In this document: positions 1 through 64,000 of the stretch, one piece after another
Layout of the letters: each line of letters opens with the position of its first letter
Numbering within the stretch: the first letter of the stretch is position 1
IMG/VR virus record: IMGVR_UViG_3300028920_000062
Span: 14,982 to 78,981 of that record
From: a virus
DNA: 64,000 bases
Strand: one strand, 5' to 3'
Position numbers and translations under genes: made by a program
Notes under the pieces: generated by a model
The model's database searches: none
Seen by the model: only the letters and a program-made list of their open reading frames with translations
What the model was told of the DNA's origin: nothing

Positions 1-1
1 T

Positions 2-103
2 ACTACTCCGGCTACAGAAACATTCAAGTGTCCTCTGCAGACCTCCGTGGCAGAAGCTGAGCGGGTCAATACATGGATGAGAGAGCTGAACGACGCTATA
101 TAA
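2..103 (+). CDS. 3' end of an upstream gene (partial), unknown product
   Basis: Frame 2 is open from the window start (TTPATETFKCPLQTSVAEAERVNTWMRELNDAI) to TAA at 101-103, which overlaps the AAGGAG RBS of the portal gene. Confidence 0.55.
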   Translation, partial: TTPATETFKCPLQTSVAEAERVNTWMRELNDAI

Positions 104-116
104 GGAGATCAGTCTC

Positions 117-2882
117 TTGAAGATTTTCGGCGTAGAAATATTCAAACGAGGACGGTTCTTGGTTAAGGACGCGGTCCCTGATGTTAAGGCTCCAGTTCCG
201 CAGACTAAAAAGCCAGCTCTGATGCGCCTAGTTAAAGATCCCGTGATGCGGTATCGAACTACGCGCTCAGTTGGTAGAGGTGCCTTCAATCCCGCCGAGT
301 ACGACCTAGCTGAAATTGGCCGCATTGAGGATACAGACAGTTATGTAAGGCAGGCCTTCGACAAGAAGGTCGCCCTCATGTTCAAAGAAGGTTGGGATCT
401 TACCGGTAAGAATCTTAAGACTATTCGCTATACCAGGACTCGCTTTGCTCAGATAGCACGAGCATCTGGCATTCCTACCAGGGCCCTCTTTCGCTCTATT
501 GGGTCTAGTCTTATTCGCAAATCAAATGCATTCATTGTCAAAGTACGCAATATAGATGCATCTGGTGGAGAAGTCAGAAGAGAGCCGGGTAAGGCTACTT
601 CTGTGAAGCCAGTAGCTGGGTACTTCCCTGTCCCTGCCGAGACTATGTATTATCAGCTGAATGGGTCTCGGATTACCAAGTGGCGTCAGAAGATGCCTAA
701 TGGTGAATATAAAGACTACATGCCTCGAGATGTGATCCACATCTACTACGATCGCAAAGACGGTTTTGTTTTTGGCACACCTACCATAGTTCCCGTTATT
801 GATGACATCAGGGCTCTTCGCAAGATCGAGGAGAACATCGAGATGCTCGTTTATCAGCATCTTTTTCCATTGTTCCAATATAAGGTCGGCACAGATGAGC
901 GCCCAGCGGGTGTCACAGAGGATGGTCAGCTAGAGGTAGATATCGTCAGGAGAGAAATTCAATTCATGCCATCTGAGGGTGGTATCGTTACTCCGGAACG
1001 CCACGAGATCAAAGTGATCGGTGCTGAAGGCAGAGCCATCAGGGCTGAGGGATATCTCGAGCACTTCAAGAAGAGGGTACTCTCTGGACTATCGGTCTCT
1101 ACCGTTGACATGGGTGAAGGCCACACAGCTAACCGTGCTACTGCTGACAATATGTCACGCAACCTAATTGACGCGGTGAAGGATTTCCAGCAGGTGCTGG
1201 AGACTTTTATTAACGAGTACTTCATTAATGAGCTTCTTTTGGAGTCCACCTTCGGATCAGATGTTCTAGATGAAGAGAACCTCTGCTATATGAAGTTCAA
1301 AGAGATTGACGTGGACGCTCAGATTAAGAAAGAGAATCATTATGCAGACTTGTTTGACAAAGATGTTATAGATCACGACGAGGCCCGCAGAGGAACAGGT
1401 CGTGAACCGCTAGAAATTCCAACTCGTGACGAGATTGAGTCCGAAGAAGATACTGCTATAAAGTATCCGCAGTGGCACCGCATGAGATGGAAGCTGTTCA
1501 AGGAACCAGAACTTCTTATTCAATCTCTTGACGAACCGTGGTCTGCGGCTGCTCGAGCTACTGCGAAGAATAGTCTTACTGAGCTCAGTCAAAAGGATAT
1601 AGAAGAAGTAGGGAAAGAGAAGAATAAACAAGAGATTGAGCTGGAGAAGGAACGGTCTAAGGCTAAGGTGGCTGTTGCAAAACAAAAGCCTTCTGGTGGT
1701 AAACCAACAAATACTGGGACCAGACCTTCTCGCCCCAAGAAGGTTCAGAATGGCTATTTAAACCAGGCTTATTTAAGGCTTACTCAAGATGTTGTATCTA
1801 GAGTTTCTGAAGAACAAAAGTTAGATCATGACTGGGCTGCTCAGATTATTCGAGCTGAGCTTGATACTACTATTCAGAGATTAATCGCAGAACAAGTTAT
1901 GTCTTTCCGCAGTGGCTACGCTGCGCAGTCAACCATTTCCCCCACATTTGCTAGTCAGGTTACTACGGCCAGAGGAATGTTCTCTGACCGAGCTAATCGT
2001 TATGTTACTAGACTAGCTAACCATGTAGTCTCTTCATTGAAGCGAAAGGTAAATAACAACATTGAGCCTGCCGATATCACAAAAACTACCAGGGCTGTTC
2101 TTGAGTCGTTCGCCTATCGAACAGACTTTATTGAAGATGTCGAGATTCGAAAGGCCTATAACTTGGGAGCAGCATGGGGGCTAAGAAACCAAGAGATAGA
2201 CCAGATATATAGTGTTGCCAGAAAAGGGGCTTGTGCCGTATGCAAATCACATCATGCGCAACCCATAGAGCTCGAGTACGTCGGCATGGACGATGTACCT
2301 CCTTATCACGCGTCTTGTAGCTGTGCCCTGACACAACATAAAGAGATGACCCAACTGCGGGATGCTACAGTGCAGGATGCGGAGGGCTCGTTGCCTCCTC
2401 CTAAGGGAGTGAAGATGAGTGAGGAGCCTGCGGACAAGCCTCTACCTGGCACTAACGGCATAGTAAAATGTCCGAAGTGTGGTAAAACAGCTATTAAGAA
2501 GAAAGATACTCCAGACGTCTATAATTGCAGAGCATGCAAGACTTCATTTCGGGTAGTTACTGACGTAGAGGATGCCGCTTCTCAGGTTGGTCCAAGGACT
2601 AAGCGAGCAGGTTTTTTGAAATGTGTTGCTAGGGCTAAGGCTAGACTGAGATCTCAGCATCCAGATTGGGACGAGGGTAGGATCGAGATCGCAGCAGAGA
2701 CTGCATGTGATCATCACCTGCAAGATGAAGAAGAAACCAAAAGTTTGACCGATGGCGAAAAGATGGATCGTTGTGTATCAAAAGTAAAGGCTCGACTCAA
2801 GAAGAAGGATCCAGATATGAGTGAGGACAAGCTTACGTCCTCTGCCTTTGCTATCTGTAATAGTCAATTAAAGGGGAAGTAA
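117..2882 (+). CDS. Portal protein fused to a MuF-like minor head domain, a Zn ribbon and two small Cys-helical domains
   Basis: TTG start with AAGGAG at 102-107. Portal-like core (DVIHIYYD, FGTPTIVPV, LGLS/MGEG..ANRATA). MuF-type motif CAVC...PPYHASCSC at 2232-2324. CPKC/CRAC ribbon at 2469-2537. First gene of the head module. Confidence 0.85.
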   Translation: MKIFGVEIFKRGRFLVKDAVPDVKAPVPQTKKPALMRLVKDPVMRYRTTRSVGRGAFNPAEYDLAEIGRIEDTDSYVRQAFDKKVALMFKEGWDLTGKNLKTIRYTRTRFAQIARASGIPTRALFRSIGSSLIRKSNAFIVKVRNIDASGGEVRREPGKATSVKPVAGYFPVPAETMYYQLNGSRITKWRQKMPNGEYKDYMPRDVIHIYYDRKDGFVFGTPTIVPVIDDIRALRKIEENIEMLVYQHLFPLFQYKVGTDERPAGVTEDGQLEVDIVRREIQFMPSEGGIVTPERHEIKVIGAEGRAIRAEGYLEHFKKRVLSGLSVSTVDMGEGHTANRATADNMSRNLIDAVKDFQQVLETFINEYFINELLLESTFGSDVLDEENLCYMKFKEIDVDAQIKKENHYADLFDKDVIDHDEARRGTGREPLEIPTRDEIESEEDTAIKYPQWHRMRWKLFKEPELLIQSLDEPWSAAARATAKNSLTELSQKDIEEVGKEKNKQEIELEKERSKAKVAVAKQKPSGGKPTNTGTRPSRPKKVQNGYLNQAYLRLTQDVVSRVSEEQKLDHDWAAQIIRAELDTTIQRLIAEQVMSFRSGYAAQSTISPTFASQVTTARGMFSDRANRYVTRLANHVVSSLKRKVNNNIEPADITKTTRAVLESFAYRTDFIEDVEIRKAYNLGAAWGLRNQEIDQIYSVARKGACAVCKSHHAQPIELEYVGMDDVPPYHASCSCALTQHKEMTQLRDATVQDAEGSLPPPKGVKMSEEPADKPLPGTNGIVKCPKCGKTAIKKKDTPDVYNCRACKTSFRVVTDVEDAASQVGPRTKRAGFLKCVARAKARLRSQHPDWDEGRIEIAAETACDHHLQDEEETKSLTDGEKMDRCVSKVKARLKKKDPDMSEDKLTSSAFAICNSQLKGK

Positions 2883-2883
2883 G

Positions 2884-5280
2884 GTGAGTGGCAACAAACT
2901 AAAATTCCGAGAAGCTGTCCGGTTTTCTCTTACCGATCAGGCCTTGGTAAAGGTCCAGGACGATTATGCTGGTGCCTTTAAGCCCCCTGCAGAGGGAGCT
3001 CAACATGAGAGCGGTCTAGGAACTACTGACCAGCAGCAAACATACAATGGTCTGCTAGTACGTATTGCTGCTACTCATGCAGGTATCATTACTCGTAACA
3101 ATGGATTCTATCTGCCTGATAAGATGAAGAAGGGCGCGGACTCGTTTACAAGTAATTACAGTAAACCCGTACTCCTTCACCATCAAGATAGCAACGACCC
3201 GGTGGGTCGTATTGTAGAAGCCCAGTATGTAGATACCTCAGGTATTGTCCAGGACGCTTATAACCTAGCTGAGGGCCTACGTGTCGTTGACAAGATGGGC
3301 AAAGAAAAGGGAGTTATTACCGATACCTTGTTAAAGGACTTTGTTGAGGGGAAGATGCCGTTTGGTATGCAGATAGATACAGTCTGTAGTCTTCTCCGAG
3401 ATAGTGTCCTTGAGGACGCGGGGTACCAGGGTTTGGGTTATATTTCAATTGTAGCCCAGATTTCTCACAGAGATGCGATTGAGAAGCTATTAGACGGTCG
3501 TTATTTAACTGGCTCTGTTGGTGCTACTACTGACAAAGCCGTATGTTCAATTTGTCGACAAGACTGGACGGATGCAGGGAAGTGCGAACATAAGCCAGGT
3601 GCTATTTATGACGGAGCCAAGTGCTTTATTATTGCTGGTGCTCTTGACTATGATGAGTACTCCTTTGTTAACGTTCCAGCTGATAGACATTCCAAGGTTT
3701 TAGAGCTACACTATAACGGCATTCAAGATAGTATTGAAATCGCTGAAGAATATTCGGGCAGAATCTATGAGGTACGTCTGGGATTTCCTCAGTACGATTC
3801 TGCTGCTAAGGAGGATGAAGGAATGGCCGAAGAGAAGAAAGATCCCAAGGAAACTAAGGATCAAGAGGCCACCATCAAGGATGAGGTAATTACCGATTCT
3901 GAAACTCCTGAGTCAGCTGCAGACAAGAGGACTGAGGAGAACAAGGATACCGAGCCTGAAGTTCAAGATACCACAGATACTCAGGAAGAAGAGGAAGTAA
4001 TTCAGGACGAGGCCCAGGAAACCGACGTTGAGGACACCGACGTTGAGGACGCCAGTAAGAAGAAGAAGAAGAAGAAAAAGAAGAAGGGTGAATATGAAGA
4101 GGGTGACGAGGATATGGATGACTCTGTCAAGCCAGATCCTGTTACTACTTTCATGGACACCACAGAACTTACTGATGAACTCAAAGATCAGTTCTACGAT
4201 GAGGTGTTCTGGCCAGAGGTCGAAGCTGCATTTGAAGATGGCGAGTTTACTCTAGCACAAGCTGGAATTGCTAAGCTCGAGGAAGCTAAACTTGACTCTG
4301 AGAAGAGAAAGAAGCTTGCTAAGTCTACTTTCTGTGGCCCAGATCGTTCATTCCCTGTTCCAGATTGCGCACATGTGACTGCTGCTCGCAGGCTCATTAA
4401 TCGCTATAAGGGAGAAGGGGACAAGAGCAAGATTCTTGCATGTGTATCACGCAAGGCTAAGGCAATGGGATGCAGCGTATCTTCTGAGAAGAAGAAGGAC
4501 ACTGTTGAAAAGCCTGCCGAAACCGTTCAGGAGGACCAACTCCAGCATGGTCGCGTAATGCATATGGTGATTGCTGCCCTTGAGGAAGCTCAGCATTTCT
4601 CACCGGACGCAGTCCTTGATGAAAGCGAAGTTAAGATGCTTCAGAGCATTTTGAAGAGACTGGCAACTATGGTTGGCAAAGATGCATTTTCTAATGCAGC
4701 TGTTGCCGAACAGCTAGCCTCAAACCCAGAATGTGAGCAAGCTCTTACTGACGAAGTGGTCAAACTAGAGGATACAGTTGGTGATCTGAGAGACCAACTG
4801 GACGCACTCCGAAAGGAGTACTCAAGTCTATTCTCAGATATGGAGATACTGCAAGATACTCTTACTGAGGCAACTGCCGCCAACAGAGCTTTTAAGGAAG
4901 AAAAGCTGTCTATGCTTAGAAGTCTCAGAGATGGCAAGGCCGAAGAAGAAGAAAACTTTACTGAGATGTCGGACTCAGACCTGCAAGCTGAGATCGACTC
5001 AGTGTTGAAGCAAGTTGACATGACTAAGATTGTTGATAAGCTTGGTGATGGAATGGCTAGGGAGCCACAGGGAACTGTGGATGGTCCCGAAATCATTCAG
5101 GACGATGGCGAAACCCAGAAGAGTTCTGTTTCTAATCTCGCAACTCCCGACGAACTGGTAAGGATTCAGGAGCATGTTCAAAAGCTTCTGTTTACCCCAG
5201 GTGGGCGCGAGAAGGCAGGAGCCTACGTCAGGCGTCTACAGGCGGAAGGAAAACTTCCGCTAGACAGCGAGACTAATTAA
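2884..5280 (+). CDS. Prohead (capsid maturation) protease fused to scaffolding protein
   Basis: HK97-type protease motifs KPVLLHH..DPVGRI, TGSVG and DEYSFVNVPAD, with a CSIC..CEH Zn insert. Followed by an acidic low-complexity region and a C-terminal coiled coil. Lies between portal and capsid genes. Confidence 0.85.
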   Translation: MSGNKLKFREAVRFSLTDQALVKVQDDYAGAFKPPAEGAQHESGLGTTDQQQTYNGLLVRIAATHAGIITRNNGFYLPDKMKKGADSFTSNYSKPVLLHHQDSNDPVGRIVEAQYVDTSGIVQDAYNLAEGLRVVDKMGKEKGVITDTLLKDFVEGKMPFGMQIDTVCSLLRDSVLEDAGYQGLGYISIVAQISHRDAIEKLLDGRYLTGSVGATTDKAVCSICRQDWTDAGKCEHKPGAIYDGAKCFIIAGALDYDEYSFVNVPADRHSKVLELHYNGIQDSIEIAEEYSGRIYEVRLGFPQYDSAAKEDEGMAEEKKDPKETKDQEATIKDEVITDSETPESAADKRTEENKDTEPEVQDTTDTQEEEEVIQDEAQETDVEDTDVEDASKKKKKKKKKKGEYEEGDEDMDDSVKPDPVTTFMDTTELTDELKDQFYDEVFWPEVEAAFEDGEFTLAQAGIAKLEEAKLDSEKRKKLAKSTFCGPDRSFPVPDCAHVTAARRLINRYKGEGDKSKILACVSRKAKAMGCSVSSEKKKDTVEKPAETVQEDQLQHGRVMHMVIAALEEAQHFSPDAVLDESEVKMLQSILKRLATMVGKDAFSNAAVAEQLASNPECEQALTDEVVKLEDTVGDLRDQLDALRKEYSSLFSDMEILQDTLTEATAANRAFKEEKLSMLRSLRDGKAEEEENFTEMSDSDLQAEIDSVLKQVDMTKIVDKLGDGMAREPQGTVDGPEIIQDDGETQKSSVSNLATPDELVRIQEHVQKLLFTPGGREKAGAYVRRLQAEGKLPLDSETN
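4021..4086 (+). repeat. 15-bp tandem duplication plus (AAG)n poly-Lys tract in the scaffold
   Basis: ACCGACGTTGAGGAC x2 (4021-4050, TDVED TDVED), then 10 consecutive Lys codons (4057-4086). Confidence 0.9.
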
Positions 5281-5294
5281 GGAGGAAGCATCAG

Positions 5295-6497
5295 ATGGCT
5301 TTCGATAGTCTGGGAAGATATAACCCGCAGCACAAGGCATGGGATCATGTAGGAAACATTATCCCTGTCGTTGAGCATTCTGAGGGTATCCGACCACACG
5401 GCGAATTCAGGCCAGCGCCATGGCTTCCGGTCCAGTTCTACGATAAGTTTTTCGAAGACTGGTTTGTTGCAATGCCAGGAAAGATCTTGGCTTTCGACAA
5501 TAACGGACACCTGGTTCCAGCTCAGTATGGAGTTGGCACTCCGACCATTACTTACACAGCTCAAGATGTTGAGGCTGGCGTAATTGATGTTCGTACTGGC
5601 GCACCCCTGTTGACCGCTGGAATTGGTACTTTTAACGTTTCGGCAGTAACTGCCTTTATGGGTCAGACTGGCGTAGCGCTGGCAGTATCCAAGCCTTGTG
5701 GCGTTGCCCCATATGCCTTTTGGCAGTGGGCTGGTGATGCAAGCGAGTATGATGATGGCTTCAACCCATCCGGGCTACGTCGTCACAACTACAGCCTGCA
5801 GCACCGAACTGCCATGCTTTGCGACTATGTTCTAGAGCTACCTTTGGTCCCAGCGACTGAGACCACTCCGGAGGCTCTTACACAGGCTAGCAATGCAGAT
5901 AACGTCTCTACAATGACTGCAGTAACTAATAAGCCAGTTGCTAAGAACACTGTTCGTACCCCAATTACCTTCTCTGAAGGTGTGGGTGCACCTGGCGATG
6001 TAGCAACCAAGTTTGCAGTAGAGAAGGATGCAGCAGCAGATGTTGTTGCTGCAGGTGACTGGCACATTGATCTCGTTACTGGCGTTATCACTGTGTACAG
6101 CACAGGTGCAATTGGCGCTACTGACTATGAGGTAGTTTATAGTCATTACGCATCAGCACCAGCATCAGTATCTAAGTTTGCCTCAGCTGTAGGTAATCTA
6201 GTTGCTGGTGACTTCGTCAAGTGTGACGCTAACTCTAACTACGAGGTTGCAACCTCTGAAGACTTCAAAGACATTGTCGGACAGGTCATCGAGGTTGAGG
6301 ACGTCTGGGGTAAGGACGCACTAGACAGAGTACGTACTGCTTATCCATCTCTCAGCACCAGCGCTGCTGGTTCTCTGCCTGGTTATGCCGGTCAGATGGA
6401 TCAAATGCCAGGTTCTGCGAATGGCGGTGTGAGTGACAAGATTCACTTCGCCGGAGCAGCGAATCTAGTTGTAAGGATCAACCTGATCTCGAGATAA
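5295..6497 (+). CDS. Capsid decoration / cement protein (putative)
   Basis: Immediately upstream of the MCP, strong GGAGG RBS, Ala/Gly/Val-rich, with GDFVKCDANSNY...IVGQVI resembling decoration proteins. Confidence 0.6.
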   Translation: MAFDSLGRYNPQHKAWDHVGNIIPVVEHSEGIRPHGEFRPAPWLPVQFYDKFFEDWFVAMPGKILAFDNNGHLVPAQYGVGTPTITYTAQDVEAGVIDVRTGAPLLTAGIGTFNVSAVTAFMGQTGVALAVSKPCGVAPYAFWQWAGDASEYDDGFNPSGLRRHNYSLQHRTAMLCDYVLELPLVPATETTPEALTQASNADNVSTMTAVTNKPVAKNTVRTPITFSEGVGAPGDVATKFAVEKDAAADVVAAGDWHIDLVTGVITVYSTGAIGATDYEVVYSHYASAPASVSKFASAVGNLVAGDFVKCDANSNYEVATSEDFKDIVGQVIEVEDVWGKDALDRVRTAYPSLSTSAAGSLPGYAGQMDQMPGSANGGVSDKIHFAGAANLVVRINLISR

Positions 6498-6517
6498 GGC
6501 AAGGAGGTAACCGATAA

Positions 6518-7747
6518 ATGTCTCTCGAAATTAAAGATGCCAAACAACTCGAATATCTGTGGAAGAATAACGGAAGATTCGAGGATGGCCAGTTTTCAAT
6601 CGAGGACGCCCTCTCGGTACCCAATGCGCCCATGCTAATGCCTAAGGTGATTTCTAACATCGTGAAGGAAGCTGTAGAGCCCCTTCTAGTTGGAACTAGC
6701 CTGCTCCAGAGAATTAATTATTCTTATGGACAGACTATCACTTTCCCGGCAGTGGGATCTCTGGTAGCAGCAGATATTGCTGAAGGAATGGAATACCCAG
6801 AGCGTAGCTTGCAGATGGGTGGAGCAACAGTGACAGCGAGCATCGGAAAGTCTGGTATTGCCGTTAAGGTAACAGACGAGATGATCCGATATTCGCAGTT
6901 TGATGTCATTGGTATGCATCTACGTGCTGCAGGTCGTGCATTGGCCCGTCATAAGGAGATGAAAATCTTCGACTATATTAGAAGTATGGGCGTTCCGGTA
7001 TTTGACAATGTGAATCCAACTAAGTCGTTCAAGGGTGTAACCACTGGACGTAACTTGGCTGGTGCGGGAAATGGTTCTGTAACCATGGATGATATTTTTG
7101 ATGCATATGCACAAATCATCACACAGGGCTTCTTCCCTAACACACTGTTGATGCACCCTCTCACTTGGACTATGTTCGTGAAGGACGCAACCCTACGCTA
7201 TTTTGTTCTGCAAAATGGTGGAGGAACCTTCTTTGCGACTTGGACAGGTAATCCTGCAGGACGTGCTCCTTGGGATAACAGTTCTCAGGGTGGACTAGGT
7301 GTTTCTGGTGGACAGTTGATTACTCCTCCGAACTCAGCTTCGGGCGACCAACCGTCTCCACTAACAGATCATCCACAGACCCTGAACTCTGGTCCTCAGT
7401 TGCCAGGCTACATGAACATTCCATTCCGTATCATTGTTAGCCCATTTGTACCATACGACCCACGTCGTAAGCTTACTGACATCTACATGTTTGATTCAAG
7501 CGAGCTTGGTGTTCTCATCGTTGATGAGGATGTCATGACCGAAGAGTTTGATGACCCACGCGTAGATATCCGTAAGATCAAGCTGCGTGAGCGCTATGGT
7601 ATCGGCATTCTGAATGAAGGAAAGGCAATTGCCGTTCTGAAGAACGTACATGTTGTACCGAACGAGGTGGTACTCCCAGCACGTGCAAGTATTGGCGTAA
7701 GTGGTAGCATTGCAGCAATCGACCCAACATCTAGCGTTCTTGGCTAA
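6518..7747 (+). CDS. Major capsid protein (HK97 fold)
   Basis: 409 aa with AAGGAGG RBS. Motifs IAEGMEYPE, KSGIAVKVTDEMI, PNTLLMHP and KLRERYGIGIL. Followed by a strong terminator. Confidence 0.9.
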   Translation: MSLEIKDAKQLEYLWKNNGRFEDGQFSIEDALSVPNAPMLMPKVISNIVKEAVEPLLVGTSLLQRINYSYGQTITFPAVGSLVAADIAEGMEYPERSLQMGGATVTASIGKSGIAVKVTDEMIRYSQFDVIGMHLRAAGRALARHKEMKIFDYIRSMGVPVFDNVNPTKSFKGVTTGRNLAGAGNGSVTMDDIFDAYAQIITQGFFPNTLLMHPLTWTMFVKDATLRYFVLQNGGGTFFATWTGNPAGRAPWDNSSQGGLGVSGGQLITPPNSASGDQPSPLTDHPQTLNSGPQLPGYMNIPFRIIVSPFVPYDPRRKLTDIYMFDSSELGVLIVDEDVMTEEFDDPRVDIRKIKLRERYGIGILNEGKAIAVLKNVHVVPNEVVLPARASIGVSGSIAAIDPTSSVLG

Positions 7748-7780
7748 TCCTAGCGGATTAGAAGGCAAGTTAGTATAATG

Positions 7781-7809
7781 GAAGGGGAGGGCAACCTCCC
7801 CTTCTTTTT
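7781..7809 (+). terminator. Rho-independent terminator after MCP
   Basis: GAAGGGGAGG-GCAA-CCTCCCCTTC is a perfect 10-bp stem with a GNRA loop, followed by TTTTT. Confidence 0.9.
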
Positions 7810-7827
7810 ATCAGGAAAGGACGAAAC

Positions 7828-8472
7828 ATGAATATCCAAGTAGCACTAGCAAACAGAGATAGACAATCAATGCTGTTTTTAGGTGAGCCCTTGAACTTCA
7901 CCTATGATACTCCAGGTCCTGTAGAGGTAGATCTGGACCAGCTAACTCCCACACAAAAGAATCAGCTCATGTATAACTGCAGAATCGGAGCTCTGGCCGT
8001 TTCTGACAAAGAAGCGCTTCTAGAGGCCTGTTCAGCTCTTCCAGCTGCTTCTCCCACATTTACTACAGGGCACGAGCAGCCTGTGGCTCAGACAGCTCCA
8101 AAAGATGCTGTGGACGATGCCAAGGAAGAGCTAAATAAGCTAAAAGAGCTTTTGGATGCCCACCATTCTACCGTAAAGAAGAATGTGGGGCTTCTAAGGC
8201 CAGCTCAAGTACGACAGCTATTGGAGCTCGAGCAAGCAGGGAAAAAGAGAAAGTCTGTACTGAAGGTTCTTCAGGAGATTGTATCTAAGCATTCTGATAG
8301 TGTGACTAGCCAGTTTGTTCAAGGCGGTGATCTTATGGACGCGCCCAGGAATCAGGTTTTTCAGGAAGATTCCGGAGCGCGTTCGACACAAATCACTGAC
8401 GTGGTAGAATCAGATGAAAAAGAAGTAACCCTAATTCCATCTGATGAGGAACTAAAAGTAGCCGATGTCTAA
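7828..8472 (+). CDS. Hypothetical head-associated protein
   Basis: Follows the MCP. Helical LLELEQAGKKRKSVL motif of a kind often seen in post-capsid phage genes. Confidence 0.5.
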   Translation: MNIQVALANRDRQSMLFLGEPLNFTYDTPGPVEVDLDQLTPTQKNQLMYNCRIGALAVSDKEALLEACSALPAASPTFTTGHEQPVAQTAPKDAVDDAKEELNKLKELLDAHHSTVKKNVGLLRPAQVRQLLELEQAGKKRKSVLKVLQEIVSKHSDSVTSQFVQGGDLMDAPRNQVFQEDSGARSTQITDVVESDEKEVTLIPSDEELKVADV

Positions 8473-9211
8473 TCTAGTTGATATCATTGATGATCACTTT
8501 CCGCCTGTTGACGGGGTTAATATTCCTCTGGGTAGTCAAATTACGATTACCTTTAGTACAGAGATGGACACTGATCGTCTCCAGGAAGATTTTTTTGTTG
8601 AGGGACCCGATACGGATCAATTCGTTGGTCCGGGGCAAGCTGAGCTTAAATTTCCCCAGAACATTTCTCAGGGCGATCTAGACGACTTCTTGAGATCTCC
8701 AGGATATACAGGAATCGTAGAAGGCACCTTTGAGTTTGAAACAGTCTCAGGAGTCAGTACTAAGCTAATATTTACTCCCTCAAGACCTCTTGCTCCGACA
8801 CATGACTATAAGGTCCACATTTCGGACACATTGGATGCCAATGGCAACGATGTTACCGGTATGGTTTTTTGGGGATTTCAGACAGGAACTGGCTCTATTG
8901 AGGAGCTTCCAAGCACTATTTCGACTTCTGTTCTTGCTGCTGCCCCGCAGGCACGAGCCCTAGCTACAGATCTTTCTGCGCTACAGGTAGTTGGAACTAC
9001 CCCCAGTGATCACGATATCGAGCAGCCTACTGACCTAGCTGAGATTGTTGTAGAGTTTAATAAAGATATAGACCCAGCTTCCGTAGATGCTGATAGCATT
9101 GTTGTCCAAGCTCTACCAGCTACAGATCATCCAAAGGCTGATGTTAGCGCAGCAGGAGATCTAGCTAAGAGTGTAGAGGTGGTCGGCAATAAGCTAAAAA
9201 TCAAGATCTAA
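8465..9211 (+). CDS. Ig-like (Big_5-type) domain virion protein
   Basis: Two Ig-like repeats: ITITFSTEMD...LIFTPSRPLAPTHDYKV...FQTG and IVVEFNKDIDPASV. Confidence 0.65.
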   Translation: MSNLVDIIDDHFPPVDGVNIPLGSQITITFSTEMDTDRLQEDFFVEGPDTDQFVGPGQAELKFPQNISQGDLDDFLRSPGYTGIVEGTFEFETVSGVSTKLIFTPSRPLAPTHDYKVHISDTLDANGNDVTGMVFWGFQTGTGSIEELPSTISTSVLAAAPQARALATDLSALQVVGTTPSDHDIEQPTDLAEIVVEFNKDIDPASVDADSIVVQALPATDHPKADVSAAGDLAKSVEVVGNKLKIKI

Positions 9212-9221
9212 GGAGGCTATA

Positions 9222-9563
9222 ATGGCTGGACCTACCAACACTCGGCAGATTGGCCAAGCTTGTCGAATTTATAAAAATGCCGACGCTAAGGTAATTGCGA
9301 TGGATGCAATTGCAGTTAATGTAGATACTCGTCGCATCACTATGGATACTTTCCATCATTCTGCCTCTATGAAATATCATCGTACCTTGTTCCATTTGGG
9401 CGTAGGAGATAGAACTGTAGCTTTGATCCAAATGATTGGAGACTATACGGATCTTTCAGAAGATTCTGGGAATTATCTAACTGCCACATGGGATAGTGCC
9501 GATAACACAAATGACATTAAGATTACCTTTAATACTTTGGCTAAATTAGGTGACACAGTCTAA
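9222..9563 (+). CDS. Hypothetical protein
   Basis: AGGAGG RBS and TAATG coupling to the next gene. Confidence 0.6.
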   Translation: MAGPTNTRQIGQACRIYKNADAKVIAMDAIAVNVDTRRITMDTFHHSASMKYHRTLFHLGVGDRTVALIQMIGDYTDLSEDSGNYLTATWDSADNTNDIKITFNTLAKLGDTV

Positions 9564-10069
9564 TGGCTATTAGCTGCAATGATATCCGAGACTGGATGAT
9601 TATTTGTGAACTCTTGGGAGGATGTGGTTCTCAGGGCGGGACTGGAGATAATCTCATAGTTGATGGCGGAATGTTGTGGGTGTATGATGAAGTTCGTGGT
9701 AAGTGGCTGAGCTCAAGTCGAATTACTGCCATTTCTGGTCGCAAAGGTCGAGTAAAGAACGGATATCTTAGATTAATTGATGGTCAGACAAGCAATTTGA
9801 CTGGCTATAGGATGACTCGAGCAGGTGTGCTTACCTCTTTGTCAGCCCAAACTAGAACCGATGAAACCTGGATATTAAGAGTGCGGAACAATGGAACAGA
9901 TGTTACTAGCCTGAATGTTGTAGCAGCTTCAGGTGCACACAATAGATCCTTAAATATTAACGTAGAGGAAGGAGATCTGATTGAGTTTTATGCAGATACA
10001 ACTGCCTTTCTTGGGATCAGAGATCCTTTCGTATGGGCAGAGATTGCATGGAGGAATGATAGTCTTTAA
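9563..10069 (+). CDS. Fibre-tip-like virion protein, paralogue of the C-terminus of 10086-11588
   Basis: LWVYDEVRGKWLS...GYRMTRAGVLT...VEEGDLIEFY...EIAWR aligns with LYVYDGTRGKWLS...GIRMLRDGTIT...VSQGDEIQFY...EVAWR. Confidence 0.6.
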   Translation: MAISCNDIRDWMIICELLGGCGSQGGTGDNLIVDGGMLWVYDEVRGKWLSSSRITAISGRKGRVKNGYLRLIDGQTSNLTGYRMTRAGVLTSLSAQTRTDETWILRVRNNGTDVTSLNVVAASGAHNRSLNINVEEGDLIEFYADTTAFLGIRDPFVWAEIAWRNDSL

Positions 10070-10085
10070 AGGAGGTTAGTATTTA

Positions 10086-11588
10086 ATGGCTGATCTATTG
10101 TATGTACGCGGTGCCTCTGCTGATGTTGCTGTCGATGATCTAGGCATAACTGTTGCCCAGGGCCCTTCTTGGACCCAGCTGATGGCTTCGTCTCCGGGCG
10201 ATGCCGATGGTAGTTCTGGTCAGTTTACAGCGCGAGAGATCCGCGATTCTGCCGATCTAACCGCAGCTATTACTGGTGGAAGTCTCGAGTGGTCGAGGGA
10301 TGGAGCGGTTGCCGAGTCAGGTGGCGACTATGTTGCAGACTATGTCCTCTTGCAGGATTTCACTGACGATATATTTGATATGTCAAATGGAGGACTTGTT
10401 CTTCCGCAGGACACCTCTCTTCCAGCCAGTGGAGTTAGCGGTCAAGCGTTCTGGGATACAGATGATACAAATCTGTATATTTGGGACGGATCACAATGGC
10501 AGACAATTGCTGTTGGTGAACAGGATCATGGTGACTTGAGTGGTCTCGACGATGACGATCACCCACAGTATCTGCTTCTAGATGGTGATGGTACCAGAAA
10601 TACTGTTTCTGGTGTCATTGATATGAGCAGCGGCGATGAGTTCATTTTGCCTCAGTCTACTGATGTATCATTGAACCTAACCGGTCACGAAGGTGCTCTA
10701 GCCTGGGATACAGATGACGAAGTTTTGTATGCTCATGACGGCACACAGTGGTTTGCAATTGCTCCTGCTTCAGGAATTATTACCGACCACGGTGGTCTTA
10801 CTGGTTTAGGTGACGATGACCATACGCAGTACTTGAATGAGACTCGTCACGATGCCTTGCCAGCCGATAACCCACATAGTGTGACGTTCACGCAGGCTGT
10901 AAGTGCTGATACTGGGACAGATATCACTGCTGCCGAAGCAGAGACTCTGACAGATGGTAGTAATGCAGACCTACTTCACGTTCATGATTATGCACCTTCT
11001 GTTCATACTCATGACCACGGAGCAGACCTTACAGGCCTAGAGGATGACGACCATCCGCAGTACACCGAATGGAACGACACTGAAACAGTTTCAGGTCTAT
11101 GGACCTTTGATGGTCCTGCTGATTCTCCATCTTTTGTTCTTGATCCGGAGACAAGTGCTCCTTCTTCGAACCTAACTGATGGTGCTATCAGCTACATCAA
11201 TGATGTTCTCTATGTTTACGATGGTACTCGAGGAAAGTGGCTATCTGTAGACAGAGTGAGCTATACTGCGGCGAGAAATAAGCGTAATTCGTCAAATATC
11301 TATATGCGTGTATCTGATGGTGTTCCAACCAGTGTTACTGGAATCAGGATGTTGAGAGACGGAACTATTACTGGTATCTTCGCACAAACCGAAGGAGCCG
11401 AAAGTTGGACCTTTGAGGTGAGGCGAGCTGGTTCTGTTATCGCATCTCTGGTTATCAGTGCTGCAACTGGTGGACAGGATACAACCATTGACGTAGATGT
11501 AAGCCAAGGTGACGAAATCCAGTTCTATTGCAATGGAACTGGCATTGCCTATCCGGTGGGTGGCATTGAAGTTGCTTGGCGAGAATAA
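10086..11588 (+). CDS. Head/neck fibre protein with His-Asp repeats
   Basis: Three DHG.L.GL.DDDH.QY repeats (10524-10571, 10785-10832, 11013-11063) alternate with three LY..DG..W beta modules. Confidence 0.6.
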   Translation: MADLLYVRGASADVAVDDLGITVAQGPSWTQLMASSPGDADGSSGQFTAREIRDSADLTAAITGGSLEWSRDGAVAESGGDYVADYVLLQDFTDDIFDMSNGGLVLPQDTSLPASGVSGQAFWDTDDTNLYIWDGSQWQTIAVGEQDHGDLSGLDDDDHPQYLLLDGDGTRNTVSGVIDMSSGDEFILPQSTDVSLNLTGHEGALAWDTDDEVLYAHDGTQWFAIAPASGIITDHGGLTGLGDDDHTQYLNETRHDALPADNPHSVTFTQAVSADTGTDITAAEAETLTDGSNADLLHVHDYAPSVHTHDHGADLTGLEDDDHPQYTEWNDTETVSGLWTFDGPADSPSFVLDPETSAPSSNLTDGAISYINDVLYVYDGTRGKWLSVDRVSYTAARNKRNSSNIYMRVSDGVPTSVTGIRMLRDGTITGIFAQTEGAESWTFEVRRAGSVIASLVISAATGGQDTTIDVDVSQGDEIQFYCNGTGIAYPVGGIEVAWRE

Positions 11589-11592
11589 TAAA

Positions 11593-11625
11593 TAGGTAGA
11601 GGGCGGTTAATCCCGCCCCTACTTA
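11593..11625 (+). terminator. GC-rich hairpin (weak terminator or processing site)
   Basis: GTAG-A-GGGCGG-TTAATC-CCGCCC-CTAC lies just after the stop codon and has no U tract. Confidence 0.45.
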
Positions 11626-11637
11626 CAAAGAGGACTT

Positions 11638-12363
11638 ATGGCACTCAGAGTAACTACAACTGGATCTGACGTAGTTCTGGACGACTTGGGGATTACCGTT
11701 GTCCATCCAACCAATAATCGTGATCTCCGCTTAGAGTTTACTTCTATTGAGCTCAGAGACTCTGCTAACCTTACTGACGCAATCCAACTAGGAGATCTGT
11801 TGGTAGATGATGGGACCTATCCTATAGCTGCAGAAGATTATGACCCTGATGAGATGCTTCTCCAGGAACTGAACGTAACGTCTGATCAGAAAAATACAAG
11901 CAAAAACGAACTCTTGTCTGCTGGAGATATAGCCATTGTAGATGGTGAATTTCCTATTGATCTAAATAGTACAGCAGCTTCTACCCGTAATATTTATTCT
12001 CTTGATGGCAAATGGATTACTTGGGGACTTGAAGCGGGCGATATTGTCGAGGTTGCGGGGAACGCAGCAGCAGGAACTTACACAGTAGAGTCCGTGACAG
12101 ATCAGCAGAACTTCGTTGTAGCTGAAGGTGTTTTAGATAGCACTGGTGGGACAGTCACGATTTATCATCCCTCAGCTTCTACTAAAATCGGCGTGGATAG
12201 TTCTAGCCTAAACTATAGCTCTTCCAGTACGCTACAAGAGGTGCTGGAGGACTTGAATAATGTAGCAAGCTTTCAACCTAACAGGATGATTATGGAAACC
12301 GACGGAAAGCTGGTATATATTGGAGATGGCGATATCTGTCTGACAGAGATATATATCCCATAA
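11638..12363 (+). CDS. Virion accessory protein; N-terminus paralogous to 10086-11588
   Basis: DVVLDDLGITV...FTSIELRDSANLTDAI versus DVAVDDLGITV...FTAREIRDSADLTAAI. Confidence 0.55.
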   Translation: MALRVTTTGSDVVLDDLGITVVHPTNNRDLRLEFTSIELRDSANLTDAIQLGDLLVDDGTYPIAAEDYDPDEMLLQELNVTSDQKNTSKNELLSAGDIAIVDGEFPIDLNSTAASTRNIYSLDGKWITWGLEAGDIVEVAGNAAAGTYTVESVTDQQNFVVAEGVLDSTGGTVTIYHPSASTKIGVDSSSLNYSSSSTLQEVLEDLNNVASFQPNRMIMETDGKLVYIGDGDICLTEIYIP

Positions 12364-12373
12364 GGAGTTAGTA

Positions 12374-13303
12374 ATGGCCCTTCACAAGACTCTACCTATT
12401 ACTGAACTACATAGGATACAGTCATTATCTTATGCCAATCAGTCTGCTCGAGAAGGGGCCTCTGGCCTTACTGCAGACGACGTAGGTCGAGTGGCTATCC
12501 AAACTGACGATAGTAGCTTTTATGTATTGGCTGATCACTCTCCCGTTACTTGGGTGCAAATTACTGGTTCTGACCTAGATGATACAGACGATCTGCCAGA
12601 AGGGTCAACTAATCTGTATTATACAGAGGCGCGTGTATCTGCAAATAGCGACGTTGCGGCTAATACAGCTAAGGTTAGTGCGGACGGTTCAGTTACTACG
12701 CATAACGACGTTACTAGTGCGGGATCAGGGCAGATCATCACCTCGGCCGAGCGGTCGAATATCGGTCTCAATACAACACACCGAGGCTTAACCAATAACC
12801 CTCATAGTACAGACGTGGGAAACTTGGGCTCTGGCACTCTAGCTGAGCTCAATGCTGCAATCACTGATGCTACTCTTGATGATTCTAGTGATCCTAGAGA
12901 TCCCAATGCTCATACCCATACCAAGTCTGAAGTCACAGATCTTTTTGATGAATATGGTTCTGACGAGACCTCTTCTACTTCAACTGCTGCTGGATTTGAA
13001 CAGGCCTATAGGTTTACCACTTCATCTTTGACTGCAGACACTTATGAGATTAGTTGGTATTGTGAGGCCAAGAACGATACTTTGAATGGAATTACTCGAG
13101 TACGTGTCCAGTTAGACGACACAACTGATCTCGGATTTGCGGATATTGCAATTACCGTGAATACGACAGTAGACTTTCCTATGGCAGGTAGTATCCAGGT
13201 AGCTCTTGGTGCTGGTACGCACACAATAGATATAGATTTCTATCCGTTTACCGGCACCACCGCCGAAGTTAGACGCAAGAGAGTCGCTGTGAGGAGAATC
13301 TAA
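12374..13303 (+). CDS. Fibre-like virion protein
   Basis: Fibre motifs LPEGSTNLYYTEARV, NNPHS and HTHTKSEVTDL, with a C-terminal beta-sandwich (LGAGTHTIDI). Confidence 0.55.
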   Translation: MALHKTLPITELHRIQSLSYANQSAREGASGLTADDVGRVAIQTDDSSFYVLADHSPVTWVQITGSDLDDTDDLPEGSTNLYYTEARVSANSDVAANTAKVSADGSVTTHNDVTSAGSGQIITSAERSNIGLNTTHRGLTNNPHSTDVGNLGSGTLAELNAAITDATLDDSSDPRDPNAHTHTKSEVTDLFDEYGSDETSSTSTAAGFEQAYRFTTSSLTADTYEISWYCEAKNDTLNGITRVRVQLDDTTDLGFADIAITVNTTVDFPMAGSIQVALGAGTHTIDIDFYPFTGTTAEVRRKRVAVRRI

Positions 13304-14964
13304 TGCCGACTATCAGCTATACAATATCTTCAGACTTTACATCCCTGGTGGGAGACGATCCATATCTCAAAGAACTAGAGGAAGAGATTCGTGCCTCCTC
13401 AGAGAGTGGGCTAGTTAGCAAGTTTCTCTATACAGAGCTGACTCCACCTGCTTCTCCGACTACCTGTGTGGTCTATGTTTCGTCCGCTCTTTCTGGAGCC
13501 GAGGATACGGAGCTCGATTCTATTATTGCAGCACATGAGGGATATGTAACAATTCCCAATCCTCCAGGACCTCCAGGTGAACCGAGTGGCGTCGCCCAGC
13601 TCGACGAGAACGGTGAGGTCCCAGCAGAGCAGATATCAGAGGCGAGTGTCACGCAGCACGAGAGCGCCATCGACCACGACAACATCGCCAACAACGGGAC
13701 CAACACGCACGCTCAGATCGATTCCCACGTTGGAAGCTCCAGCAACCCTCATGGTGTGACCGCAGCTCAGGCTGGGGCCGATCCATCCGGGACAGCGGCC
13801 TCTGCGGTTTCAAGCCACGAGGCGGCGGGTGACCCCCACAGCCAGTACCAGAAGGAGTCCGAGAAAGGGCAGGCGAACGGGTACGCGAGTCTTGATGGAG
13901 ATGGTTTGGTTCCCGAGGACCAGCTCCCCGAAGGAACAGGTGGCGGTCCTCTCGTCAAGATGTTCCAGGGCGTCGATGTCACCGGAAACATGCAGGTCAC
14001 CAACACCGCGCAGGTCATCCCGTTGACCTTCGAGACCATCAAGGATGACTACTACGCTCATTCGACAACGGTGAACCCCGGCGAGATCGAGATCTTGGAG
14101 GAAGGCTGGTACCGCATCGTAGCCACCCTCTGCGTTGCTACGTTCGGGTCTGACGGAGGTACGCGAGGAAACCCGCAGCTCCACATCGACATCGATACCG
14201 GGTCTGGGTTCGTACAGCAGCCAGATAACCTTGGGGGCTATATCCGGGAGGACGGCTCTGAGTCGCTGTCTTGCACGATCACAGGCATCGGGATTTTCTA
14301 CTTCGAGGAGGGGGACAAGTTCCGGCTCACCGTAGTGGACTCTGTCACCAATGAACCCGACGAGCAGACGGTCCCCTACAGCTCACGCTGCCTGGTGGAG
14401 TACATTGACCGGACTGGCGCGGCCTCTGGAGTCGTCAACAACCTGAAGGACATCGGCGACGTCAACGCACCAGCTCCTTCGGATGGTCAGGCTCTCGTCT
14501 TCGACAATGCCACCAGCAAGTGGGTGGCGGGTGATGTCGGAAGCTCTGGCCTCGGAGACCTCGAAGAGGTAATTGTCTCCTCCGAGCGAAGCACGTCCAG
14601 TACAAGTTGGACGGACGTGTCCAGTGTTTCGATCACGTTCACACCAGCAGCTGGTGAGCGAGTCCTCGTCCATGCTCAAGGGGTCGTTCAGAGTTCAGGC
14701 TCCGCTGGCACGCGCGCCGAAGTGGACATCGCACAGAACAACAGCGGCTCCTTCGTGCTGTTGGGCGGTACCCGTGGCTCTCTATGGATCGAGTCTTTCA
14801 ACTCTGCTCAGGACTGGCCTTGGAGCATTACTCGGGTCATTGAGTTCAACAACGCGGTCTCGACCACCATCAAGCTCCAGTTCCGTTCGAGTGATGGTGC
14901 CGAGACTGTCGGGATGCTTGGTCAGCTCACCCCAATCGTCCTGCAAGTTCTTCGAGGAGTATAA
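13303..14964 (+). CDS. Fibre-like virion protein with GC-rich distal part
   Basis: Hinge motifs GVAQLDENGEVP and EKGQANGYASLDGDGLVPEDQLP, plus NPHGVT, DPHSQY and LKDIGDV..P.DGQALVFD...KW. Two C-terminal beta-sandwich domains. Confidence 0.6.
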   Translation: MPTISYTISSDFTSLVGDDPYLKELEEEIRASSESGLVSKFLYTELTPPASPTTCVVYVSSALSGAEDTELDSIIAAHEGYVTIPNPPGPPGEPSGVAQLDENGEVPAEQISEASVTQHESAIDHDNIANNGTNTHAQIDSHVGSSSNPHGVTAAQAGADPSGTAASAVSSHEAAGDPHSQYQKESEKGQANGYASLDGDGLVPEDQLPEGTGGGPLVKMFQGVDVTGNMQVTNTAQVIPLTFETIKDDYYAHSTTVNPGEIEILEEGWYRIVATLCVATFGSDGGTRGNPQLHIDIDTGSGFVQQPDNLGGYIREDGSESLSCTITGIGIFYFEEGDKFRLTVVDSVTNEPDEQTVPYSSRCLVEYIDRTGAASGVVNNLKDIGDVNAPAPSDGQALVFDNATSKWVAGDVGSSGLGDLEEVIVSSERSTSSTSWTDVSSVSITFTPAAGERVLVHAQGVVQSSGSAGTRAEVDIAQNNSGSFVLLGGTRGSLWIESFNSAQDWPWSITRVIEFNNAVSTTIKLQFRSSDGAETVGMLGQLTPIVLQVLRGV

Positions 14965-14967
14965 ATA

Positions 14968-15615
14968 ATGGCAGTATCTAAATATTCTTTTTCTGTTTCA
15001 ACTGACTTTCCGAACCAAAAAGCTAATATTGCTGGTTTGATTAAGGAGATCCAGGCTTCTTCTATTGTCACTGCGATTGATCATATTGATCTAAATGGTG
15101 ACGACTGTGATGTTTGGTTCAAAGCTGAGCTTTCAGCTGGAGATGAAACTACTCTTGGAACAGTGGTGGTAGCTCATACTGGAGAGCTTGTTTCAACTCC
15201 AAAGACCGATGAGGGCGTCCAGTATGTAACAATTCTTCCAGGCAAAAGTGGAAGAATGTTGCTTATTGAAGGTCTCCAGTTTGATGCACCTGCTGACGCA
15301 GACACAAACGGAGACCTTGTCTTATCTGAGACCCGAGAGATTCAGGGCGCGGTTGTTGAGGTAGCTAATGCTGAAAAGGGAGACTATGTTGAGCTTCAAG
15401 TCGTAGCTCCAGATGGACCTCCATATGAGGGAGCTGTAGTGGGACAATTTGCCATTACAGTCTACATCCCACCGAGCGGCAAGATCGACCCCATTGTATC
15501 TGAGAGTACAGCTTCATTCCCAGCCGGGTTCAAATTCAGGCTCAAGTATCATGCTGTTGCCGGAGGATCTACTCGAGAGGTCTATGTTGCGTTTAGAATG
15601 AGGCATGATGTCTAA
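14968..15615 (+). CDS. Virion accessory protein; N-terminus paralogous to 13303-14964
   Basis: YSFSVSTDF..LIKEIQAS..CDVWFKAELSAGDETTLGTVVVAHTG versus YTISSDF..LEEEIRAS..CVVYVSSALSGAEDTELDSIIAAHEG. Confidence 0.55.
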   Translation: MAVSKYSFSVSTDFPNQKANIAGLIKEIQASSIVTAIDHIDLNGDDCDVWFKAELSAGDETTLGTVVVAHTGELVSTPKTDEGVQYVTILPGKSGRMLLIEGLQFDAPADADTNGDLVLSETREIQGAVVEVANAEKGDYVELQVVAPDGPPYEGAVVGQFAITVYIPPSGKIDPIVSESTASFPAGFKFRLKYHAVAGGSTREVYVAFRMRHDV

Positions 15616-16054
15616 TTTTAAGGCTATAGCAGACAATATCAGAACTGCTGATATTCTGTTAGTTAGAATGAAGGACACTTTGTTTGCTGCTCAGGGATTT
15701 TGGGAGCATGCCTATATTTGGAATGGAAAGAAGCTGGTCGGGGTACACGGAGAATGGAAACTAACTGGAATTATGAAGGATCCCGCAGATGTGGGCCTGT
15801 TCAGAGTCGTGTATAATTTGGATGAGGAAGAAAAGAAAGTGCTACATAAAGCTCTTAGGTATTGCGCTTTCTTTCGTCAATGGTGGCCGGCTAGGCTCTG
15901 GAGATGGTTAACTGGAAAAGATAAGGTATTTACTAATTCTGAGTTAATCGCTAGAGCTTTCAATAAGATAGATCGCAGATTCAACGATAATCCTGTTTGT
16001 GAGATGACACCCTCGGATTTTGATAAAAGCGGGATTACTGTTAGAATTGCTTAA
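15605..16054 (+). CDS. Permuted papain-like (NlpC/P60, YiiX/YaeF-like) protein, catalytic Cys apparently replaced
   Basis: DILLV...WEHAYI...FTNSELIARAF...TPSDF follows the family pattern GDILL..H..I..(Y)CSELV..A(Y)...P.D, with Asn where Cys is expected. Confidence 0.55.
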   Translation: MMSNFKAIADNIRTADILLVRMKDTLFAAQGFWEHAYIWNGKKLVGVHGEWKLTGIMKDPADVGLFRVVYNLDEEEKKVLHKALRYCAFFRQWWPARLWRWLTGKDKVFTNSELIARAFNKIDRRFNDNPVCEMTPSDFDKSGITVRIA

Positions 16055-16087
16055 CACAAGCTATAATCCCATCAGGAGGTAGGACCA

Positions 16088-17062
16088 GTGGCCACAAGAG
16101 GAGTACGCGCAGGCGAGACAATTGGACTGAGAGCACGGTTCAAGGATGATCTTGGCGAAAATGCTGAGGCTTCTGATGTCTATGTCCATATCTTTGATCC
16201 TACTGTAGAAGACTACGAAGACCTTAATAATGCTGAGGTAGTTTCTGGTGTAGCAAACTATTTGGGCGAGGGAATCTTTGAGTATATTTTTACTCCTCCT
16301 GATATTGATGGCATTTGGCATGACTTCTGGGAGGGAGAGCTGACCAGCCAAACCCTTTCTGGTCACTTTACTTTTGAGGTATCAGCCTCAGGACTTATCA
16401 ATTCACTAACTTCTCAATTAGCCGATAACAATGTCGTCCATGTAGAGATTCCTTCGGGCATACAGCCTGTTACAGGTTCAGCCCTCGAGAGTCCCTATGA
16501 GTTTGACTTCATGACCATAATCGACCCTGGCTACTCTAATGTACGCAAGGTGCGCCTAGAGATCGGTGCTTTTGTTAGCAATCTCTTTGATGACGTTATT
16601 CAGACTGCTATTCTTGAGGCATCTCTAGAAACTGATGTCATTACATTCTACACCGTAGACCAACAAACCGATGTATATCAGCATGCCAGACGGGAATATG
16701 TCACCTGTATGGCATCCGCTATCATGCTCAATAACATTGCGGCCGGTAGTCTTCGGAGCAAGACTCTAGCTGATCTTAGCGTAGAATACGACTCTTCGGC
16801 TCTACATAAGAACCTGGATAGGCTAAGAGAATGCATGGCTCGGTGGGAACCACAAGTTATTGCAGGAGGTCTAGCCAAAAAGATTACCCAGCCTAAGGGC
16901 GTAATCAAAGGTGAGTATGACCCAGATAGGCCTATCTTTAGTAGGCTCTGGCAGTCTCTAGATGACGGGACGGTATCTAGACGGATACCAGCTGCTAATA
17001 CTCGAGAACGCCCTCCCTTCAAGCGCAGGTACAAGACTACCTATAAAAAGAGGTACTGGTAA
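16088..17062 (+). CDS. Head-tail adaptor / neck protein with N-terminal Ig-like domain
   Basis: GTG start with AGGAGG. N-terminal GIFEYIFT..GIWHDFW beta domain, helical C-half with SKTLADLSVEY. First of three neck genes. Confidence 0.55.
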   Translation: MATRGVRAGETIGLRARFKDDLGENAEASDVYVHIFDPTVEDYEDLNNAEVVSGVANYLGEGIFEYIFTPPDIDGIWHDFWEGELTSQTLSGHFTFEVSASGLINSLTSQLADNNVVHVEIPSGIQPVTGSALESPYEFDFMTIIDPGYSNVRKVRLEIGAFVSNLFDDVIQTAILEASLETDVITFYTVDQQTDVYQHARREYVTCMASAIMLNNIAAGSLRSKTLADLSVEYDSSALHKNLDRLRECMARWEPQVIAGGLAKKITQPKGVIKGEYDPDRPIFSRLWQSLDDGTVSRRIPAANTRERPPFKRRYKTTYKKRYW

Positions 17063-17646
17063 TGGGTCTTTGGGATCGTAGATCTACTCCCGATAGAACC
17101 TTCGGTCCTACAGCTAGGACTGAGCCCGATATGCGCCAGGAGCTCAATAATATGTTCGATGGGACCTGGCAGGAAATTCCCAAGAAACAACCTGCACTTC
17201 TCCGAAAAATGAGAAGAGATGATAATGGCAATAAGATCGCCTGTCCGTGTGTCGATAGCCTTACAGGAGAAGCAGACGTAGATACATTTTGTCCTATTTG
17301 CCATGGAGAAAGGTGGATCTGGGACGAGATATGGGTAGACGTGTATATGGTTGAGCTCGGCAGTGATGTTGGCAAGGCTATTAGGGAGCAGCTAATTGCT
17401 CCTGGACACATGAATATCCCGCTCATGGTTTTTTACATGCGCTCGAGTGTAGAAATTACAAAAGATGATAAGGTAGTAGAGGTAGTTAGAGATGAGGCTG
17501 GCGATCCTGTTCTTCCTTACCGGAGATATAGGCTTTATCGTATCAATGCCCATATTGATTTGAGGGCAGATAATGGTAAACTTGAGTACTGGAAGCTTGA
17601 TTGTTATGTCGAAGAACGTAAGTTTCTCAACGGGGTGGAAGGCTAA
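17062..17646 (+). CDS. Head closure / neck protein with Zn-finger insert
   Basis: CPC...CPICHGERW motif and R.DNGKLEYW C-terminus; position between adaptor and tail terminator. Confidence 0.6.
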   Translation: MGLWDRRSTPDRTFGPTARTEPDMRQELNNMFDGTWQEIPKKQPALLRKMRRDDNGNKIACPCVDSLTGEADVDTFCPICHGERWIWDEIWVDVYMVELGSDVGKAIREQLIAPGHMNIPLMVFYMRSSVEITKDDKVVEVVRDEAGDPVLPYRRYRLYRINAHIDLRADNGKLEYWKLDCYVEERKFLNGVEG

Positions 17647-17648
17647 CA

Positions 17649-18362
17649 ATGTCAACGCTTCAGGATATATTGAGTGAGGATCAGGTCAAAGAAGAATCTC
17701 GGATCAAGGTGCATCGGCAGTACACTGAAATCGTTTCCGAAATTCGTGGCTCACATCCTGGCTTAGATAGATCCAAAACGCTTGGTAAGGCTAAATCTCT
17801 TCTGGAATTCTACGACTTAGTAGACCAAGCGATAGAGATGTATGAGACTAGAGCCAGTATTCCTGAGCAGTATCGGGTTAATTTCACTCAAGAAGAACCT
17901 GATTTTGCTTCAGAAACAGAAACGATAACCTTTAGTTTAGTAAAGAGAGAGCCTGGTGCGTTTAGCCAGGGTGCGCCGTTTCAGGGTGACATAAGAAACT
18001 TAAGACCAATTTTTAGAGAAGAAGGAGAAGACCCTGAGAATCCCGGATATCGGCAGATCACCACTGGTTACTTGTATGACAATATTGTTCGGTTCACTTG
18101 TTGGGCTAGAACTAATAAGGTCGCTAACCAGCGGGCTCAATGGTTTGAAGATTTGATGGAGGAGTATGTTTGGTGGTTCACCATGCAGGGGTGCCAGCGA
18201 GCAATTTATTATGGGCAAGAAAAAGATGTCGTTACAGTGGTTAACGAAAACAAATGGTACGGACGCCCGATTAACTTCTTCGTGAGAACTGAGAAACTGA
18301 GAGTTTTGAAGGAAAAGACACTAGAGGAAATCTATATAAAACTGGCTGTTGAAAGAGAGTAG
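17649..18362 (+). CDS. Tail terminator / completion protein (putative)
   Basis: DNIVRFTCWARTNKVAN..A.WFEDLM pattern; immediately upstream of the sheath gene. Confidence 0.55.
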   Translation: MSTLQDILSEDQVKEESRIKVHRQYTEIVSEIRGSHPGLDRSKTLGKAKSLLEFYDLVDQAIEMYETRASIPEQYRVNFTQEEPDFASETETITFSLVKREPGAFSQGAPFQGDIRNLRPIFREEGEDPENPGYRQITTGYLYDNIVRFTCWARTNKVANQRAQWFEDLMEEYVWWFTMQGCQRAIYYGQEKDVVTVVNENKWYGRPINFFVRTEKLRVLKEKTLEEIYIKLAVERE

Positions 18363-18385
18363 AAGCCTGTAAGGAGGATCCGTAA

Positions 18386-20287
18386 ATGGCTCATGATTAC
18401 CTGCCAGGAATCTTCAAGGAAGAACAGGACGGCAATCTAACTATTTTGCCTGTCAACAACAATCCTGTTGTTCTGGTAATTGGTACAGCTAGTCAGGGTG
18501 ATTCTGCTGTTGTACACTCAGTTGACCGCGTAGCGGACTCAGCTCGTGAGTATGGCAAAGATGGAACTCTAACTAGGGGACTATATGAAGCCTCTACCGC
18601 AGGTGCCCTCAATCTAAGACTTTATAGGATCGGGGCTACTCCAGCTACCCTAGAAACTGACTTCGGTGCAACCATCGAAACAGTCTCAAGGGATGATTCG
18701 GCTGGAGAAGACTACCTGATCTTTTGGGATGACTCGGCGCTACGCCTACGTTTGTGGCGTGTAGTGGATGAGGAGCTCGTGTATGACAACGATCCATCGA
18801 CCCCTGATAACAGGGTAGATCTGGGTGAGGTTGTTGTTACAGGAACTCTAGCAACCAATGGAGGAGCAGATTGGGGAGACCTCGCAGGTGGTAGCGGTGA
18901 AAAGACTCTAGCTGATCTTGACGGAGAAGCTGGATTTACTTACACCGCAGGCACAGATGGTCTGAACCTATCCAGAATGAAGATGTACGAGGAGCTTTTC
19001 AGTGCGTATCAGCTGCTCGAGGATCAAGAACTGGATGTAGTTCTTCCAATGAATGTGTACCTGGATGATCTTAACGTCATGGATATGAGCGAAGCGACTG
19101 TGTCAGGCCTTGGCCTGACTAGCCTTTCTGATTATCCAACTGCTGGTTCTGCTACTGACGTTTTGGGTAAGGTCTATGTAGAAGAGGTGGATGGCGAGAA
19201 TTTGTTCTGGTGGTGGTTCCCATCACAGCCAAATGCTTCCAGCCCAACCTTTACTGCTGCACAGATTTACCCATCTGGTTATGATGCAGACAAGAAGGCA
19301 GATGGAACTACAGATCTGGCTGCTTCTGACTTCCATGAAGTTAACTTTGCATACCAGTTGGCAAACTTCTGCTGGACACAATCTAGAGATAACACCGACA
19401 TGACTGGTGTCATTGGTGTACTTCCACCAACTTCCTTTACTTTGAAGGATATGGCACGTTGGGTTGGTCAGCTTCCAGAATTCGAAACAGATAGCAACGG
19501 CAATAGAGTCGTTGCTACTGGCGGAAATGGAACCGGTCTTCTCGGCAACAAGTTTATGTCAGGTCGCCTCTCTAGTGGTGGTGACTCTGGAACACCAGGC
19601 CTAGCTATCAACGGTGTTGATGGTTTGGCAAATGGTGGTTTCATTGCAACAGATACCAACTGGCTAGATGGAACACACATTAAGGATCTGAATGATGCTC
19701 TTATCGATATCGGTAAGTACATTAGCGTAGTGGCAACCTACCCTGTTATGTCTAATCCAAGCAGAGTATCTGCCTATACCGCTACTGGAGCATCTACATA
19801 TGGTGGTTTTTATTCCGGGCTAGATGTTGACTCAGCACCGACCAACAAACTACTCGGACATATCCGACTCCCAGCTCGCATCAATACGTCTAAGCTAGAC
19901 ATGCTTGCTGGACAGCGTTACGTCACATTCCACTCAAAGCCAAAGGGCATTGTTATTAGCGATGGACCAACAGCAGCGAGACCGAATAGTGACTATACGC
20001 GTCTGTCCACAGTGCGTCAGGTTAAGGCAACTGTTGATGAGATCAGGCGAGTAGGAGAACCATTCCTAGGTGAGAGTATGTCAGGTGCCCAGACAGCTGC
20101 GCTAGACACAGCTGTTGACCAGGCAATGTCTAATTTGGTGAGACTTGGTGTGATTCAGAGGTACGAGTACCAACTGATTATCACTCCGCAGATGAAAGTT
20201 TTGGGTCAGGCAATTATCGAACTTAAGATAGTACCAGCGTTCGAGCTACGGCAGATTACTGTCCAAGTAGCTCTGGCGGCGGTATAA
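18386..20287 (+). CDS. Contractile tail sheath protein
   Basis: N-terminal YLPGI and VLVIGTA..G. C-terminal YTRLSTVR...FLGE...IELKIVPAFELRQITVQV. 633 aa. Confidence 0.9.
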   Translation: MAHDYLPGIFKEEQDGNLTILPVNNNPVVLVIGTASQGDSAVVHSVDRVADSAREYGKDGTLTRGLYEASTAGALNLRLYRIGATPATLETDFGATIETVSRDDSAGEDYLIFWDDSALRLRLWRVVDEELVYDNDPSTPDNRVDLGEVVVTGTLATNGGADWGDLAGGSGEKTLADLDGEAGFTYTAGTDGLNLSRMKMYEELFSAYQLLEDQELDVVLPMNVYLDDLNVMDMSEATVSGLGLTSLSDYPTAGSATDVLGKVYVEEVDGENLFWWWFPSQPNASSPTFTAAQIYPSGYDADKKADGTTDLAASDFHEVNFAYQLANFCWTQSRDNTDMTGVIGVLPPTSFTLKDMARWVGQLPEFETDSNGNRVVATGGNGTGLLGNKFMSGRLSSGGDSGTPGLAINGVDGLANGGFIATDTNWLDGTHIKDLNDALIDIGKYISVVATYPVMSNPSRVSAYTATGASTYGGFYSGLDVDSAPTNKLLGHIRLPARINTSKLDMLAGQRYVTFHSKPKGIVISDGPTAARPNSDYTRLSTVRQVKATVDEIRRVGEPFLGESMSGAQTAALDTAVDQAMSNLVRLGVIQRYEYQLIITPQMKVLGQAIIELKIVPAFELRQITVQVALAAV

Positions 20288-20301
20288 GGAGGAACCGTTA
20301 A

Positions 20302-20946
20302 ATGGCTAGTCTTGCACGTTCATATAACAGCTTTTCTGGTGTTGACATCAAGGCTGTTCTTGCAAATAAGCCTATTGCAGAGATTCAGGCTATTTCTTAC
20401 AGTATTACTCGTGAGAAGGCCCCTCTGTATACGATGGGTTCCGCAGATCCTCGCTCCTTCTCAAGAGGCAAGCGTGGTATTGCAGGTACCCTCATCTTCC
20501 TAGTGTTCGATAGACATGCCATGCTCGGAGCGTTCGGAATTTATTCAGACAATCCAACTAAGTTTATGTCGGATGTTGATGACTTTAGACCGAACGTAAA
20601 CTTCACCGATCCAACCACTGTTCAGCCTTTGCAAACAGTAGCTGGCGATGAAGCTACTTCTGCTCTCATCGAGAGTCCCCTAACCGGTACTGTCGATGCT
20701 GACCAGACCGTTGTGGCCCCATGGTTCTCTGACCAAATCTTGCCATTTGATATTACTCTAGCTGCAGCGAACGAGTATGGCTCATTCGCCGTGATGAGAA
20801 TCTACGGTGTTGAGCTTTTGAATGAAGGTTACGGTGTATCGATTGACGATATCGTCTCTGAGATGCAACACACCTACATTGCTCGTACGCTAGTTGGATG
20901 GCATCCTGTGGTTAGTCCTAAGACTGACCAATTGTTCCAAACATAA
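20302..20946 (+). CDS. Major tail tube protein
   Basis: Directly after the sheath with a strong RBS and followed by a terminator. SFSGVDI...QAISYSITREKAP...RGKRGIAGTLIF...PFDIT...YGVE. Confidence 0.8.
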   Translation: MASLARSYNSFSGVDIKAVLANKPIAEIQAISYSITREKAPLYTMGSADPRSFSRGKRGIAGTLIFLVFDRHAMLGAFGIYSDNPTKFMSDVDDFRPNVNFTDPTTVQPLQTVAGDEATSALIESPLTGTVDADQTVVAPWFSDQILPFDITLAAANEYGSFAVMRIYGVELLNEGYGVSIDDIVSEMQHTYIARTLVGWHPVVSPKTDQLFQT

Positions 20947-20956
20947 TAATAAGAAC

Positions 20957-20983
20957 GGGGAGGAGCAATCCTCCCCTTCTTTT
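20957..20983 (+). terminator. Rho-independent terminator after tail tube
   Basis: GGGGAGGA-GCAA-TCCTCCCC followed by TTCTTTT. Confidence 0.85.
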
Positions 20984-20994
20984 AAGGAGATAAG

Positions 20995-22248
20995 ATGGGT
21001 CAAGGACGTGTTTACAGCGGCAATGCTAAACCTCAAGAAGCTACATACAGCCAGGATAGACCTGGGACAAACACGTCTGATGTAACGACTACCCTTGACC
21101 TGAATCCGGTCAATACCACGCCAGCTCAACCGATCGCCGACCTCCCTGTCGGACCAGGTAATATCAATTGGCTGGGAAGCAGTTATTCTGGCGCTGATAT
21201 TAAGGCCGTTGTACACACATATAACAATGTTGGCGGACAGTTAGCTGCATTACGTGACCTCAAAATGCAAAAGATAGCCGCTGATGCTACTTCGAAAATG
21301 CTAGGCAACTATATTAATAAGGGGGCCAAAAGCTTTATACAGGCCAAAATAGCAAATGCTTCAAACCCCGATTTTACTTACGATAAGCAGGTAAACACTT
21401 GGCTTGCTATCGGTCTAGGAACGCCAGAAGGTTCTATACGTGGAGATAACAACTGGATTGCAGTCGAGGCAGATCTTGATCTTCCCGGCACTCTTCAGGC
21501 GAAGACGACAGCTCTACACTATCTATATCTAGTTAACACTTCTAGAAGCATTGATCCCGTTATCCAGGCAATGATAATTGAAAAACAAGGTATAGATTCT
21601 TTCTTAGATAGTCTTGAGAAAAAGATTGCTTTTCTAAATATGTACCAAAATGAGGCAACCAATACTGTTGTTCTTGGTACACTACAAACTGTTTCTGTCC
21701 AGACCCACCGAGAGAAGTTCGGAGTCAGAGCTCTGGGAAGAAGCTATGTAAAGGGCTATACTCGAGGACCGCGTACTATTGCCGGGTCTATGGTATTTAC
21801 TGTTTTTAATGAACATGCCCTTGGTCAGCTCATCCGAGCAATAGGAGACCCTGCATTAGTTGGTGAGAGCAAGTTAGATACTAATCTCAGTACTCTCATC
21901 CCAGACCAGCTTCCTCCGTTGGATATGACCCTAGTCTATGCAAATGAATATGGTGCTCTTTCTCGTCAGAGCATCTATGGTATAGAGTTTGTAAATGATG
22001 GCCAAACAATGTCCATTGAAGATCTTTTTACAGAAGAGGTCATGAACTTTGTTGCTCGAGATGTGGATATTATGACTTCAGTTGGTAGGCGTAAACTCTC
22101 TCAGGCTGAACGAGGCCTATGGACCACAGATGAAGGTAAGCCGCTAGAAGGAACTCAGCTGCTTAGGAAGACTCTTTTTGGTGGTGGAAGCGCATATAAG
22201 GACTATCTGGTTAGACTTGGCGTAAGAAGAAGCTTCAGGGGTAGGTAA
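20995..22248 (+). CDS. Tail tube paralogue (tube initiator / baseplate-proximal ring) with insertion
   Basis: SYSGADIKAV...[~150 aa insert]...LQTVSVQTHREK...RGPRTIAGSMVF...PPLDMT..ANEYG...YGIEF matches the major tube motifs. Confidence 0.7.
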   Translation: MGQGRVYSGNAKPQEATYSQDRPGTNTSDVTTTLDLNPVNTTPAQPIADLPVGPGNINWLGSSYSGADIKAVVHTYNNVGGQLAALRDLKMQKIAADATSKMLGNYINKGAKSFIQAKIANASNPDFTYDKQVNTWLAIGLGTPEGSIRGDNNWIAVEADLDLPGTLQAKTTALHYLYLVNTSRSIDPVIQAMIIEKQGIDSFLDSLEKKIAFLNMYQNEATNTVVLGTLQTVSVQTHREKFGVRALGRSYVKGYTRGPRTIAGSMVFTVFNEHALGQLIRAIGDPALVGESKLDTNLSTLIPDQLPPLDMTLVYANEYGALSRQSIYGIEFVNDGQTMSIEDLFTEEVMNFVARDVDIMTSVGRRKLSQAERGLWTTDEGKPLEGTQLLRKTLFGGGSAYKDYLVRLGVRRSFRGR

Positions 22249-23123
22249 TGGCAAACGAAGCAAGAATTATCCGCGAGGGAGTCTATAACAACGACTATTT
22301 CTCTGGCGCACAAGTTGCTATCTATATCGGAGATGTCCTTGTTGACGAGGTTACTTCCATTAGTCTGGCGGTAGCTCAGAGCAAGGCCCCTCTCTATGGA
22401 TATGCCTCTATGCTTTTTGATGGAGTTTCAAGAGGAAATGTTATCGTTGAAGGTGAGTTCTCTATTAACTTCAAAGAAGCTGGATATCTTTGGCTAATTC
22501 TTAATCGCTACCGTGCAATGGTTAAAGCTCAGAATGCCGGGATATTCCTTAACGAAAACTTGAGTCCCTTCTATCGAGGGAAGGGAACTGGAGAGTATAC
22601 TCTAGAAAAGACTATTGAGCAATTGACCAATGGAAGTGTTCCTCTTAGCAAGAAATATCTAAATCAGATTAACGAGATAGCTGCAAGGGCTGCTCGAGAA
22701 GATGGGATTAAAAGTATTGGTCTTGGTCCTCAAGTTTCTCAAGGACGGAAGTTGTTGAATACCCAAGCCGGTTTGGCCGGATATTCTAGTGGGCAAAGAG
22801 CTACTGGTAGTACTGGGGACGCTGAGTCCGTATTTGAAATTTTCGAGAACTATGTTTGGGGGAAAAACTCAGGTGGGGGCAGCAGCCAGGCTCTGGAGGC
22901 CTTGGGGATTAATGATGTCGCCGCTAATCGTCGTGCCGACGAACCTGCCCTAAATCCATTTGACATTTATATAGCCTTTGGAGACTATGTAGATGACGAT
23001 CGAATCCATCATACTGTTCAGAGAATCTCTGACGTTCATCTGACAGGTCAATCAAAACAGATAGTTATTGACGGTCAGCCTATACAAGAAGCATATAGCT
23101 TCTTTGCCAGAGATTTGATATAA
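22248..23123 (+). CDS. Third tail tube paralogue
   Basis: YFSGAQV...KAPLYGY...RGNVIVEGEFSINF...PFDIYI...YSFFARD. Confidence 0.65.
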   Translation: MANEARIIREGVYNNDYFSGAQVAIYIGDVLVDEVTSISLAVAQSKAPLYGYASMLFDGVSRGNVIVEGEFSINFKEAGYLWLILNRYRAMVKAQNAGIFLNENLSPFYRGKGTGEYTLEKTIEQLTNGSVPLSKKYLNQINEIAARAAREDGIKSIGLGPQVSQGRKLLNTQAGLAGYSSGQRATGSTGDAESVFEIFENYVWGKNSGGGSSQALEALGINDVAANRRADEPALNPFDIYIAFGDYVDDDRIHHTVQRISDVHLTGQSKQIVIDGQPIQEAYSFFARDLI

Positions 23124-23133
23124 ACTGACATAA

Positions 23134-23147
23134 GTGTTTGCAAACAC
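23134..23147. promoter_or_regulatory. Perfect 14-bp palindrome upstream of the tail chaperone genes
   Basis: GTGTTTG-CAAACAC in the intergenic gap, ending 8 bp before the AAGGAG RBS at 23156-23161. Confidence 0.35.
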
Positions 23148-23167
23148 CAAAAAGTAAGGAGAACTAT

Positions 23168-23599
23168 ATGTCTACAGAAGATGTAGTTCAGGAAGCCCCT
23201 GAGCAAGAAGTAGAAGAGAATGCGGCAGATCCATCAAGAGAGATCGCCAATGCTTTGGCTAAATTTGCTGGAGCTCCGACAAAAGAAGTAATTGAAGGAT
23301 GGAAACAAGAACATGGAGATATTTTCTGTTCTGGTTTTTCAGAAAAGGAGTTGCTTATTTGGAGGCCTTTACGCAGGCAAGAATTTATAGAGCTTCAAAC
23401 TAAGTTAGCTCAAGAGCAAGGGACTCAGATGGATCAAGAACAGGAGGTTGTGACAACTTGTGTTCTTTGGGCATCTGATGACGCCAGAAAGGCCCTGGTT
23501 CAGAAGGCAGGAAGCTACCCTACTATCCACGAACAAATCATGTTCAATTCTAACTTCGTTGATCCTCGAGTAGCATCAGCCCTGGTGATTAAACTCTAA
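23168..23599 (+). CDS. Tail assembly chaperone (start revised to ATG 23168)
   Basis: AAGGAG at 23156-23161 supports ATG 23168 rather than TTG 23138. IEGWKQEHG..IWRPLRRQEF..CVLW..SNF. Sits between tube and tape measure. Confidence 0.65.
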   Translation: MSTEDVVQEAPEQEVEENAADPSREIANALAKFAGAPTKEVIEGWKQEHGDIFCSGFSEKELLIWRPLRRQEFIELQTKLAQEQGTQMDQEQEVVTTCVLWASDDARKALVQKAGSYPTIHEQIMFNSNFVDPRVASALVIKL

Positions 23600-24549
23600 T
23601 GCTTGATATTCTCCGTCTCAGGGAACAGCACGGAGAATGTTTTGCAAGTAGGTTGCCCGATGGGCAGTTAATCCCGTGGAGAGCCCTGACAGTTGCAGAG
23701 TATGTTGAGTACGAACGCCTGCTGCAGTCAGGTGTCTACCCACGGGCACGTCTAGAAAACGAGATATTTGAGAAATGTGTATTAGATAGAACCCTAGTTG
23801 ATGAGATAGGGAAAGTTAGGGCTGGTGTGGTTACAGCAGTAGCTGATGCTATTTTTGCCCACTCTGGCCCACAATCTGTAGAAGACTTGAATATGCTGCT
23901 TAATATAAGCAGGCATAAAGCTAGTCAGGTCGTGCATGATTTAACTACGATGATTTGCACAGCCTTTCCGTCCTACACTCCTGAAGTTCTCGAGAACTTA
24001 GACTATGTAACATTTATGTTACGTGTGGCCCAAGCAGAAAAGAGACTTATTCAGTCTGGCCTTCTGCAAGAGCCTCTGAGTTTTCAATCACCTAGCGATC
24101 CTCAAGAGGAAACAATTAAGCCTCCTCCTGCTCCTCGTCCAGAAGATCTTCCTGGTATATGGAACCAACAGCAAGCCCCTAGTCCTGTTATTCCTAAGGC
24201 TGATTTTTCTCATAATGGGAAACAGACTATTATCACTAAGGCTGAGATGGTCGAGCATCAGGCTGCCTATACAGGTCACGAGAATATCGATAGAATAGTG
24301 AACGAGAAGGATATGGTAGACGAGACCGCTGGTTACTATAAAGAATACTTAGAACAGATTGAGGATGGTAAGCAGGTCAGAATTAAAACCGTTGAAGAGC
24401 GTAAGGCAGAGGCTGAGGCACGAGCTAGGGAAAATGAACAGAAGTACAAGGAAGTCCTCAGAAAGAAGCAATCTGAAGACGAGAGGCTAGCCCAGCTTCT
24501 CAGGGAGCGTAAAGCCCAGCGAGCTGCCAAGCGCAAAAAGAAGAGGTAG
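23599..24549 (+). CDS. Second tail assembly chaperone (paralogue plus C-terminal extension)
   Basis: LREQHG..WRALTVAEY..CVLD..AGVVT..SG repeats the previous protein, followed by FPSYTPEVLENL and a basic coiled-coil tail. Confidence 0.6.
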   Translation: MLDILRLREQHGECFASRLPDGQLIPWRALTVAEYVEYERLLQSGVYPRARLENEIFEKCVLDRTLVDEIGKVRAGVVTAVADAIFAHSGPQSVEDLNMLLNISRHKASQVVHDLTTMICTAFPSYTPEVLENLDYVTFMLRVAQAEKRLIQSGLLQEPLSFQSPSDPQEETIKPPPAPRPEDLPGIWNQQQAPSPVIPKADFSHNGKQTIITKAEMVEHQAAYTGHENIDRIVNEKDMVDETAGYYKEYLEQIEDGKQVRIKTVEERKAEAEARARENEQKYKEVLRKKQSEDERLAQLLRERKAQRAAKRKKKR

Positions 24550-24551
24550 CC

Positions 24552-27500
24552 GTGCCATATCCATTTACAGCCCAATATGGAGAGGGTGGCTTTGGTCTTG
24601 GGCCAGAGCATGGCAGGCGCTATTACGGCCCTTCTCTTACTCCTCCGCAAGACCAACCTCCGCTCTGGACCTCTGAAAGCCCAAGAGATTTTTACCAAGA
24701 TACTTATGGCTCAAGCGGATTCTTGTATGCGGGAATCGGCGCGGCAAGTTTAACTGCTCTTGGTCACCTTCCGGTAAATTTCTCAACAGGTGTACGGCCA
24801 GGTCCATGGAAGGGTATTCCACCACGAGCGTGGGCCCCCGGGCGCATGTTCGATTGGTATGCAGCTGCAGCTCGTACAGTAGAAGAATATTCTCCTGCTA
24901 AGATCTTTCGCACATTTCAGATATCTCCATTCCTGTCTCAGTTTGAGACTCCTGTCAGACAAGGTTTTACGATTACTCCTGCTCAGCTGGAAGGGAACTT
25001 TGTACAACAACAATACCTTGCTAACCTCATTGGTCCCGGTCGTGCTGGCCCTGATGGTGGGAGTGTATTGGGTAGAGTTGCCCGTGAGGGTGTTAGGCTC
25101 GAGGGCGGTAAGCTCTATTTTGCTAAGAGTGGTGAACTTGCTCTAGAGCATGCCAGCGCTATGCGTGTTGTCCCTGAGGCGCATAGTCGTCTGGGGGCTA
25201 TGTGGGCTCGTATAGTCGGTCTATCCGATACAGAAGCCACAGACCTTGCTCGTTGGTTCTCTAGGGCTCATCCAGACCCTGCAGACATCACAGTACAGAA
25301 CCCTCTGGTTGGAGGTATGCCAACCCAAATCATTGGCGCTCGCAGTAGAGCAGATTTTGTTTGGAAAAGCGCTCGTGCTTGGGGTGGGGAATTTATTGAT
25401 CGATTCAATAGACTGCTAGAAGCTCCTTTCTCTATGGAGCCGTTCGAAACGGTATTCGGTGGGTTTCAGAAGTTTGTTAAGAGGAAGACTGCAGAGCTTG
25501 GTTTTAAAGGAGGAGATGGGTATACCTTACAGCTCGCTGTCGGGCGTGGAACCGGTCTGCGAATGCTTGGGAGCCTTGGCCTTAAGTATGGGGCTATCGT
25601 TCCTGCTGCCGCAATGGGGTACAAGACCCTAGATTGGCTAGCCAAAGAGTCTGAAACACTCGATGACACCATCTTTGAAGAAGGTCTAACTTATGCTGGA
25701 GCAACTGTTGCTGTAAAGGCAAACCTTCTTGCTTCTCAAGTTGCCTACGGATTAGGGCTTAACAAATATCGCGAGCTTCAGGAAGAAATAGCTCCAGGTA
25801 GCACAAGTTTACAAAAGCTTGCCGCCTTCCCTCTAATGGGAGGCTTGGCAGGCGTTGGAGTAGCATACGGGATTAAGATAGGAGCTCCTCCAGGTCTTCT
25901 TTCTGCTCTCCCAGAAGGAGGCATGCTTTCTCGCCAAATCTTTTTGGGAGAATCTGCTGGGGTTGCTCGAGAAGTAGTCGAAGAGCAAATCAAGCAGTTC
26001 GGTAAAGGCGAGGGTGTATTTGGTTTTGTTGGCAGGCTTGGAAAGAAGCTTACCACAGAAGGGGGAATTTATTCTCAAGAGGGATTCCTAGGCAATGTCT
26101 GGCGTCGTATCGCCGAGCCTCATGTCAGCAGAACGGGAGATCTTAGCTTTAAGTTATTGGGCAAAGTCGGTCCTGCTAAATTATTTGGTGTAGCTGGGGC
26201 TCTGGCTGGAACCGCACTCATTGCTCCGTTCCTTCCTGGAGCTCTGATTCCCGAGAAGTCTCCAGATGAACTCAGAGCTCTTTATAGTGGTGAGACAGAG
26301 GTCCCTATTCGTCGCGGCAGATGGTGGGAATTTGGCCGTTCTCCATATGAAGGTCGTCGAGTTTCATATTTTAGGCCTCATTGGTATGCGCGAATGCGGA
26401 TGGATGCTCGAGACGAGAGTATCTGGGGCGACGAGGCATCAGAATTAAGCCCGGTAGAGAAGTGGCTAAAGTCAGAGTTTACCTATGATTTGGAAAAGAA
26501 GCACTACCGCAGTCGCCCATATCCTGTTTCTGGACTGCCATTTGAAGATGTTCCTTTTATTGGTCCTTTTCTAGCTGGAACCATTGGACGACTGATTAAG
26601 CCTCCTGTTCTTATGCACACAGAAGAGTGGATGGGAGAAAAGGGTGTATTAGCTGAACCTCCTAGGTTTGGCCAGCGTGTTGCTACCGAAGTGGGCGAAA
26701 CCCCGGGTGGTATGCCTGAAACTCCATATGGAATTAGAGGCATTGTTGGCGAACAGATCTACAGATTACAAGAACTCGGCGGTCTCTATGGCTTCAGCAT
26801 GATGACCATGCAGGAGAAGCTCAAGGGTACCCCCGATATCTTTGATCAGTTCAAACAACTCGAGTCATCCCGCAGAATGTATGGCTTTGAACGTCAGTAC
26901 TGGGACCTTGAGCTTGGCGGTATGCTTGGCACTACTGAGGCGTTCCGTCGTTTATACCCTCACAGAAGACGTCAAATCCCGCTGTACAACCCGATTAGAA
27001 ACTTGATGCCTGAATGGCTTCCAGGCCCCGGAGACAAATCTCCGGACTTCCTCCATGGTGACCCCTTTACAAAGGTCGCAGAGGGCGAGCTACGGCTTCC
27101 AGGACGTGGTTATGCGCAGCGTTTTCCAGAGCTCGAAGATGTTAGTCCAGAAGACTATCCGCTCATTCATCGCTTCAAAATCCTCGCTGATGTAGCTCCA
27201 TACTCCTCTCGCTTTGGGGAACACCTCTCTATGGTGAGAAGAGCTCGAAAGCAAGCTGCTTGGGATAGCACCCAAGAAAAGATCTACAATCAGACCTTAG
27301 AGCAGCTAAAGGAAAGGAAGAAAGGTCAGGAGTTTGAGGAATATAAGTACCTCAATAATATGGGGGAAATTTTTGGAGAGGATATTTATTGGTCTGGAGA
27401 GGATTCTGCTGGTCTTCTCACTCAATTGAATAAACTTAAGGCTCAGAAGCAGGAAGACCAAGGAGGAATATTTACTAGACTTTTTGGTGGATATTGGGAG

Positions 27501-28598
27501 CTGCTTTCTCACAATGCCGAGACTGCTTTAGACCAGGTAACTCCAGTCTCTCCTGGATCTAAGCTAGTTCATGTTAGAAGCCCAATTGAAGCGTATGAAC
27601 GCTTGCAACTATATGGGACTGAGAATGCATTCTGGAATCATCCTGTTAGAGACTTTTTTAGACCCACTTTTTGGCTGGGAGCTCGAGCAGCAGGTTATGA
27701 GGATGTCCCCGAACATATAGAAATGAGGAGAGAGATTGAGGCTACTTTCGACCGCCTGAAGTATGTCAAATTTGCTAGGCTATCTAATATAGCCAGACTA
27801 GAGAAGGACTGGACTGCCGTAAAGGAGTTTGAGGCCAAGAAGGACCAGACTATGTTTGGTCTTGATCCATATACTCGTAATTATACAAGTATTTTCAGGG
27901 CCTTGCCGCGCCGGGACCGTGATTACTTCAATGCGTTCTCAGAAGCTGAAACCGAGGAAGAGCGTCATCGGATTCTTGAGATAGTACCAGAAAACGAAAG
28001 ATCTCTGTATGTTGCCAGATGGAAAATGATGTTTGCCAACGAGGTGCGGGCGGCAAAAAAGGCAGGCGTGCTTAGTGAGAAACAAATTGAACAGGCAGAT
28101 GTTAGGTTGGCACAAATTTATGATGATGCAGACAGAGAAGGACTACCTGCCAGCAAAGACCTCTTAGCAGAGTACCTTGAGACTAGGTATCCCGGTGAAA
28201 GCTATGCGGATTGGTATCGCAGAGTCAAGCTTCTTGGAGGGCTAGAGTCTATTCCTGGACCTGACTGGGTAGGCTGGCATCCCTCTGTAGATCTTGAGGA
28301 TATTAAGCTCAAGATGGTTATGAACCTTGGTGAAGATATGCACGATTATGACTTGTGGCCATCTCGAGCTCAAACACTTATGAACAAGCCATATATAAAT
28401 AATGAGGCCGTTACCGCGTTAACTGAGCCTGAAGAGCTTAGCAGATCGGAAATACATGATAGAATTAACAAATTGCTGTTAGTTGAGAAGATGCAACCTA
28501 GCGTTTTTAGTCGAGCAGTGTATGGACCAGAAACCGATAACTCTGTTGATTTTGAGATTGTTCAGGAACGCCCAGCTCGTAAAGGAAGTTTGTATTAA
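24552..28598 (+). CDS. Tape-measure-like protein, part 1 (putative)
   Basis: 1348 aa directly after the chaperones, with several Gly/Ala-rich hydrophobic segments (e.g. LFGVAGALAGTALIAPFLPG). Confidence 0.55.
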   Translation: MPYPFTAQYGEGGFGLGPEHGRRYYGPSLTPPQDQPPLWTSESPRDFYQDTYGSSGFLYAGIGAASLTALGHLPVNFSTGVRPGPWKGIPPRAWAPGRMFDWYAAAARTVEEYSPAKIFRTFQISPFLSQFETPVRQGFTITPAQLEGNFVQQQYLANLIGPGRAGPDGGSVLGRVAREGVRLEGGKLYFAKSGELALEHASAMRVVPEAHSRLGAMWARIVGLSDTEATDLARWFSRAHPDPADITVQNPLVGGMPTQIIGARSRADFVWKSARAWGGEFIDRFNRLLEAPFSMEPFETVFGGFQKFVKRKTAELGFKGGDGYTLQLAVGRGTGLRMLGSLGLKYGAIVPAAAMGYKTLDWLAKESETLDDTIFEEGLTYAGATVAVKANLLASQVAYGLGLNKYRELQEEIAPGSTSLQKLAAFPLMGGLAGVGVAYGIKIGAPPGLLSALPEGGMLSRQIFLGESAGVAREVVEEQIKQFGKGEGVFGFVGRLGKKLTTEGGIYSQEGFLGNVWRRIAEPHVSRTGDLSFKLLGKVGPAKLFGVAGALAGTALIAPFLPGALIPEKSPDELRALYSGETEVPIRRGRWWEFGRSPYEGRRVSYFRPHWYARMRMDARDESIWGDEASELSPVEKWLKSEFTYDLEKKHYRSRPYPVSGLPFEDVPFIGPFLAGTIGRLIKPPVLMHTEEWMGEKGVLAEPPRFGQRVATEVGETPGGMPETPYGIRGIVGEQIYRLQELGGLYGFSMMTMQEKLKGTPDIFDQFKQLESSRRMYGFERQYWDLELGGMLGTTEAFRRLYPHRRRQIPLYNPIRNLMPEWLPGPGDKSPDFLHGDPFTKVAEGELRLPGRGYAQRFPELEDVSPEDYPLIHRFKILADVAPYSSRFGEHLSMVRRARKQAAWDSTQEKIYNQTLEQLKERKKGQEFEEYKYLNNMGEIFGEDIYWSGEDSAGLLTQLNKLKAQKQEDQGGIFTRLFGGYWELLSHNAETALDQVTPVSPGSKLVHVRSPIEAYERLQLYGTENAFWNHPVRDFFRPTFWLGARAAGYEDVPEHIEMRREIEATFDRLKYVKFARLSNIARLEKDWTAVKEFEAKKDQTMFGLDPYTRNYTSIFRALPRRDRDYFNAFSEAETEEERHRILEIVPENERSLYVARWKMMFANEVRAAKKAGVLSEKQIEQADVRLAQIYDDADREGLPASKDLLAEYLETRYPGESYADWYRRVKLLGGLESIPGPDWVGWHPSVDLEDIKLKMVMNLGEDMHDYDLWPSRAQTLMNKPYINNEAVTALTEPEELSRSEIHDRINKLLLVEKMQPSVFSRAVYGPETDNSVDFEIVQERPARKGSLY

Positions 28599-31500
28599 TG
28601 GCTAAGGATCCGAAGGAGTTTGAAAGAGGAGAGAGCTTCTTCAAGAAGGCTCTTATTGGTACTCCAGCTGCTGTTGGCGCGGGTATTGGTATTCGTAGAA
28701 TGGTCAAGGATCTTCAGGAAGCACAGGCGCGCGGCGCAGAGATTATGTATCGCAAGCCCCTGGCTTCTGTCGATGCTATAGCGCATGCAACTGGTATCTC
28801 TGAAGAGATGATTGGTCGCGCCACAGCTGCGCGGGAAGAACGCTTAGCTTTTATGTCTAGGAACTGGGATCGTTTCAAAACCCCTGAAGGTATGAGTGTC
28901 CTTAAGCGCTCGTGGCTAGACGCCATGCGTTTTGCCGATCCTATATCACAAACTAAGCTTTTGAGCTTTACGGAACGCGTTAACCTTAGAGGCATGACAG
29001 AACCCACTGATGTTTTTAACGCTATTCAGCGTACTCTAGAAGCAAATAATTCCTCTCTTATGGGAAGGGTATTTGAGCGTTTTGAGAGCAATGTTGTTGG
29101 ATTTGAGAGGCATGTTCTTGCTGGTCTAGATCCCATGGATTTGGGGACGCCTTTTCAGTTTCGACCTGAAAGGGTAGCGGGCTTAGACCTTTTAGACCTG
29201 CCTAATGAACTAGGGTACAGAGCATCTAAGATTGCAGCCAGTCTGGATGCTAATGTGGGGGTTACTAGATATACCCGATCAGACGTATTCGGAAAGCAGT
29301 CTCCAGAGGTTTTTAAACTGTCATTTAACCAAAAAGGACAGACTCTTGTAGACCTCATGGTTCCTGTTACTCAACGCGGAGCTTTTTTTGAAGGTGAAGC
29401 CTTAAGAAGTAAATATGTTTCTACCAGCGTTATCGTAGGGAATGCTGAGGGTGGCCCCAAACTGATGTCCAGGGAGGAATATCTTCTTAGGCAGTTTGAA
29501 AGAGAGATTGTTCCCCAGATCAAGTCAGGGCAACTAACAGAACCTTATGAAATTAATGCGGCTGTTAAGCAACTTAGAGCAGATATTCTGCATAAAATGG
29601 AGAATGTAAAAAATCTGCCTCCTGATTTAGAGGATGACGCAATTAAGGGATATCGTCTTAGCCGTAGTGAAGGCGTAGATATCAGGTGGGACCTTCCAGA
29701 AAGAGAACTAGAAGAACGAAGAAAAAAGATGTTACCTGGATACCATCCTACAACTCGACCAGCTACTCCTGAAGAAATTGCCTCTATAGCGAAACATCCT
29801 TCAATCGGAAAACTTTTTGGAGGTGTTTCTCCGGCAAATATCGCTGAAGGTCGCCGATCTTTTATGGACTGGAGTAAGATAGTTTCTGCTTCTCCTTTTG
29901 CCTATGATTGGGGTCGTCGCCCGGAACAGTTCTCAAGAGAGTTCGCCCTTAGCGAAGAAGCTGTTGCAGCAATTGAACGAGAGGGCTATAGGGAATCCGA
30001 TATATTTGCGACTGGAAGAATGCGAGACCTGTATAAGAAGGGAGGTCTTCCTCCACATCTTCGTGTTCTTTACCTTAATCCCGAGAAACATGCTTTGCTA
30101 ATGGAGCAGCTAGGTATTGGTCGCGGTGAAGGTCTTATGAGGGAGGGTTTAAGGGAACTCCTTGAGCAGCGTGTATTTAAGTCTACGAATATTGTAGGCA
30201 TGAATATGGAGACCTTGCAAAAAATTCAGGCTGGCGGGCAATTGCTAAAGGGACAGGTGCTTGGACAAATTGCTGAAACTGGTCTTCCTTTTGTAGTAGA
30301 AGATCCAGAATCTATTAAGGCAGCAGTAGGCCATTGGTCTGAAGGGGCAGGAGATTACGTCACTATTCATCAGGTAAACAGACATCGTCTTCTAAGTCAT
30401 GAGAAATGGTTTAATGACCTTAAGATGTTGGCTCGCTTTACAGACGAGGAAGTAATGCAAGATGCCGCATCTAGGGCAGGTGTGAGTCGCCGTCTAGTTG
30501 GAGAGGGCTTCGATGTATTAACTCAAGTAGGCAAAGAGATTGTTAGGGGTCAAGGATTCGATGTTATTGCTAGTACAGAAGACTTGACCAAGAATCCAGG
30601 TTTGCTAACTAAGCAGATTGTATCCGGAATCCACGACACTTTGTCAATTCGAGAACTCGAGTCTAGGGGTATTAACTTTGACTTTGCCACTCTGGGGGTT
30701 CGTCCGTCTCCCAAGATTGATAAATTTCTCGATCATCCCCTGACATTTCTTCGTATGTGGGACAGGATGTCTCAAACCCCAGAAGGTGCATTTGACCAGC
30801 AGGCATTTATTAAACGTGCCATGAAGTTCTCTGTTGAACATGCAGGTCTAAGTCCAGAGGAGTTTGGGTCAGCATTTGGTGTAATTCCAGAGGTTGAAAA
30901 GGAATGGCAGGCCCTTACATCACAAACGCTAGCTGGTGCTGGCCTCAGAGACGTTAGTATTAAAGAATATATAAAGGCCATGGAAGAGGGAACTGCAATA
31001 GGAAGAGCACAGCTTTTCTGGGGTGGTCCAGCCCGTCTTCGAGGTGCTGGCGGTTTAGGTTCTATTGAGCCTCGTCTTTTTGAAATGCTGTCTGGAGGAG
31101 TCTACGGAGAAACAGGGAAAGAACTTGCAAAAGAATTTGCAGAACGTGCTGTTGGGACAGATCCTCAAAAAAGAGCACTTAGCGAAGCACTTGCCACAAC
31201 AATGGCTTCTATAGGAGGTCAGATTAAACGAAAGAAAGGGGAGGCTATTTGGGATATCGCTGAGCAAAGTATAGCTGAAGATGATATTGCAAAACAATTT
31301 GAAACATTTCTAGAGAGTGGCGGTGGATGGATGCGGGCCAAAAAGGGAGCAAAAGAAGTTTTTGTTCCTGGGCTTGATAACCTTACTGCTATGCAACCTT
31401 TTACTACTGCTGGCGGAAAGGGAGTGCGCGGAGCAGTTCCGGATATTTTTTATAACATGCTTTATAAGGGAGCTGAGTTCGCCGAAGGATCCTTGGGGGA

Positions 31501-33196
31501 GAAGGCTTACGAGCGCCATATGAACGAGAGTTTAGCTGCTCTATGGAGGGAAGCAGCTCCCGCAGGAAAGGGCGGCGGCGCTTGGCAGCGTGGTAAAATT
31601 GCTGGTTCTAGATTCTTGGAAATTACCTCTATGGTTGATGGCCAGATGCCTGCACACGCAAACGAGGTGCTTGTGTCTACAGAGAAGATGAAAGATATGG
31701 TTAATGAGATGAGACAATTCATGCCTAAAGAAGAGTTTGAGAAGTTTGCTGCACAAGCTGAGACAGGCACGATGGAAGGCATAGTGGCTCGCCACCCATT
31801 TATTGGTCAGTATTCTGCTCAGCCTGTCACAATCAGAGCTATTAAAACTGCCAAGGGTACTAGCAAAAACATGATTGCTATTCAAGAAAGGGCTGCTCGA
31901 GTAACCTTTGGTTTTGCAGGAGAGAAGGCGCAAGAAAAGCTAATGCTGATGACCCCTCTTTTGGGTATGGCTGCTGATAAAGATGCTGATGAGGCTGCGC
32001 TTTTCTTGGTACGCTCTAAGAATGCAGACCGCCTGAAGGCGATGATGCAAGGAAAGGCCAACCAGTTTACTACTGCCTATGCACAACATCAAATGCGTCT
32101 TCAGCTCCTAAAGGCATCAAAAGCTGCAGGTGGAGCTGCCGGTTTGTCTCAGAGTGGCAAGATGGCAGCAGATGTTCTCAAATTGGGAGTTACTCAGTCT
32201 CATGTTCCTAAGCTGTCTGTAGAGCTCAGTATGGCAAGACAGGCTGTTGGTCATGCACTTACAGGCCAGACAGAGGCAGATGCTCGTTTCTTGTTGGAAT
32301 GGTTAGAGCAGAACCCAATTTCCGCAAAGCACATGAACGCCAGAGAGATTTCCGAGGGTGGATTAAGGCAGCTTGATACGATCACTAATGCGCTAAAAAA
32401 GAAAGATTCAGGTACTCTAATTGAAGAGATAAATAAGATTGTTAAGGATAATGAGATAGCCAGAAGGTTTCTTAAAGAAGACATTATGATCCAAGATGCC
32501 GTAATGGCTGATGACGGAACGAAGTTAAATATTAGCAAACGTTTGAAGGCGATTAATGTAGAGCAGACGGTCAGAAGCCTTATGGATGCGAGACATAAGT
32601 TTGAAAAGTCTGGCGAAGCTAAACTGGCTCGTATTATGGCAGGTAGAGGCCCTCGCATGAGGCCTGTACAGGATCTTCCTCGGTTTCTTAATGCCGTGCA
32701 ACAGACCGGAAACAAGGCCTTTTCTGGAGTTGCTAAAGGTATGAACACTGCAGCTAATCTTCTCCAGGCGGCTGGACGAACTGCTATTAAGCATCATAAG
32801 CCTATAGGCCTAGGATTTGCTGGCTCTATTGCTCTAGCTATGACTCTTTCTTCTCCCAAGGATACTATTGGACCAGGAGCTAATTTAGACCCAGGAGATG
32901 TTGATATGAACCAGGGGCAGGCTGCTGGAAAAATGAAGCCTGCAGATCTGATGCCACCACCTCAGGCTATGGGTAGTCCTCAGGCTCCTGGCATGATGCA
33001 TTCGCCTCGGGCAATGATTGGGCCTCCCGTTCAAAGCAATAGAACTAGGGTAGTAGCTAGAACTAATTATGCAATGAATACACAAAACTTAGCCTCGCGC
33101 ATCAACCAGATGACTAATAATAGAAGATCTGTTAATCTGAGCATCAGAGACAGAAGGTCTCCCGCTGACTTCTCTGGCGGAAATACGCTCTACTAA
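28598..33196 (+). CDS. Tape-measure-position protein containing a putative single-chain two-barrel (virion) RNA polymerase
   Basis: Ordered motifs HEKWFNDLK (30398-30424), RGKIAGSRF (31589-31615), ARHP (31787-31798) and MAADKDAD (31967-31990). Hydrophobic segments at both ends and a Pro-rich, TMP-like C-terminus. Confidence 0.6.
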   Translation: MAKDPKEFERGESFFKKALIGTPAAVGAGIGIRRMVKDLQEAQARGAEIMYRKPLASVDAIAHATGISEEMIGRATAAREERLAFMSRNWDRFKTPEGMSVLKRSWLDAMRFADPISQTKLLSFTERVNLRGMTEPTDVFNAIQRTLEANNSSLMGRVFERFESNVVGFERHVLAGLDPMDLGTPFQFRPERVAGLDLLDLPNELGYRASKIAASLDANVGVTRYTRSDVFGKQSPEVFKLSFNQKGQTLVDLMVPVTQRGAFFEGEALRSKYVSTSVIVGNAEGGPKLMSREEYLLRQFEREIVPQIKSGQLTEPYEINAAVKQLRADILHKMENVKNLPPDLEDDAIKGYRLSRSEGVDIRWDLPERELEERRKKMLPGYHPTTRPATPEEIASIAKHPSIGKLFGGVSPANIAEGRRSFMDWSKIVSASPFAYDWGRRPEQFSREFALSEEAVAAIEREGYRESDIFATGRMRDLYKKGGLPPHLRVLYLNPEKHALLMEQLGIGRGEGLMREGLRELLEQRVFKSTNIVGMNMETLQKIQAGGQLLKGQVLGQIAETGLPFVVEDPESIKAAVGHWSEGAGDYVTIHQVNRHRLLSHEKWFNDLKMLARFTDEEVMQDAASRAGVSRRLVGEGFDVLTQVGKEIVRGQGFDVIASTEDLTKNPGLLTKQIVSGIHDTLSIRELESRGINFDFATLGVRPSPKIDKFLDHPLTFLRMWDRMSQTPEGAFDQQAFIKRAMKFSVEHAGLSPEEFGSAFGVIPEVEKEWQALTSQTLAGAGLRDVSIKEYIKAMEEGTAIGRAQLFWGGPARLRGAGGLGSIEPRLFEMLSGGVYGETGKELAKEFAERAVGTDPQKRALSEALATTMASIGGQIKRKKGEAIWDIAEQSIAEDDIAKQFETFLESGGGWMRAKKGAKEVFVPGLDNLTAMQPFTTAGGKGVRGAVPDIFYNMLYKGAEFAEGSLGEKAYERHMNESLAALWREAAPAGKGGGAWQRGKIAGSRFLEITSMVDGQMPAHANEVLVSTEKMKDMVNEMRQFMPKEEFEKFAAQAETGTMEGIVARHPFIGQYSAQPVTIRAIKTAKGTSKNMIAIQERAARVTFGFAGEKAQEKLMLMTPLLGMAADKDADEAALFLVRSKNADRLKAMMQGKANQFTTAYAQHQMRLQLLKASKAAGGAAGLSQSGKMAADVLKLGVTQSHVPKLSVELSMARQAVGHALTGQTEADARFLLEWLEQNPISAKHMNAREISEGGLRQLDTITNALKKKDSGTLIEEINKIVKDNEIARRFLKEDIMIQDAVMADDGTKLNISKRLKAINVEQTVRSLMDARHKFEKSGEAKLARIMAGRGPRMRPVQDLPRFLNAVQQTGNKAFSGVAKGMNTAANLLQAAGRTAIKHHKPIGLGFAGSIALAMTLSSPKDTIGPGANLDPGDVDMNQGQAAGKMKPADLMPPPQAMGSPQAPGMMHSPRAMIGPPVQSNRTRVVARTNYAMNTQNLASRINQMTNNRRSVNLSIRDRRSPADFSGGNTLY

Positions 33197-33205
33197 TGAG
33201 GAACT

Positions 33206-36200
33206 ATGGCTACTGACACAGGGTATTTTCAGATCAACGACCTCATATTTCAGGTCCCACCGGAAGCAATTAAAGTCAATAGAAGGGCTGTGAACAATTA
33301 TTGGCAGACTCTACGTACACGTTCGTCCATCAAGCTATCTTCGGGGTACTCTATCTTAGACATTGAAGTGTCGATGAAAGTCATTGCTGAGGGTAACGAG
33401 CTAGAAAAGCTTTCTTGCCTTGTTGCTCAGTTGCGCGTAACTCCGTTTTGTTGGATAAAAAACCAGTATATTAGGAACACTGTCTTGGGTGGGCAGACTA
33501 AACAGGCCATGGTTCTTGCTCTCAAACAACTGGAGATACGCAAGTCAGCTGGAGAAGATACCAACATTATTGAAGTTTATATGCTTTTCTCTTGGTTTAA
33601 TTATCTGCCTTATATGAAGGACTGGCTTTATAAGGAAGATATTTTTGTTCCCAAACCCGTTGAAGATCCTCGCAAATCAAGGGCTTGGCGTATTATGTAT
33701 GCTGCCGAGAAGATGAGAGGGCCTTATCAGGTTCCTCCAAGTCTTTACTCTAATGCAGTTTTAGATCTGCGGCAGTTTATGACTGTTACCAAAAAGAAGT
33801 TTAAGCAACTTAAACAAGATGTAGCTTTTCTAAAAGAGTTTAGAGGACAAATAGAGGCATCTCTTCCAAAGAAAGGAACTTCTGAATTTCCCGGGGTAGT
33901 AGATAATATTATCCAGTCTCTTGTAAAAAGTGCAGGGAAAGAGAGAGTTCATCGTTCGTTATCCAGCGTTTTTGGGCATACGACAACTGCTGTAGGCGAA
34001 GTGGGAGTAGAAGAACTTCTCCATCTTATTGATGTCGATATTACTGCTAAAGGACAAGAGGTTGAATCCTATAACAAAGTATACGAAGCAACAACGCGGG
34101 GTTGGGAAGTTGCTAAATTAGCAGACGGAACGCCCATTGAGATTGTTGGTAAAGCTGATGCAACTATTGATGAGAAGAGTGATCTGTCTGGGGAAGATGA
34201 TCAGATATTGATGGAGTCTAATCGTGTTCTGAATTTTGAGAAGGCAGGACTTATTATTACCGGTGTCTCTGTTAGCTTTGAGAACATTCTCGCAACTATG
34301 CCAGTTATTGGGCATCCATATCCCTCTTTTCAGCACATAGGAAGCATAGATGCCGTAGTGACACTGTCTTTTGTTACGACTTCTGAGAATTCTATACAGG
34401 CAATTTCTAATTTTTATACAATCTGTCAAGATCAGTCTCGTAAGTTTAGGCAGGTTCCCGAGGGGATCAGGAACGTTGTTATCAGCAATGACATCGTTAA
34501 TATGTGCGGTCTTCATGAGTTTCTTATTGAGGATTTAAGACAGGGAACTATGCCTGGCCAGCCGGGGACCTATTATGGCGAACTCGTATTGGTCAATAAC
34601 CCGCTTGATGCCAAGACCAAGGAGGGTCTGGTGCTCTCTAGTGATTTTATTACAGACAATACTTTAAGACTAAAGGTTATAGAAATTTTAGACCAGTATG
34701 TAAAGTTTAATGATCAGGATATCAGAACAGATATAGATAATGAGACGTCAGAATTCGGGAAGTTCGTGGGTGTTGCTGATAAATCAATAGAAGTCTTGGT
34801 CCGCAGTCCATACGATCAGGTTAAGCCTGGGGGCTCTGGGAAGCATATAGCAACTAACCAGGGGGTCCAGCGTAAGGCTACTGTAATTAGCCCATATGGT
34901 GAAGGACTGTCCAAAAAGGGTTTTGAGGATTTTCCTGCTACTAATGCGTATTATATAGATAGTGAGAACAATAAGAGAATTAGTTCTGGTGGTTATTATT
35001 CGTTCAATAATACTTTTGATAATCGCCAGGCCGCTCTCAGGCATTTCGTTGTTCGCTATATGAATTCTTTAACCAAGGTGTTTTCTTCACTGTCATCTCT
35101 CTTCATCAAGGACTGGCAGGGACATAACCTTGGAATAACCAAAGGAATGGTTGACCATAATACCATTTCGCTTTTTACTTTGACAGATGATCAGGTACCC
35201 GGAATTGGCAGACTTCGCAAGGACTTAATTGCCACTGCAAGGAAATTCAGAAGAAGAGGAAAGTTTAACTTAAATCCGTCATCATCAACTGACACCGAAG
35301 GTATATCATCTCGAGGAGAAATGTATCAATTTCTTTTTGATTCTTGGAACGAAATGAAAGATCTTCCGCTTTCTGACCAGCGCCGAAAGCATTCGATAAT
35401 ACTTGAAAGATTAGACTTTTTTGCCGCAGAAGCCCTTAAGGAAAAGAAGTTCGGTGGTAACCCACATGCCATTAACAGTACCAGCTTTCTTCACTTTAGA
35501 GATGCTTTTATAGATAAGTATCTCAAAGACTTTAGGAAAGAGATATTGGATCTTACTCGAGATATTCAGAAGTCTCAGGTATTTGACTTAGATATTTTTC
35601 AGCCAGTTAAGGATCTTTATAAAGAGGCTGGTCTTCCCTCTAAGGGGAATAATTACCCGGACTTTCCTCTGACTCAGGTGATTGAGATTCTAAGACAACG
35701 AAGTGACTGGGATAAAATAAAGGCTAAGATCGAAGAGCGTAGAGATCTGGCTGGTCTTGCAGTATACAATGTTTCTCTTGAGGCTCTAATTAATCCTGAC
35801 TTCTATCTATATAATAAGACAACAGATTCTACTTCTGATCTAATTAGTCGTCAGCTTATTAATGAAGCTAAAGAGGCGATCAAATTAACACAAGGACAAT
35901 TACAGGTAGACGCCGAAGCTGACTGGGTTACCAATACATACAACAGACATATTATTGGGACTACTCTTGCAGAACGAATAACAAATGATGTTAAGAATGG
36001 AACCAGCAATAAAGACAGAGTTGAGGAAATTCGAGCACGGAGAAAAGAGCTGGAAGAGACAGGAAAAAATCCAGAGCTTATTAATTATCTAAATCAGCGC
36101 GACAGGCTTTTGGAAGAAGGAGTTTTCCACATCGATGATCTTTCTGGCCCGCCGCTAGGTAATGCAATTTCAGAAAATGTAACCGAAGAGGGAGCTCTCG

Positions 36201-39200
36201 GTATCTCAATTAAAGCTATTAATAATCTAAAAGATAAAGCAAATTTGACTATATCTGTTCGTGACGAACAGCAACTAGTTCCAGATCTAGAGCACTATGC
36301 TTTGGCTAAGCATCGCTTTGATATCTTGGGATCTCTCGATGAACAATCTGCGGCAGAATATAGGCCTCCACCTAATTTTGATCCAAACAAAGATCCTGTT
36401 TGGGCTTGGCCTACTTCTGAACCTGGGAATACAAGGATAACTCCAAATACCGGTTATTTTGGAAAGCCAAGAGAAAATATTGGTAAAGACAAAAATATAA
36501 CTACTGGTCGACACCTCGGGATAGATATTATTAGTAAATTTGGTAAGGAAAGAACTAGACAATTGTTTGTCCGCGCCGCTGCTGACGGCAAGATCATTGA
36601 AGTTTCTAATAATTATGAAATATATGGACATGAGTCGAAGTGGAGAGAGGGTCCTGCAGACTCTTGTGTCTATATCAAGGTGCAGCATGCCAACGGGTGG
36701 GTTACTTCCTATAAACATTTGCAGTGGGAACCTACAATTAAGAAATATTCTGATCTTTTCCATGGTCGTCTTGCAGGACAAGAAATTTGGGTCAGACAAG
36801 GAACAGTGCTAGGTAAAGTTGGAACTACTGGTCCTTCAACTGGGCCTCATCTTCATTTTGCAATGATAAAGACAAAGGGAAATCCGCCTGCTGGGGTAAA
36901 CACCATAAATCACAAGAGAGGAATATATGTCGATCCAAACCAAATGCTTTCTGCTGGAGAGTTTGTTTCTCAAGGTCCTGTTTATGGAGTTGACCCTAAT
37001 AACGAATCTTTGTTTACTAAAAGTGTAGAACAATTTGACAAGGAAATGCAAAGTGGACAAGGCTATAGCCTCATGCGAGCCTATCCTACCTTTCGCTTGT
37101 ATTTTATTGAATCTGACCTTGAAGAACGCAAGATCTTTGGGTTCGATGACTTCTTCTCTTATAGTGCTGTACAGGATATCCAGGTTGTTCGGAGCAGAAA
37201 GATTGCTGCCGACCTAATGGTTATTAGCCTAACAAATACTTCTGGTGTGCTTACCAATAGAAAATTTAGGGGACAGGGTCGTGATAACCAGCATAGGGAT
37301 TTTCAGGGGAAGATAGCCAAAGAGAATGTCAAAGATCTCTCTGCCAGAAATACAATTAGAGAAAACCCAATTGCTTCTCTTATGGTTCAGCCAGGCATAC
37401 AGGTACAATTAAGGTTGGGATATCACTCTAGCCCAGATGAGCTAGAGCGTGTTTTTAATGGTGTTATTACTGATGTAGATATGTCAGAAGACGAAGATAT
37501 CGTTAATATTACATGTCAGAGCTTTGGTATCGAATTAACACAGAAGGTCTATGGTGAAGCTAAGAACTATGGTGGATGGCTCAAAGGATCTGGGAAAACT
37601 TCTGAAATCCTTGAAGATCTTATGTCTCAGCCAGAGATGGTTCACTTTGGGCGGTGGAATGCAGGAGAGCCATATAATGGCGCTTATGGTCTACTTCAAA
37701 CTCGTTTTCAATTTCAACCGACCCCTCAAGACGATAACCTCTTTCCTCCAACCGGAAAAAAGGGATTCTATAGTTTGTTCGATAGTACCCCAAAATACAT
37801 AATGTATAACACTACCGTGTGGGATACTTTTCAGGAAATGACTTTGCGTCATCCCGCATATATCACCTATCCAGTTCCTTATGACGGTAGAGAAGGTCCT
37901 CGTATGACTATGTTTTTCGGGGTTCCAAATCAATTATATTTTGCTCGAGATCCCACTTTGCGCGAAAAGGAAGCTATGGGCAGTATTAAGAATCTGGCTA
38001 CAAAAACAAATTCTATCATTGATGAAGTAAAGGATGGTCAGAAGTCGAATAAGGATATCTCAAAAAGCGCAATAGGAGCTGTAGCTGGGATTGGAACCCT
38101 AGCTCTTGCCCCCGCCTTGTTGCCTCTTGCTTCTCTTGGAATCCCTTTGTTAGCTGCTGGCGGAAAAGATGATCGCTTGAGAGAAATCTGGATTAACAGG
38201 TCTCTTCTTAGATATGCCAAAGATAGAGGCTTTATTAAGCCATTTAGAAATTATCACGTACTTACCAGCACCATGCATATCCTGAAGAACTCGATCTCTA
38301 GCAGCAGCTGGAATACATTTAATACTGTTACTTTGAATTACGAGGATGACGCAGCTGAGGTTGAAAAAGAGAAGAAGAGTTTAGTCTTTAATGAACGCGA
38401 AACGATGTCTATGAAGTGTGATGCGGGGCTTCCTGATGAAGAGATCAGAGAGCTCATGACGTCTTGGCCTAATTGCATTCAGGACGAAATGGCAAAGAGA
38501 TATTCGGTTGCTTTACTTTGGAACTCTTTAAAAGAAGGATATTCTGGGAGTCTTGTAACTATTGGAAACCCTTCAATTAAACCTCATGACGTATGCTATG
38601 TGTTTGACGAATATAACGATATGGTGGGTCCTATTGAGGTTGAACAAGTAGTCCATAGGTTTTCTCAGAATACTGGATTTGTTACAGAAATTACTCCCGA
38701 TATGTGTATCCATATCAATCAGGCAAGTACAATGGCTGTATCTGATGCAGTGGGGCTGGCAGTAGAGGGAGCAATGCAAGAAATGGGTCTGCAGCCTTTG
38801 GCTAGTGTTATTGGAGCTTCACGTGGCATTAAGCGTACTGCCGGCTTAGCAAGGATTGGTGGGTTAGACGCTGAAACGGGTATACTGGCTAGTGAAATGG
38901 CTGGCGCTGCAGCAAGGACTGCTATGAGTATAGCTCTTGCTCCGTTTTCTGGACTTCTCTATGTTCCTAAACTAACGGGTGCGTTTATTATGCGTAAGTT
39001 AATTACTCGGTCACAGACTGCGCATCCGTTCCGGTATAGTCCTTTAGTGAAACAAGGCAAGCCAATGATTGGAGGATTCCCTTCTAGGTATGTGGATGGT
39101 AGCTTTATCCAGGGTATTGATAGATATTTCAAGGAGAATGCGGAGTCTATCCCGCTGTATCTAGACCACTTGTATGATAAAATCGTGGTCAATGACTGGA

Positions 39201-39229
39201 TTCATGTCCGAGGGAAGATAGGAGGATAG
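33206..39229 (+). CDS. Baseplate hub / tail-associated lysin with internal M23 metallopeptidase
   Basis: HLGID (36512-36526), AAADGKI, SYKHL, VGTTGPSTGPHLHF (HxH at 36848-36856). C-terminal hub-like LRLGY..VFNGVITDV and IGNPSIKPHD..VEQVVHRFS..GFVTEITP. Confidence 0.8.
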   Translation: MATDTGYFQINDLIFQVPPEAIKVNRRAVNNYWQTLRTRSSIKLSSGYSILDIEVSMKVIAEGNELEKLSCLVAQLRVTPFCWIKNQYIRNTVLGGQTKQAMVLALKQLEIRKSAGEDTNIIEVYMLFSWFNYLPYMKDWLYKEDIFVPKPVEDPRKSRAWRIMYAAEKMRGPYQVPPSLYSNAVLDLRQFMTVTKKKFKQLKQDVAFLKEFRGQIEASLPKKGTSEFPGVVDNIIQSLVKSAGKERVHRSLSSVFGHTTTAVGEVGVEELLHLIDVDITAKGQEVESYNKVYEATTRGWEVAKLADGTPIEIVGKADATIDEKSDLSGEDDQILMESNRVLNFEKAGLIITGVSVSFENILATMPVIGHPYPSFQHIGSIDAVVTLSFVTTSENSIQAISNFYTICQDQSRKFRQVPEGIRNVVISNDIVNMCGLHEFLIEDLRQGTMPGQPGTYYGELVLVNNPLDAKTKEGLVLSSDFITDNTLRLKVIEILDQYVKFNDQDIRTDIDNETSEFGKFVGVADKSIEVLVRSPYDQVKPGGSGKHIATNQGVQRKATVISPYGEGLSKKGFEDFPATNAYYIDSENNKRISSGGYYSFNNTFDNRQAALRHFVVRYMNSLTKVFSSLSSLFIKDWQGHNLGITKGMVDHNTISLFTLTDDQVPGIGRLRKDLIATARKFRRRGKFNLNPSSSTDTEGISSRGEMYQFLFDSWNEMKDLPLSDQRRKHSIILERLDFFAAEALKEKKFGGNPHAINSTSFLHFRDAFIDKYLKDFRKEILDLTRDIQKSQVFDLDIFQPVKDLYKEAGLPSKGNNYPDFPLTQVIEILRQRSDWDKIKAKIEERRDLAGLAVYNVSLEALINPDFYLYNKTTDSTSDLISRQLINEAKEAIKLTQGQLQVDAEADWVTNTYNRHIIGTTLAERITNDVKNGTSNKDRVEEIRARRKELEETGKNPELINYLNQRDRLLEEGVFHIDDLSGPPLGNAISENVTEEGALGISIKAINNLKDKANLTISVRDEQQLVPDLEHYALAKHRFDILGSLDEQSAAEYRPPPNFDPNKDPVWAWPTSEPGNTRITPNTGYFGKPRENIGKDKNITTGRHLGIDIISKFGKERTRQLFVRAAADGKIIEVSNNYEIYGHESKWREGPADSCVYIKVQHANGWVTSYKHLQWEPTIKKYSDLFHGRLAGQEIWVRQGTVLGKVGTTGPSTGPHLHFAMIKTKGNPPAGVNTINHKRGIYVDPNQMLSAGEFVSQGPVYGVDPNNESLFTKSVEQFDKEMQSGQGYSLMRAYPTFRLYFIESDLEERKIFGFDDFFSYSAVQDIQVVRSRKIAADLMVISLTNTSGVLTNRKFRGQGRDNQHRDFQGKIAKENVKDLSARNTIRENPIASLMVQPGIQVQLRLGYHSSPDELERVFNGVITDVDMSEDEDIVNITCQSFGIELTQKVYGEAKNYGGWLKGSGKTSEILEDLMSQPEMVHFGRWNAGEPYNGAYGLLQTRFQFQPTPQDDNLFPPTGKKGFYSLFDSTPKYIMYNTTVWDTFQEMTLRHPAYITYPVPYDGREGPRMTMFFGVPNQLYFARDPTLREKEAMGSIKNLATKTNSIIDEVKDGQKSNKDISKSAIGAVAGIGTLALAPALLPLASLGIPLLAAGGKDDRLREIWINRSLLRYAKDRGFIKPFRNYHVLTSTMHILKNSISSSSWNTFNTVTLNYEDDAAEVEKEKKSLVFNERETMSMKCDAGLPDEEIRELMTSWPNCIQDEMAKRYSVALLWNSLKEGYSGSLVTIGNPSIKPHDVCYVFDEYNDMVGPIEVEQVVHRFSQNTGFVTEITPDMCIHINQASTMAVSDAVGLAVEGAMQEMGLQPLASVIGASRGIKRTAGLARIGGLDAETGILASEMAGAAARTAMSIALAPFSGLLYVPKLTGAFIMRKLITRSQTAHPFRYSPLVKQGKPMIGGFPSRYVDGSFIQGIDRYFKENAESIPLYLDHLYDKIVVNDWIHVRGKIGG

Positions 39230-39230
39230 C

Positions 39231-39704
39231 ATGTCATTACGGGGTAGAGCTGCTCGGACCAGTGGTGGTCTTCCGCAATTTAAAGAGACTTCTGGGCAGA
39301 AGCCCAGTCCTAAGTCAATTGATCAGGCGGGTATTGATGGCACCACAAAGGTAGCTTGGGCTCCTGCCGATGCAGGGGATCGTATTTCATATGGAATTAT
39401 TACTGATGTCAATTTTGCTAACTATCAAGTTAAGGTACGAGTTTTGGGAAATAGAAGACATGCTAAACTCGAAAATGAATGGCAATCCCTCATCACACAA
39501 CAAGACGAAATCTTTCTTCGCTGGGGGCAGTTGAGAAAAGGTATGTATTGTCGCATACACTGGCGCGGCGCGATTGAGGCAAAATATGGATTTATTGAAA
39601 TTATTGGTGATGAGGAAACTAATCTTCTCAAACAGTCAGATAAAAAGAATGAGGTAAAAACGTTCCCTTATAAGTTTTTGGGTGGGGGACTAACCGCGTT
39701 TTAA
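39231..39704 (+). CDS. Baseplate spike OB-fold protein (putative)
   Basis: YGIITDVNFANYQVKVR...LRKGMYCRI resembles the gp5/gpV OB fold; follows the hub gene. Confidence 0.45.
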   Translation: MSLRGRAARTSGGLPQFKETSGQKPSPKSIDQAGIDGTTKVAWAPADAGDRISYGIITDVNFANYQVKVRVLGNRRHAKLENEWQSLITQQDEIFLRWGQLRKGMYCRIHWRGAIEAKYGFIEIIGDEETNLLKQSDKKNEVKTFPYKFLGGGLTAF

Positions 39705-39713
39705 GGAGAAATT

Positions 39714-40103
39714 ATGTCATCAGCTATTGATCTAGAAGAGGGCATTGTCAGGGTCCCAGCTAAAAAGGATGGCGGGAAGTACAAGATCTGGACCGCCTCG
39801 AGAACTGCAGAAGGCGGCTTTATGGTTACTCCGGACTCGGTTGTTATGGCAGGAAGCCCAAAGAACTTCGTGGCTGCAGATGCATCTGGTGTCTATATCG
39901 GCGGCGGCGGTTCTATTTCTTTCAATACCACCTCAGAGAATATCCGCACAGGTGGACTGTTTGTCCAATTGAATGACTTTCTTAGGATGATTCCTTCTAC
40001 TATTATGACGCCAATTCCTCCTATAATTCCATTTGCTCCTTTAGCTTTACCAGTAATGGTAGCAGCTAGTCTCCCATGGTTCTTGGGCCTTACGGTGATC
40101 TAA
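39714..40103 (+). CDS. Putative spike beta-strand / tip protein
   Basis: Short beta repeats (GFMVTPDSVVMAG, FVAADASGVYIGG) and a Pro-rich hydrophobic C-terminus; lies between the OB-fold gene and gp25. Confidence 0.35.
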   Translation: MSSAIDLEEGIVRVPAKKDGGKYKIWTASRTAEGGFMVTPDSVVMAGSPKNFVAADASGVYIGGGGSISFNTTSENIRTGGLFVQLNDFLRMIPSTIMTPIPPIIPFAPLALPVMVAASLPWFLGLTVI

Positions 40104-40577
40104 ATGGCAAATTATGATAGCGTAGACCTTGATTTCACATGGGACGGCGACTACAGGGTGGCGGATGACGGTGATCTCATGGATACCACTGATGACTACA
40201 CTAGGTCATTCGTGAATGAAATCACTACCGTTGTAAAGTCAGATCTGTTAGATTGGGAGCTTGATCCGACCATTGGTACCAATTTGTCTGATTTTGTAGG
40301 AGAAGCGAATACTAGAGAGAATGGAGAGGCGATTGAAGAAAGGGTTAGAATCAGCCTAGTAGATGCTGGGATTGTGGCCCCAGAGGATCTGTTCGTGAGG
40401 GTAGTTCCCCTTAGCATTCACAGAATCATGATCAGCATCTCTGTGCTAACCTTGGCTACACCGAATAACCGGTTATCTGCCGGTGAGCCGATTGTAGTAA
40501 CTTTGGTATTTGATACAACTGAGGGCGGTATCTTTGTGCAGCCCATCTCCAAAATAAGAGAGGAACAGAACCTCTAA
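40104..40577 (+). CDS. Baseplate wedge / sheath initiator (T4 gp25-like)
   Basis: DWELDPTIGTNLSDFVGEANTRENGEAIEERVRISL. Confidence 0.75.
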   Translation: MANYDSVDLDFTWDGDYRVADDGDLMDTTDDYTRSFVNEITTVVKSDLLDWELDPTIGTNLSDFVGEANTRENGEAIEERVRISLVDAGIVAPEDLFVRVVPLSIHRIMISISVLTLATPNNRLSAGEPIVVTLVFDTTEGGIFVQPISKIREEQNL

Positions 40578-40587
40578 GGAGTGCCCA

Positions 40588-41811
40588 ATGCCTATTTTTG
40601 CCGAAAAAGAGAGTAAGATTTTCGGTGATATTCTCTATGATATCGTAAACGAAACCAATATTACTCGCAGCTCTCCGGGTAGCAAAACAAGAGCTATGGC
40701 TCAAGCAATAAGTAAAAAGCTAGGGAGGCTGTGGGCTCAGTTTGACAATAATATTGTCTTAAGTTTTCTGGATGGAGCCGAAGGGAAATACCTTGATTAT
40801 ATCGGCGCAATGATGGGCGTCGCGCGCCTAGGAGAGCAAAGGGCTACGACTACATCTCAACAACGAGTAGTAAAGTTCTATGTAGATGTGGGCACTTTTG
40901 GAAACATTAATTCAAATAACTCTATTCTACTTCCATCAGGTACAGTCCTTAGCACTGGACCAAATCAGAGCGGTATTAATTATCGGCTTCCTTATTCAGT
41001 AATTCTTCCTTCTGGGAGTACCGAGGCATATGTGGCAGTAGAGGCTATTAGGGCAGGAACTACCTATAACTTAGGTGCGGGCCAGCTAAGGTATCATAAT
41101 TTTACTGGTTATACGAATCAACTTAATGACTCTTTGAAGGTCACTAATGAATCTGAGATTACCAGCGGTAAGGAGATAGAAAATGATACCAATTATCGCT
41201 TTAGAATCTCTAGTCAAGTAGTAGCATCTGAAAGCGCTAATCTCACTGCTGTTCGCTTGGCTGCCTTAGTTGTTCCAGGTGTAGCTGACATTATCCTTAT
41301 TCCGTTTAATAGAGGTATAGGCACCATTGATATTATTGTGCAGTCTACTCTTCCTCGTACGTCTGACACCTTGTTAGCCGCAGTAGCTGAGTCTGTATTC
41401 CGACAAACGGCACAAGGGGTTGTTCCCAACGTTATGGCTCCAGTTGATATTGGAATGTCGATGCGAGGCACTATAACTCTTCGAGAACGCATATCTAATA
41501 ACGAACAAGCTTCCCTACTTAGAACTGTTGTTAATAATATTTCGGACTATATTAATAATTTAGACATAGGAGAAGAGTTCATAGTGAATGAGGCCGTAGA
41601 GCGTGTTATGGGAACCTCAGACATGATTAAGAATATCGGGTCTGCGACTAAACCTTTCGACAGGGTTTATATTCATCGACCAACGTTGCTCGAGGACAAC
41701 AAGGTACGCGAAACGCTTCTTGGAGATTTTGACCCCGAGAATGACGAGAAACTGATTGTCGAAGATAGATATGCTGGAGCTAATCCAATTTCTTTTAGTG
41801 TGGCAACATAA
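40588..41811 (+). CDS. Baseplate J-like wedge protein
   Basis: AEGKYLDYIG...VEAIRAGTTYN...VTN...GKEIENDTNYRFRI...VPGVAD...GIGTIDIIV. Confidence 0.85.
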   Translation: MPIFAEKESKIFGDILYDIVNETNITRSSPGSKTRAMAQAISKKLGRLWAQFDNNIVLSFLDGAEGKYLDYIGAMMGVARLGEQRATTTSQQRVVKFYVDVGTFGNINSNNSILLPSGTVLSTGPNQSGINYRLPYSVILPSGSTEAYVAVEAIRAGTTYNLGAGQLRYHNFTGYTNQLNDSLKVTNESEITSGKEIENDTNYRFRISSQVVASESANLTAVRLAALVVPGVADIILIPFNRGIGTIDIIVQSTLPRTSDTLLAAVAESVFRQTAQGVVPNVMAPVDIGMSMRGTITLRERISNNEQASLLRTVVNNISDYINNLDIGEEFIVNEAVERVMGTSDMIKNIGSATKPFDRVYIHRPTLLEDNKVRETLLGDFDPENDEKLIVEDRYAGANPISFSVAT

Positions 41812-43412
41812 TGAAGAAGAGTGTAATTGCTCAAGAATTAGTCAATATATATCCACCTAATGCCAGGGTCCGAACTGATGATCAGTCAGTAGGCTATCAG
41901 TTTATGAATGCGTTTGCTAAGCCTATGGAAGACTTGGAAAAGCAGTTAAAAAAGGGGTTAGCTAATGCTCATCTTTTTTCTGCAAACCTAGATGAGATTG
42001 ACTTAACTCACCGTGTAATACTTCCAGAGACATTTGATTTCGATGAAGATAATTCAGATATTGCTGGATCGACATATATCTCTCCAGCTGTGAGCGGCTA
42101 TGTGGATAGCGAGTGGTATTCTATTTCATTAGCCGAGAACAATGACGTAGAAAGTTTTTGGTATACATCTGTTCCAAACAGAGCAACTTTAGCGGAGACA
42201 GCATCTGGTGTTAACCACGAACTTCTTTCTTTTACTACTGATGGATCTATAGCGTCTGGACTATGGGAGCATCATCTGGGTGCTGGCGCTATCTATGTGA
42301 CCGCAGAGGGTGATGCGAAGTACCTTGAGACAGTAGAAGATGAATTAAGAAGAGCCAAGGTCGCGCTTTGGGGTATTAACCGACAGGGGCAAGAAGACAC
42401 AGAGACCATTATTTTTCCATGGCCTATGAGACAAAGAAGCATTAAGGAATGGAAAGAACTAACCAAAGTAGAAACCTTTGATATAGAGGATGGTGTTCAG
42501 ATTACGGTCAAGTCTGGTGACTTTGGTGAAGATGATTATCAAGATTTCTGGGGGCTTAGGTATTCTAAAAACCGAAATAAGGTGGATGATTTTTGGGGAC
42601 TGGGTTCTCTAGGAGACGCTTCTACTCTGGAAAGGATAGGGCATGTCTCTGACGAATGGCAACAATATGTTCTAGGATTCACCGAGAAGGAAGCCAAAGA
42701 AGCGTGGGAGCTTCTTGATGAATCGGACTTGCCTGTCAGTGGTGTTGACTTAGCATTGCAACCCTTCTCTGACAATGCCTGGGTGGCTACAGCCTCTGGT
42801 CTCATTCATTGCTATAGTGCAGATAGTGAGATGGCAAGCGACCTAGATCTAATTAAAAGCAGAACTCCTGGCTCTCATGTTCAAATTGACATAGAGCCTA
42901 AGTGGCTATTGTTAGGAGAAGATATCGATTTTGTTCCCTGGCATGCTCGCCCGGTTCAAGAGATCGTTAAATACCGTATATGGTATCAGACTCCTAGTGG
43001 AACTCGCTACGGCTTACTAGACGGGTCTCCCGTAGCCTTTGATTCTAATTTCTGGGTAGTGGGAAGGCAGCTTAAAAGGACTATTGCCGATCTTCAGACC
43101 ATTACAGCCAGTGAGCGAGGAGAGTATTTGTTGGCCCTTGAGGCTGTGTTTGATGATGAATCTGAGCACATAGAAAAGGTTTTGGTTACTGTAAACTATA
43201 AGAATCCTAAAGGAACTATAGATATTAGCTCATTTGTAACGGATCCAATTATCGGAATCGATTTTGATTCAGACCAGGCAATGTGGGTACAAACAGCAGA
43301 TAAGTACTACAAAATTGCGCTTCACACAGATATAATGCTCATAGATTATACGAACAAAATCCTATACTTTAAGGAACCTTATGACGAGGTAGCGGTGGAA
43401 ACCAGTGGCTAG
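41811..43412 (+). CDS. Baseplate protein (putative wedge component)
   Basis: TAATG-coupled to the J-like gene; acidic and beta-rich. Confidence 0.45.
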   Translation: MKKSVIAQELVNIYPPNARVRTDDQSVGYQFMNAFAKPMEDLEKQLKKGLANAHLFSANLDEIDLTHRVILPETFDFDEDNSDIAGSTYISPAVSGYVDSEWYSISLAENNDVESFWYTSVPNRATLAETASGVNHELLSFTTDGSIASGLWEHHLGAGAIYVTAEGDAKYLETVEDELRRAKVALWGINRQGQEDTETIIFPWPMRQRSIKEWKELTKVETFDIEDGVQITVKSGDFGEDDYQDFWGLRYSKNRNKVDDFWGLGSLGDASTLERIGHVSDEWQQYVLGFTEKEAKEAWELLDESDLPVSGVDLALQPFSDNAWVATASGLIHCYSADSEMASDLDLIKSRTPGSHVQIDIEPKWLLLGEDIDFVPWHARPVQEIVKYRIWYQTPSGTRYGLLDGSPVAFDSNFWVVGRQLKRTIADLQTITASERGEYLLALEAVFDDESEHIEKVLVTVNYKNPKGTIDISSFVTDPIIGIDFDSDQAMWVQTADKYYKIALHTDIMLIDYTNKILYFKEPYDEVAVETSG

Positions 43413-44271
43413 GCAAACCTTTACTCCTGAACCACATGCTGTTTTTAATGAGTTTGATTCACAAGGATTGCTTCTCGGTCTTCCTAGGCTTAGGCTAGAG
43501 AGAAATGCCGATTATAAGTGGCGTCTTTTAGACGTATTTATTCATCGTGCTAGTTCTACTTACCAGGGCCTTATCTTTGGAATAACTCGAGAGTTAGGGC
43601 TGAATGTTATAGAGGCAGTTCGAATTGTTCCAGATCCATCTCTGGCTATGCCAGCAATAATCTTTGAAGATACACTATGTACTCTTTATAGTGACTATGA
43701 AAATAGAACAGTGGTTGATGAATTTGATCGGTTTGATGTTGCCAGTGGTTGCTATACACTTTCTGAGCTAGTCGCCAATATTAATGCGACAGGGTCTTTT
43801 ACAGCCACCCTGCTAGATGATGCACGCGGAGAAGACAGGTCAATGACCATCTTTAATCAGACATCCATAGAGACCGTTACCGAAGAAGAACTTTCTGGAA
43901 AGGGTGCTCGAGTTAAGCTAGAGCAAGAGAACCTCATTCCTGGGACGATAGGCATCACTAGCAGTAACTTAACTGAGCGGGTTTATTCAGAACTTGAGCT
44001 CAATTCTCCTGGTAGATACTACATTGACCTTGAGGCAGGATTAATCCTTACCACTACTGCTCCTGAACCTGGAGCAATTATTAGGTATCAGTGGCGCAAT
44101 GACGACTTTGTAGTCGAGGCCAGCCCAGTTATTATCCACAATCTGCAGTCAGATAATTTCAAATCTAAGATGTTTGAACAAATAGATGGCAGCTATGGTA
44201 GGCCTACAAACCTAGGGGCTGATATTATCAATGAACTTTTGACGGTATTCCCGTCTAGCTGGGGGACATAA
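43405..44271 (+). CDS. Baseplate wedge protein (putative)
   Basis: FNEFDSQGLLLGLPRLRLERNADYKWRL..ASSTYQGL resembles the wedge-subunit motif D..G..GL.R..E....Y..R. Confidence 0.5.
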   Translation: MARQTFTPEPHAVFNEFDSQGLLLGLPRLRLERNADYKWRLLDVFIHRASSTYQGLIFGITRELGLNVIEAVRIVPDPSLAMPAIIFEDTLCTLYSDYENRTVVDEFDRFDVASGCYTLSELVANINATGSFTATLLDDARGEDRSMTIFNQTSIETVTEEELSGKGARVKLEQENLIPGTIGITSSNLTERVYSELELNSPGRYYIDLEAGLILTTTAPEPGAIIRYQWRNDDFVVEASPVIIHNLQSDNFKSKMFEQIDGSYGRPTNLGADIINELLTVFPSSWGT

Positions 44272-46619
44272 TGGCTAATTATTCCATCGAAGTAGATGTT
44301 CTTCAGCATGTATTTACTACGATTCAGGCAAGAGAGGTTGGTCATGAGTCTATTTATGTGGACACACCTCATCCTGCCACAAACAGTACTATCGGCGGCT
44401 GGGAATGGGATCGTTCCTTTTGGCCCTCAGAAGTACAATTTGACGCCCTCGAGCATGTTCCGGCTTTGTATGACGCTAGTACTTCAGGCCTAGATATTAG
44501 CTACTGGCAGGGTGGCATTGGCGATGGGGACGATTTGCTTCTTTTGGATATACAAGAGACAGTCTATTCTGGCGTTGATATCTGGACTCCAAAGATCTTT
44601 CATGGTTATTTCTATCCCGGTTATGAAGAGTGGTATCTTTATGGCGACGATTATCAAACTGAGTACTTCACTGCTAGCGGTATAGCCGCTGGCCGTCAGT
44701 ATCTTGATATGGATCATATTCCCAAGGGTGGGGTACCTCTTCAGGTTCGTAGATGGGAGTATAATTCTCTAACTGGTCAATACACAATTGCTCTAGACTT
44801 AGAGAAGGTGATTGAGTTTGAAGCTTCTGGAATGAACAACCTATTTATGGTTGATACAGACCAGATTCCCCCAAGAGTATGGCTAGATGATGACTACTCC
44901 GAAACAGTTGGACAGGCCCAATCTCCTGTTAGCGGTGTGGTTCCAGTCGGTGACCTCTCTACCATGGAAAGTCTCGGTATTTCAACCGGACAAACATATC
45001 AGGAATTCTTTAGTCGGTTTTCTCCAATTGATAGGAGCCAGCCCATAGAGCTATGGTCTCATATTGGAGGGACAGAGATGCGATTATGGGAAGTTATTCA
45101 TCCGACTGATGAGTTTGTAGCAAGTGGTTACCAGGTAAAGGTTGATTACGATAGAGGAGCATTCAGTTTTGGAACAGTTGTCCCGGCACTAGGTCGAGCT
45201 CTAGTGCTTTACTACACTAAGGGTTTAGCCCTGACTTATGAGCCACAGTGGGGAAGAGACTACCTGCTTGCTCCTACCGCTGATATTAATCCTATTACTG
45301 CGGCCACTTATAGAGGTTTTGTACAGGCTGGCACTGTCCCCTCTGAGCCAGCTAGCATAAGCCTAGAGGCTGAGCTTCCAGGAACCTCTAATCCCTCCTA
45401 TCTTATCGACCTTGGCAACAACTTTGGTAGGATTATTGCGACGGTGCGAGATCCTTCGGGAAATTTGCTTGAAGGACAAGAGGTAGATTTCGAAATCAAG
45501 AGTCCGCAGATTGGTTACTTTGGAGGGACTAACCTTACTATTTCTGCCGTAACAAATGCTGAGGGGCAAGCTAAAGTTTTTTATAGCTCTCCTCGCACTA
45601 TCCAAGATGTGGGTCAAGCTACTACAGAGGTGTCTCATGTAGGCAGTGATACGGTCATGTACGTGGACGGGGTCACAGATCCTGGAACACTCACAGGTCT
45701 GTTCTTCTATAAGGTCCATGAGTACGACGAGGTTCTGGGAATAGCAGAAGCAGACATTTCTTCTTACTATACTGATTTCTTTACAGAAGAGCAGATTACT
45801 GGAGATACAGCTACAGAGGATTGGGAAGGCACCCACCGAGCGATTAACAATATGCTTACTCCTGTTTCTTATACACCGGATGAGTTAATTGTAGGTAAAA
45901 AGACTATCCTCATGACTAGCAATAGAAGTACTGTGGTAGACCCACATACTGGCGATGTTAGAGCATCTTCTCCTTATCCAATAGGCCCATTGCAGCCAGA
46001 TATTATTGAGGACGCAAGTACTGGAGACACTCCAAGGCTAAAGATAACTTTCCAGAATATAGCATTACCATTAATTGGTACAAACGACACAAAGGCATAC
46101 TTTGTTGTAGGAACCTCGAGAACTAGCCTTCAGGCCTCTACCACAAGTAGACGTACTAGAAAAACTATATATAGCAATGAGATTGGAATGTTGGTACAAA
46201 TCCCCGATACGCTCAATGGGACCTATCAGGCAGATGAGCTCGGAGATGCCCCCTCGGGTCTCATGACTAGAGTAGCTGACGTAAGCTTACTTTCTGATGC
46301 TCAGGTTCTAACCACTTCTGGGCTTGATACATTCTATGAAGACTATCTGGAAGAAAGAGAATGGGCAGGACCAACGTCCGGATACGAGACTTACCCTGAT
46401 TGGTTCAGAAGAACCAGAAGAGGAGATACAGTGGGGCTTGCACAAACAGGCTTCTCGATGGAAACTATACTATTGGATCCTGCACTAGACACTGTAGCTG
46501 GCGAGATCCCGCTAGGATTTAGGCTCAAATCCTCGGGCATTAGGTTGGCATCTGTGCTAGATCAGGTAACATACATTGACCCGAACGACCACCTGCCGAG
46601 TGGATATTTTCCGGTTTAA
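44271..46619 (+). CDS. Baseplate/tail protein with Big_1 Ig-like domain
   Basis: PASISLEA...IIATVRDPSGNLLEGQEVDF...AVTNAEGQAKVFY. Confidence 0.55.
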   Translation: MANYSIEVDVLQHVFTTIQAREVGHESIYVDTPHPATNSTIGGWEWDRSFWPSEVQFDALEHVPALYDASTSGLDISYWQGGIGDGDDLLLLDIQETVYSGVDIWTPKIFHGYFYPGYEEWYLYGDDYQTEYFTASGIAAGRQYLDMDHIPKGGVPLQVRRWEYNSLTGQYTIALDLEKVIEFEASGMNNLFMVDTDQIPPRVWLDDDYSETVGQAQSPVSGVVPVGDLSTMESLGISTGQTYQEFFSRFSPIDRSQPIELWSHIGGTEMRLWEVIHPTDEFVASGYQVKVDYDRGAFSFGTVVPALGRALVLYYTKGLALTYEPQWGRDYLLAPTADINPITAATYRGFVQAGTVPSEPASISLEAELPGTSNPSYLIDLGNNFGRIIATVRDPSGNLLEGQEVDFEIKSPQIGYFGGTNLTISAVTNAEGQAKVFYSSPRTIQDVGQATTEVSHVGSDTVMYVDGVTDPGTLTGLFFYKVHEYDEVLGIAEADISSYYTDFFTEEQITGDTATEDWEGTHRAINNMLTPVSYTPDELIVGKKTILMTSNRSTVVDPHTGDVRASSPYPIGPLQPDIIEDASTGDTPRLKITFQNIALPLIGTNDTKAYFVVGTSRTSLQASTTSRRTRKTIYSNEIGMLVQIPDTLNGTYQADELGDAPSGLMTRVADVSLLSDAQVLTTSGLDTFYEDYLEEREWAGPTSGYETYPDWFRRTRRGDTVGLAQTGFSMETILLDPALDTVAGEIPLGFRLKSSGIRLASVLDQVTYIDPNDHLPSGYFPV

Positions 46620-46631
46620 TTTGGAGGAGTT

Positions 46632-49600
46632 ATGGCTGACAAGTTCCGGCGCGTTATTCCCTTGAAGATTACTATGGCTGATGGGGAGCAACCAACTGCG
46701 CAAAAGATTACTGCTATTGGAGAGCAGGTAAGAGTTGGAATGAGTATTGTCGAGAGAGCTCTCGGTGATCTCTGGAATCAATCAGGAGATTCAGTACTTC
46801 TGAACACTCCGCTTCAGATTCCAAACCTGGCCCGCATCATCGGCCAGAACAAGGAGCTGAATCCCGCTCTGTTCCCTCCAGCTGAAGAGTTTCTCTATAC
46901 CGAGTACCTCGGCAGCAAGTTTGAAGGACTAACCGAAGGCCATCTCCTATTTCCTCCAAAGGACAGTGGCTGGTATTATGTAGCTAGTTCGGCTGGTGTA
47001 TTCTCTAGTGATGCTCAGCAGAAAACGACTGAGTCCGACGTTCAGTCAGCTGGAGATTGGTGGGTTGATACTACCACAGGTCGTTTCCGTGTATTCACGC
47101 CTCTGACCACATCTGACATCCTGGCATACTATGTAGAGCCAGATGCTGATTGGCAGAGAACCAACGAGGTTCTACCAGGTATCATTCCCGACCCACGTCA
47201 GGCAGACTTTGAGTACCTGCGTGTGTCTGAGCCTGTGGCTGGCACATATTATATCCACTTACCGCCACGTCGTCCCCTCTCGCTAACTAGCAGAGAAGCT
47301 CCCTATCGCTATCCACCAACAGGTGGTTCAGAGCAGACAGCTAATGAAGGGACTGGGACTTCAGCGCCATGGAAGTTCTGGCATGATAGCGGAGCGGCTT
47401 CAGCGGCTGAGCACTATCGCTATCAGTTCCCAAGGGAAATCCAGGATCAGTGGGGAAGCTACTCGAGTGGTGACCAGCTGCCTCTCGGATTCTTGTGGCT
47501 GTATGACACAGACACAGAAACTGTTATCGAGGATGCGCTATTCTATTATCCTGCCACCGGTGGTGGTACTGCAGACCCATGGGTCCTGGAGGTTCGTTCA
47601 GACACGTTTGACTTTAGTGCTTTAGTCTCGGCCGATGAGACAGAGACCAGTTATGACAGTAAGTTGGTGCTGATGACTGCTGGAGCTCCTATCTCCAGGA
47701 TCATTGCTAACCTAGTTGTGGCGAACGAGCTCCACAAACATGACGGCAGCTCTGTTTTGGATGCTCCTATTAGCCATGAGGACCTGATGGATATGGATCC
47801 TCCTACGGCTGCATATACCGAAGAGAGCCATGATTCGCAGTATCCTAGCTATCTTCCTCCGTGGGGCGGAAGCATGTGGGCTAAGGACAATCATATGTCT
47901 CTGCTTAGCCGTGCAGGCTCTCACGCGTCTACTCCGCGTGACCAGTACGACAATGCAATGCTGGGCGATCTAGTTCTGGCCAATGCAGATGAGACTGTCT
48001 CTGGCTTTGACTTCATCAATTCAGCACTTCCTGACAACTCATTCAAGTTAGCTTTTGGCTCTAATGCTGGTTCTTATATCAGGGGTACTCCTGGTGGCCA
48101 GATTCAGCTTTACTCTATTGAAAACGATGTGCTCAAGCTAACTAATGATGAGACTGTAGAAGAGTGGGATTTCACTCTCCAGTCCACTTCTGATCCAGAT
48201 GGCGCTCTGACGATTCATAGGTCTGCCAATAGTAAGAAATTTGCTCTTGGACAAGATGGAACTGTTTGGCTTGGAGAAGGTGCTCTTGGCGGTGAGGCTG
48301 CCGGCTTCTCTCCAACAGATTCTGCTTTAATTATCAAGACAAGTGACAGACCGGCCATTACCACTTGGGACACCGGGTCTTCTACAATAGGAGCTAGTTG
48401 GGCAACTTATTTTAGTGGAGATACCTATCTATCTTGTGCCAATGATTTTGACGACAACAATCGAACCGGTAACTTCTGGATGAACATTGGTGGTCATTCG
48501 GGGGTAAGACTGCGCTATGGAAGTATTGGTAGTAGTCCACAGAATAAGGGAACTGTGGGTCTTGAGCTAGATTCTACTGGTCTAGTTTCAACAGCGGGAG
48601 ACCTTGAGGTTGCTAGTGGACTAAATGTTGTAGGACAGTCTGTACTTGGTGACGACGTAGGAGATATCTCTACTGCTATTGGTGATAGTGATGTTCGTCT
48701 TGAAGTGCGTGGTGATGTAAATGATGTCATCTCTTCTCGTGTACACAATGTTAATACAGGAGGCCTTGCCAGCGCGGCTCTTCAGCTGATGGTAGATGAC
48801 GCTAGTCTTGCTGAGGTCTGGGCTGGTTCAAGTGCTTTTGAGGGTCTGGAAATTCGCTCAAATGTGCAGGGTGATCCCGTAACCCTTTGGACCGAAGAAT
48901 CGGGTGGAGGAGACAAGAAGAGTCTACACCTCGCTTCAAATGGTGATGTTGGCTTCAACCTAGCTGCTACAACAACTCCATCATATAAGTTCCACGTGGT
49001 TCAGGAAGAAGATGGGACTGAAATTCAGGTTGCTTTCTTTACTCCATCGATGCCAACTACTGCAGATCGAACTTATAGATTCGGTCAGGATACCAGTGAC
49101 TGCGCAACAATCGGTTTTTCTTCCACGACTACTACAGAGCATGCATTTCTTGCCAAGGGGGCAGGTGGTGCGTCAGACAATGCTCTTTATATAGATGTGC
49201 TTGGAAATGTAGGTATTGGCCTCAAGGATGCTGAGAATAAGCTAGAGGTTGATGGCAGTATCAATGTTCGTGGAGATGCGAACAGTCTAATTTTTTCGGC
49301 TGATCCTATTCCAAATCCTGGTAGCACCACTAAGGAGCATATCTGGTTCGAGTGGGCAGATACTGGTAGCTCGTCACAGCTTATAGTCAGAGGCCGATAT
49401 GATAATGGTGGCTGGACAAACGGTAACGCAATTGCGACCTTTAGGGGCGATGCTGGTTTGGACGGCCAATACAAGCTTCTTGCTAATGGTGGTCTACACT
49501 GCAACTGGTATTTCCGAGCAGCAAGTCTTGCTTACTTCGAAAGTAGCGTTCAGTTTGAAGACTTTATAAATGTCTATGATAAGCGCAGGACTAGCGGAGA

Positions 49601-50327
49601 AACCCTTGGATGGATCTATCGAATGAATAGCATAGATCCTCAAGCTATCGACAATTCAAGACTAGCATCTATTATGGAGGACTTCTTGGGGCCAACTACG
49701 ATTCAAGAGCCATTTGTTCTTTACAACAATGGGTCTGGAACACGCAGTAGATTGAATGAACCTAACGGAGTTATTCGTCTTGTGGCCGCAACAAGTATTA
49801 GCAGCTATGAAGAAATCCGCATAGGGGCAGGGACTAATGGTTTACAATACCTTCCCTTCAATCTGGATAAATGTCGACATGTAACCTTTAGAGTTAGAGC
49901 TCCAGTTGCGCCAACTAGTAATGCATATGGATGGGAAGTTGGAATTAAGAGCGCGGATGCAGCAGGTAGTGAATATACCGGAGGAAGACTGTACTTTTTT
50001 AACGGCCTTAGGACAACTGGAGCCTGGGACGATGTTCATATCCGTGATGGAGCTTCAGGAAATACAGACCTGGGCATTCAGTGGGGCACCACAACTTGGT
50101 GGGAGTTCCGTTTCGATCTGACTAGCGGAGCCTCTAGTGTTCGTCTGTATTATAGGACTGATACTGATACAACATGGACTCGTGTTTCTGGAACCTATTC
50201 TCTACCTGAAGTAGATGGTACACCAGATCCTCTGTTCTATACTCCATTTGTACGTGCTTGGGGTAGTGCTACAGCTGGAGGTACAGTGGATATCGATTTC
50301 GTTAAGGCCGTTTGGGAAAGAGACTAA
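46632..50327 (+). CDS. Tail fibre / receptor-binding protein
   Basis: N-terminal anchor, GNVGIG and KLEVDGSI beta repeats, and a C-terminal ConA/lectin-like domain (WWEFRFD...VDIDFVKA). Confidence 0.7.
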   Translation: MADKFRRVIPLKITMADGEQPTAQKITAIGEQVRVGMSIVERALGDLWNQSGDSVLLNTPLQIPNLARIIGQNKELNPALFPPAEEFLYTEYLGSKFEGLTEGHLLFPPKDSGWYYVASSAGVFSSDAQQKTTESDVQSAGDWWVDTTTGRFRVFTPLTTSDILAYYVEPDADWQRTNEVLPGIIPDPRQADFEYLRVSEPVAGTYYIHLPPRRPLSLTSREAPYRYPPTGGSEQTANEGTGTSAPWKFWHDSGAASAAEHYRYQFPREIQDQWGSYSSGDQLPLGFLWLYDTDTETVIEDALFYYPATGGGTADPWVLEVRSDTFDFSALVSADETETSYDSKLVLMTAGAPISRIIANLVVANELHKHDGSSVLDAPISHEDLMDMDPPTAAYTEESHDSQYPSYLPPWGGSMWAKDNHMSLLSRAGSHASTPRDQYDNAMLGDLVLANADETVSGFDFINSALPDNSFKLAFGSNAGSYIRGTPGGQIQLYSIENDVLKLTNDETVEEWDFTLQSTSDPDGALTIHRSANSKKFALGQDGTVWLGEGALGGEAAGFSPTDSALIIKTSDRPAITTWDTGSSTIGASWATYFSGDTYLSCANDFDDNNRTGNFWMNIGGHSGVRLRYGSIGSSPQNKGTVGLELDSTGLVSTAGDLEVASGLNVVGQSVLGDDVGDISTAIGDSDVRLEVRGDVNDVISSRVHNVNTGGLASAALQLMVDDASLAEVWAGSSAFEGLEIRSNVQGDPVTLWTEESGGGDKKSLHLASNGDVGFNLAATTTPSYKFHVVQEEDGTEIQVAFFTPSMPTTADRTYRFGQDTSDCATIGFSSTTTTEHAFLAKGAGGASDNALYIDVLGNVGIGLKDAENKLEVDGSINVRGDANSLIFSADPIPNPGSTTKEHIWFEWADTGSSSQLIVRGRYDNGGWTNGNAIATFRGDAGLDGQYKLLANGGLHCNWYFRAASLAYFESSVQFEDFINVYDKRRTSGETLGWIYRMNSIDPQAIDNSRLASIMEDFLGPTTIQEPFVLYNNGSGTRSRLNEPNGVIRLVAATSISSYEEIRIGAGTNGLQYLPFNLDKCRHVTFRVRAPVAPTSNAYGWEVGIKSADAAGSEYTGGRLYFFNGLRTTGAWDDVHIRDGASGNTDLGIQWGTTTWWEFRFDLTSGASSVRLYYRTDTDTTWTRVSGTYSLPEVDGTPDPLFYTPFVRAWGSATAGGTVDIDFVKAVWERD

Positions 50328-50337
50328 GGAGTAGATA

Positions 50338-52626
50338 GTGCCAGCAGGGATTACCTATTTAGGACACACATTTGATATTGAGAGTATCGAAGGAAAGAAA
50401 TACTTTGTTGATACCTCGCTAAATATTGTTAAGAGACGAGAAGAACTCTCTTATCATACCGGTGTTCCTAAGAATGCAGCCAACATTGCGTTTGTAGGGG
50501 CCACAGAAATAGATATGAGCACTAGCCTGTCTATTGCTAACCGCTCTACATCGCTAGTCGCAAATAGGCCGACTACAGCGGCTGTTACAACCATCTCGAG
50601 TGCTAAAACTTTTCAAATAGCTACAGAGCGTTTTTTGGTTACGGATGTCTTTAGTCAGACCATTGCAACCCTTGCTCCTACACCATTGTTTTACAAGCAT
50701 GTCCTGAGTGACGATAATCTCCGTCGAGTGGGCGGTGGAGACGAAAGTGTTCATCCAGACGTGAGGTTAGTAGAAGTAGAAATTCTTAACTCTTTTCAGG
50801 AATCAATTGGAGTTGCCGAGCTTTCTATCGACTATGACGAGGGAGTAATTTATAACAATCTTCTGTCTGAGTTTGCTTCAACTGGGGACTACACGATCTA
50901 TTATGTGAAGTACACAGTCAACGACAATGGTTCTGTTTATGTCTATATCGACCTGTTAGATAACCAGCCAGTTTACCGTTTAGCTCAGTTTGAGGACCTT
51001 ACTCCTTTGCTAACCATTAAGGAGGATGGTCGTAAAGTCTATTTGGTACAAGAAACTATTGGTGGCTATGAGGTGACTTTGCCTACCGTAGGAACTTATG
51101 CCTATAGAGCATCCGACAGTGCAACTATTGAGATTGTGGAACCAACAGGAAATGCCGCTGATGACCCTTGGTATATTCGGGTAACTGCAGGAGATTTTCT
51201 GACCAATGTGCAGGGGACTACTTACAGATACAGGATTGCTGAGTTCCTATCTCAGACATTCTCTCCGTATCCTCCCTTAAAGCAGGTGACATCAGAAGTT
51301 TCTGCTGTTTTATCTCAGACGTTAGTTAAGCTAGATAACTCTAATATTGTTGAATCTGATACAGATTTTCTTTATGTTTCTTTGTTAGTCAATGACGTAG
51401 ATGGTGAAGGTGTAGCAGCATTTACTACTGATCCGTCTCTTGCTTCGACTGTGGCATCTAATGGCCAGAGCTACAAGACGTGGAATACTACAACTAGATA
51501 CGGAATTAAGAGCATCGATCACAAGTCTGGCTTTATAGATATTGATGGTTTTGAATTCAAAGACACTTATGAAGTTGTTTCTACTTATTACTTCGAAGAG
51601 CAATTTTATGAGTTTACAGATATTAACTTCAATCCAATCAGTAACAGAGATATTGTTGCGCGGCGCATCTCTCTGTTCATTGATCCAGAGCTGACCACAA
51701 GCAGCAAGACTCAGACTTTATACTATTTAGCTATAGATGAGTCGGGCAAGGTTGTTGAGTCCAACTGGAGTGAATTCGATAATAATACCGAAACCTTTAG
51801 TGGATTAGATCTATACTATGAACTCAAGCCTGACTGGAAGACAGCTGGAGCTCATAACCTATTTGTACAAGATATGTCCGTAGAAGCTTCTGGCGTCTTT
51901 CTTATTTTGGGTGATGTTACAGTAGATGAAGGTCAAAGCGCAGATAATGTTACTATTTTGGATACCCGTATCCGTGGTGGTGGACTGGCTGAAGATACAT
52001 TTGAGAAAGCTCTCGAGATTCAGCCTGAAGCTAGATGGTTTGCAGATAACGGGAGATGGGATGGAACTCCTTATCCTAGAAATGCAACATATTTTGTAGA
52101 GTTGCCCGTTACTGTTTTGGATGGGGCAGGTGGGGTATTTAAGAGCAATGAAGTGCGCGATGTAATAAACCGACACACTGCAGCTGGAGTATATGCCGTA
52201 GTAAAAGCCTATGGAATTGAGATTGAGCTGCAGAAGCTACAGATTAGCGGTAATATCTATCTTTCCTGGTTGGGTAAAGGGCTAGACCTCGAGGCTGATG
52301 GAATTGATATCAAATACAATGTTTATTATGCGACACAAAGTAACGGCCCTTGGACCCTCTCTAATAGCACACCATTAGATCATGTCAGCGGCGGCGCTGA
52401 ACACACTGTTACTGGACTCAAATATGGTTCAGTCTATTATATCTCTATCGTAGGTGGTATCATACAAGACGGTGAATTTGTCCCGTTAATGACGCAACAT
52501 ATTAGACCTGGTTCACATAGCGCCTCTGGAATTTCTACTGCGCCTATGAATCCCCTGAAAGTTCGTATATTTATTCCTCAGATACCCGAGGATGCTAGTC
52601 TAAGCCACCAATTTCAGTATGCGTAA
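50338..52626 (+). CDS. Baseplate/tail protein with C-terminal FN3-like domain
   Basis: LDTRIRGGGL..WDGTPYP; C-terminal YNVYYAT..GPWT..HTVTGLKYGSVYYISI. Confidence 0.55.
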   Translation: MPAGITYLGHTFDIESIEGKKYFVDTSLNIVKRREELSYHTGVPKNAANIAFVGATEIDMSTSLSIANRSTSLVANRPTTAAVTTISSAKTFQIATERFLVTDVFSQTIATLAPTPLFYKHVLSDDNLRRVGGGDESVHPDVRLVEVEILNSFQESIGVAELSIDYDEGVIYNNLLSEFASTGDYTIYYVKYTVNDNGSVYVYIDLLDNQPVYRLAQFEDLTPLLTIKEDGRKVYLVQETIGGYEVTLPTVGTYAYRASDSATIEIVEPTGNAADDPWYIRVTAGDFLTNVQGTTYRYRIAEFLSQTFSPYPPLKQVTSEVSAVLSQTLVKLDNSNIVESDTDFLYVSLLVNDVDGEGVAAFTTDPSLASTVASNGQSYKTWNTTTRYGIKSIDHKSGFIDIDGFEFKDTYEVVSTYYFEEQFYEFTDINFNPISNRDIVARRISLFIDPELTTSSKTQTLYYLAIDESGKVVESNWSEFDNNTETFSGLDLYYELKPDWKTAGAHNLFVQDMSVEASGVFLILGDVTVDEGQSADNVTILDTRIRGGGLAEDTFEKALEIQPEARWFADNGRWDGTPYPRNATYFVELPVTVLDGAGGVFKSNEVRDVINRHTAAGVYAVVKAYGIEIELQKLQISGNIYLSWLGKGLDLEADGIDIKYNVYYATQSNGPWTLSNSTPLDHVSGGAEHTVTGLKYGSVYYISIVGGIIQDGEFVPLMTQHIRPGSHSASGISTAPMNPLKVRIFIPQIPEDASLSHQFQYA

Positions 52627-52636
52627 GGAGTAGCTG

Positions 52637-53179
52637 ATGGCCGTAAATATTACATGGAAAAGCCCGCCTGCTGGGACAACAGTAACTAGTGTAGATCATG
52701 GCAGCGGAGGAAATGGAAGTACTTTGACTGCTGTTGAAGTGGGCGTTTCGCATGATGGAAGTAATCCAATTACAAACTGTAAGTTCTATATAGGACAGAA
52801 GTCTGGAGTATATAGTGGCGGCTTTAGTGCAGTGGCTGATTTAGCAGAGCTTTTGAGCTGGGGAGACGCCTCAGTCGCAGCAGATTTTGGTGGCTTTCAA
52901 ATTAATATGAACCAGGTTGCTAGCTATCCAACTGCTAATTGGCCCACCGAAACAACAAAACAGCCTTCTTATGGAAGTGCTGTCTATACAGGTGTCGGAG
53001 ATTCTGCGGCCAATGGCATTCTACTCAAGACTACGATGGATTCTACGATGACCATGGATGGCATTATTCCAGCCTCAGTAGAGGCAAAGTTTAAATGCAG
53101 GATTCATATTCCGACAAATGCCATTAATCCAGGGATCAGACAGTTTGATCAGAAGCTGAGATATACATACACGTCGTAA
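52637..53179 (+). CDS. Small virion structural protein (putative)
   Basis: Strong RBS; Gly/Thr/Ser-rich, beta-type sequence. Confidence 0.45.
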   Translation: MAVNITWKSPPAGTTVTSVDHGSGGNGSTLTAVEVGVSHDGSNPITNCKFYIGQKSGVYSGGFSAVADLAELLSWGDASVAADFGGFQINMNQVASYPTANWPTETTKQPSYGSAVYTGVGDSAANGILLKTTMDSTMTMDGIIPASVEAKFKCRIHIPTNAINPGIRQFDQKLRYTYTS

Positions 53180-53189
53180 GGAGGTTGTC

Positions 53190-53633
53190 ATGAACGGCTG
53201 GACAAAGCACTTCTCTGATGGATCTACCATCTGTGGCGACGACAACGACAATTCGGCTTCTTGGAGCAAAACGAAATTGTCTGATATGTCTGCTGCTACT
53301 GTACATCACGATGGAATACACCTCTGCATCTCAGGCTATGGCGAGTATTGGCAATCAGATGACTTTGAATCTACTATGTTCCAAAATGGTCCTGGCAAGA
53401 TTGTAGCACGGCGTCTATGCTTTAAGATTGGCCCACAACATCGTTTTATTAGGCCGCTCAAAACTGAGCATTCCGTTATGTTAAAGATTATCGATGACTT
53501 CAGTATGTCTGAGCTCATGATTGCAGACAGGATAGATGCGATTCCCGTGGTTCGGATAGGCTCTTGGTTGGTTTTAGAATATGACCTAGAGTCAAAAACC
53601 ATACACTGGTACTACTCAGGAGCAAAAATCTAA
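53190..53633 (+). CDS. Hypothetical protein
   Basis: AAGGAGG RBS, TAATG-coupled to the next gene. Confidence 0.55.
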   Translation: MNGWTKHFSDGSTICGDDNDNSASWSKTKLSDMSAATVHHDGIHLCISGYGEYWQSDDFESTMFQNGPGKIVARRLCFKIGPQHRFIRPLKTEHSVMLKIIDDFSMSELMIADRIDAIPVVRIGSWLVLEYDLESKTIHWYYSGAKI

Positions 53634-55732
53634 TGGCTCAATATCTAGAGAAATTCAGAGGGACTATAGGAAAGAAGCAGGGAGAGCAGATAGTCAAGCT
53701 GCTCAATAAGAAGAAAAACGCTGGACAGATCCAGAGTGTAGATGAGTTTTCTCAGAGGCTCGAGGATTTAATCAGGGAGCTTACATCTACTGTCTTGACT
53801 CCTTCTCTGTCTTTGTTCGTTGGTCAGCGGGGAGATATTATTACCTCCGAGACATTCAATCACATGTTGGACAGAGTCCAAGACGACCTCGAGGCTGCCT
53901 TTGAAGTAGCCAACAACATAGATGAGGTTCAGCAGGCTCATGAAGCTATTATTCGGGACGTTGTTCTGAAGAATCTGCGTGCTGGTGTTGCTGAGCTAGA
54001 CGCTAAGATTTCCCTGTATGAGTTTATCAACCAAAATACTGAAGGTTTTGATTCTGCTATCTTTTCTACCTTTAGGGAATCTAAAGAAGAAAGAACCTCT
54101 CGGGGCGCTGGTAATGCTATTTTGTTTGCGGATAAAAGAAAGAAAGACTTTATTTCTTCTACACAAGACGCCGCGATTGAGGTAATTGGTGAACGCTTGA
54201 CCTTAGCAGATGGCAATACTGGTAGGGTTTATCATAATGTTAAGTCTATCCGCCAGATTTTTGATTCCGAGTCTCCACAGAGCGACAAGGTTGTAGAAAG
54301 ACCAGGCTCATCACTGTCTAATATCATAGACAATAAAAAGGGGACTTACTGGATTCAGACGCTTCTTTTTCCAGAAGAAACGCAGTATGCCAAGGTTAAA
54401 CTTGAGCTAGACCTAGGTGGTGTTCGAGAGTCCAATTTTATTGAGATTGAGCCAATCAGCCGCAAGGGCATTGTGCTAGAAAAGATTCAGTGTGTCGATA
54501 ATAACAATGTTGTCACTACTTTAGCGACCCCCAATCTCTCAGTGGAGAACCCGGTTGGAGTAAGGATAGCCAAGGTAGCAACAAGGCGCTTTATTCTCGT
54601 TTTCAGAAATGAGAATTCTCGAGTCGAGAACTTTGAGTTTACTGACCAGAATAGTCTGATTGACCAGGGCTTTCTCGAAAGAAGCGAGCGAGCCGAGTTT
54701 GTAGAGACTAAAAAGCTAAACAAGAACGTAACAATGAAAGCTCTATCTGATGAATTAGATGAGCTCGTTAGGTCTGCAGACGTTAAGGAAATTGCCTCTA
54801 TCTCTCCTCGACCTAAAGAGTCTTATTCTGGGACTGCATTCACAACTGGCTTTGACAATATTCATATAGGCATAGCCAATCATGCTGAGCGTAGTATCTA
54901 CGTATCTTCTCCTCTAGAGATTACAAAGCCTGCTCGAGTAGGGCTCAAAGCAGTAGAGTCTCGTCCTTACAGTAAGCCATATGCCACCGTTCCTGATACT
55001 TCTGTTAGGTTTACCGAGGATACTTATTTTGCTGATGATGATACCTATTTTTTGGGAAGCGTCGAATATTGGGTAGTTAAACAGGAACTTACAAAAGAAG
55101 GGGTTCTCTTGAGCACCTCAACTTTTCCTATTCTTCCTCTTGGAACAGAGAGAGTTTATCACGAACGGCTAGTACTTCATGAACGTTCAGATACCACTCT
55201 AACTGATAATGACATTGGTGAAACCATGTTCTATACGACCAAGATAGATGGCAATATTAAGGTCTATAGGAATGGTGAAGAAATTGCTAATGTTGATGGG
55301 GTAGCTGGAGCCAGCCAAGGTTGGCGTATGTATCCACAGCCCTCTGGTAGTGCAGCATATAGGATTCCTGGCGGTGGAGAACCAATGAGGTTCAGAATGC
55401 AGATTCTGGGAGTGCTGCGCGGTGACATATATACCATTAGCTATACTCCATCCGTGTCCAGTACTACTGTTATTCCTCGCCCTCCATATACAGAATTCAA
55501 TACGGTTGGAGGCCTTCAGATTGTGGACTTAGTAGGAGACCTTTCTACTAGACGTAATGCTGGTCAAGTAGTGGCAATAAGCGACCTAGGAAATAGTGAT
55601 AGCTCACAAAAAACAAGGATTTACTTAGTGATCATTTTACGACAGAATACTGCAGATTCGTCTCTAGCACCTGCTGTAGAAGAGTATACTTTGATGTCTG
55701 GAAATCAGAATTCCAGCAAATTTGAGGAGTAA
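53633..55732 (+). CDS. Baseplate protein, paralogue 1 (coiled coil plus jelly-roll domains)
   Basis: FN...DDL anchor, NIIDNKKGTYW..LELDLG discoidin-like domain, C-terminal LAPAVEEYTL. Confidence 0.55.
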   Translation: MAQYLEKFRGTIGKKQGEQIVKLLNKKKNAGQIQSVDEFSQRLEDLIRELTSTVLTPSLSLFVGQRGDIITSETFNHMLDRVQDDLEAAFEVANNIDEVQQAHEAIIRDVVLKNLRAGVAELDAKISLYEFINQNTEGFDSAIFSTFRESKEERTSRGAGNAILFADKRKKDFISSTQDAAIEVIGERLTLADGNTGRVYHNVKSIRQIFDSESPQSDKVVERPGSSLSNIIDNKKGTYWIQTLLFPEETQYAKVKLELDLGGVRESNFIEIEPISRKGIVLEKIQCVDNNNVVTTLATPNLSVENPVGVRIAKVATRRFILVFRNENSRVENFEFTDQNSLIDQGFLERSERAEFVETKKLNKNVTMKALSDELDELVRSADVKEIASISPRPKESYSGTAFTTGFDNIHIGIANHAERSIYVSSPLEITKPARVGLKAVESRPYSKPYATVPDTSVRFTEDTYFADDDTYFLGSVEYWVVKQELTKEGVLLSTSTFPILPLGTERVYHERLVLHERSDTTLTDNDIGETMFYTTKIDGNIKVYRNGEEIANVDGVAGASQGWRMYPQPSGSAAYRIPGGGEPMRFRMQILGVLRGDIYTISYTPSVSSTTVIPRPPYTEFNTVGGLQIVDLVGDLSTRRNAGQVVAISDLGNSDSSQKTRIYLVIILRQNTADSSLAPAVEEYTLMSGNQNSSKFEE

Positions 55733-55734
55733 GA

Positions 55735-58700
55735 ATGCCTGCAAACAAGTACCTTTTGTCTGATAAGAGCAAATTGCTCAGAACTAAGTTAGATAGACTT
55801 TCTCAGAAGCTGCAGGGCAGTCTTCAGTCTGATGAGCTCAGAACAAAAGAAGAGTATCTGTTTGAGGCAATTAAGGTCCTTCGGGGCTTCTATAAGACTC
55901 TAAGTGAACCACAGACAGAGATTCCTAATCCCAAGGTAGACAGCTATGCAGACTTTGACGATTATGATGAGGTCTGGAATCAGGTTTTGAACGATCTACT
56001 GATCGTGTTCTCTGAGCTGGAGAACATTGAGACCCTTACTATCTCGAACTTCAATTTTGCCATTACCGAGGCAAACAGACTAACGACTAGACTCAAGGCT
56101 GTTTCCTCAAAACTGGGTGACTACATCCTGTATTCGCTCAATGCGAATAAGGACGCTCTTTTCTTCAAAGATAGCTTCAATGATCTATCAAAGGTAGATA
56201 TCGGGACTAGCCTACTGAATGAAAAAGAATGTGAGGTTAATCAAGACGAGGGAATTGTCACCTTACCGCTGAACCGTGATGTAGACCCGACCGTTCTAAT
56301 AACGGCAACTCCTATTATAAATCCGAACTCTAATGGGGCAAATGGAAATAATCAGGAGGTTGGGGCTTCATACAACGGTAACATTAATGTTGTCTTAGAC
56401 AACAACCCCGATACCTGGTTTGAGTATGAGCGTGTAACCACTACTGTCTCTGACACCACCGAAGAGTTGGTCTTAGACGTGACTGTGAACCTAGGTGAGC
56501 CGACTATCGTGAATAGGGTTAGGGTGAACCCCAACAACTTTGGGACCAAGACTATTATCCAGATTGATGCAATTGATACGTCTCTGGATGGGCGGGTCTA
56601 TACGTCTATCAAGGATGATATTCCTATTGCTGGATTCACCACTGAGGACGAAGAGAATATCTTTACTCTAGCTCCATCTACCTCTAAGTACGCTGGCCAG
56701 GGTATCTACTCGTTTACTCCTCGTAAGGTCAAGTACATTCACTTCACCTTCAGGCAGCCAGAGCCTTACATAATTACCACACCAGCTGGAGAGCGCCTGC
56801 GCTACGCTATTGGAATCAGGGACATCGAGATACTTGGACTCAACTATCTGGACATAGGTGAGCTAGTCTCTGTCCCATTTGAAACCACTGAAGAAATCAG
56901 AAGAATCATTCTACAGGCAAACCAGAACCCTTCGGAACTCTCTGACTTGGTTGCTATTGACTACTCTGTCTCTCCTGATGACGGACAGACCTGGTATGAC
57001 ATCCGCCCTAAGGAGCTTGAAGGAATAGGAGGACTCGTTGGAGTCCCAGAGATCCTTGAGTTCAATGGTGCTTCCACTGATACGATAGAGACTTCTGTGC
57101 CCGTTAAGTCTCTTAGGCTCAAGATGAAGCTATCTAGGGATGACGAAAAGTTCCTAGAGGGTTCATCTTATGCTACAAAACATGTAGACACACGCACGGA
57201 AGTTCATAATATTCCTGCGGGTAGTCCATTTCAATTCACTCTCGAGCGTCCACCAGTAGATGGTTCTGTTGTTGTAGTTGATCCACTATATGGAAGCCGG
57301 GGGTTATCTGGTTTTCCGTATATTGTTGGCCATGCATACGATAGAATGGATCTTCAAACCTATCGTTTGCCCCTCAAGCTTCTTCCACGCCCGGTCGAGA
57401 AGGCTTTTGATGGAACTAAGTATTACCTTCGTTCAGTCCCAGTTGATGAATGGATGCATGTAGAGGTTGGTGGAGAGGAGTGGACACACGCCACAGATGC
57501 CTTGTCTACTTACAGTTCTAGCGATAAGGTCTACTCGTTCAATCCAAATAACGGTACCCTCAGGTTTGGAAACGGCACAACTGGAAAGAAGCCAGCAGAA
57601 AATGCCCCTATTGCTGTTTGGTTTGAAGATGAGCGTATCTTTCCATCAGTTACTGAGAACTCTCACGTAGCTAAGCTAGAGTTCCCTACCAGCAGCAATA
57701 AGAATGACTTTGATATCATTCGCTATGGTCAGGAGACTCAGCATACGCAGAAACTGCGCAGGAAAGCCACTGTGGTTCAGTTAGATCATGACAACATCTC
57801 TGATTATTCGGAGCTATCTGAATCTGCGTTTTTGGACTCGGGTGACCGTCAGGACTTCCTAAATGGCTATGAGGAGCTGACAGCCTCTGGACATTGGTCG
57901 ATTGATCCAGACAATGGCTTGCTTTATATGTTCACTCCAACTCCCGATAATCAAGACGTTACAGTGAGCTACAGGTATGTTCCTCGCTACACACTGCAAG
58001 AGTCAGAATGGGATTGGGCTAAGTCTGACATGCTTAGAGATAGTGTGGCTATCAAGGAATCTGCCTGGCAGACCCTTCCAATGGATTTCGAGGAGGTCTT
58101 CCTGGCGTCTGGTGTCAATGTGTTTGACCTTAGCAAGATGCACCTGGTCCAGGGAAGTATCAGTATCGAGCTCACTGATAGCGGTGATGCCGTAGATTCT
58201 GACCTCACTCCATTCCTTAAGGAAGTTCCGTTTGTTGATGGCAGTACCGAGCTAGGGACTTCTGTTACCAAGACTACCGAAGGGCTCGAGGATCATGATG
58301 GCTCAGGCCTGAAAGTCTATAGTCTTTCTGAGTCAGTAACTTCAAATGAGGATTATGTAGTAGCTTTCTCGAATTCAGGTCTGTTCCAGGCGGTAGACAC
58401 TACACCTAATAACGAGGGAGAGTACTATGTAAACCGGGCCACTGGGCAGGTTCTAGTATTCTCGAATATTGCTCAGAAGGCCGGTACTGTTACCTACTAC
58501 TACGATAACCCAAGCTATAATGACAACGGCTTGTTCTCGATTGACTATGAGAATGGCCGGATCTTTACACAGCGCTCAATACTATCTGCCGGATGGAGAC
58601 TTCTAGTCTCTTACCAGTACACCGACTACAGAGCCAGGTACAAGATCGCCAGGTTGCTGGATCCTGATGACTATGTAGTTGATATTACTAATAGTACTGT

Positions 58701-58896
58701 AACTATTACTGATAGGGAATACATGAATCAGCTAATGATTCCAAAGTCTGGACTACATGGTAAGAGCAGCTTTTATTTGGTAAACTACGAATATGTAAAG
58801 GAAACTCGCGAGGACATCCAGAGCCTACGTGACTATTTTACTCCAGTTATCAAAGATTATATGCTTAAGGTGCTAACCAAGGATAGGATACTGTAA
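55735..58896 (+). CDS. Baseplate protein, paralogue 2
   Basis: VLDNNPDTWFEYE..VNLGEP..VNRV, YAIGIRDIE, YSVSPDDGQTW, C-terminal FTPVIKDYML. Confidence 0.55.
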   Translation: MPANKYLLSDKSKLLRTKLDRLSQKLQGSLQSDELRTKEEYLFEAIKVLRGFYKTLSEPQTEIPNPKVDSYADFDDYDEVWNQVLNDLLIVFSELENIETLTISNFNFAITEANRLTTRLKAVSSKLGDYILYSLNANKDALFFKDSFNDLSKVDIGTSLLNEKECEVNQDEGIVTLPLNRDVDPTVLITATPIINPNSNGANGNNQEVGASYNGNINVVLDNNPDTWFEYERVTTTVSDTTEELVLDVTVNLGEPTIVNRVRVNPNNFGTKTIIQIDAIDTSLDGRVYTSIKDDIPIAGFTTEDEENIFTLAPSTSKYAGQGIYSFTPRKVKYIHFTFRQPEPYIITTPAGERLRYAIGIRDIEILGLNYLDIGELVSVPFETTEEIRRIILQANQNPSELSDLVAIDYSVSPDDGQTWYDIRPKELEGIGGLVGVPEILEFNGASTDTIETSVPVKSLRLKMKLSRDDEKFLEGSSYATKHVDTRTEVHNIPAGSPFQFTLERPPVDGSVVVVDPLYGSRGLSGFPYIVGHAYDRMDLQTYRLPLKLLPRPVEKAFDGTKYYLRSVPVDEWMHVEVGGEEWTHATDALSTYSSSDKVYSFNPNNGTLRFGNGTTGKKPAENAPIAVWFEDERIFPSVTENSHVAKLEFPTSSNKNDFDIIRYGQETQHTQKLRRKATVVQLDHDNISDYSELSESAFLDSGDRQDFLNGYEELTASGHWSIDPDNGLLYMFTPTPDNQDVTVSYRYVPRYTLQESEWDWAKSDMLRDSVAIKESAWQTLPMDFEEVFLASGVNVFDLSKMHLVQGSISIELTDSGDAVDSDLTPFLKEVPFVDGSTELGTSVTKTTEGLEDHDGSGLKVYSLSESVTSNEDYVVAFSNSGLFQAVDTTPNNEGEYYVNRATGQVLVFSNIAQKAGTVTYYYDNPSYNDNGLFSIDYENGRIFTQRSILSAGWRLLVSYQYTDYRARYKIARLLDPDDYVVDITNSTVTITDREYMNQLMIPKSGLHGKSSFYLVNYEYVKETREDIQSLRDYFTPVIKDYMLKVLTKDRIL

Positions 58897-61127
58897 TGGC
58901 AATTGAGGCGACCTACAGGACTCTGTTGACAGAAGATTATTTGAAATCGGAGCTACAGAAAGGAATTGCTGTATCTGCTCTAGACCTCCAGGAGCAAGCG
59001 AATACTTTGCTTGAGACTCTGGATCTTTCTGTTCCACAGTTTACTGCCGAGGACTACTATGTAAGCCTCCGAGAGAATGCCTCTGTCTCTAAGTTTATCA
59101 ATACTTTCACAGAGATAAGACAGGATCTTAGAGCCTTGTATAACGAAATGCTAACGCTCACCAGGGTGTCTATGGACGCTTATGAGCGCTGGGCTATTGA
59201 GGCCGAGTTTATTGAGAAGAAGCTTGTTGACCTCGAGGACAGAATTGAGAACCTGCTCATTCTGACTCAAGATACAGAGGGCTATTTTAGCTTTGTGAAT
59301 GACAACTTCTCTGACTTGGAGAAGGTAGACCTGGATCTTTCGACCATTCGTCTCAACTTGGATACGGGTATGGTCACCATGAAGCCTGCTAGCCTGGCTA
59401 CTAATCGAATTTTTCTCAATGATATCGACCGCAAAAGAGATGTATCCTTCAAAGTGCGCACCACTACTGACTTCATTCTGCGTCGGGATCTCCCTGATAC
59501 TCAGGTGGCAGATCTCTTCCATCAGACCTCTAAGGTGTGGTGGACAATTATCCAGATGAAGAAGGTTCGTCCTGTTACCTGTGAGCTCACGGTGAGGCTG
59601 AGCTCTGACGATCCAGTTGATGTTTCAAGGATTGATATTCATCTGCATGACTCATCTCAGTCTAGCCCAATACAGATTACTCCTCTGTATTCAACTGACA
59701 ATGTCAACTTTACACAACTTCCTACCAACACCTTCACTCAAGAGGTTCGTAGCTCTGCTACGTTCTCGTTCTCTACGGTACAAGCTAATTGGGTGAAGTT
59801 CCTTCTGACCAAGAAGGGTCCTGACCCAACTCTGTCTAGGAACTCTTTTGATTACCAGTTCGGTTTTAAGGCCATCGAGTTCTATGATGAGGGCTTTACG
59901 GTTGGGGATGCTCAGTCTCTAATCTCCAAGCCTTTATATGTTCTTAAGGATGATGGAACGCCCCTAGAATTTGAGAAGCTGGTCCTGACTGCATGTGAGC
60001 GTGTAGAGGAAAACACCAATATTCGTTACTATGTGACAACTGGAGATGATCCGGATCTTCCTGTTGATGACGACACTATCTGGGTCCCAATTTCTCCCGA
60101 TACTCGCGAGAGTCCACTGTTTCCAGTGGTCCTAGCTGTAGGAGATACAGAGTTGAGGGAATATGGAGACGATGAAATCTGCAAAGTCTCCTATGATAGC
60201 AGTGCTTCAGAGCCCTACATTAGCCCAGCACAGAGTTTTCAGCTGTTGGAGGATGATGGGTCAGGGGGTATCGATGATACGGCCACCACGGCTAACGATA
60301 GGCGCTACACGTTTCTTAATAGCAATGATCGTATCCTCAATTATCAAGTCAAAGACAATATTAGTATTAATCCTGCTACCCTGCAGATCTTAAGGAACCT
60401 TGGAGAGCAGGCACTAACTGATATTCCTGGCAACAAGGTCAGAAATGTTTTGAGGGGCTGGGGTTTTGATGATCCGTGGTATTCCTGCGTTGTTGAGGTT
60501 CTTAATCCTGAGGGAATTGAAATGAATGTTGGAGACCAGGTGATCATCATTGACGACATCAGATATACTGGTTTAGTTAAAAAGACTGTCCTTACAGGGA
60601 AGACGTCTAAAACTACCGGAATTCACACAATAAAAGTGCATAAGAATAATTGGAAGTATGTGAATCAAGATCTATCTGGCGTCTCTCCCACTATAATGTT
60701 GGATACTATTAAGGCTCGAGACCCTCTATACCCCTACAATCATAAGCTTTTGGTTGAGGGCTTTAGCTATCCGTCCAACTATCCAGATACAGACGAGAAG
60801 GTTTATGCTGGGGCTGACCTCTTCGCCGAGAAGGTCATGCGTCAGGTGAGTATTTTTGACCTCACAAACAACGCTCAGGTTGATGACTACCAAAGGTTTG
60901 CTCTGGACTATGATGCTCCAGATGCTCATACGGGTGGTAATGATCCCACCACAGTATTCGTAGTCAAGGTAGACGAAAGTAATCCAGATTTCCAGAACGA
61001 GCGATTCGTGATAAGATTCACGTTAGTGAATCAGCTAAGGAAATATCTCAGGTTCCGAGCTGATCTCTCTACAACTGACGCAACAGTCTCTCCCGGACTA
61101 GATTCTTACCGTATCAAGCTTGGCTAG
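58896..61127 (+). CDS. Baseplate protein, paralogue 3
   Basis: KFINTF.EIRQDL..LY, YSTDNVNF, YQFGFKAIEF, C-terminal LRFRADLST..VSPGLDSYRIK. Confidence 0.55.
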   Translation: MAIEATYRTLLTEDYLKSELQKGIAVSALDLQEQANTLLETLDLSVPQFTAEDYYVSLRENASVSKFINTFTEIRQDLRALYNEMLTLTRVSMDAYERWAIEAEFIEKKLVDLEDRIENLLILTQDTEGYFSFVNDNFSDLEKVDLDLSTIRLNLDTGMVTMKPASLATNRIFLNDIDRKRDVSFKVRTTTDFILRRDLPDTQVADLFHQTSKVWWTIIQMKKVRPVTCELTVRLSSDDPVDVSRIDIHLHDSSQSSPIQITPLYSTDNVNFTQLPTNTFTQEVRSSATFSFSTVQANWVKFLLTKKGPDPTLSRNSFDYQFGFKAIEFYDEGFTVGDAQSLISKPLYVLKDDGTPLEFEKLVLTACERVEENTNIRYYVTTGDDPDLPVDDDTIWVPISPDTRESPLFPVVLAVGDTELREYGDDEICKVSYDSSASEPYISPAQSFQLLEDDGSGGIDDTATTANDRRYTFLNSNDRILNYQVKDNISINPATLQILRNLGEQALTDIPGNKVRNVLRGWGFDDPWYSCVVEVLNPEGIEMNVGDQVIIIDDIRYTGLVKKTVLTGKTSKTTGIHTIKVHKNNWKYVNQDLSGVSPTIMLDTIKARDPLYPYNHKLLVEGFSYPSNYPDTDEKVYAGADLFAEKVMRQVSIFDLTNNAQVDDYQRFALDYDAPDAHTGGNDPTTVFVVKVDESNPDFQNERFVIRFTLVNQLRKYLRFRADLSTTDATVSPGLDSYRIKLG

Positions 61128-61137
61128 GAGGAGTTAA

Positions 61138-64000
61138 GTGGCTGACAGAATTGAGGAAGTTCAAGTTCTACTTCAAAAGAGGAACATCAGAAGTCATGGA
61201 CCTATGGCTTCCAACCAAATCAACAGTATGCAGGCAGAGCTTGTCCATGACCTGGCTGCAATTAGTGACCAATGGAATAACCGTTTGACTCCCCTTACAG
61301 AAGGTCTTCCTGACGGATCAGATGATTCCAGTGTCGATGCATTTTTGTATGGGCTTGATGGTAAACATATGTATGTGGACCAACGTGCCACGCTCACCCT
61401 TAATAGCTCATATTTTAACTCCTCAGCTAATCGCCCGAATACTCTTTCTGAGCAATTCGGGGATATCTACGCTAGCCTATCTACTATTCGAGAAGATCTA
61501 GAATCAGAGATTGCAGCTCTAACAGGACAGGCTTCTCAAATATCTATTGAGGACAATGGAAATCTATATTCTTCGGCTAATGTAGAGAATGCCCTGCAGG
61601 AGGTTATGACTGCAGTTAACAGCATTTCGGTTAGTGGTTTAACCCCTGACCTTTCTGCTGTAAACGAACACTATATCCCTGCCTTGGACAATACATACGA
61701 TATTGGCTCTGCGACTTATCGCATGAGGGACGTTTATGTAGGTCCAGGCAGTTTTACTATGGTTGCTAAGAGCTCTCTAGGCGAGGCCCCTTCTGATAAG
61801 ACCTTTGCTTTCGAGGTTGATAGCTCTACAGGCAAGATGCAGATTCTTGACAGCACATCTGTGATGCTTGAGATGCAATCTACAGAGATTGTAGCTCGTC
61901 AGACATTTAAGGTTAATGCCATTGAAGATGGACCTGCAAGTAATGACATTACCTTTAGTCCTACAGGCCAGGTTAAGGTCTCTGGAGCAGATCTAGTTGT
62001 CGAACATGATGGATCTAGCGGTACTTTTGTAACTGCAAGAATGACTACTGCTGAGCGAAATGCCCTAACTCCTCAGGCCGGTATGTTTATCTATAATGAG
62101 ACTACTGGTGGCTTTGAGGGTTATGCAGGAGGTTCTTGGGGTGAGGTAGGCGGCGGCGGTACTGCTGGCGGATCTGACGGACAGATCCAATACAACGACG
62201 GAAGTAGTTTCGGTGGTGCAAGTGAGTTCGTCTACGATGATGTCAACAACAGTGTTGGTATCGGTCAACCTGCATCATCTACGTGGAAACTCAATGTTGG
62301 AGGAAGTCTGCGGCTCGTCAGTGATGGACCAACAAGTATTCAGACGGTAGGATATGTCTCGGGGTCCCCAGATTTAGCGTATCAGCTCTGGGCCTCTAGA
62401 GGAACTGAAGCAATTCCAGCTAATGTGCAGCTCAATGACAAGTTGGGCAGCTTCATTGTTCATGGTCGGTCTGAGGGCTTTTGGCCATTCTCTGAAATTG
62501 CCGTTGAGGTTGATAAAACACCATCGGGCGGCTACGCAGCTCAGCGTATGGTGTTTCTGACTGCCCCTGATAACAACACCGATCCTGTAGAGGCGATGCG
62601 GATTGACTCAAATCAGTCAGTAGGCATCGGGTTCACGCCTTCGGCAACTGTACGACTCGGTGTTCAGAAGGATTCCGATGGGCAAATTTACTGTTTTGTT
62701 GGTCGGAATGCGAGTGCCGGTACTTCGGCTTCAACACGCCTACAGGTGGACAACGGCACCGGCAACGTCAGTATCATTCAGCAGGGCGTGAATGGCTCAG
62801 GCACCACAGGAGGCGTGAGCAACGCTGGCATTGGTGACATCATTGGTCAGGCGAATACAGGACTACGTATTCGCACCACCACTTCCGTTCCACTTTACCT
62901 CATGACCAACGATACGTTGGCGATGACCATCGACGCCAGCCAGATTGTCAGGTGTCAGAATGCTCTGACAGCGGGTGGGACAATTACTGCCATTGAAGGT
63001 AACCTCAATGCCTACAGGTCGGGGTCTGGGAACAGTGTAGTTCACACATGGAGTACCTTTTCGAGCACAGCAACCAAATGCACTGAAGTCTGGTTCAGGC
63101 GAAGTCGCTCGGACACCGCGAACACCTGGGTCGCGACTCAAACAGGTGATCGCATTGCTCAATTTCAATTCATTGGTGCTCGTACCGGCGGCGGGGTAGA
63201 GGCGGCGGCGCTTCGAGTTGAGCAAACTGCTGCGTCCACTTCTGAAGTCGCTCCCTCAGACTTTGTTTTTCTGACTTCCAATACCGGCGACACAATCCCG
63301 CAAGAACGTATGCGGCTTGCCCGCGATGGCAAGCTCATCTTGCAAGATGCGCTGACGTTGGCAAGTACAACCGATACGACTGCTGGGAACGTTCGTTGGA
63401 ATGGCTCGAACTTCCAGGGGTACACTGGTTCTGCTTGGGTCAACCTTGACACGCAAGGCGGCACCCCTGCCGGCTCTGACACGCAGATTCAGTTCAACGA
63501 TGGCGGGAGTAGTTTCGGTGCGAGTTCTAACTTTGTCTACAATACAACCACGAAAAGCGTTTCGATTGGTGGCGTAGGCAATGCCTACAGGTTGTCAATT
63601 GACAACCGCAATGATCCCACCTCGACCCTTGGAGCTGTGCTCCACCTTGTGTCCAACGACGACACCTATGCGTATGTCGTTGCCTACAGCGGGTCAGGTC
63701 CAGGTTCCCACACAACTAAAGGTGGGCACATTCGATTTTGGTCTGCGCGCGGGGACAGCGCCACACCGGCCGATGTCAGTGCAGGGGATCGACTCTGCTA
63801 CTTGGAGTGCGGACAACGAGGGTTTGGTGGTAATACGTATTACACTCCATTCGCTGAGGTGTACGCCGACAACGGCTCTCGTAGTAATCGTCTCGTTTTC
63901 AATACCCTCGATGTCAACGGGGCTGTCCAGGAAGCGATGCGGATCACCTTCCAGCAGAAGGTGTTGATTGGTACTACGACACCTCCTTCCGACGCCCTCA
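61138..64000 (+). CDS. Long tail fibre protein, 3' truncated (absent from the ORF track)
   Basis: GTG at 61138 after GGAGGAG. My translation found no stop to the window end (MADRIEEVQVLLQKRNIRSHGP...). Fibre motifs NVENALQEV, PALDNTYDIGS, RMTTAERNALTP.AG, GSD.QIQ(Y/F)ND x2 and EAMRI. Confidence 0.85.
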   Translation, partial: MADRIEEVQVLLQKRNIRSHGPMASNQINSMQAELVHDLAAISDQWNNRLTPLTEGLPDGSDDSSVDAFLYGLDGKHMYVDQRATLTLNSSYFNSSANRPNTLSEQFGDIYASLSTIREDLESEIAALTGQASQISIEDNGNLYSSANVENALQEVMTAVNSISVSGLTPDLSAVNEHYIPALDNTYDIGSATYRMRDVYVGPGSFTMVAKSSLGEAPSDKTFAFEVDSSTGKMQILDSTSVMLEMQSTEIVARQTFKVNAIEDGPASNDITFSPTGQVKVSGADLVVEHDGSSGTFVTARMTTAERNALTPQAGMFIYNETTGGFEGYAGGSWGEVGGGGTAGGSDGQIQYNDGSSFGGASEFVYDDVNNSVGIGQPASSTWKLNVGGSLRLVSDGPTSIQTVGYVSGSPDLAYQLWASRGTEAIPANVQLNDKLGSFIVHGRSEGFWPFSEIAVEVDKTPSGGYAAQRMVFLTAPDNNTDPVEAMRIDSNQSVGIGFTPSATVRLGVQKDSDGQIYCFVGRNASAGTSASTRLQVDNGTGNVSIIQQGVNGSGTTGGVSNAGIGDIIGQANTGLRIRTTTSVPLYLMTNDTLAMTIDASQIVRCQNALTAGGTITAIEGNLNAYRSGSGNSVVHTWSTFSSTATKCTEVWFRRSRSDTANTWVATQTGDRIAQFQFIGARTGGGVEAAALRVEQTAASTSEVAPSDFVFLTSNTGDTIPQERMRLARDGKLILQDALTLASTTDTTAGNVRWNGSNFQGYTGSAWVNLDTQGGTPAGSDTQIQFNDGGSSFGASSNFVYNTTTKSVSIGGVGNAYRLSIDNRNDPTSTLGAVLHLVSNDDTYAYVVAYSGSGPGSHTTKGGHIRFWSARGDSATPADVSAGDRLCYLECGQRGFGGNTYYTPFAEVYADNGSRSNRLVFNTLDVNGAVQEAMRITFQQKVLIGTTTPPSDAL

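Follow-up and report, generated by a model that had tools for sequence, protein, structure and literature searches.

Which protein does this phage encode at the place where a tape measure gene is expected, and is it an RNA polymerase that travels in the virion? The two-barrel RNA polymerases of phages are central to the escape from host transcription and to ideas on the origins of RNA polymerases, and the single case so far that links such an enzyme with a tail tape measure is gp96 of Thermus phage P23-45, which has a non-contractile tail. The stretch of 64,000 nt that was analysed (the window) comes from an uncultured phage; three marine sediment metagenomes are listed with its sequence and no RNA run is listed. 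An open reading frame of 1532 aa occupies positions 28598-33196 of the plus strand, and its product is called P0001 below. Its parts are as follows.

28598..33196, plus strand: whole open reading frame of P0001, single-chain two-barrel RNA polymerase-like protein
28598..28762, plus strand: N-terminal ~55 aa, predicted with low confidence (pLDDT 46-69)
28763..29128, plus strand: predicted helical bundle, aa 56-177, without informative structural match
29198..29917, plus strand: alpha/beta region, aa 201-440, weakly resembling the N-terminal part of a beta-type subunit
29867..31051, plus strand: predicted beta-type module with the first barrel, aa 424-818
30404..30424, plus strand: K603...K609 (family KxFGxxK), candidate active-site lysine pair of the beta-type barrel
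31217..32464, plus strand: predicted beta'/Rpb1-type module with the second barrel, aa 874-1289
31589..31618, plus strand: RGKxxGSRFL, aa 998-1007, positional counterpart of beta' GKRVDYSGRSVI
31790..31798, plus strand: R1065-H-P1067 (family RHPxIG), counterpart of beta' NRAP
31976..31990, plus strand: D1127-K-D1129-A-D1131, candidate Mg-binding triad
32294..32332, plus strand: LEWLEQxPISxKH, aa 1233-1245, most conserved block beyond the barrels
32750..33193, plus strand: C-terminal tail, aa ~1385-1532, homologous to the C-terminal end of 0305phi8-36 gp146

Near the N-terminus, aa 14-30 are Gly/Ala-rich and mildly hydrophobic (hydropathy 1.09). The C-terminal tail contains a hydrophobic segment at aa 1403-1419 (nt 32804-32854; hydropathy 1.54), a stretch rich in Pro, Gly and Met and, terminally, the motif VNxNxRDxRS.

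Sequence motifs and their conservation

The sequence-only reading had assigned P0001 to the two-barrel polymerases on a series of strings. All of these are present in the order that it gave, namely LGIGRGEGLM (aa 505-514), RLLSHEKWFNDLKML (597-611), GFDVI (653-657), WQRGKIAGSRFL (996-1007), GIVARHPFIG (1061-1070) and LLGMAADKDADEA (1121-1133), and its numbering of D1127, D1129 and D1131 is right. The Escherichia coli strings used for comparison were likewise found on NC_000913: GDK(1065)MAGRHGNK(1073) in rpoB and NADFDGD at 458-464 in rpoC. By chance, DxDxD appeared in 12% of shuffled P0001 sequences, and the combination of [RK]xP with a DxDxD 20-100 aa after it in 4.7%; taken alone, the motifs are weak evidence for a polymerase. 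They go beyond chance because they are conserved in 126 aligned homologues of 19-60% identity. In this set neither the Asp triad nor P1067 varies, so that RxP and DxDxD are kept together, and the arginines R1065 and R998 and both lysines, K603 and K609, are each conserved in at least 90% of the sequences, as are K665, G1003 and S1004. In the LEWLEQxPISxKH block K1244 is invariant and H1245 is at least 90% conserved.

Two-barrel RNA polymerases are recognised by an Asp triad, DxDxD, that does not vary in the beta'-type barrel (PMC7824862; PMC10770324) and by a pair of conserved basic residues, both lysines, which the beta-type barrel contributes (PMC7824862). DKDAD, which had been regarded as a variant triad, is indeed one form of GDxD[AG]D, the motif of the family, in which DLDAD, DTDGD, DFDAD and DYDGD also occur. 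R1065-H-P1067 is situated 59 residues upstream of the first Asp, and P0001 passes the filter of [RK]xP 20-100 residues ahead of DxDxD ([RK]xPx{20,100}DxDxD) given in Supplementary Data 4 of PMC10770324. In E. coli beta the two lysines, K1065 and K1073, are 8 residues apart, versus 6 for the conserved candidate pair K603 and K609; strands that neighbour each other in the predicted beta-type module carry this candidate pair, in the order expected. LGIGRGEGLM is kept across homologues only as GxxEGxxL. The equation of GFDVI with DIVL stood in part: the predicted strand order fits, but conservation of the string is poor, at 20-40% per column.

Extent of the family

P0001 had no match in Pfam (E<=0.01) or PHROGs, none among PDB sequences (phmmer and profile searches), and no homologue by tblastn among 50,697 deposited phage genomes (INPHARED); these records thus include no cultured phage with a homologue detectable by sequence. 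The GTDB species genomes gave no match either, and therefore no prophage copies were seen. PF05183 (RdRP/YonO) matched neither P0001 nor G000-G004, with a positive Bacillus subtilis control, and P0001 was not matched by PF00562 (Rpb2_6) or PF00623 (Rpb1_2), for which the controls were positive in 14/14 genomes. An exhaustive profile search, on the other hand, collected 252 or more representatives of metagenomic clusters (50% identity). Fused forms of more than 2682 aa were not found in the family, which is a weak negative. What is new is thus a family of at least 252 clusters, missed by Pfam and PHROGs, in the tape measure slot of ~190-kb contractile-tailed phages, and it offers many new sequences for the comparison of minimal two-barrel polymerases.

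Predicted fold

The AF2 model of aa 420-1320, made from a 53-row alignment, has a pLDDT of 89.7 and a pTM of 0.89, and the best 50 Foldseek matches in the PDB were all RNA polymerase beta'/Rpo chains (E 7e-5 to 6e-4, probability 0.9-1.0). That both barrels reside on one chain, as had been proposed, agrees with the model, in which double-psi barrels occur in two modules, one of the beta type and one of the beta' type. K603 and K609 are on or beside adjacent predicted strands (model 182-187 and 191-196), the RGKxxGSRFL region coincides with a predicted strand at model 585-591, and the Asp triad is located in the loop that connects a short helix with the final strand of barrel 2 (model 701-718). 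Altogether, aa 56-1320 were predicted as compact domains (pTM 0.75-0.89). Comparison of the family profile with E. coli rpoC and rpoB by hhalign was not significant (probability <3%); the insignificant rpoC alignment, cited as an illustration, puts RGKxxGSRFL on GKRVDYSGR and GMAADKDAD on YNADFDGD.

The identity of P0001 as a polymerase is well supported by sequence conservation and model together, and it is very likely that the protein folds as a two-barrel polymerase and that its active site is intact. In such an enzyme the beta-like module (aa ~200-820) would supply K603 and K609, and the beta'-like module (aa ~870-1290) would supply the Mg-binding D1127/D1129/D1131, R1065-H-P and RGKxxGSR. 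The template is most likely DNA, which would make P0001 a DNA-dependent RNA polymerase. Another chemistry, be it RNA-dependent RNA synthesis as by QDE-1 and RDR2, the making of replication primers, or DNA synthesis as by the archaeal PolD, is improbable.

Gene neighbourhood

The surroundings of P0001 include the following genes.

18386..20287, plus strand: tail sheath gene (phrog_16991, 5e-80)
24552..28598, plus strand: upstream neighbour, 1348 aa, orthologue of ME3 gp035 and 0305phi8-36 gp145
33206..39229, plus strand: downstream neighbour, 2007 aa, baseplate hub/peptidoglycan hydrolase with an M23 peptidase domain

The sheath gene, whose tblastn matches are the sheaths of 0305phi8-36, ME3 and Moorella MTATph1, is the reason why the phage can be said to have a contractile tail, as the sequence-only reading had stated. 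For the 1348-aa protein blastp gave 3e-68 and 3e-22 against ME3 gp035 and 0305phi8-36 gp145, respectively; an ESM Atlas search was uninformative (scores 0.77 or lower). The 2007-aa protein matches PF01551 (5.5e-11) and phrog_20474 (1e-69) and is orthologous to ME3 gp037 and 0305phi8-36 gp147 (tblastn, blastp). The gene order is sheath, tube, the 153- and 316-aa genes at the chaperone position, the 1348-aa gene, P0001 and hub. P0001 thus follows the tail chaperones and precedes the baseplate hub, as tape measure genes do, with the 1348-aa gene separating it from the chaperones as gp145 does in 0305phi8-36. The block tube-417-291-153-316-1348-P0001-2007 is conserved in seven IMG/VR relatives and corresponds to gp140-gp147 of 0305phi8-36 and gp030-gp037 of ME3. 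The start of P0001 overlaps the stop of the 1348-aa gene (TAATG) and a 9-nt spacer precedes the 2007-aa gene; judged by its sequence, P0001 is translationally coupled within a conserved tail block. No surplus of promoter-like or terminator-like sites was present inside this operon. The predicted structure of P0001 does not contain the long extended, mostly helical chain that is typical of a tape measure.

The counterpart in 0305phi8-36

In Bacillus phage 0305phi8-36 the slot of P0001, between the gp145 and gp147 orthologues, is taken by gp146, the presumed tape measure, which was assigned from its length only (PMC2147016). The notes of the phage's record state that mass spectrometry detected both gp145 and gp146 in virions. 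An HMM built from the last 330 aa of 125 family members and run against a 464-sequence database matched gp146 at ~2397-2540 (E 5.4e-8, 27.6 bits); the C-terminus of gp146 and the last ~150 aa of P0001 have in common a hydrophobic segment and a terminal N-x-N-x-x-D-x-R-S. The remainder differs: gp146 is 2537 aa long and has no DxDxD, whereas P0001 has 1532 aa and the triad, and the similarity between the gp146 core and the polymerase core is at noise level (hhalign, hmmsearch). Since gp146 is devoid of DxDxD, the shared C-terminus is no proof that the slot always holds a polymerase. Identification of gp146 with the YonO-like polymerase of 0305phi8-36 cited by Iyer et al. (ABS83659.1) was rejected: gp146 is ABS83704.1, and Hardies et al. 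(PMC2147016) place the RdRP-like polymerase of this phage at orf99, an early-region gene.

The tape measure slot and the lack of DxDxD in gp146 are what would be expected if P0001 were a structural tail or ejection protein (a tape measure) with an ancestral polymerase fold, catalytically dead. P0001 is also the fastest-evolving gene of the block (28-36% identity versus 40-68% for its neighbours). For a dead enzyme, however, the invariant triad and P1067 and the conservation of the Lys pair, R1065 and G1003-S1004 in at least 90% of the 126 sequences would be unexpected, and the model of P0001 is a confident compact globular fold; this explanation is very unlikely.

An active P0001 is most likely present in the virion because it is expressed with the tail genes, occupies the gp146 slot and has kept the gp146 C-terminal tail. 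That it is a virion component delivered to the host is probable. It would be built into the particle, probably at or inside the tail or baseplate, and enter the cell at infection, there to transcribe the first phage genes independently of the host RNA polymerase. Its polymerase activity, packaging, tail location and injection are what we infer, storage and injection from the gene position, the operon structure and the C-terminal homology to a 0305phi8-36 virion protein. As a whole, the best explanation, and quite probably the right one, is a competent two-barrel polymerase that is borne by the virion and transcribes the first phage genes.

Comparison with other phage polymerases

The tape-measure-fused virion RNA polymerase of P23-45, to which the earlier reading had referred, is confirmed (gp96; PDB 8h2m/8h2n; PMC10770324). 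This protein, from a siphovirus, is the closest precedent for P0001. Unlike P0001, gp96 has 5002 aa with the polymerase N-terminal on a very long tape measure, and belongs to a phage with a non-contractile tail; P0001 has just a ~150-240 aa tape-measure-like C-terminal tail in a phage with a sheath. The triad is DFDGD in gp96 versus DKDAD in P0001, and close sequence or structural kinship of P0001 with gp96 or gp64 is absent, sequence similarity being undetectable. The multisubunit beta/beta' enzymes (bacterial, and the nvRNAPs of phiKZ and AR9) consist of two to five polypeptides, whereas P0001 is one, much smaller chain in which a 27-aa extra hairpin separates RxP from the triad and which has no Pfam Rpb1/Rpb2 match. 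From the single-chain two-barrel polymerases QDE-1, YonO and phi14:2 gp66 it differs in lacking a PF05183 (RdRP) match; moreover, phi14:2 gp66 belongs to a short-tailed crAss-like phage and is encoded outside the tape measure slot, whereas P0001 is inside it.

P23-45 has a second, nvRNAP paralogue, whereas none was found in the complete relatives of P0001's phage, G001 (191 kb) and G002 (189 kb), which have one copy of the family each. The Pfam models PF00940, PF00623, PF00562 and PF05183 detected no T7-type, Rpb1, Rpb2 or RdRP/YonO-type polymerase in these two genomes, and the family HMM with filters off detected no second polymerase; the absence of a second RNA polymerase is not established, because those Pfam models miss P0001 too. 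In 72 intergenic regions of G001, k-mer analysis yielded only short AT-rich words and no conserved promoter motif.

These comparisons bear on whether P0001 could be an active RNA polymerase that is not in the virion but made intracellularly, like YonO of SPbeta or P23-45 gp64, for middle or late genes. YonO-type enzymes are non-virion proteins (PMC7824862), 0305phi8-36 has a separate RdRP/YonO-like gene of this kind, orf99, in its early region (Hardies et al., PMC2147016), and since each complete relative shows just one RNA polymerase-like gene, the later stages might also depend on this enzyme. What speaks against it is the location of P0001 amid the tail genes, in one operon with them and in translational coupling to genes whose orthologues encode virion proteins verified by mass spectrometry, and also the homology of its C-terminal tail with that of gp146, a virion protein. 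Moreover, the transcription programme cannot be started by an enzyme that is made only when the late structural proteins are. A purely intracellular enzyme is accordingly unlikely, if slightly less so than a different chemistry.

The counterpart in ME3 and the position in the tail

In Acinetobacter phage vB_AbaM_ME3 the same slot holds gp036, a hypothetical protein of 1603 aa (BFVD A0A172Q021). Its predicted structure resembles the P0001 model (Foldseek E 1.9e-6, probability 1.0), and it contains KxFxxGxK, R-E-P and GGDHDQD in the order found in P0001. Its sequence similarity to the family is at noise level (hhalign, hmmsearch) and the C-terminal HMM of the family did not match it; it is neither annotated nor, in the searchable literature, described as a polymerase. 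Homologous C-termini and synteny connect the P0001 family to the cultured phages 0305phi8-36 and ME3.

Whether P0001 is located specifically in the tail lumen as the tape measure, or part of it, is doubtful, with the balance somewhat against it. The predicted polymerase core is globular and compact, which differs from an ordinary extended tape measure, and its fit in the tail tube is puzzling. A bolder and rather unlikely reading is that in the lineage of 0305phi8-36, ME3 and the ~190-kb marine-sediment phages the tape-measure-slot protein itself is a foldable RNA polymerase that is stored, expelled and refolded. A metastable chain would then be kept in the tail, anchored by the conserved C-terminal tail; sheath contraction would expel it, and once at the membrane or inside the cytoplasm it would regain its fold and transcribe the incoming DNA. 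For 0305phi8-36 this reading implies loss or replacement of the catalytic core, for which the separate orf99 polymerase would compensate. If P0001 is delivered through the contractile tail, the question is how a polymerase core of ~100 kDa sits in, or travels through, the tube. ME3 is a cultured myovirus, and its gp036 provides a culturable system for this question of tail delivery.

Motifs and conservation of the candidate polymerase P0001

On the viral contig (78,981 bp, about 41% complete according to CheckV), the 3' 64 kb of which form the window and the DNA of which is present in marine sediment metagenomes, ORF 28598-33196 (+ strand) is open and encodes P0001, a protein of 1532 aa. The sequence-only reading had proposed P0001 as a candidate tail-packaged single-chain RNA polymerase on the basis of a series of motifs. 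All quoted strings were found in the translated ORF in the order and with the residue numbers claimed, and the E. coli motifs cited for reference were verified on NC_000913. When the P0001 sequence was shuffled, DxDxD appeared in 12% of the shuffles, and [RK]xP followed by DxDxD 20-100 residues on in 4.7%. Taken alone, the motifs are weak evidence for the identity of P0001 as a polymerase.

P0001 had no match in Pfam, in PHROGs, among PDB sequences (single-sequence and profile queries), in 50,697 deposited phage genomes or in one genome per GTDB species. A word-seeded search yielded 11 metagenomic homologues, eight loci of the family were present in IMG/VR on contigs of up to 191 kb, and an exhaustive profile search with the P0001 core (aa 440-1300) recovered, at E<=1e-3 and with clustering at 50% identity, at least 252 cluster representatives. 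Of these, 182 reached E<=1e-30, and nearly all of the representatives have a length of 1400-1600 aa. In an alignment of 126 members with 19-60% identity to P0001, D1127, D1129, D1131, P1067, R826, P924, G556 and K1244 were invariant, and K603, K609, K665, R998, G1003, S1004 and R1065 were conserved in at least 90%. The triad motif of the family is GDxD[AG]D, with DKDAD as the commonest form and DLDAD, DTDGD, DFDAD, DVDGD and DYDGD as variants. From the string LGIGRGEGLM, which had also been put forward as a motif, GxxEGxxL was kept across the family and the remainder was not; the proposed GFDVI motif was without conservation in this alignment.

Predicted structure

Residues 420-1320 of P0001 were modelled with AlphaFold2 from an input alignment of 53 rows, which gave a mean pLDDT of 89.7 and a pTM of 0.89. 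A Foldseek comparison of this model with the PDB returned RNA polymerase chains as all 50 best matches (E 7e-5 to 6e-4), including bacterial beta', the phiKZ nvRNAP and poxvirus Rpo132. In the predicted fold the conserved residues fall where they are placed in multisubunit RNA polymerases, in the same order of secondary structure. The first part starts with a strand bearing K603, and K609 lies in the loop after it; a further strand, an excursion, the FDVIA strand and a helix carrying the invariant Q673 follow. Next, GSRFL lies on a strand and another strand ends at R1065-H-P, which is separated from the Asp triad by an additional hairpin, about 27 residues long. The last part leads from a strand through a short helix into the Asp loop and closes with one more strand.

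Predicted fold, DxDxD and RxP place P0001 in the two-barrel superfamily, with K603 and K609 as candidates for the lysine pair in its beta-type barrel. P0001 falls into none of the sequence families that it was compared with, PF05183, PF00562, PF00623 and the chains of gp96 and gp64, which in Thermus phage P23-45 are the virion and the non-virion RNA polymerase, respectively.

The P0001 gene is part of a conserved structural block

The window is a structural module with all genes on one strand:

Structural genes of the window
117-2882, portal
6518-7747, major capsid protein
18386-20287, sheath
20302-20946, tube
between the tube and the 1348-aa gene, paralogues of the tube and, in chaperone position, two small genes
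24552-28598, 1348-aa gene directly before P0001, orthologue of ME3 gp035 and 0305phi8-36 gp145
next after P0001, 2007-aa hub protein with M23 peptidase
40588-41811, baseplate wedge

The ATG of P0001 overlaps the stop of the 1348-aa gene in a TAATG junction, and the downstream gene, with GAGGAA preceding its start, begins 9 nt past the P0001 stop. Promoter-like or terminator-like sites were not enriched inside the tail block. A strong GC-rich, terminator-like hairpin at 20957-20976, directly 3' of the tail tube gene, is the only convincing site of this kind in the 18-38 kb block.

The gene order tube-417-291-153-316-1348-P0001-2007 was conserved in 7/7 IMG/VR loci related to that of the window. 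Within the block, P0001 has diverged most, with 28-36% identity versus 40-68% for its neighbours. Two relatives, G001 (191,113 bp) and G002 (188,653 bp), are complete with direct terminal repeats and carry one gene of the family each, that of G001 within the structural block. Neither genome matched the Pfam T7-type, Rpb1, Rpb2 or RdRP families; because the same profiles also miss P0001, a second, equally divergent RNA polymerase may be encoded there.

The 1348-aa gene comes straight after the chaperone-position genes, and two stretches of its product, aa 423-439 and aa 550-566, are clearly hydrophobic (hydropathy 1.6-1.8, compared with 1.99 for a single such segment in the hub protein). The actual partner of the polymerase, membrane-inserting or tape-measure-like, may be this protein. 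PHROGs labels 20995-22248 and 22248-23123 'major head protein' (phrog_9206). The same label falls on their counterparts gp140 and gp141 in Bacillus phage 0305phi8-36, yet the record notes of these give tail tube and tube paralogue; the label is probably a mis-annotation that has been passed on. Outside the window, on its upstream side, an ORF of 2418 aa (L014:106-7362, G000:C1) closely precedes the large terminase gene; its sole match is endonuclease-like (aa 1141-1235, phrog_452, E 2.5e-8).

Comparison with cultured phages

By sheath and hub, the closest cultured phages are Bacillus 0305phi8-36, Acinetobacter ME3, Moorella MTATph1 and some Bacillus jumbo phages, and the genes flanking P0001 are true orthologues of those in 0305phi8-36 and ME3 (blastp 3e-68 to 9e-15). 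In 0305phi8-36 the same layout is formed by gp145, a virion protein by mass spectrometry, gp146 and the hub gp147. In P0001's slot stands gp146, a 'hypothetical tape measure protein' also found in virions by mass spectrometry; its role was assigned mainly from protein length and the 486-nm tail, and positional homologues can be aligned with it over the final ~60 residues only (Hardies et al., PMC2147016). An HMM was built from the C-terminal 330 residues of 125 members of the family; searched against 464 sequences, it matched gp146 at its C-end (residues ~2397-2540, E 5.4e-8). In this match both the terminal motif (VNxNxRDxRSSL versus NFNANISDDRSTF) and the hydrophobic segment are aligned. P0001 thus shares the C-terminal tail of a virion protein. 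DxDxD does not occur in gp146 (L016:16624-24237), and its likeness to the polymerase family is confined to the C-terminal ~150 aa; the rest of the protein may be either a degenerate polymerase or an insertion of unrelated origin. A separate RdRP/YonO-like gene, orf99, is present in the early region of 0305phi8-36 (PMC2147016).

ME3 has the same layout (gp035, gp036, gp037), with gp036 in the slot of P0001. By its length, we take BFVD A0A172Q021, which is split there into one piece of 801 residues and one of 802, to be gp036 (1603 aa). Its predicted structure matched the P0001 model (E 1.9e-6), and it contains KxFxxGxK, R-E-P and GGDHDQD in the order of P0001; by sequence, its similarity to the family is at noise level. 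A second ME3 protein (BFVD A0A172Q0S6, 798 aa) also matched the model (Foldseek E 2.3e-5, 652 columns) and could, by analogy with P23-45, be a non-virion partner polymerase.

Proposed function

P0001 is most likely an active single-chain two-barrel RNA polymerase. The ORF, motifs, conservation, predicted fold, synteny and C-terminal homology are in silico results, whereas activity, template, packaging, location and injection are inferred. In the superfamily the Asp triad binds Mg and the lysines of the beta-type barrel contact substrate phosphates (PMC7824862); the triad of P0001 would likewise bind the catalytic Mg ions and its two beta-type-barrel lysines would contact the substrate phosphates. 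The protein would be synthesized together with the tail proteins, enter the virion by its tape-measure-type C-terminal tail and be delivered at infection, presumably by injection; on the incoming phage DNA it would transcribe the early genes. Delivery and early transcription have been proposed for the virion polymerase gp96 of P23-45 (PMC10770324). With the compact fold predicted for P0001, its fit into a tail lumen is uncertain; the protein could be stored partly unfolded, be located at the hub or travel inside the head.

A tape-measure-linked virion RNA polymerase is already known from one siphovirus. New are the large, so far unrecognised family, the contractile-tailed virus as its carrier and the minimal architecture of a polymerase with a short C-terminal tail. 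In openly searchable full text, no paper calls ME3 gp036 or the P0001 family a polymerase. The best viral structural matches were an uncultured siphovirus protein annotated as 'minor tail protein' (BFVD A0A8S5SD80_1, TMq 0.43) and an unnamed protein (BFVD A0A7R7G2L5_2, E 1.4e-9). These predicted structures suggest that more unannotated tail-associated two-barrel polymerases exist in other phage groups.
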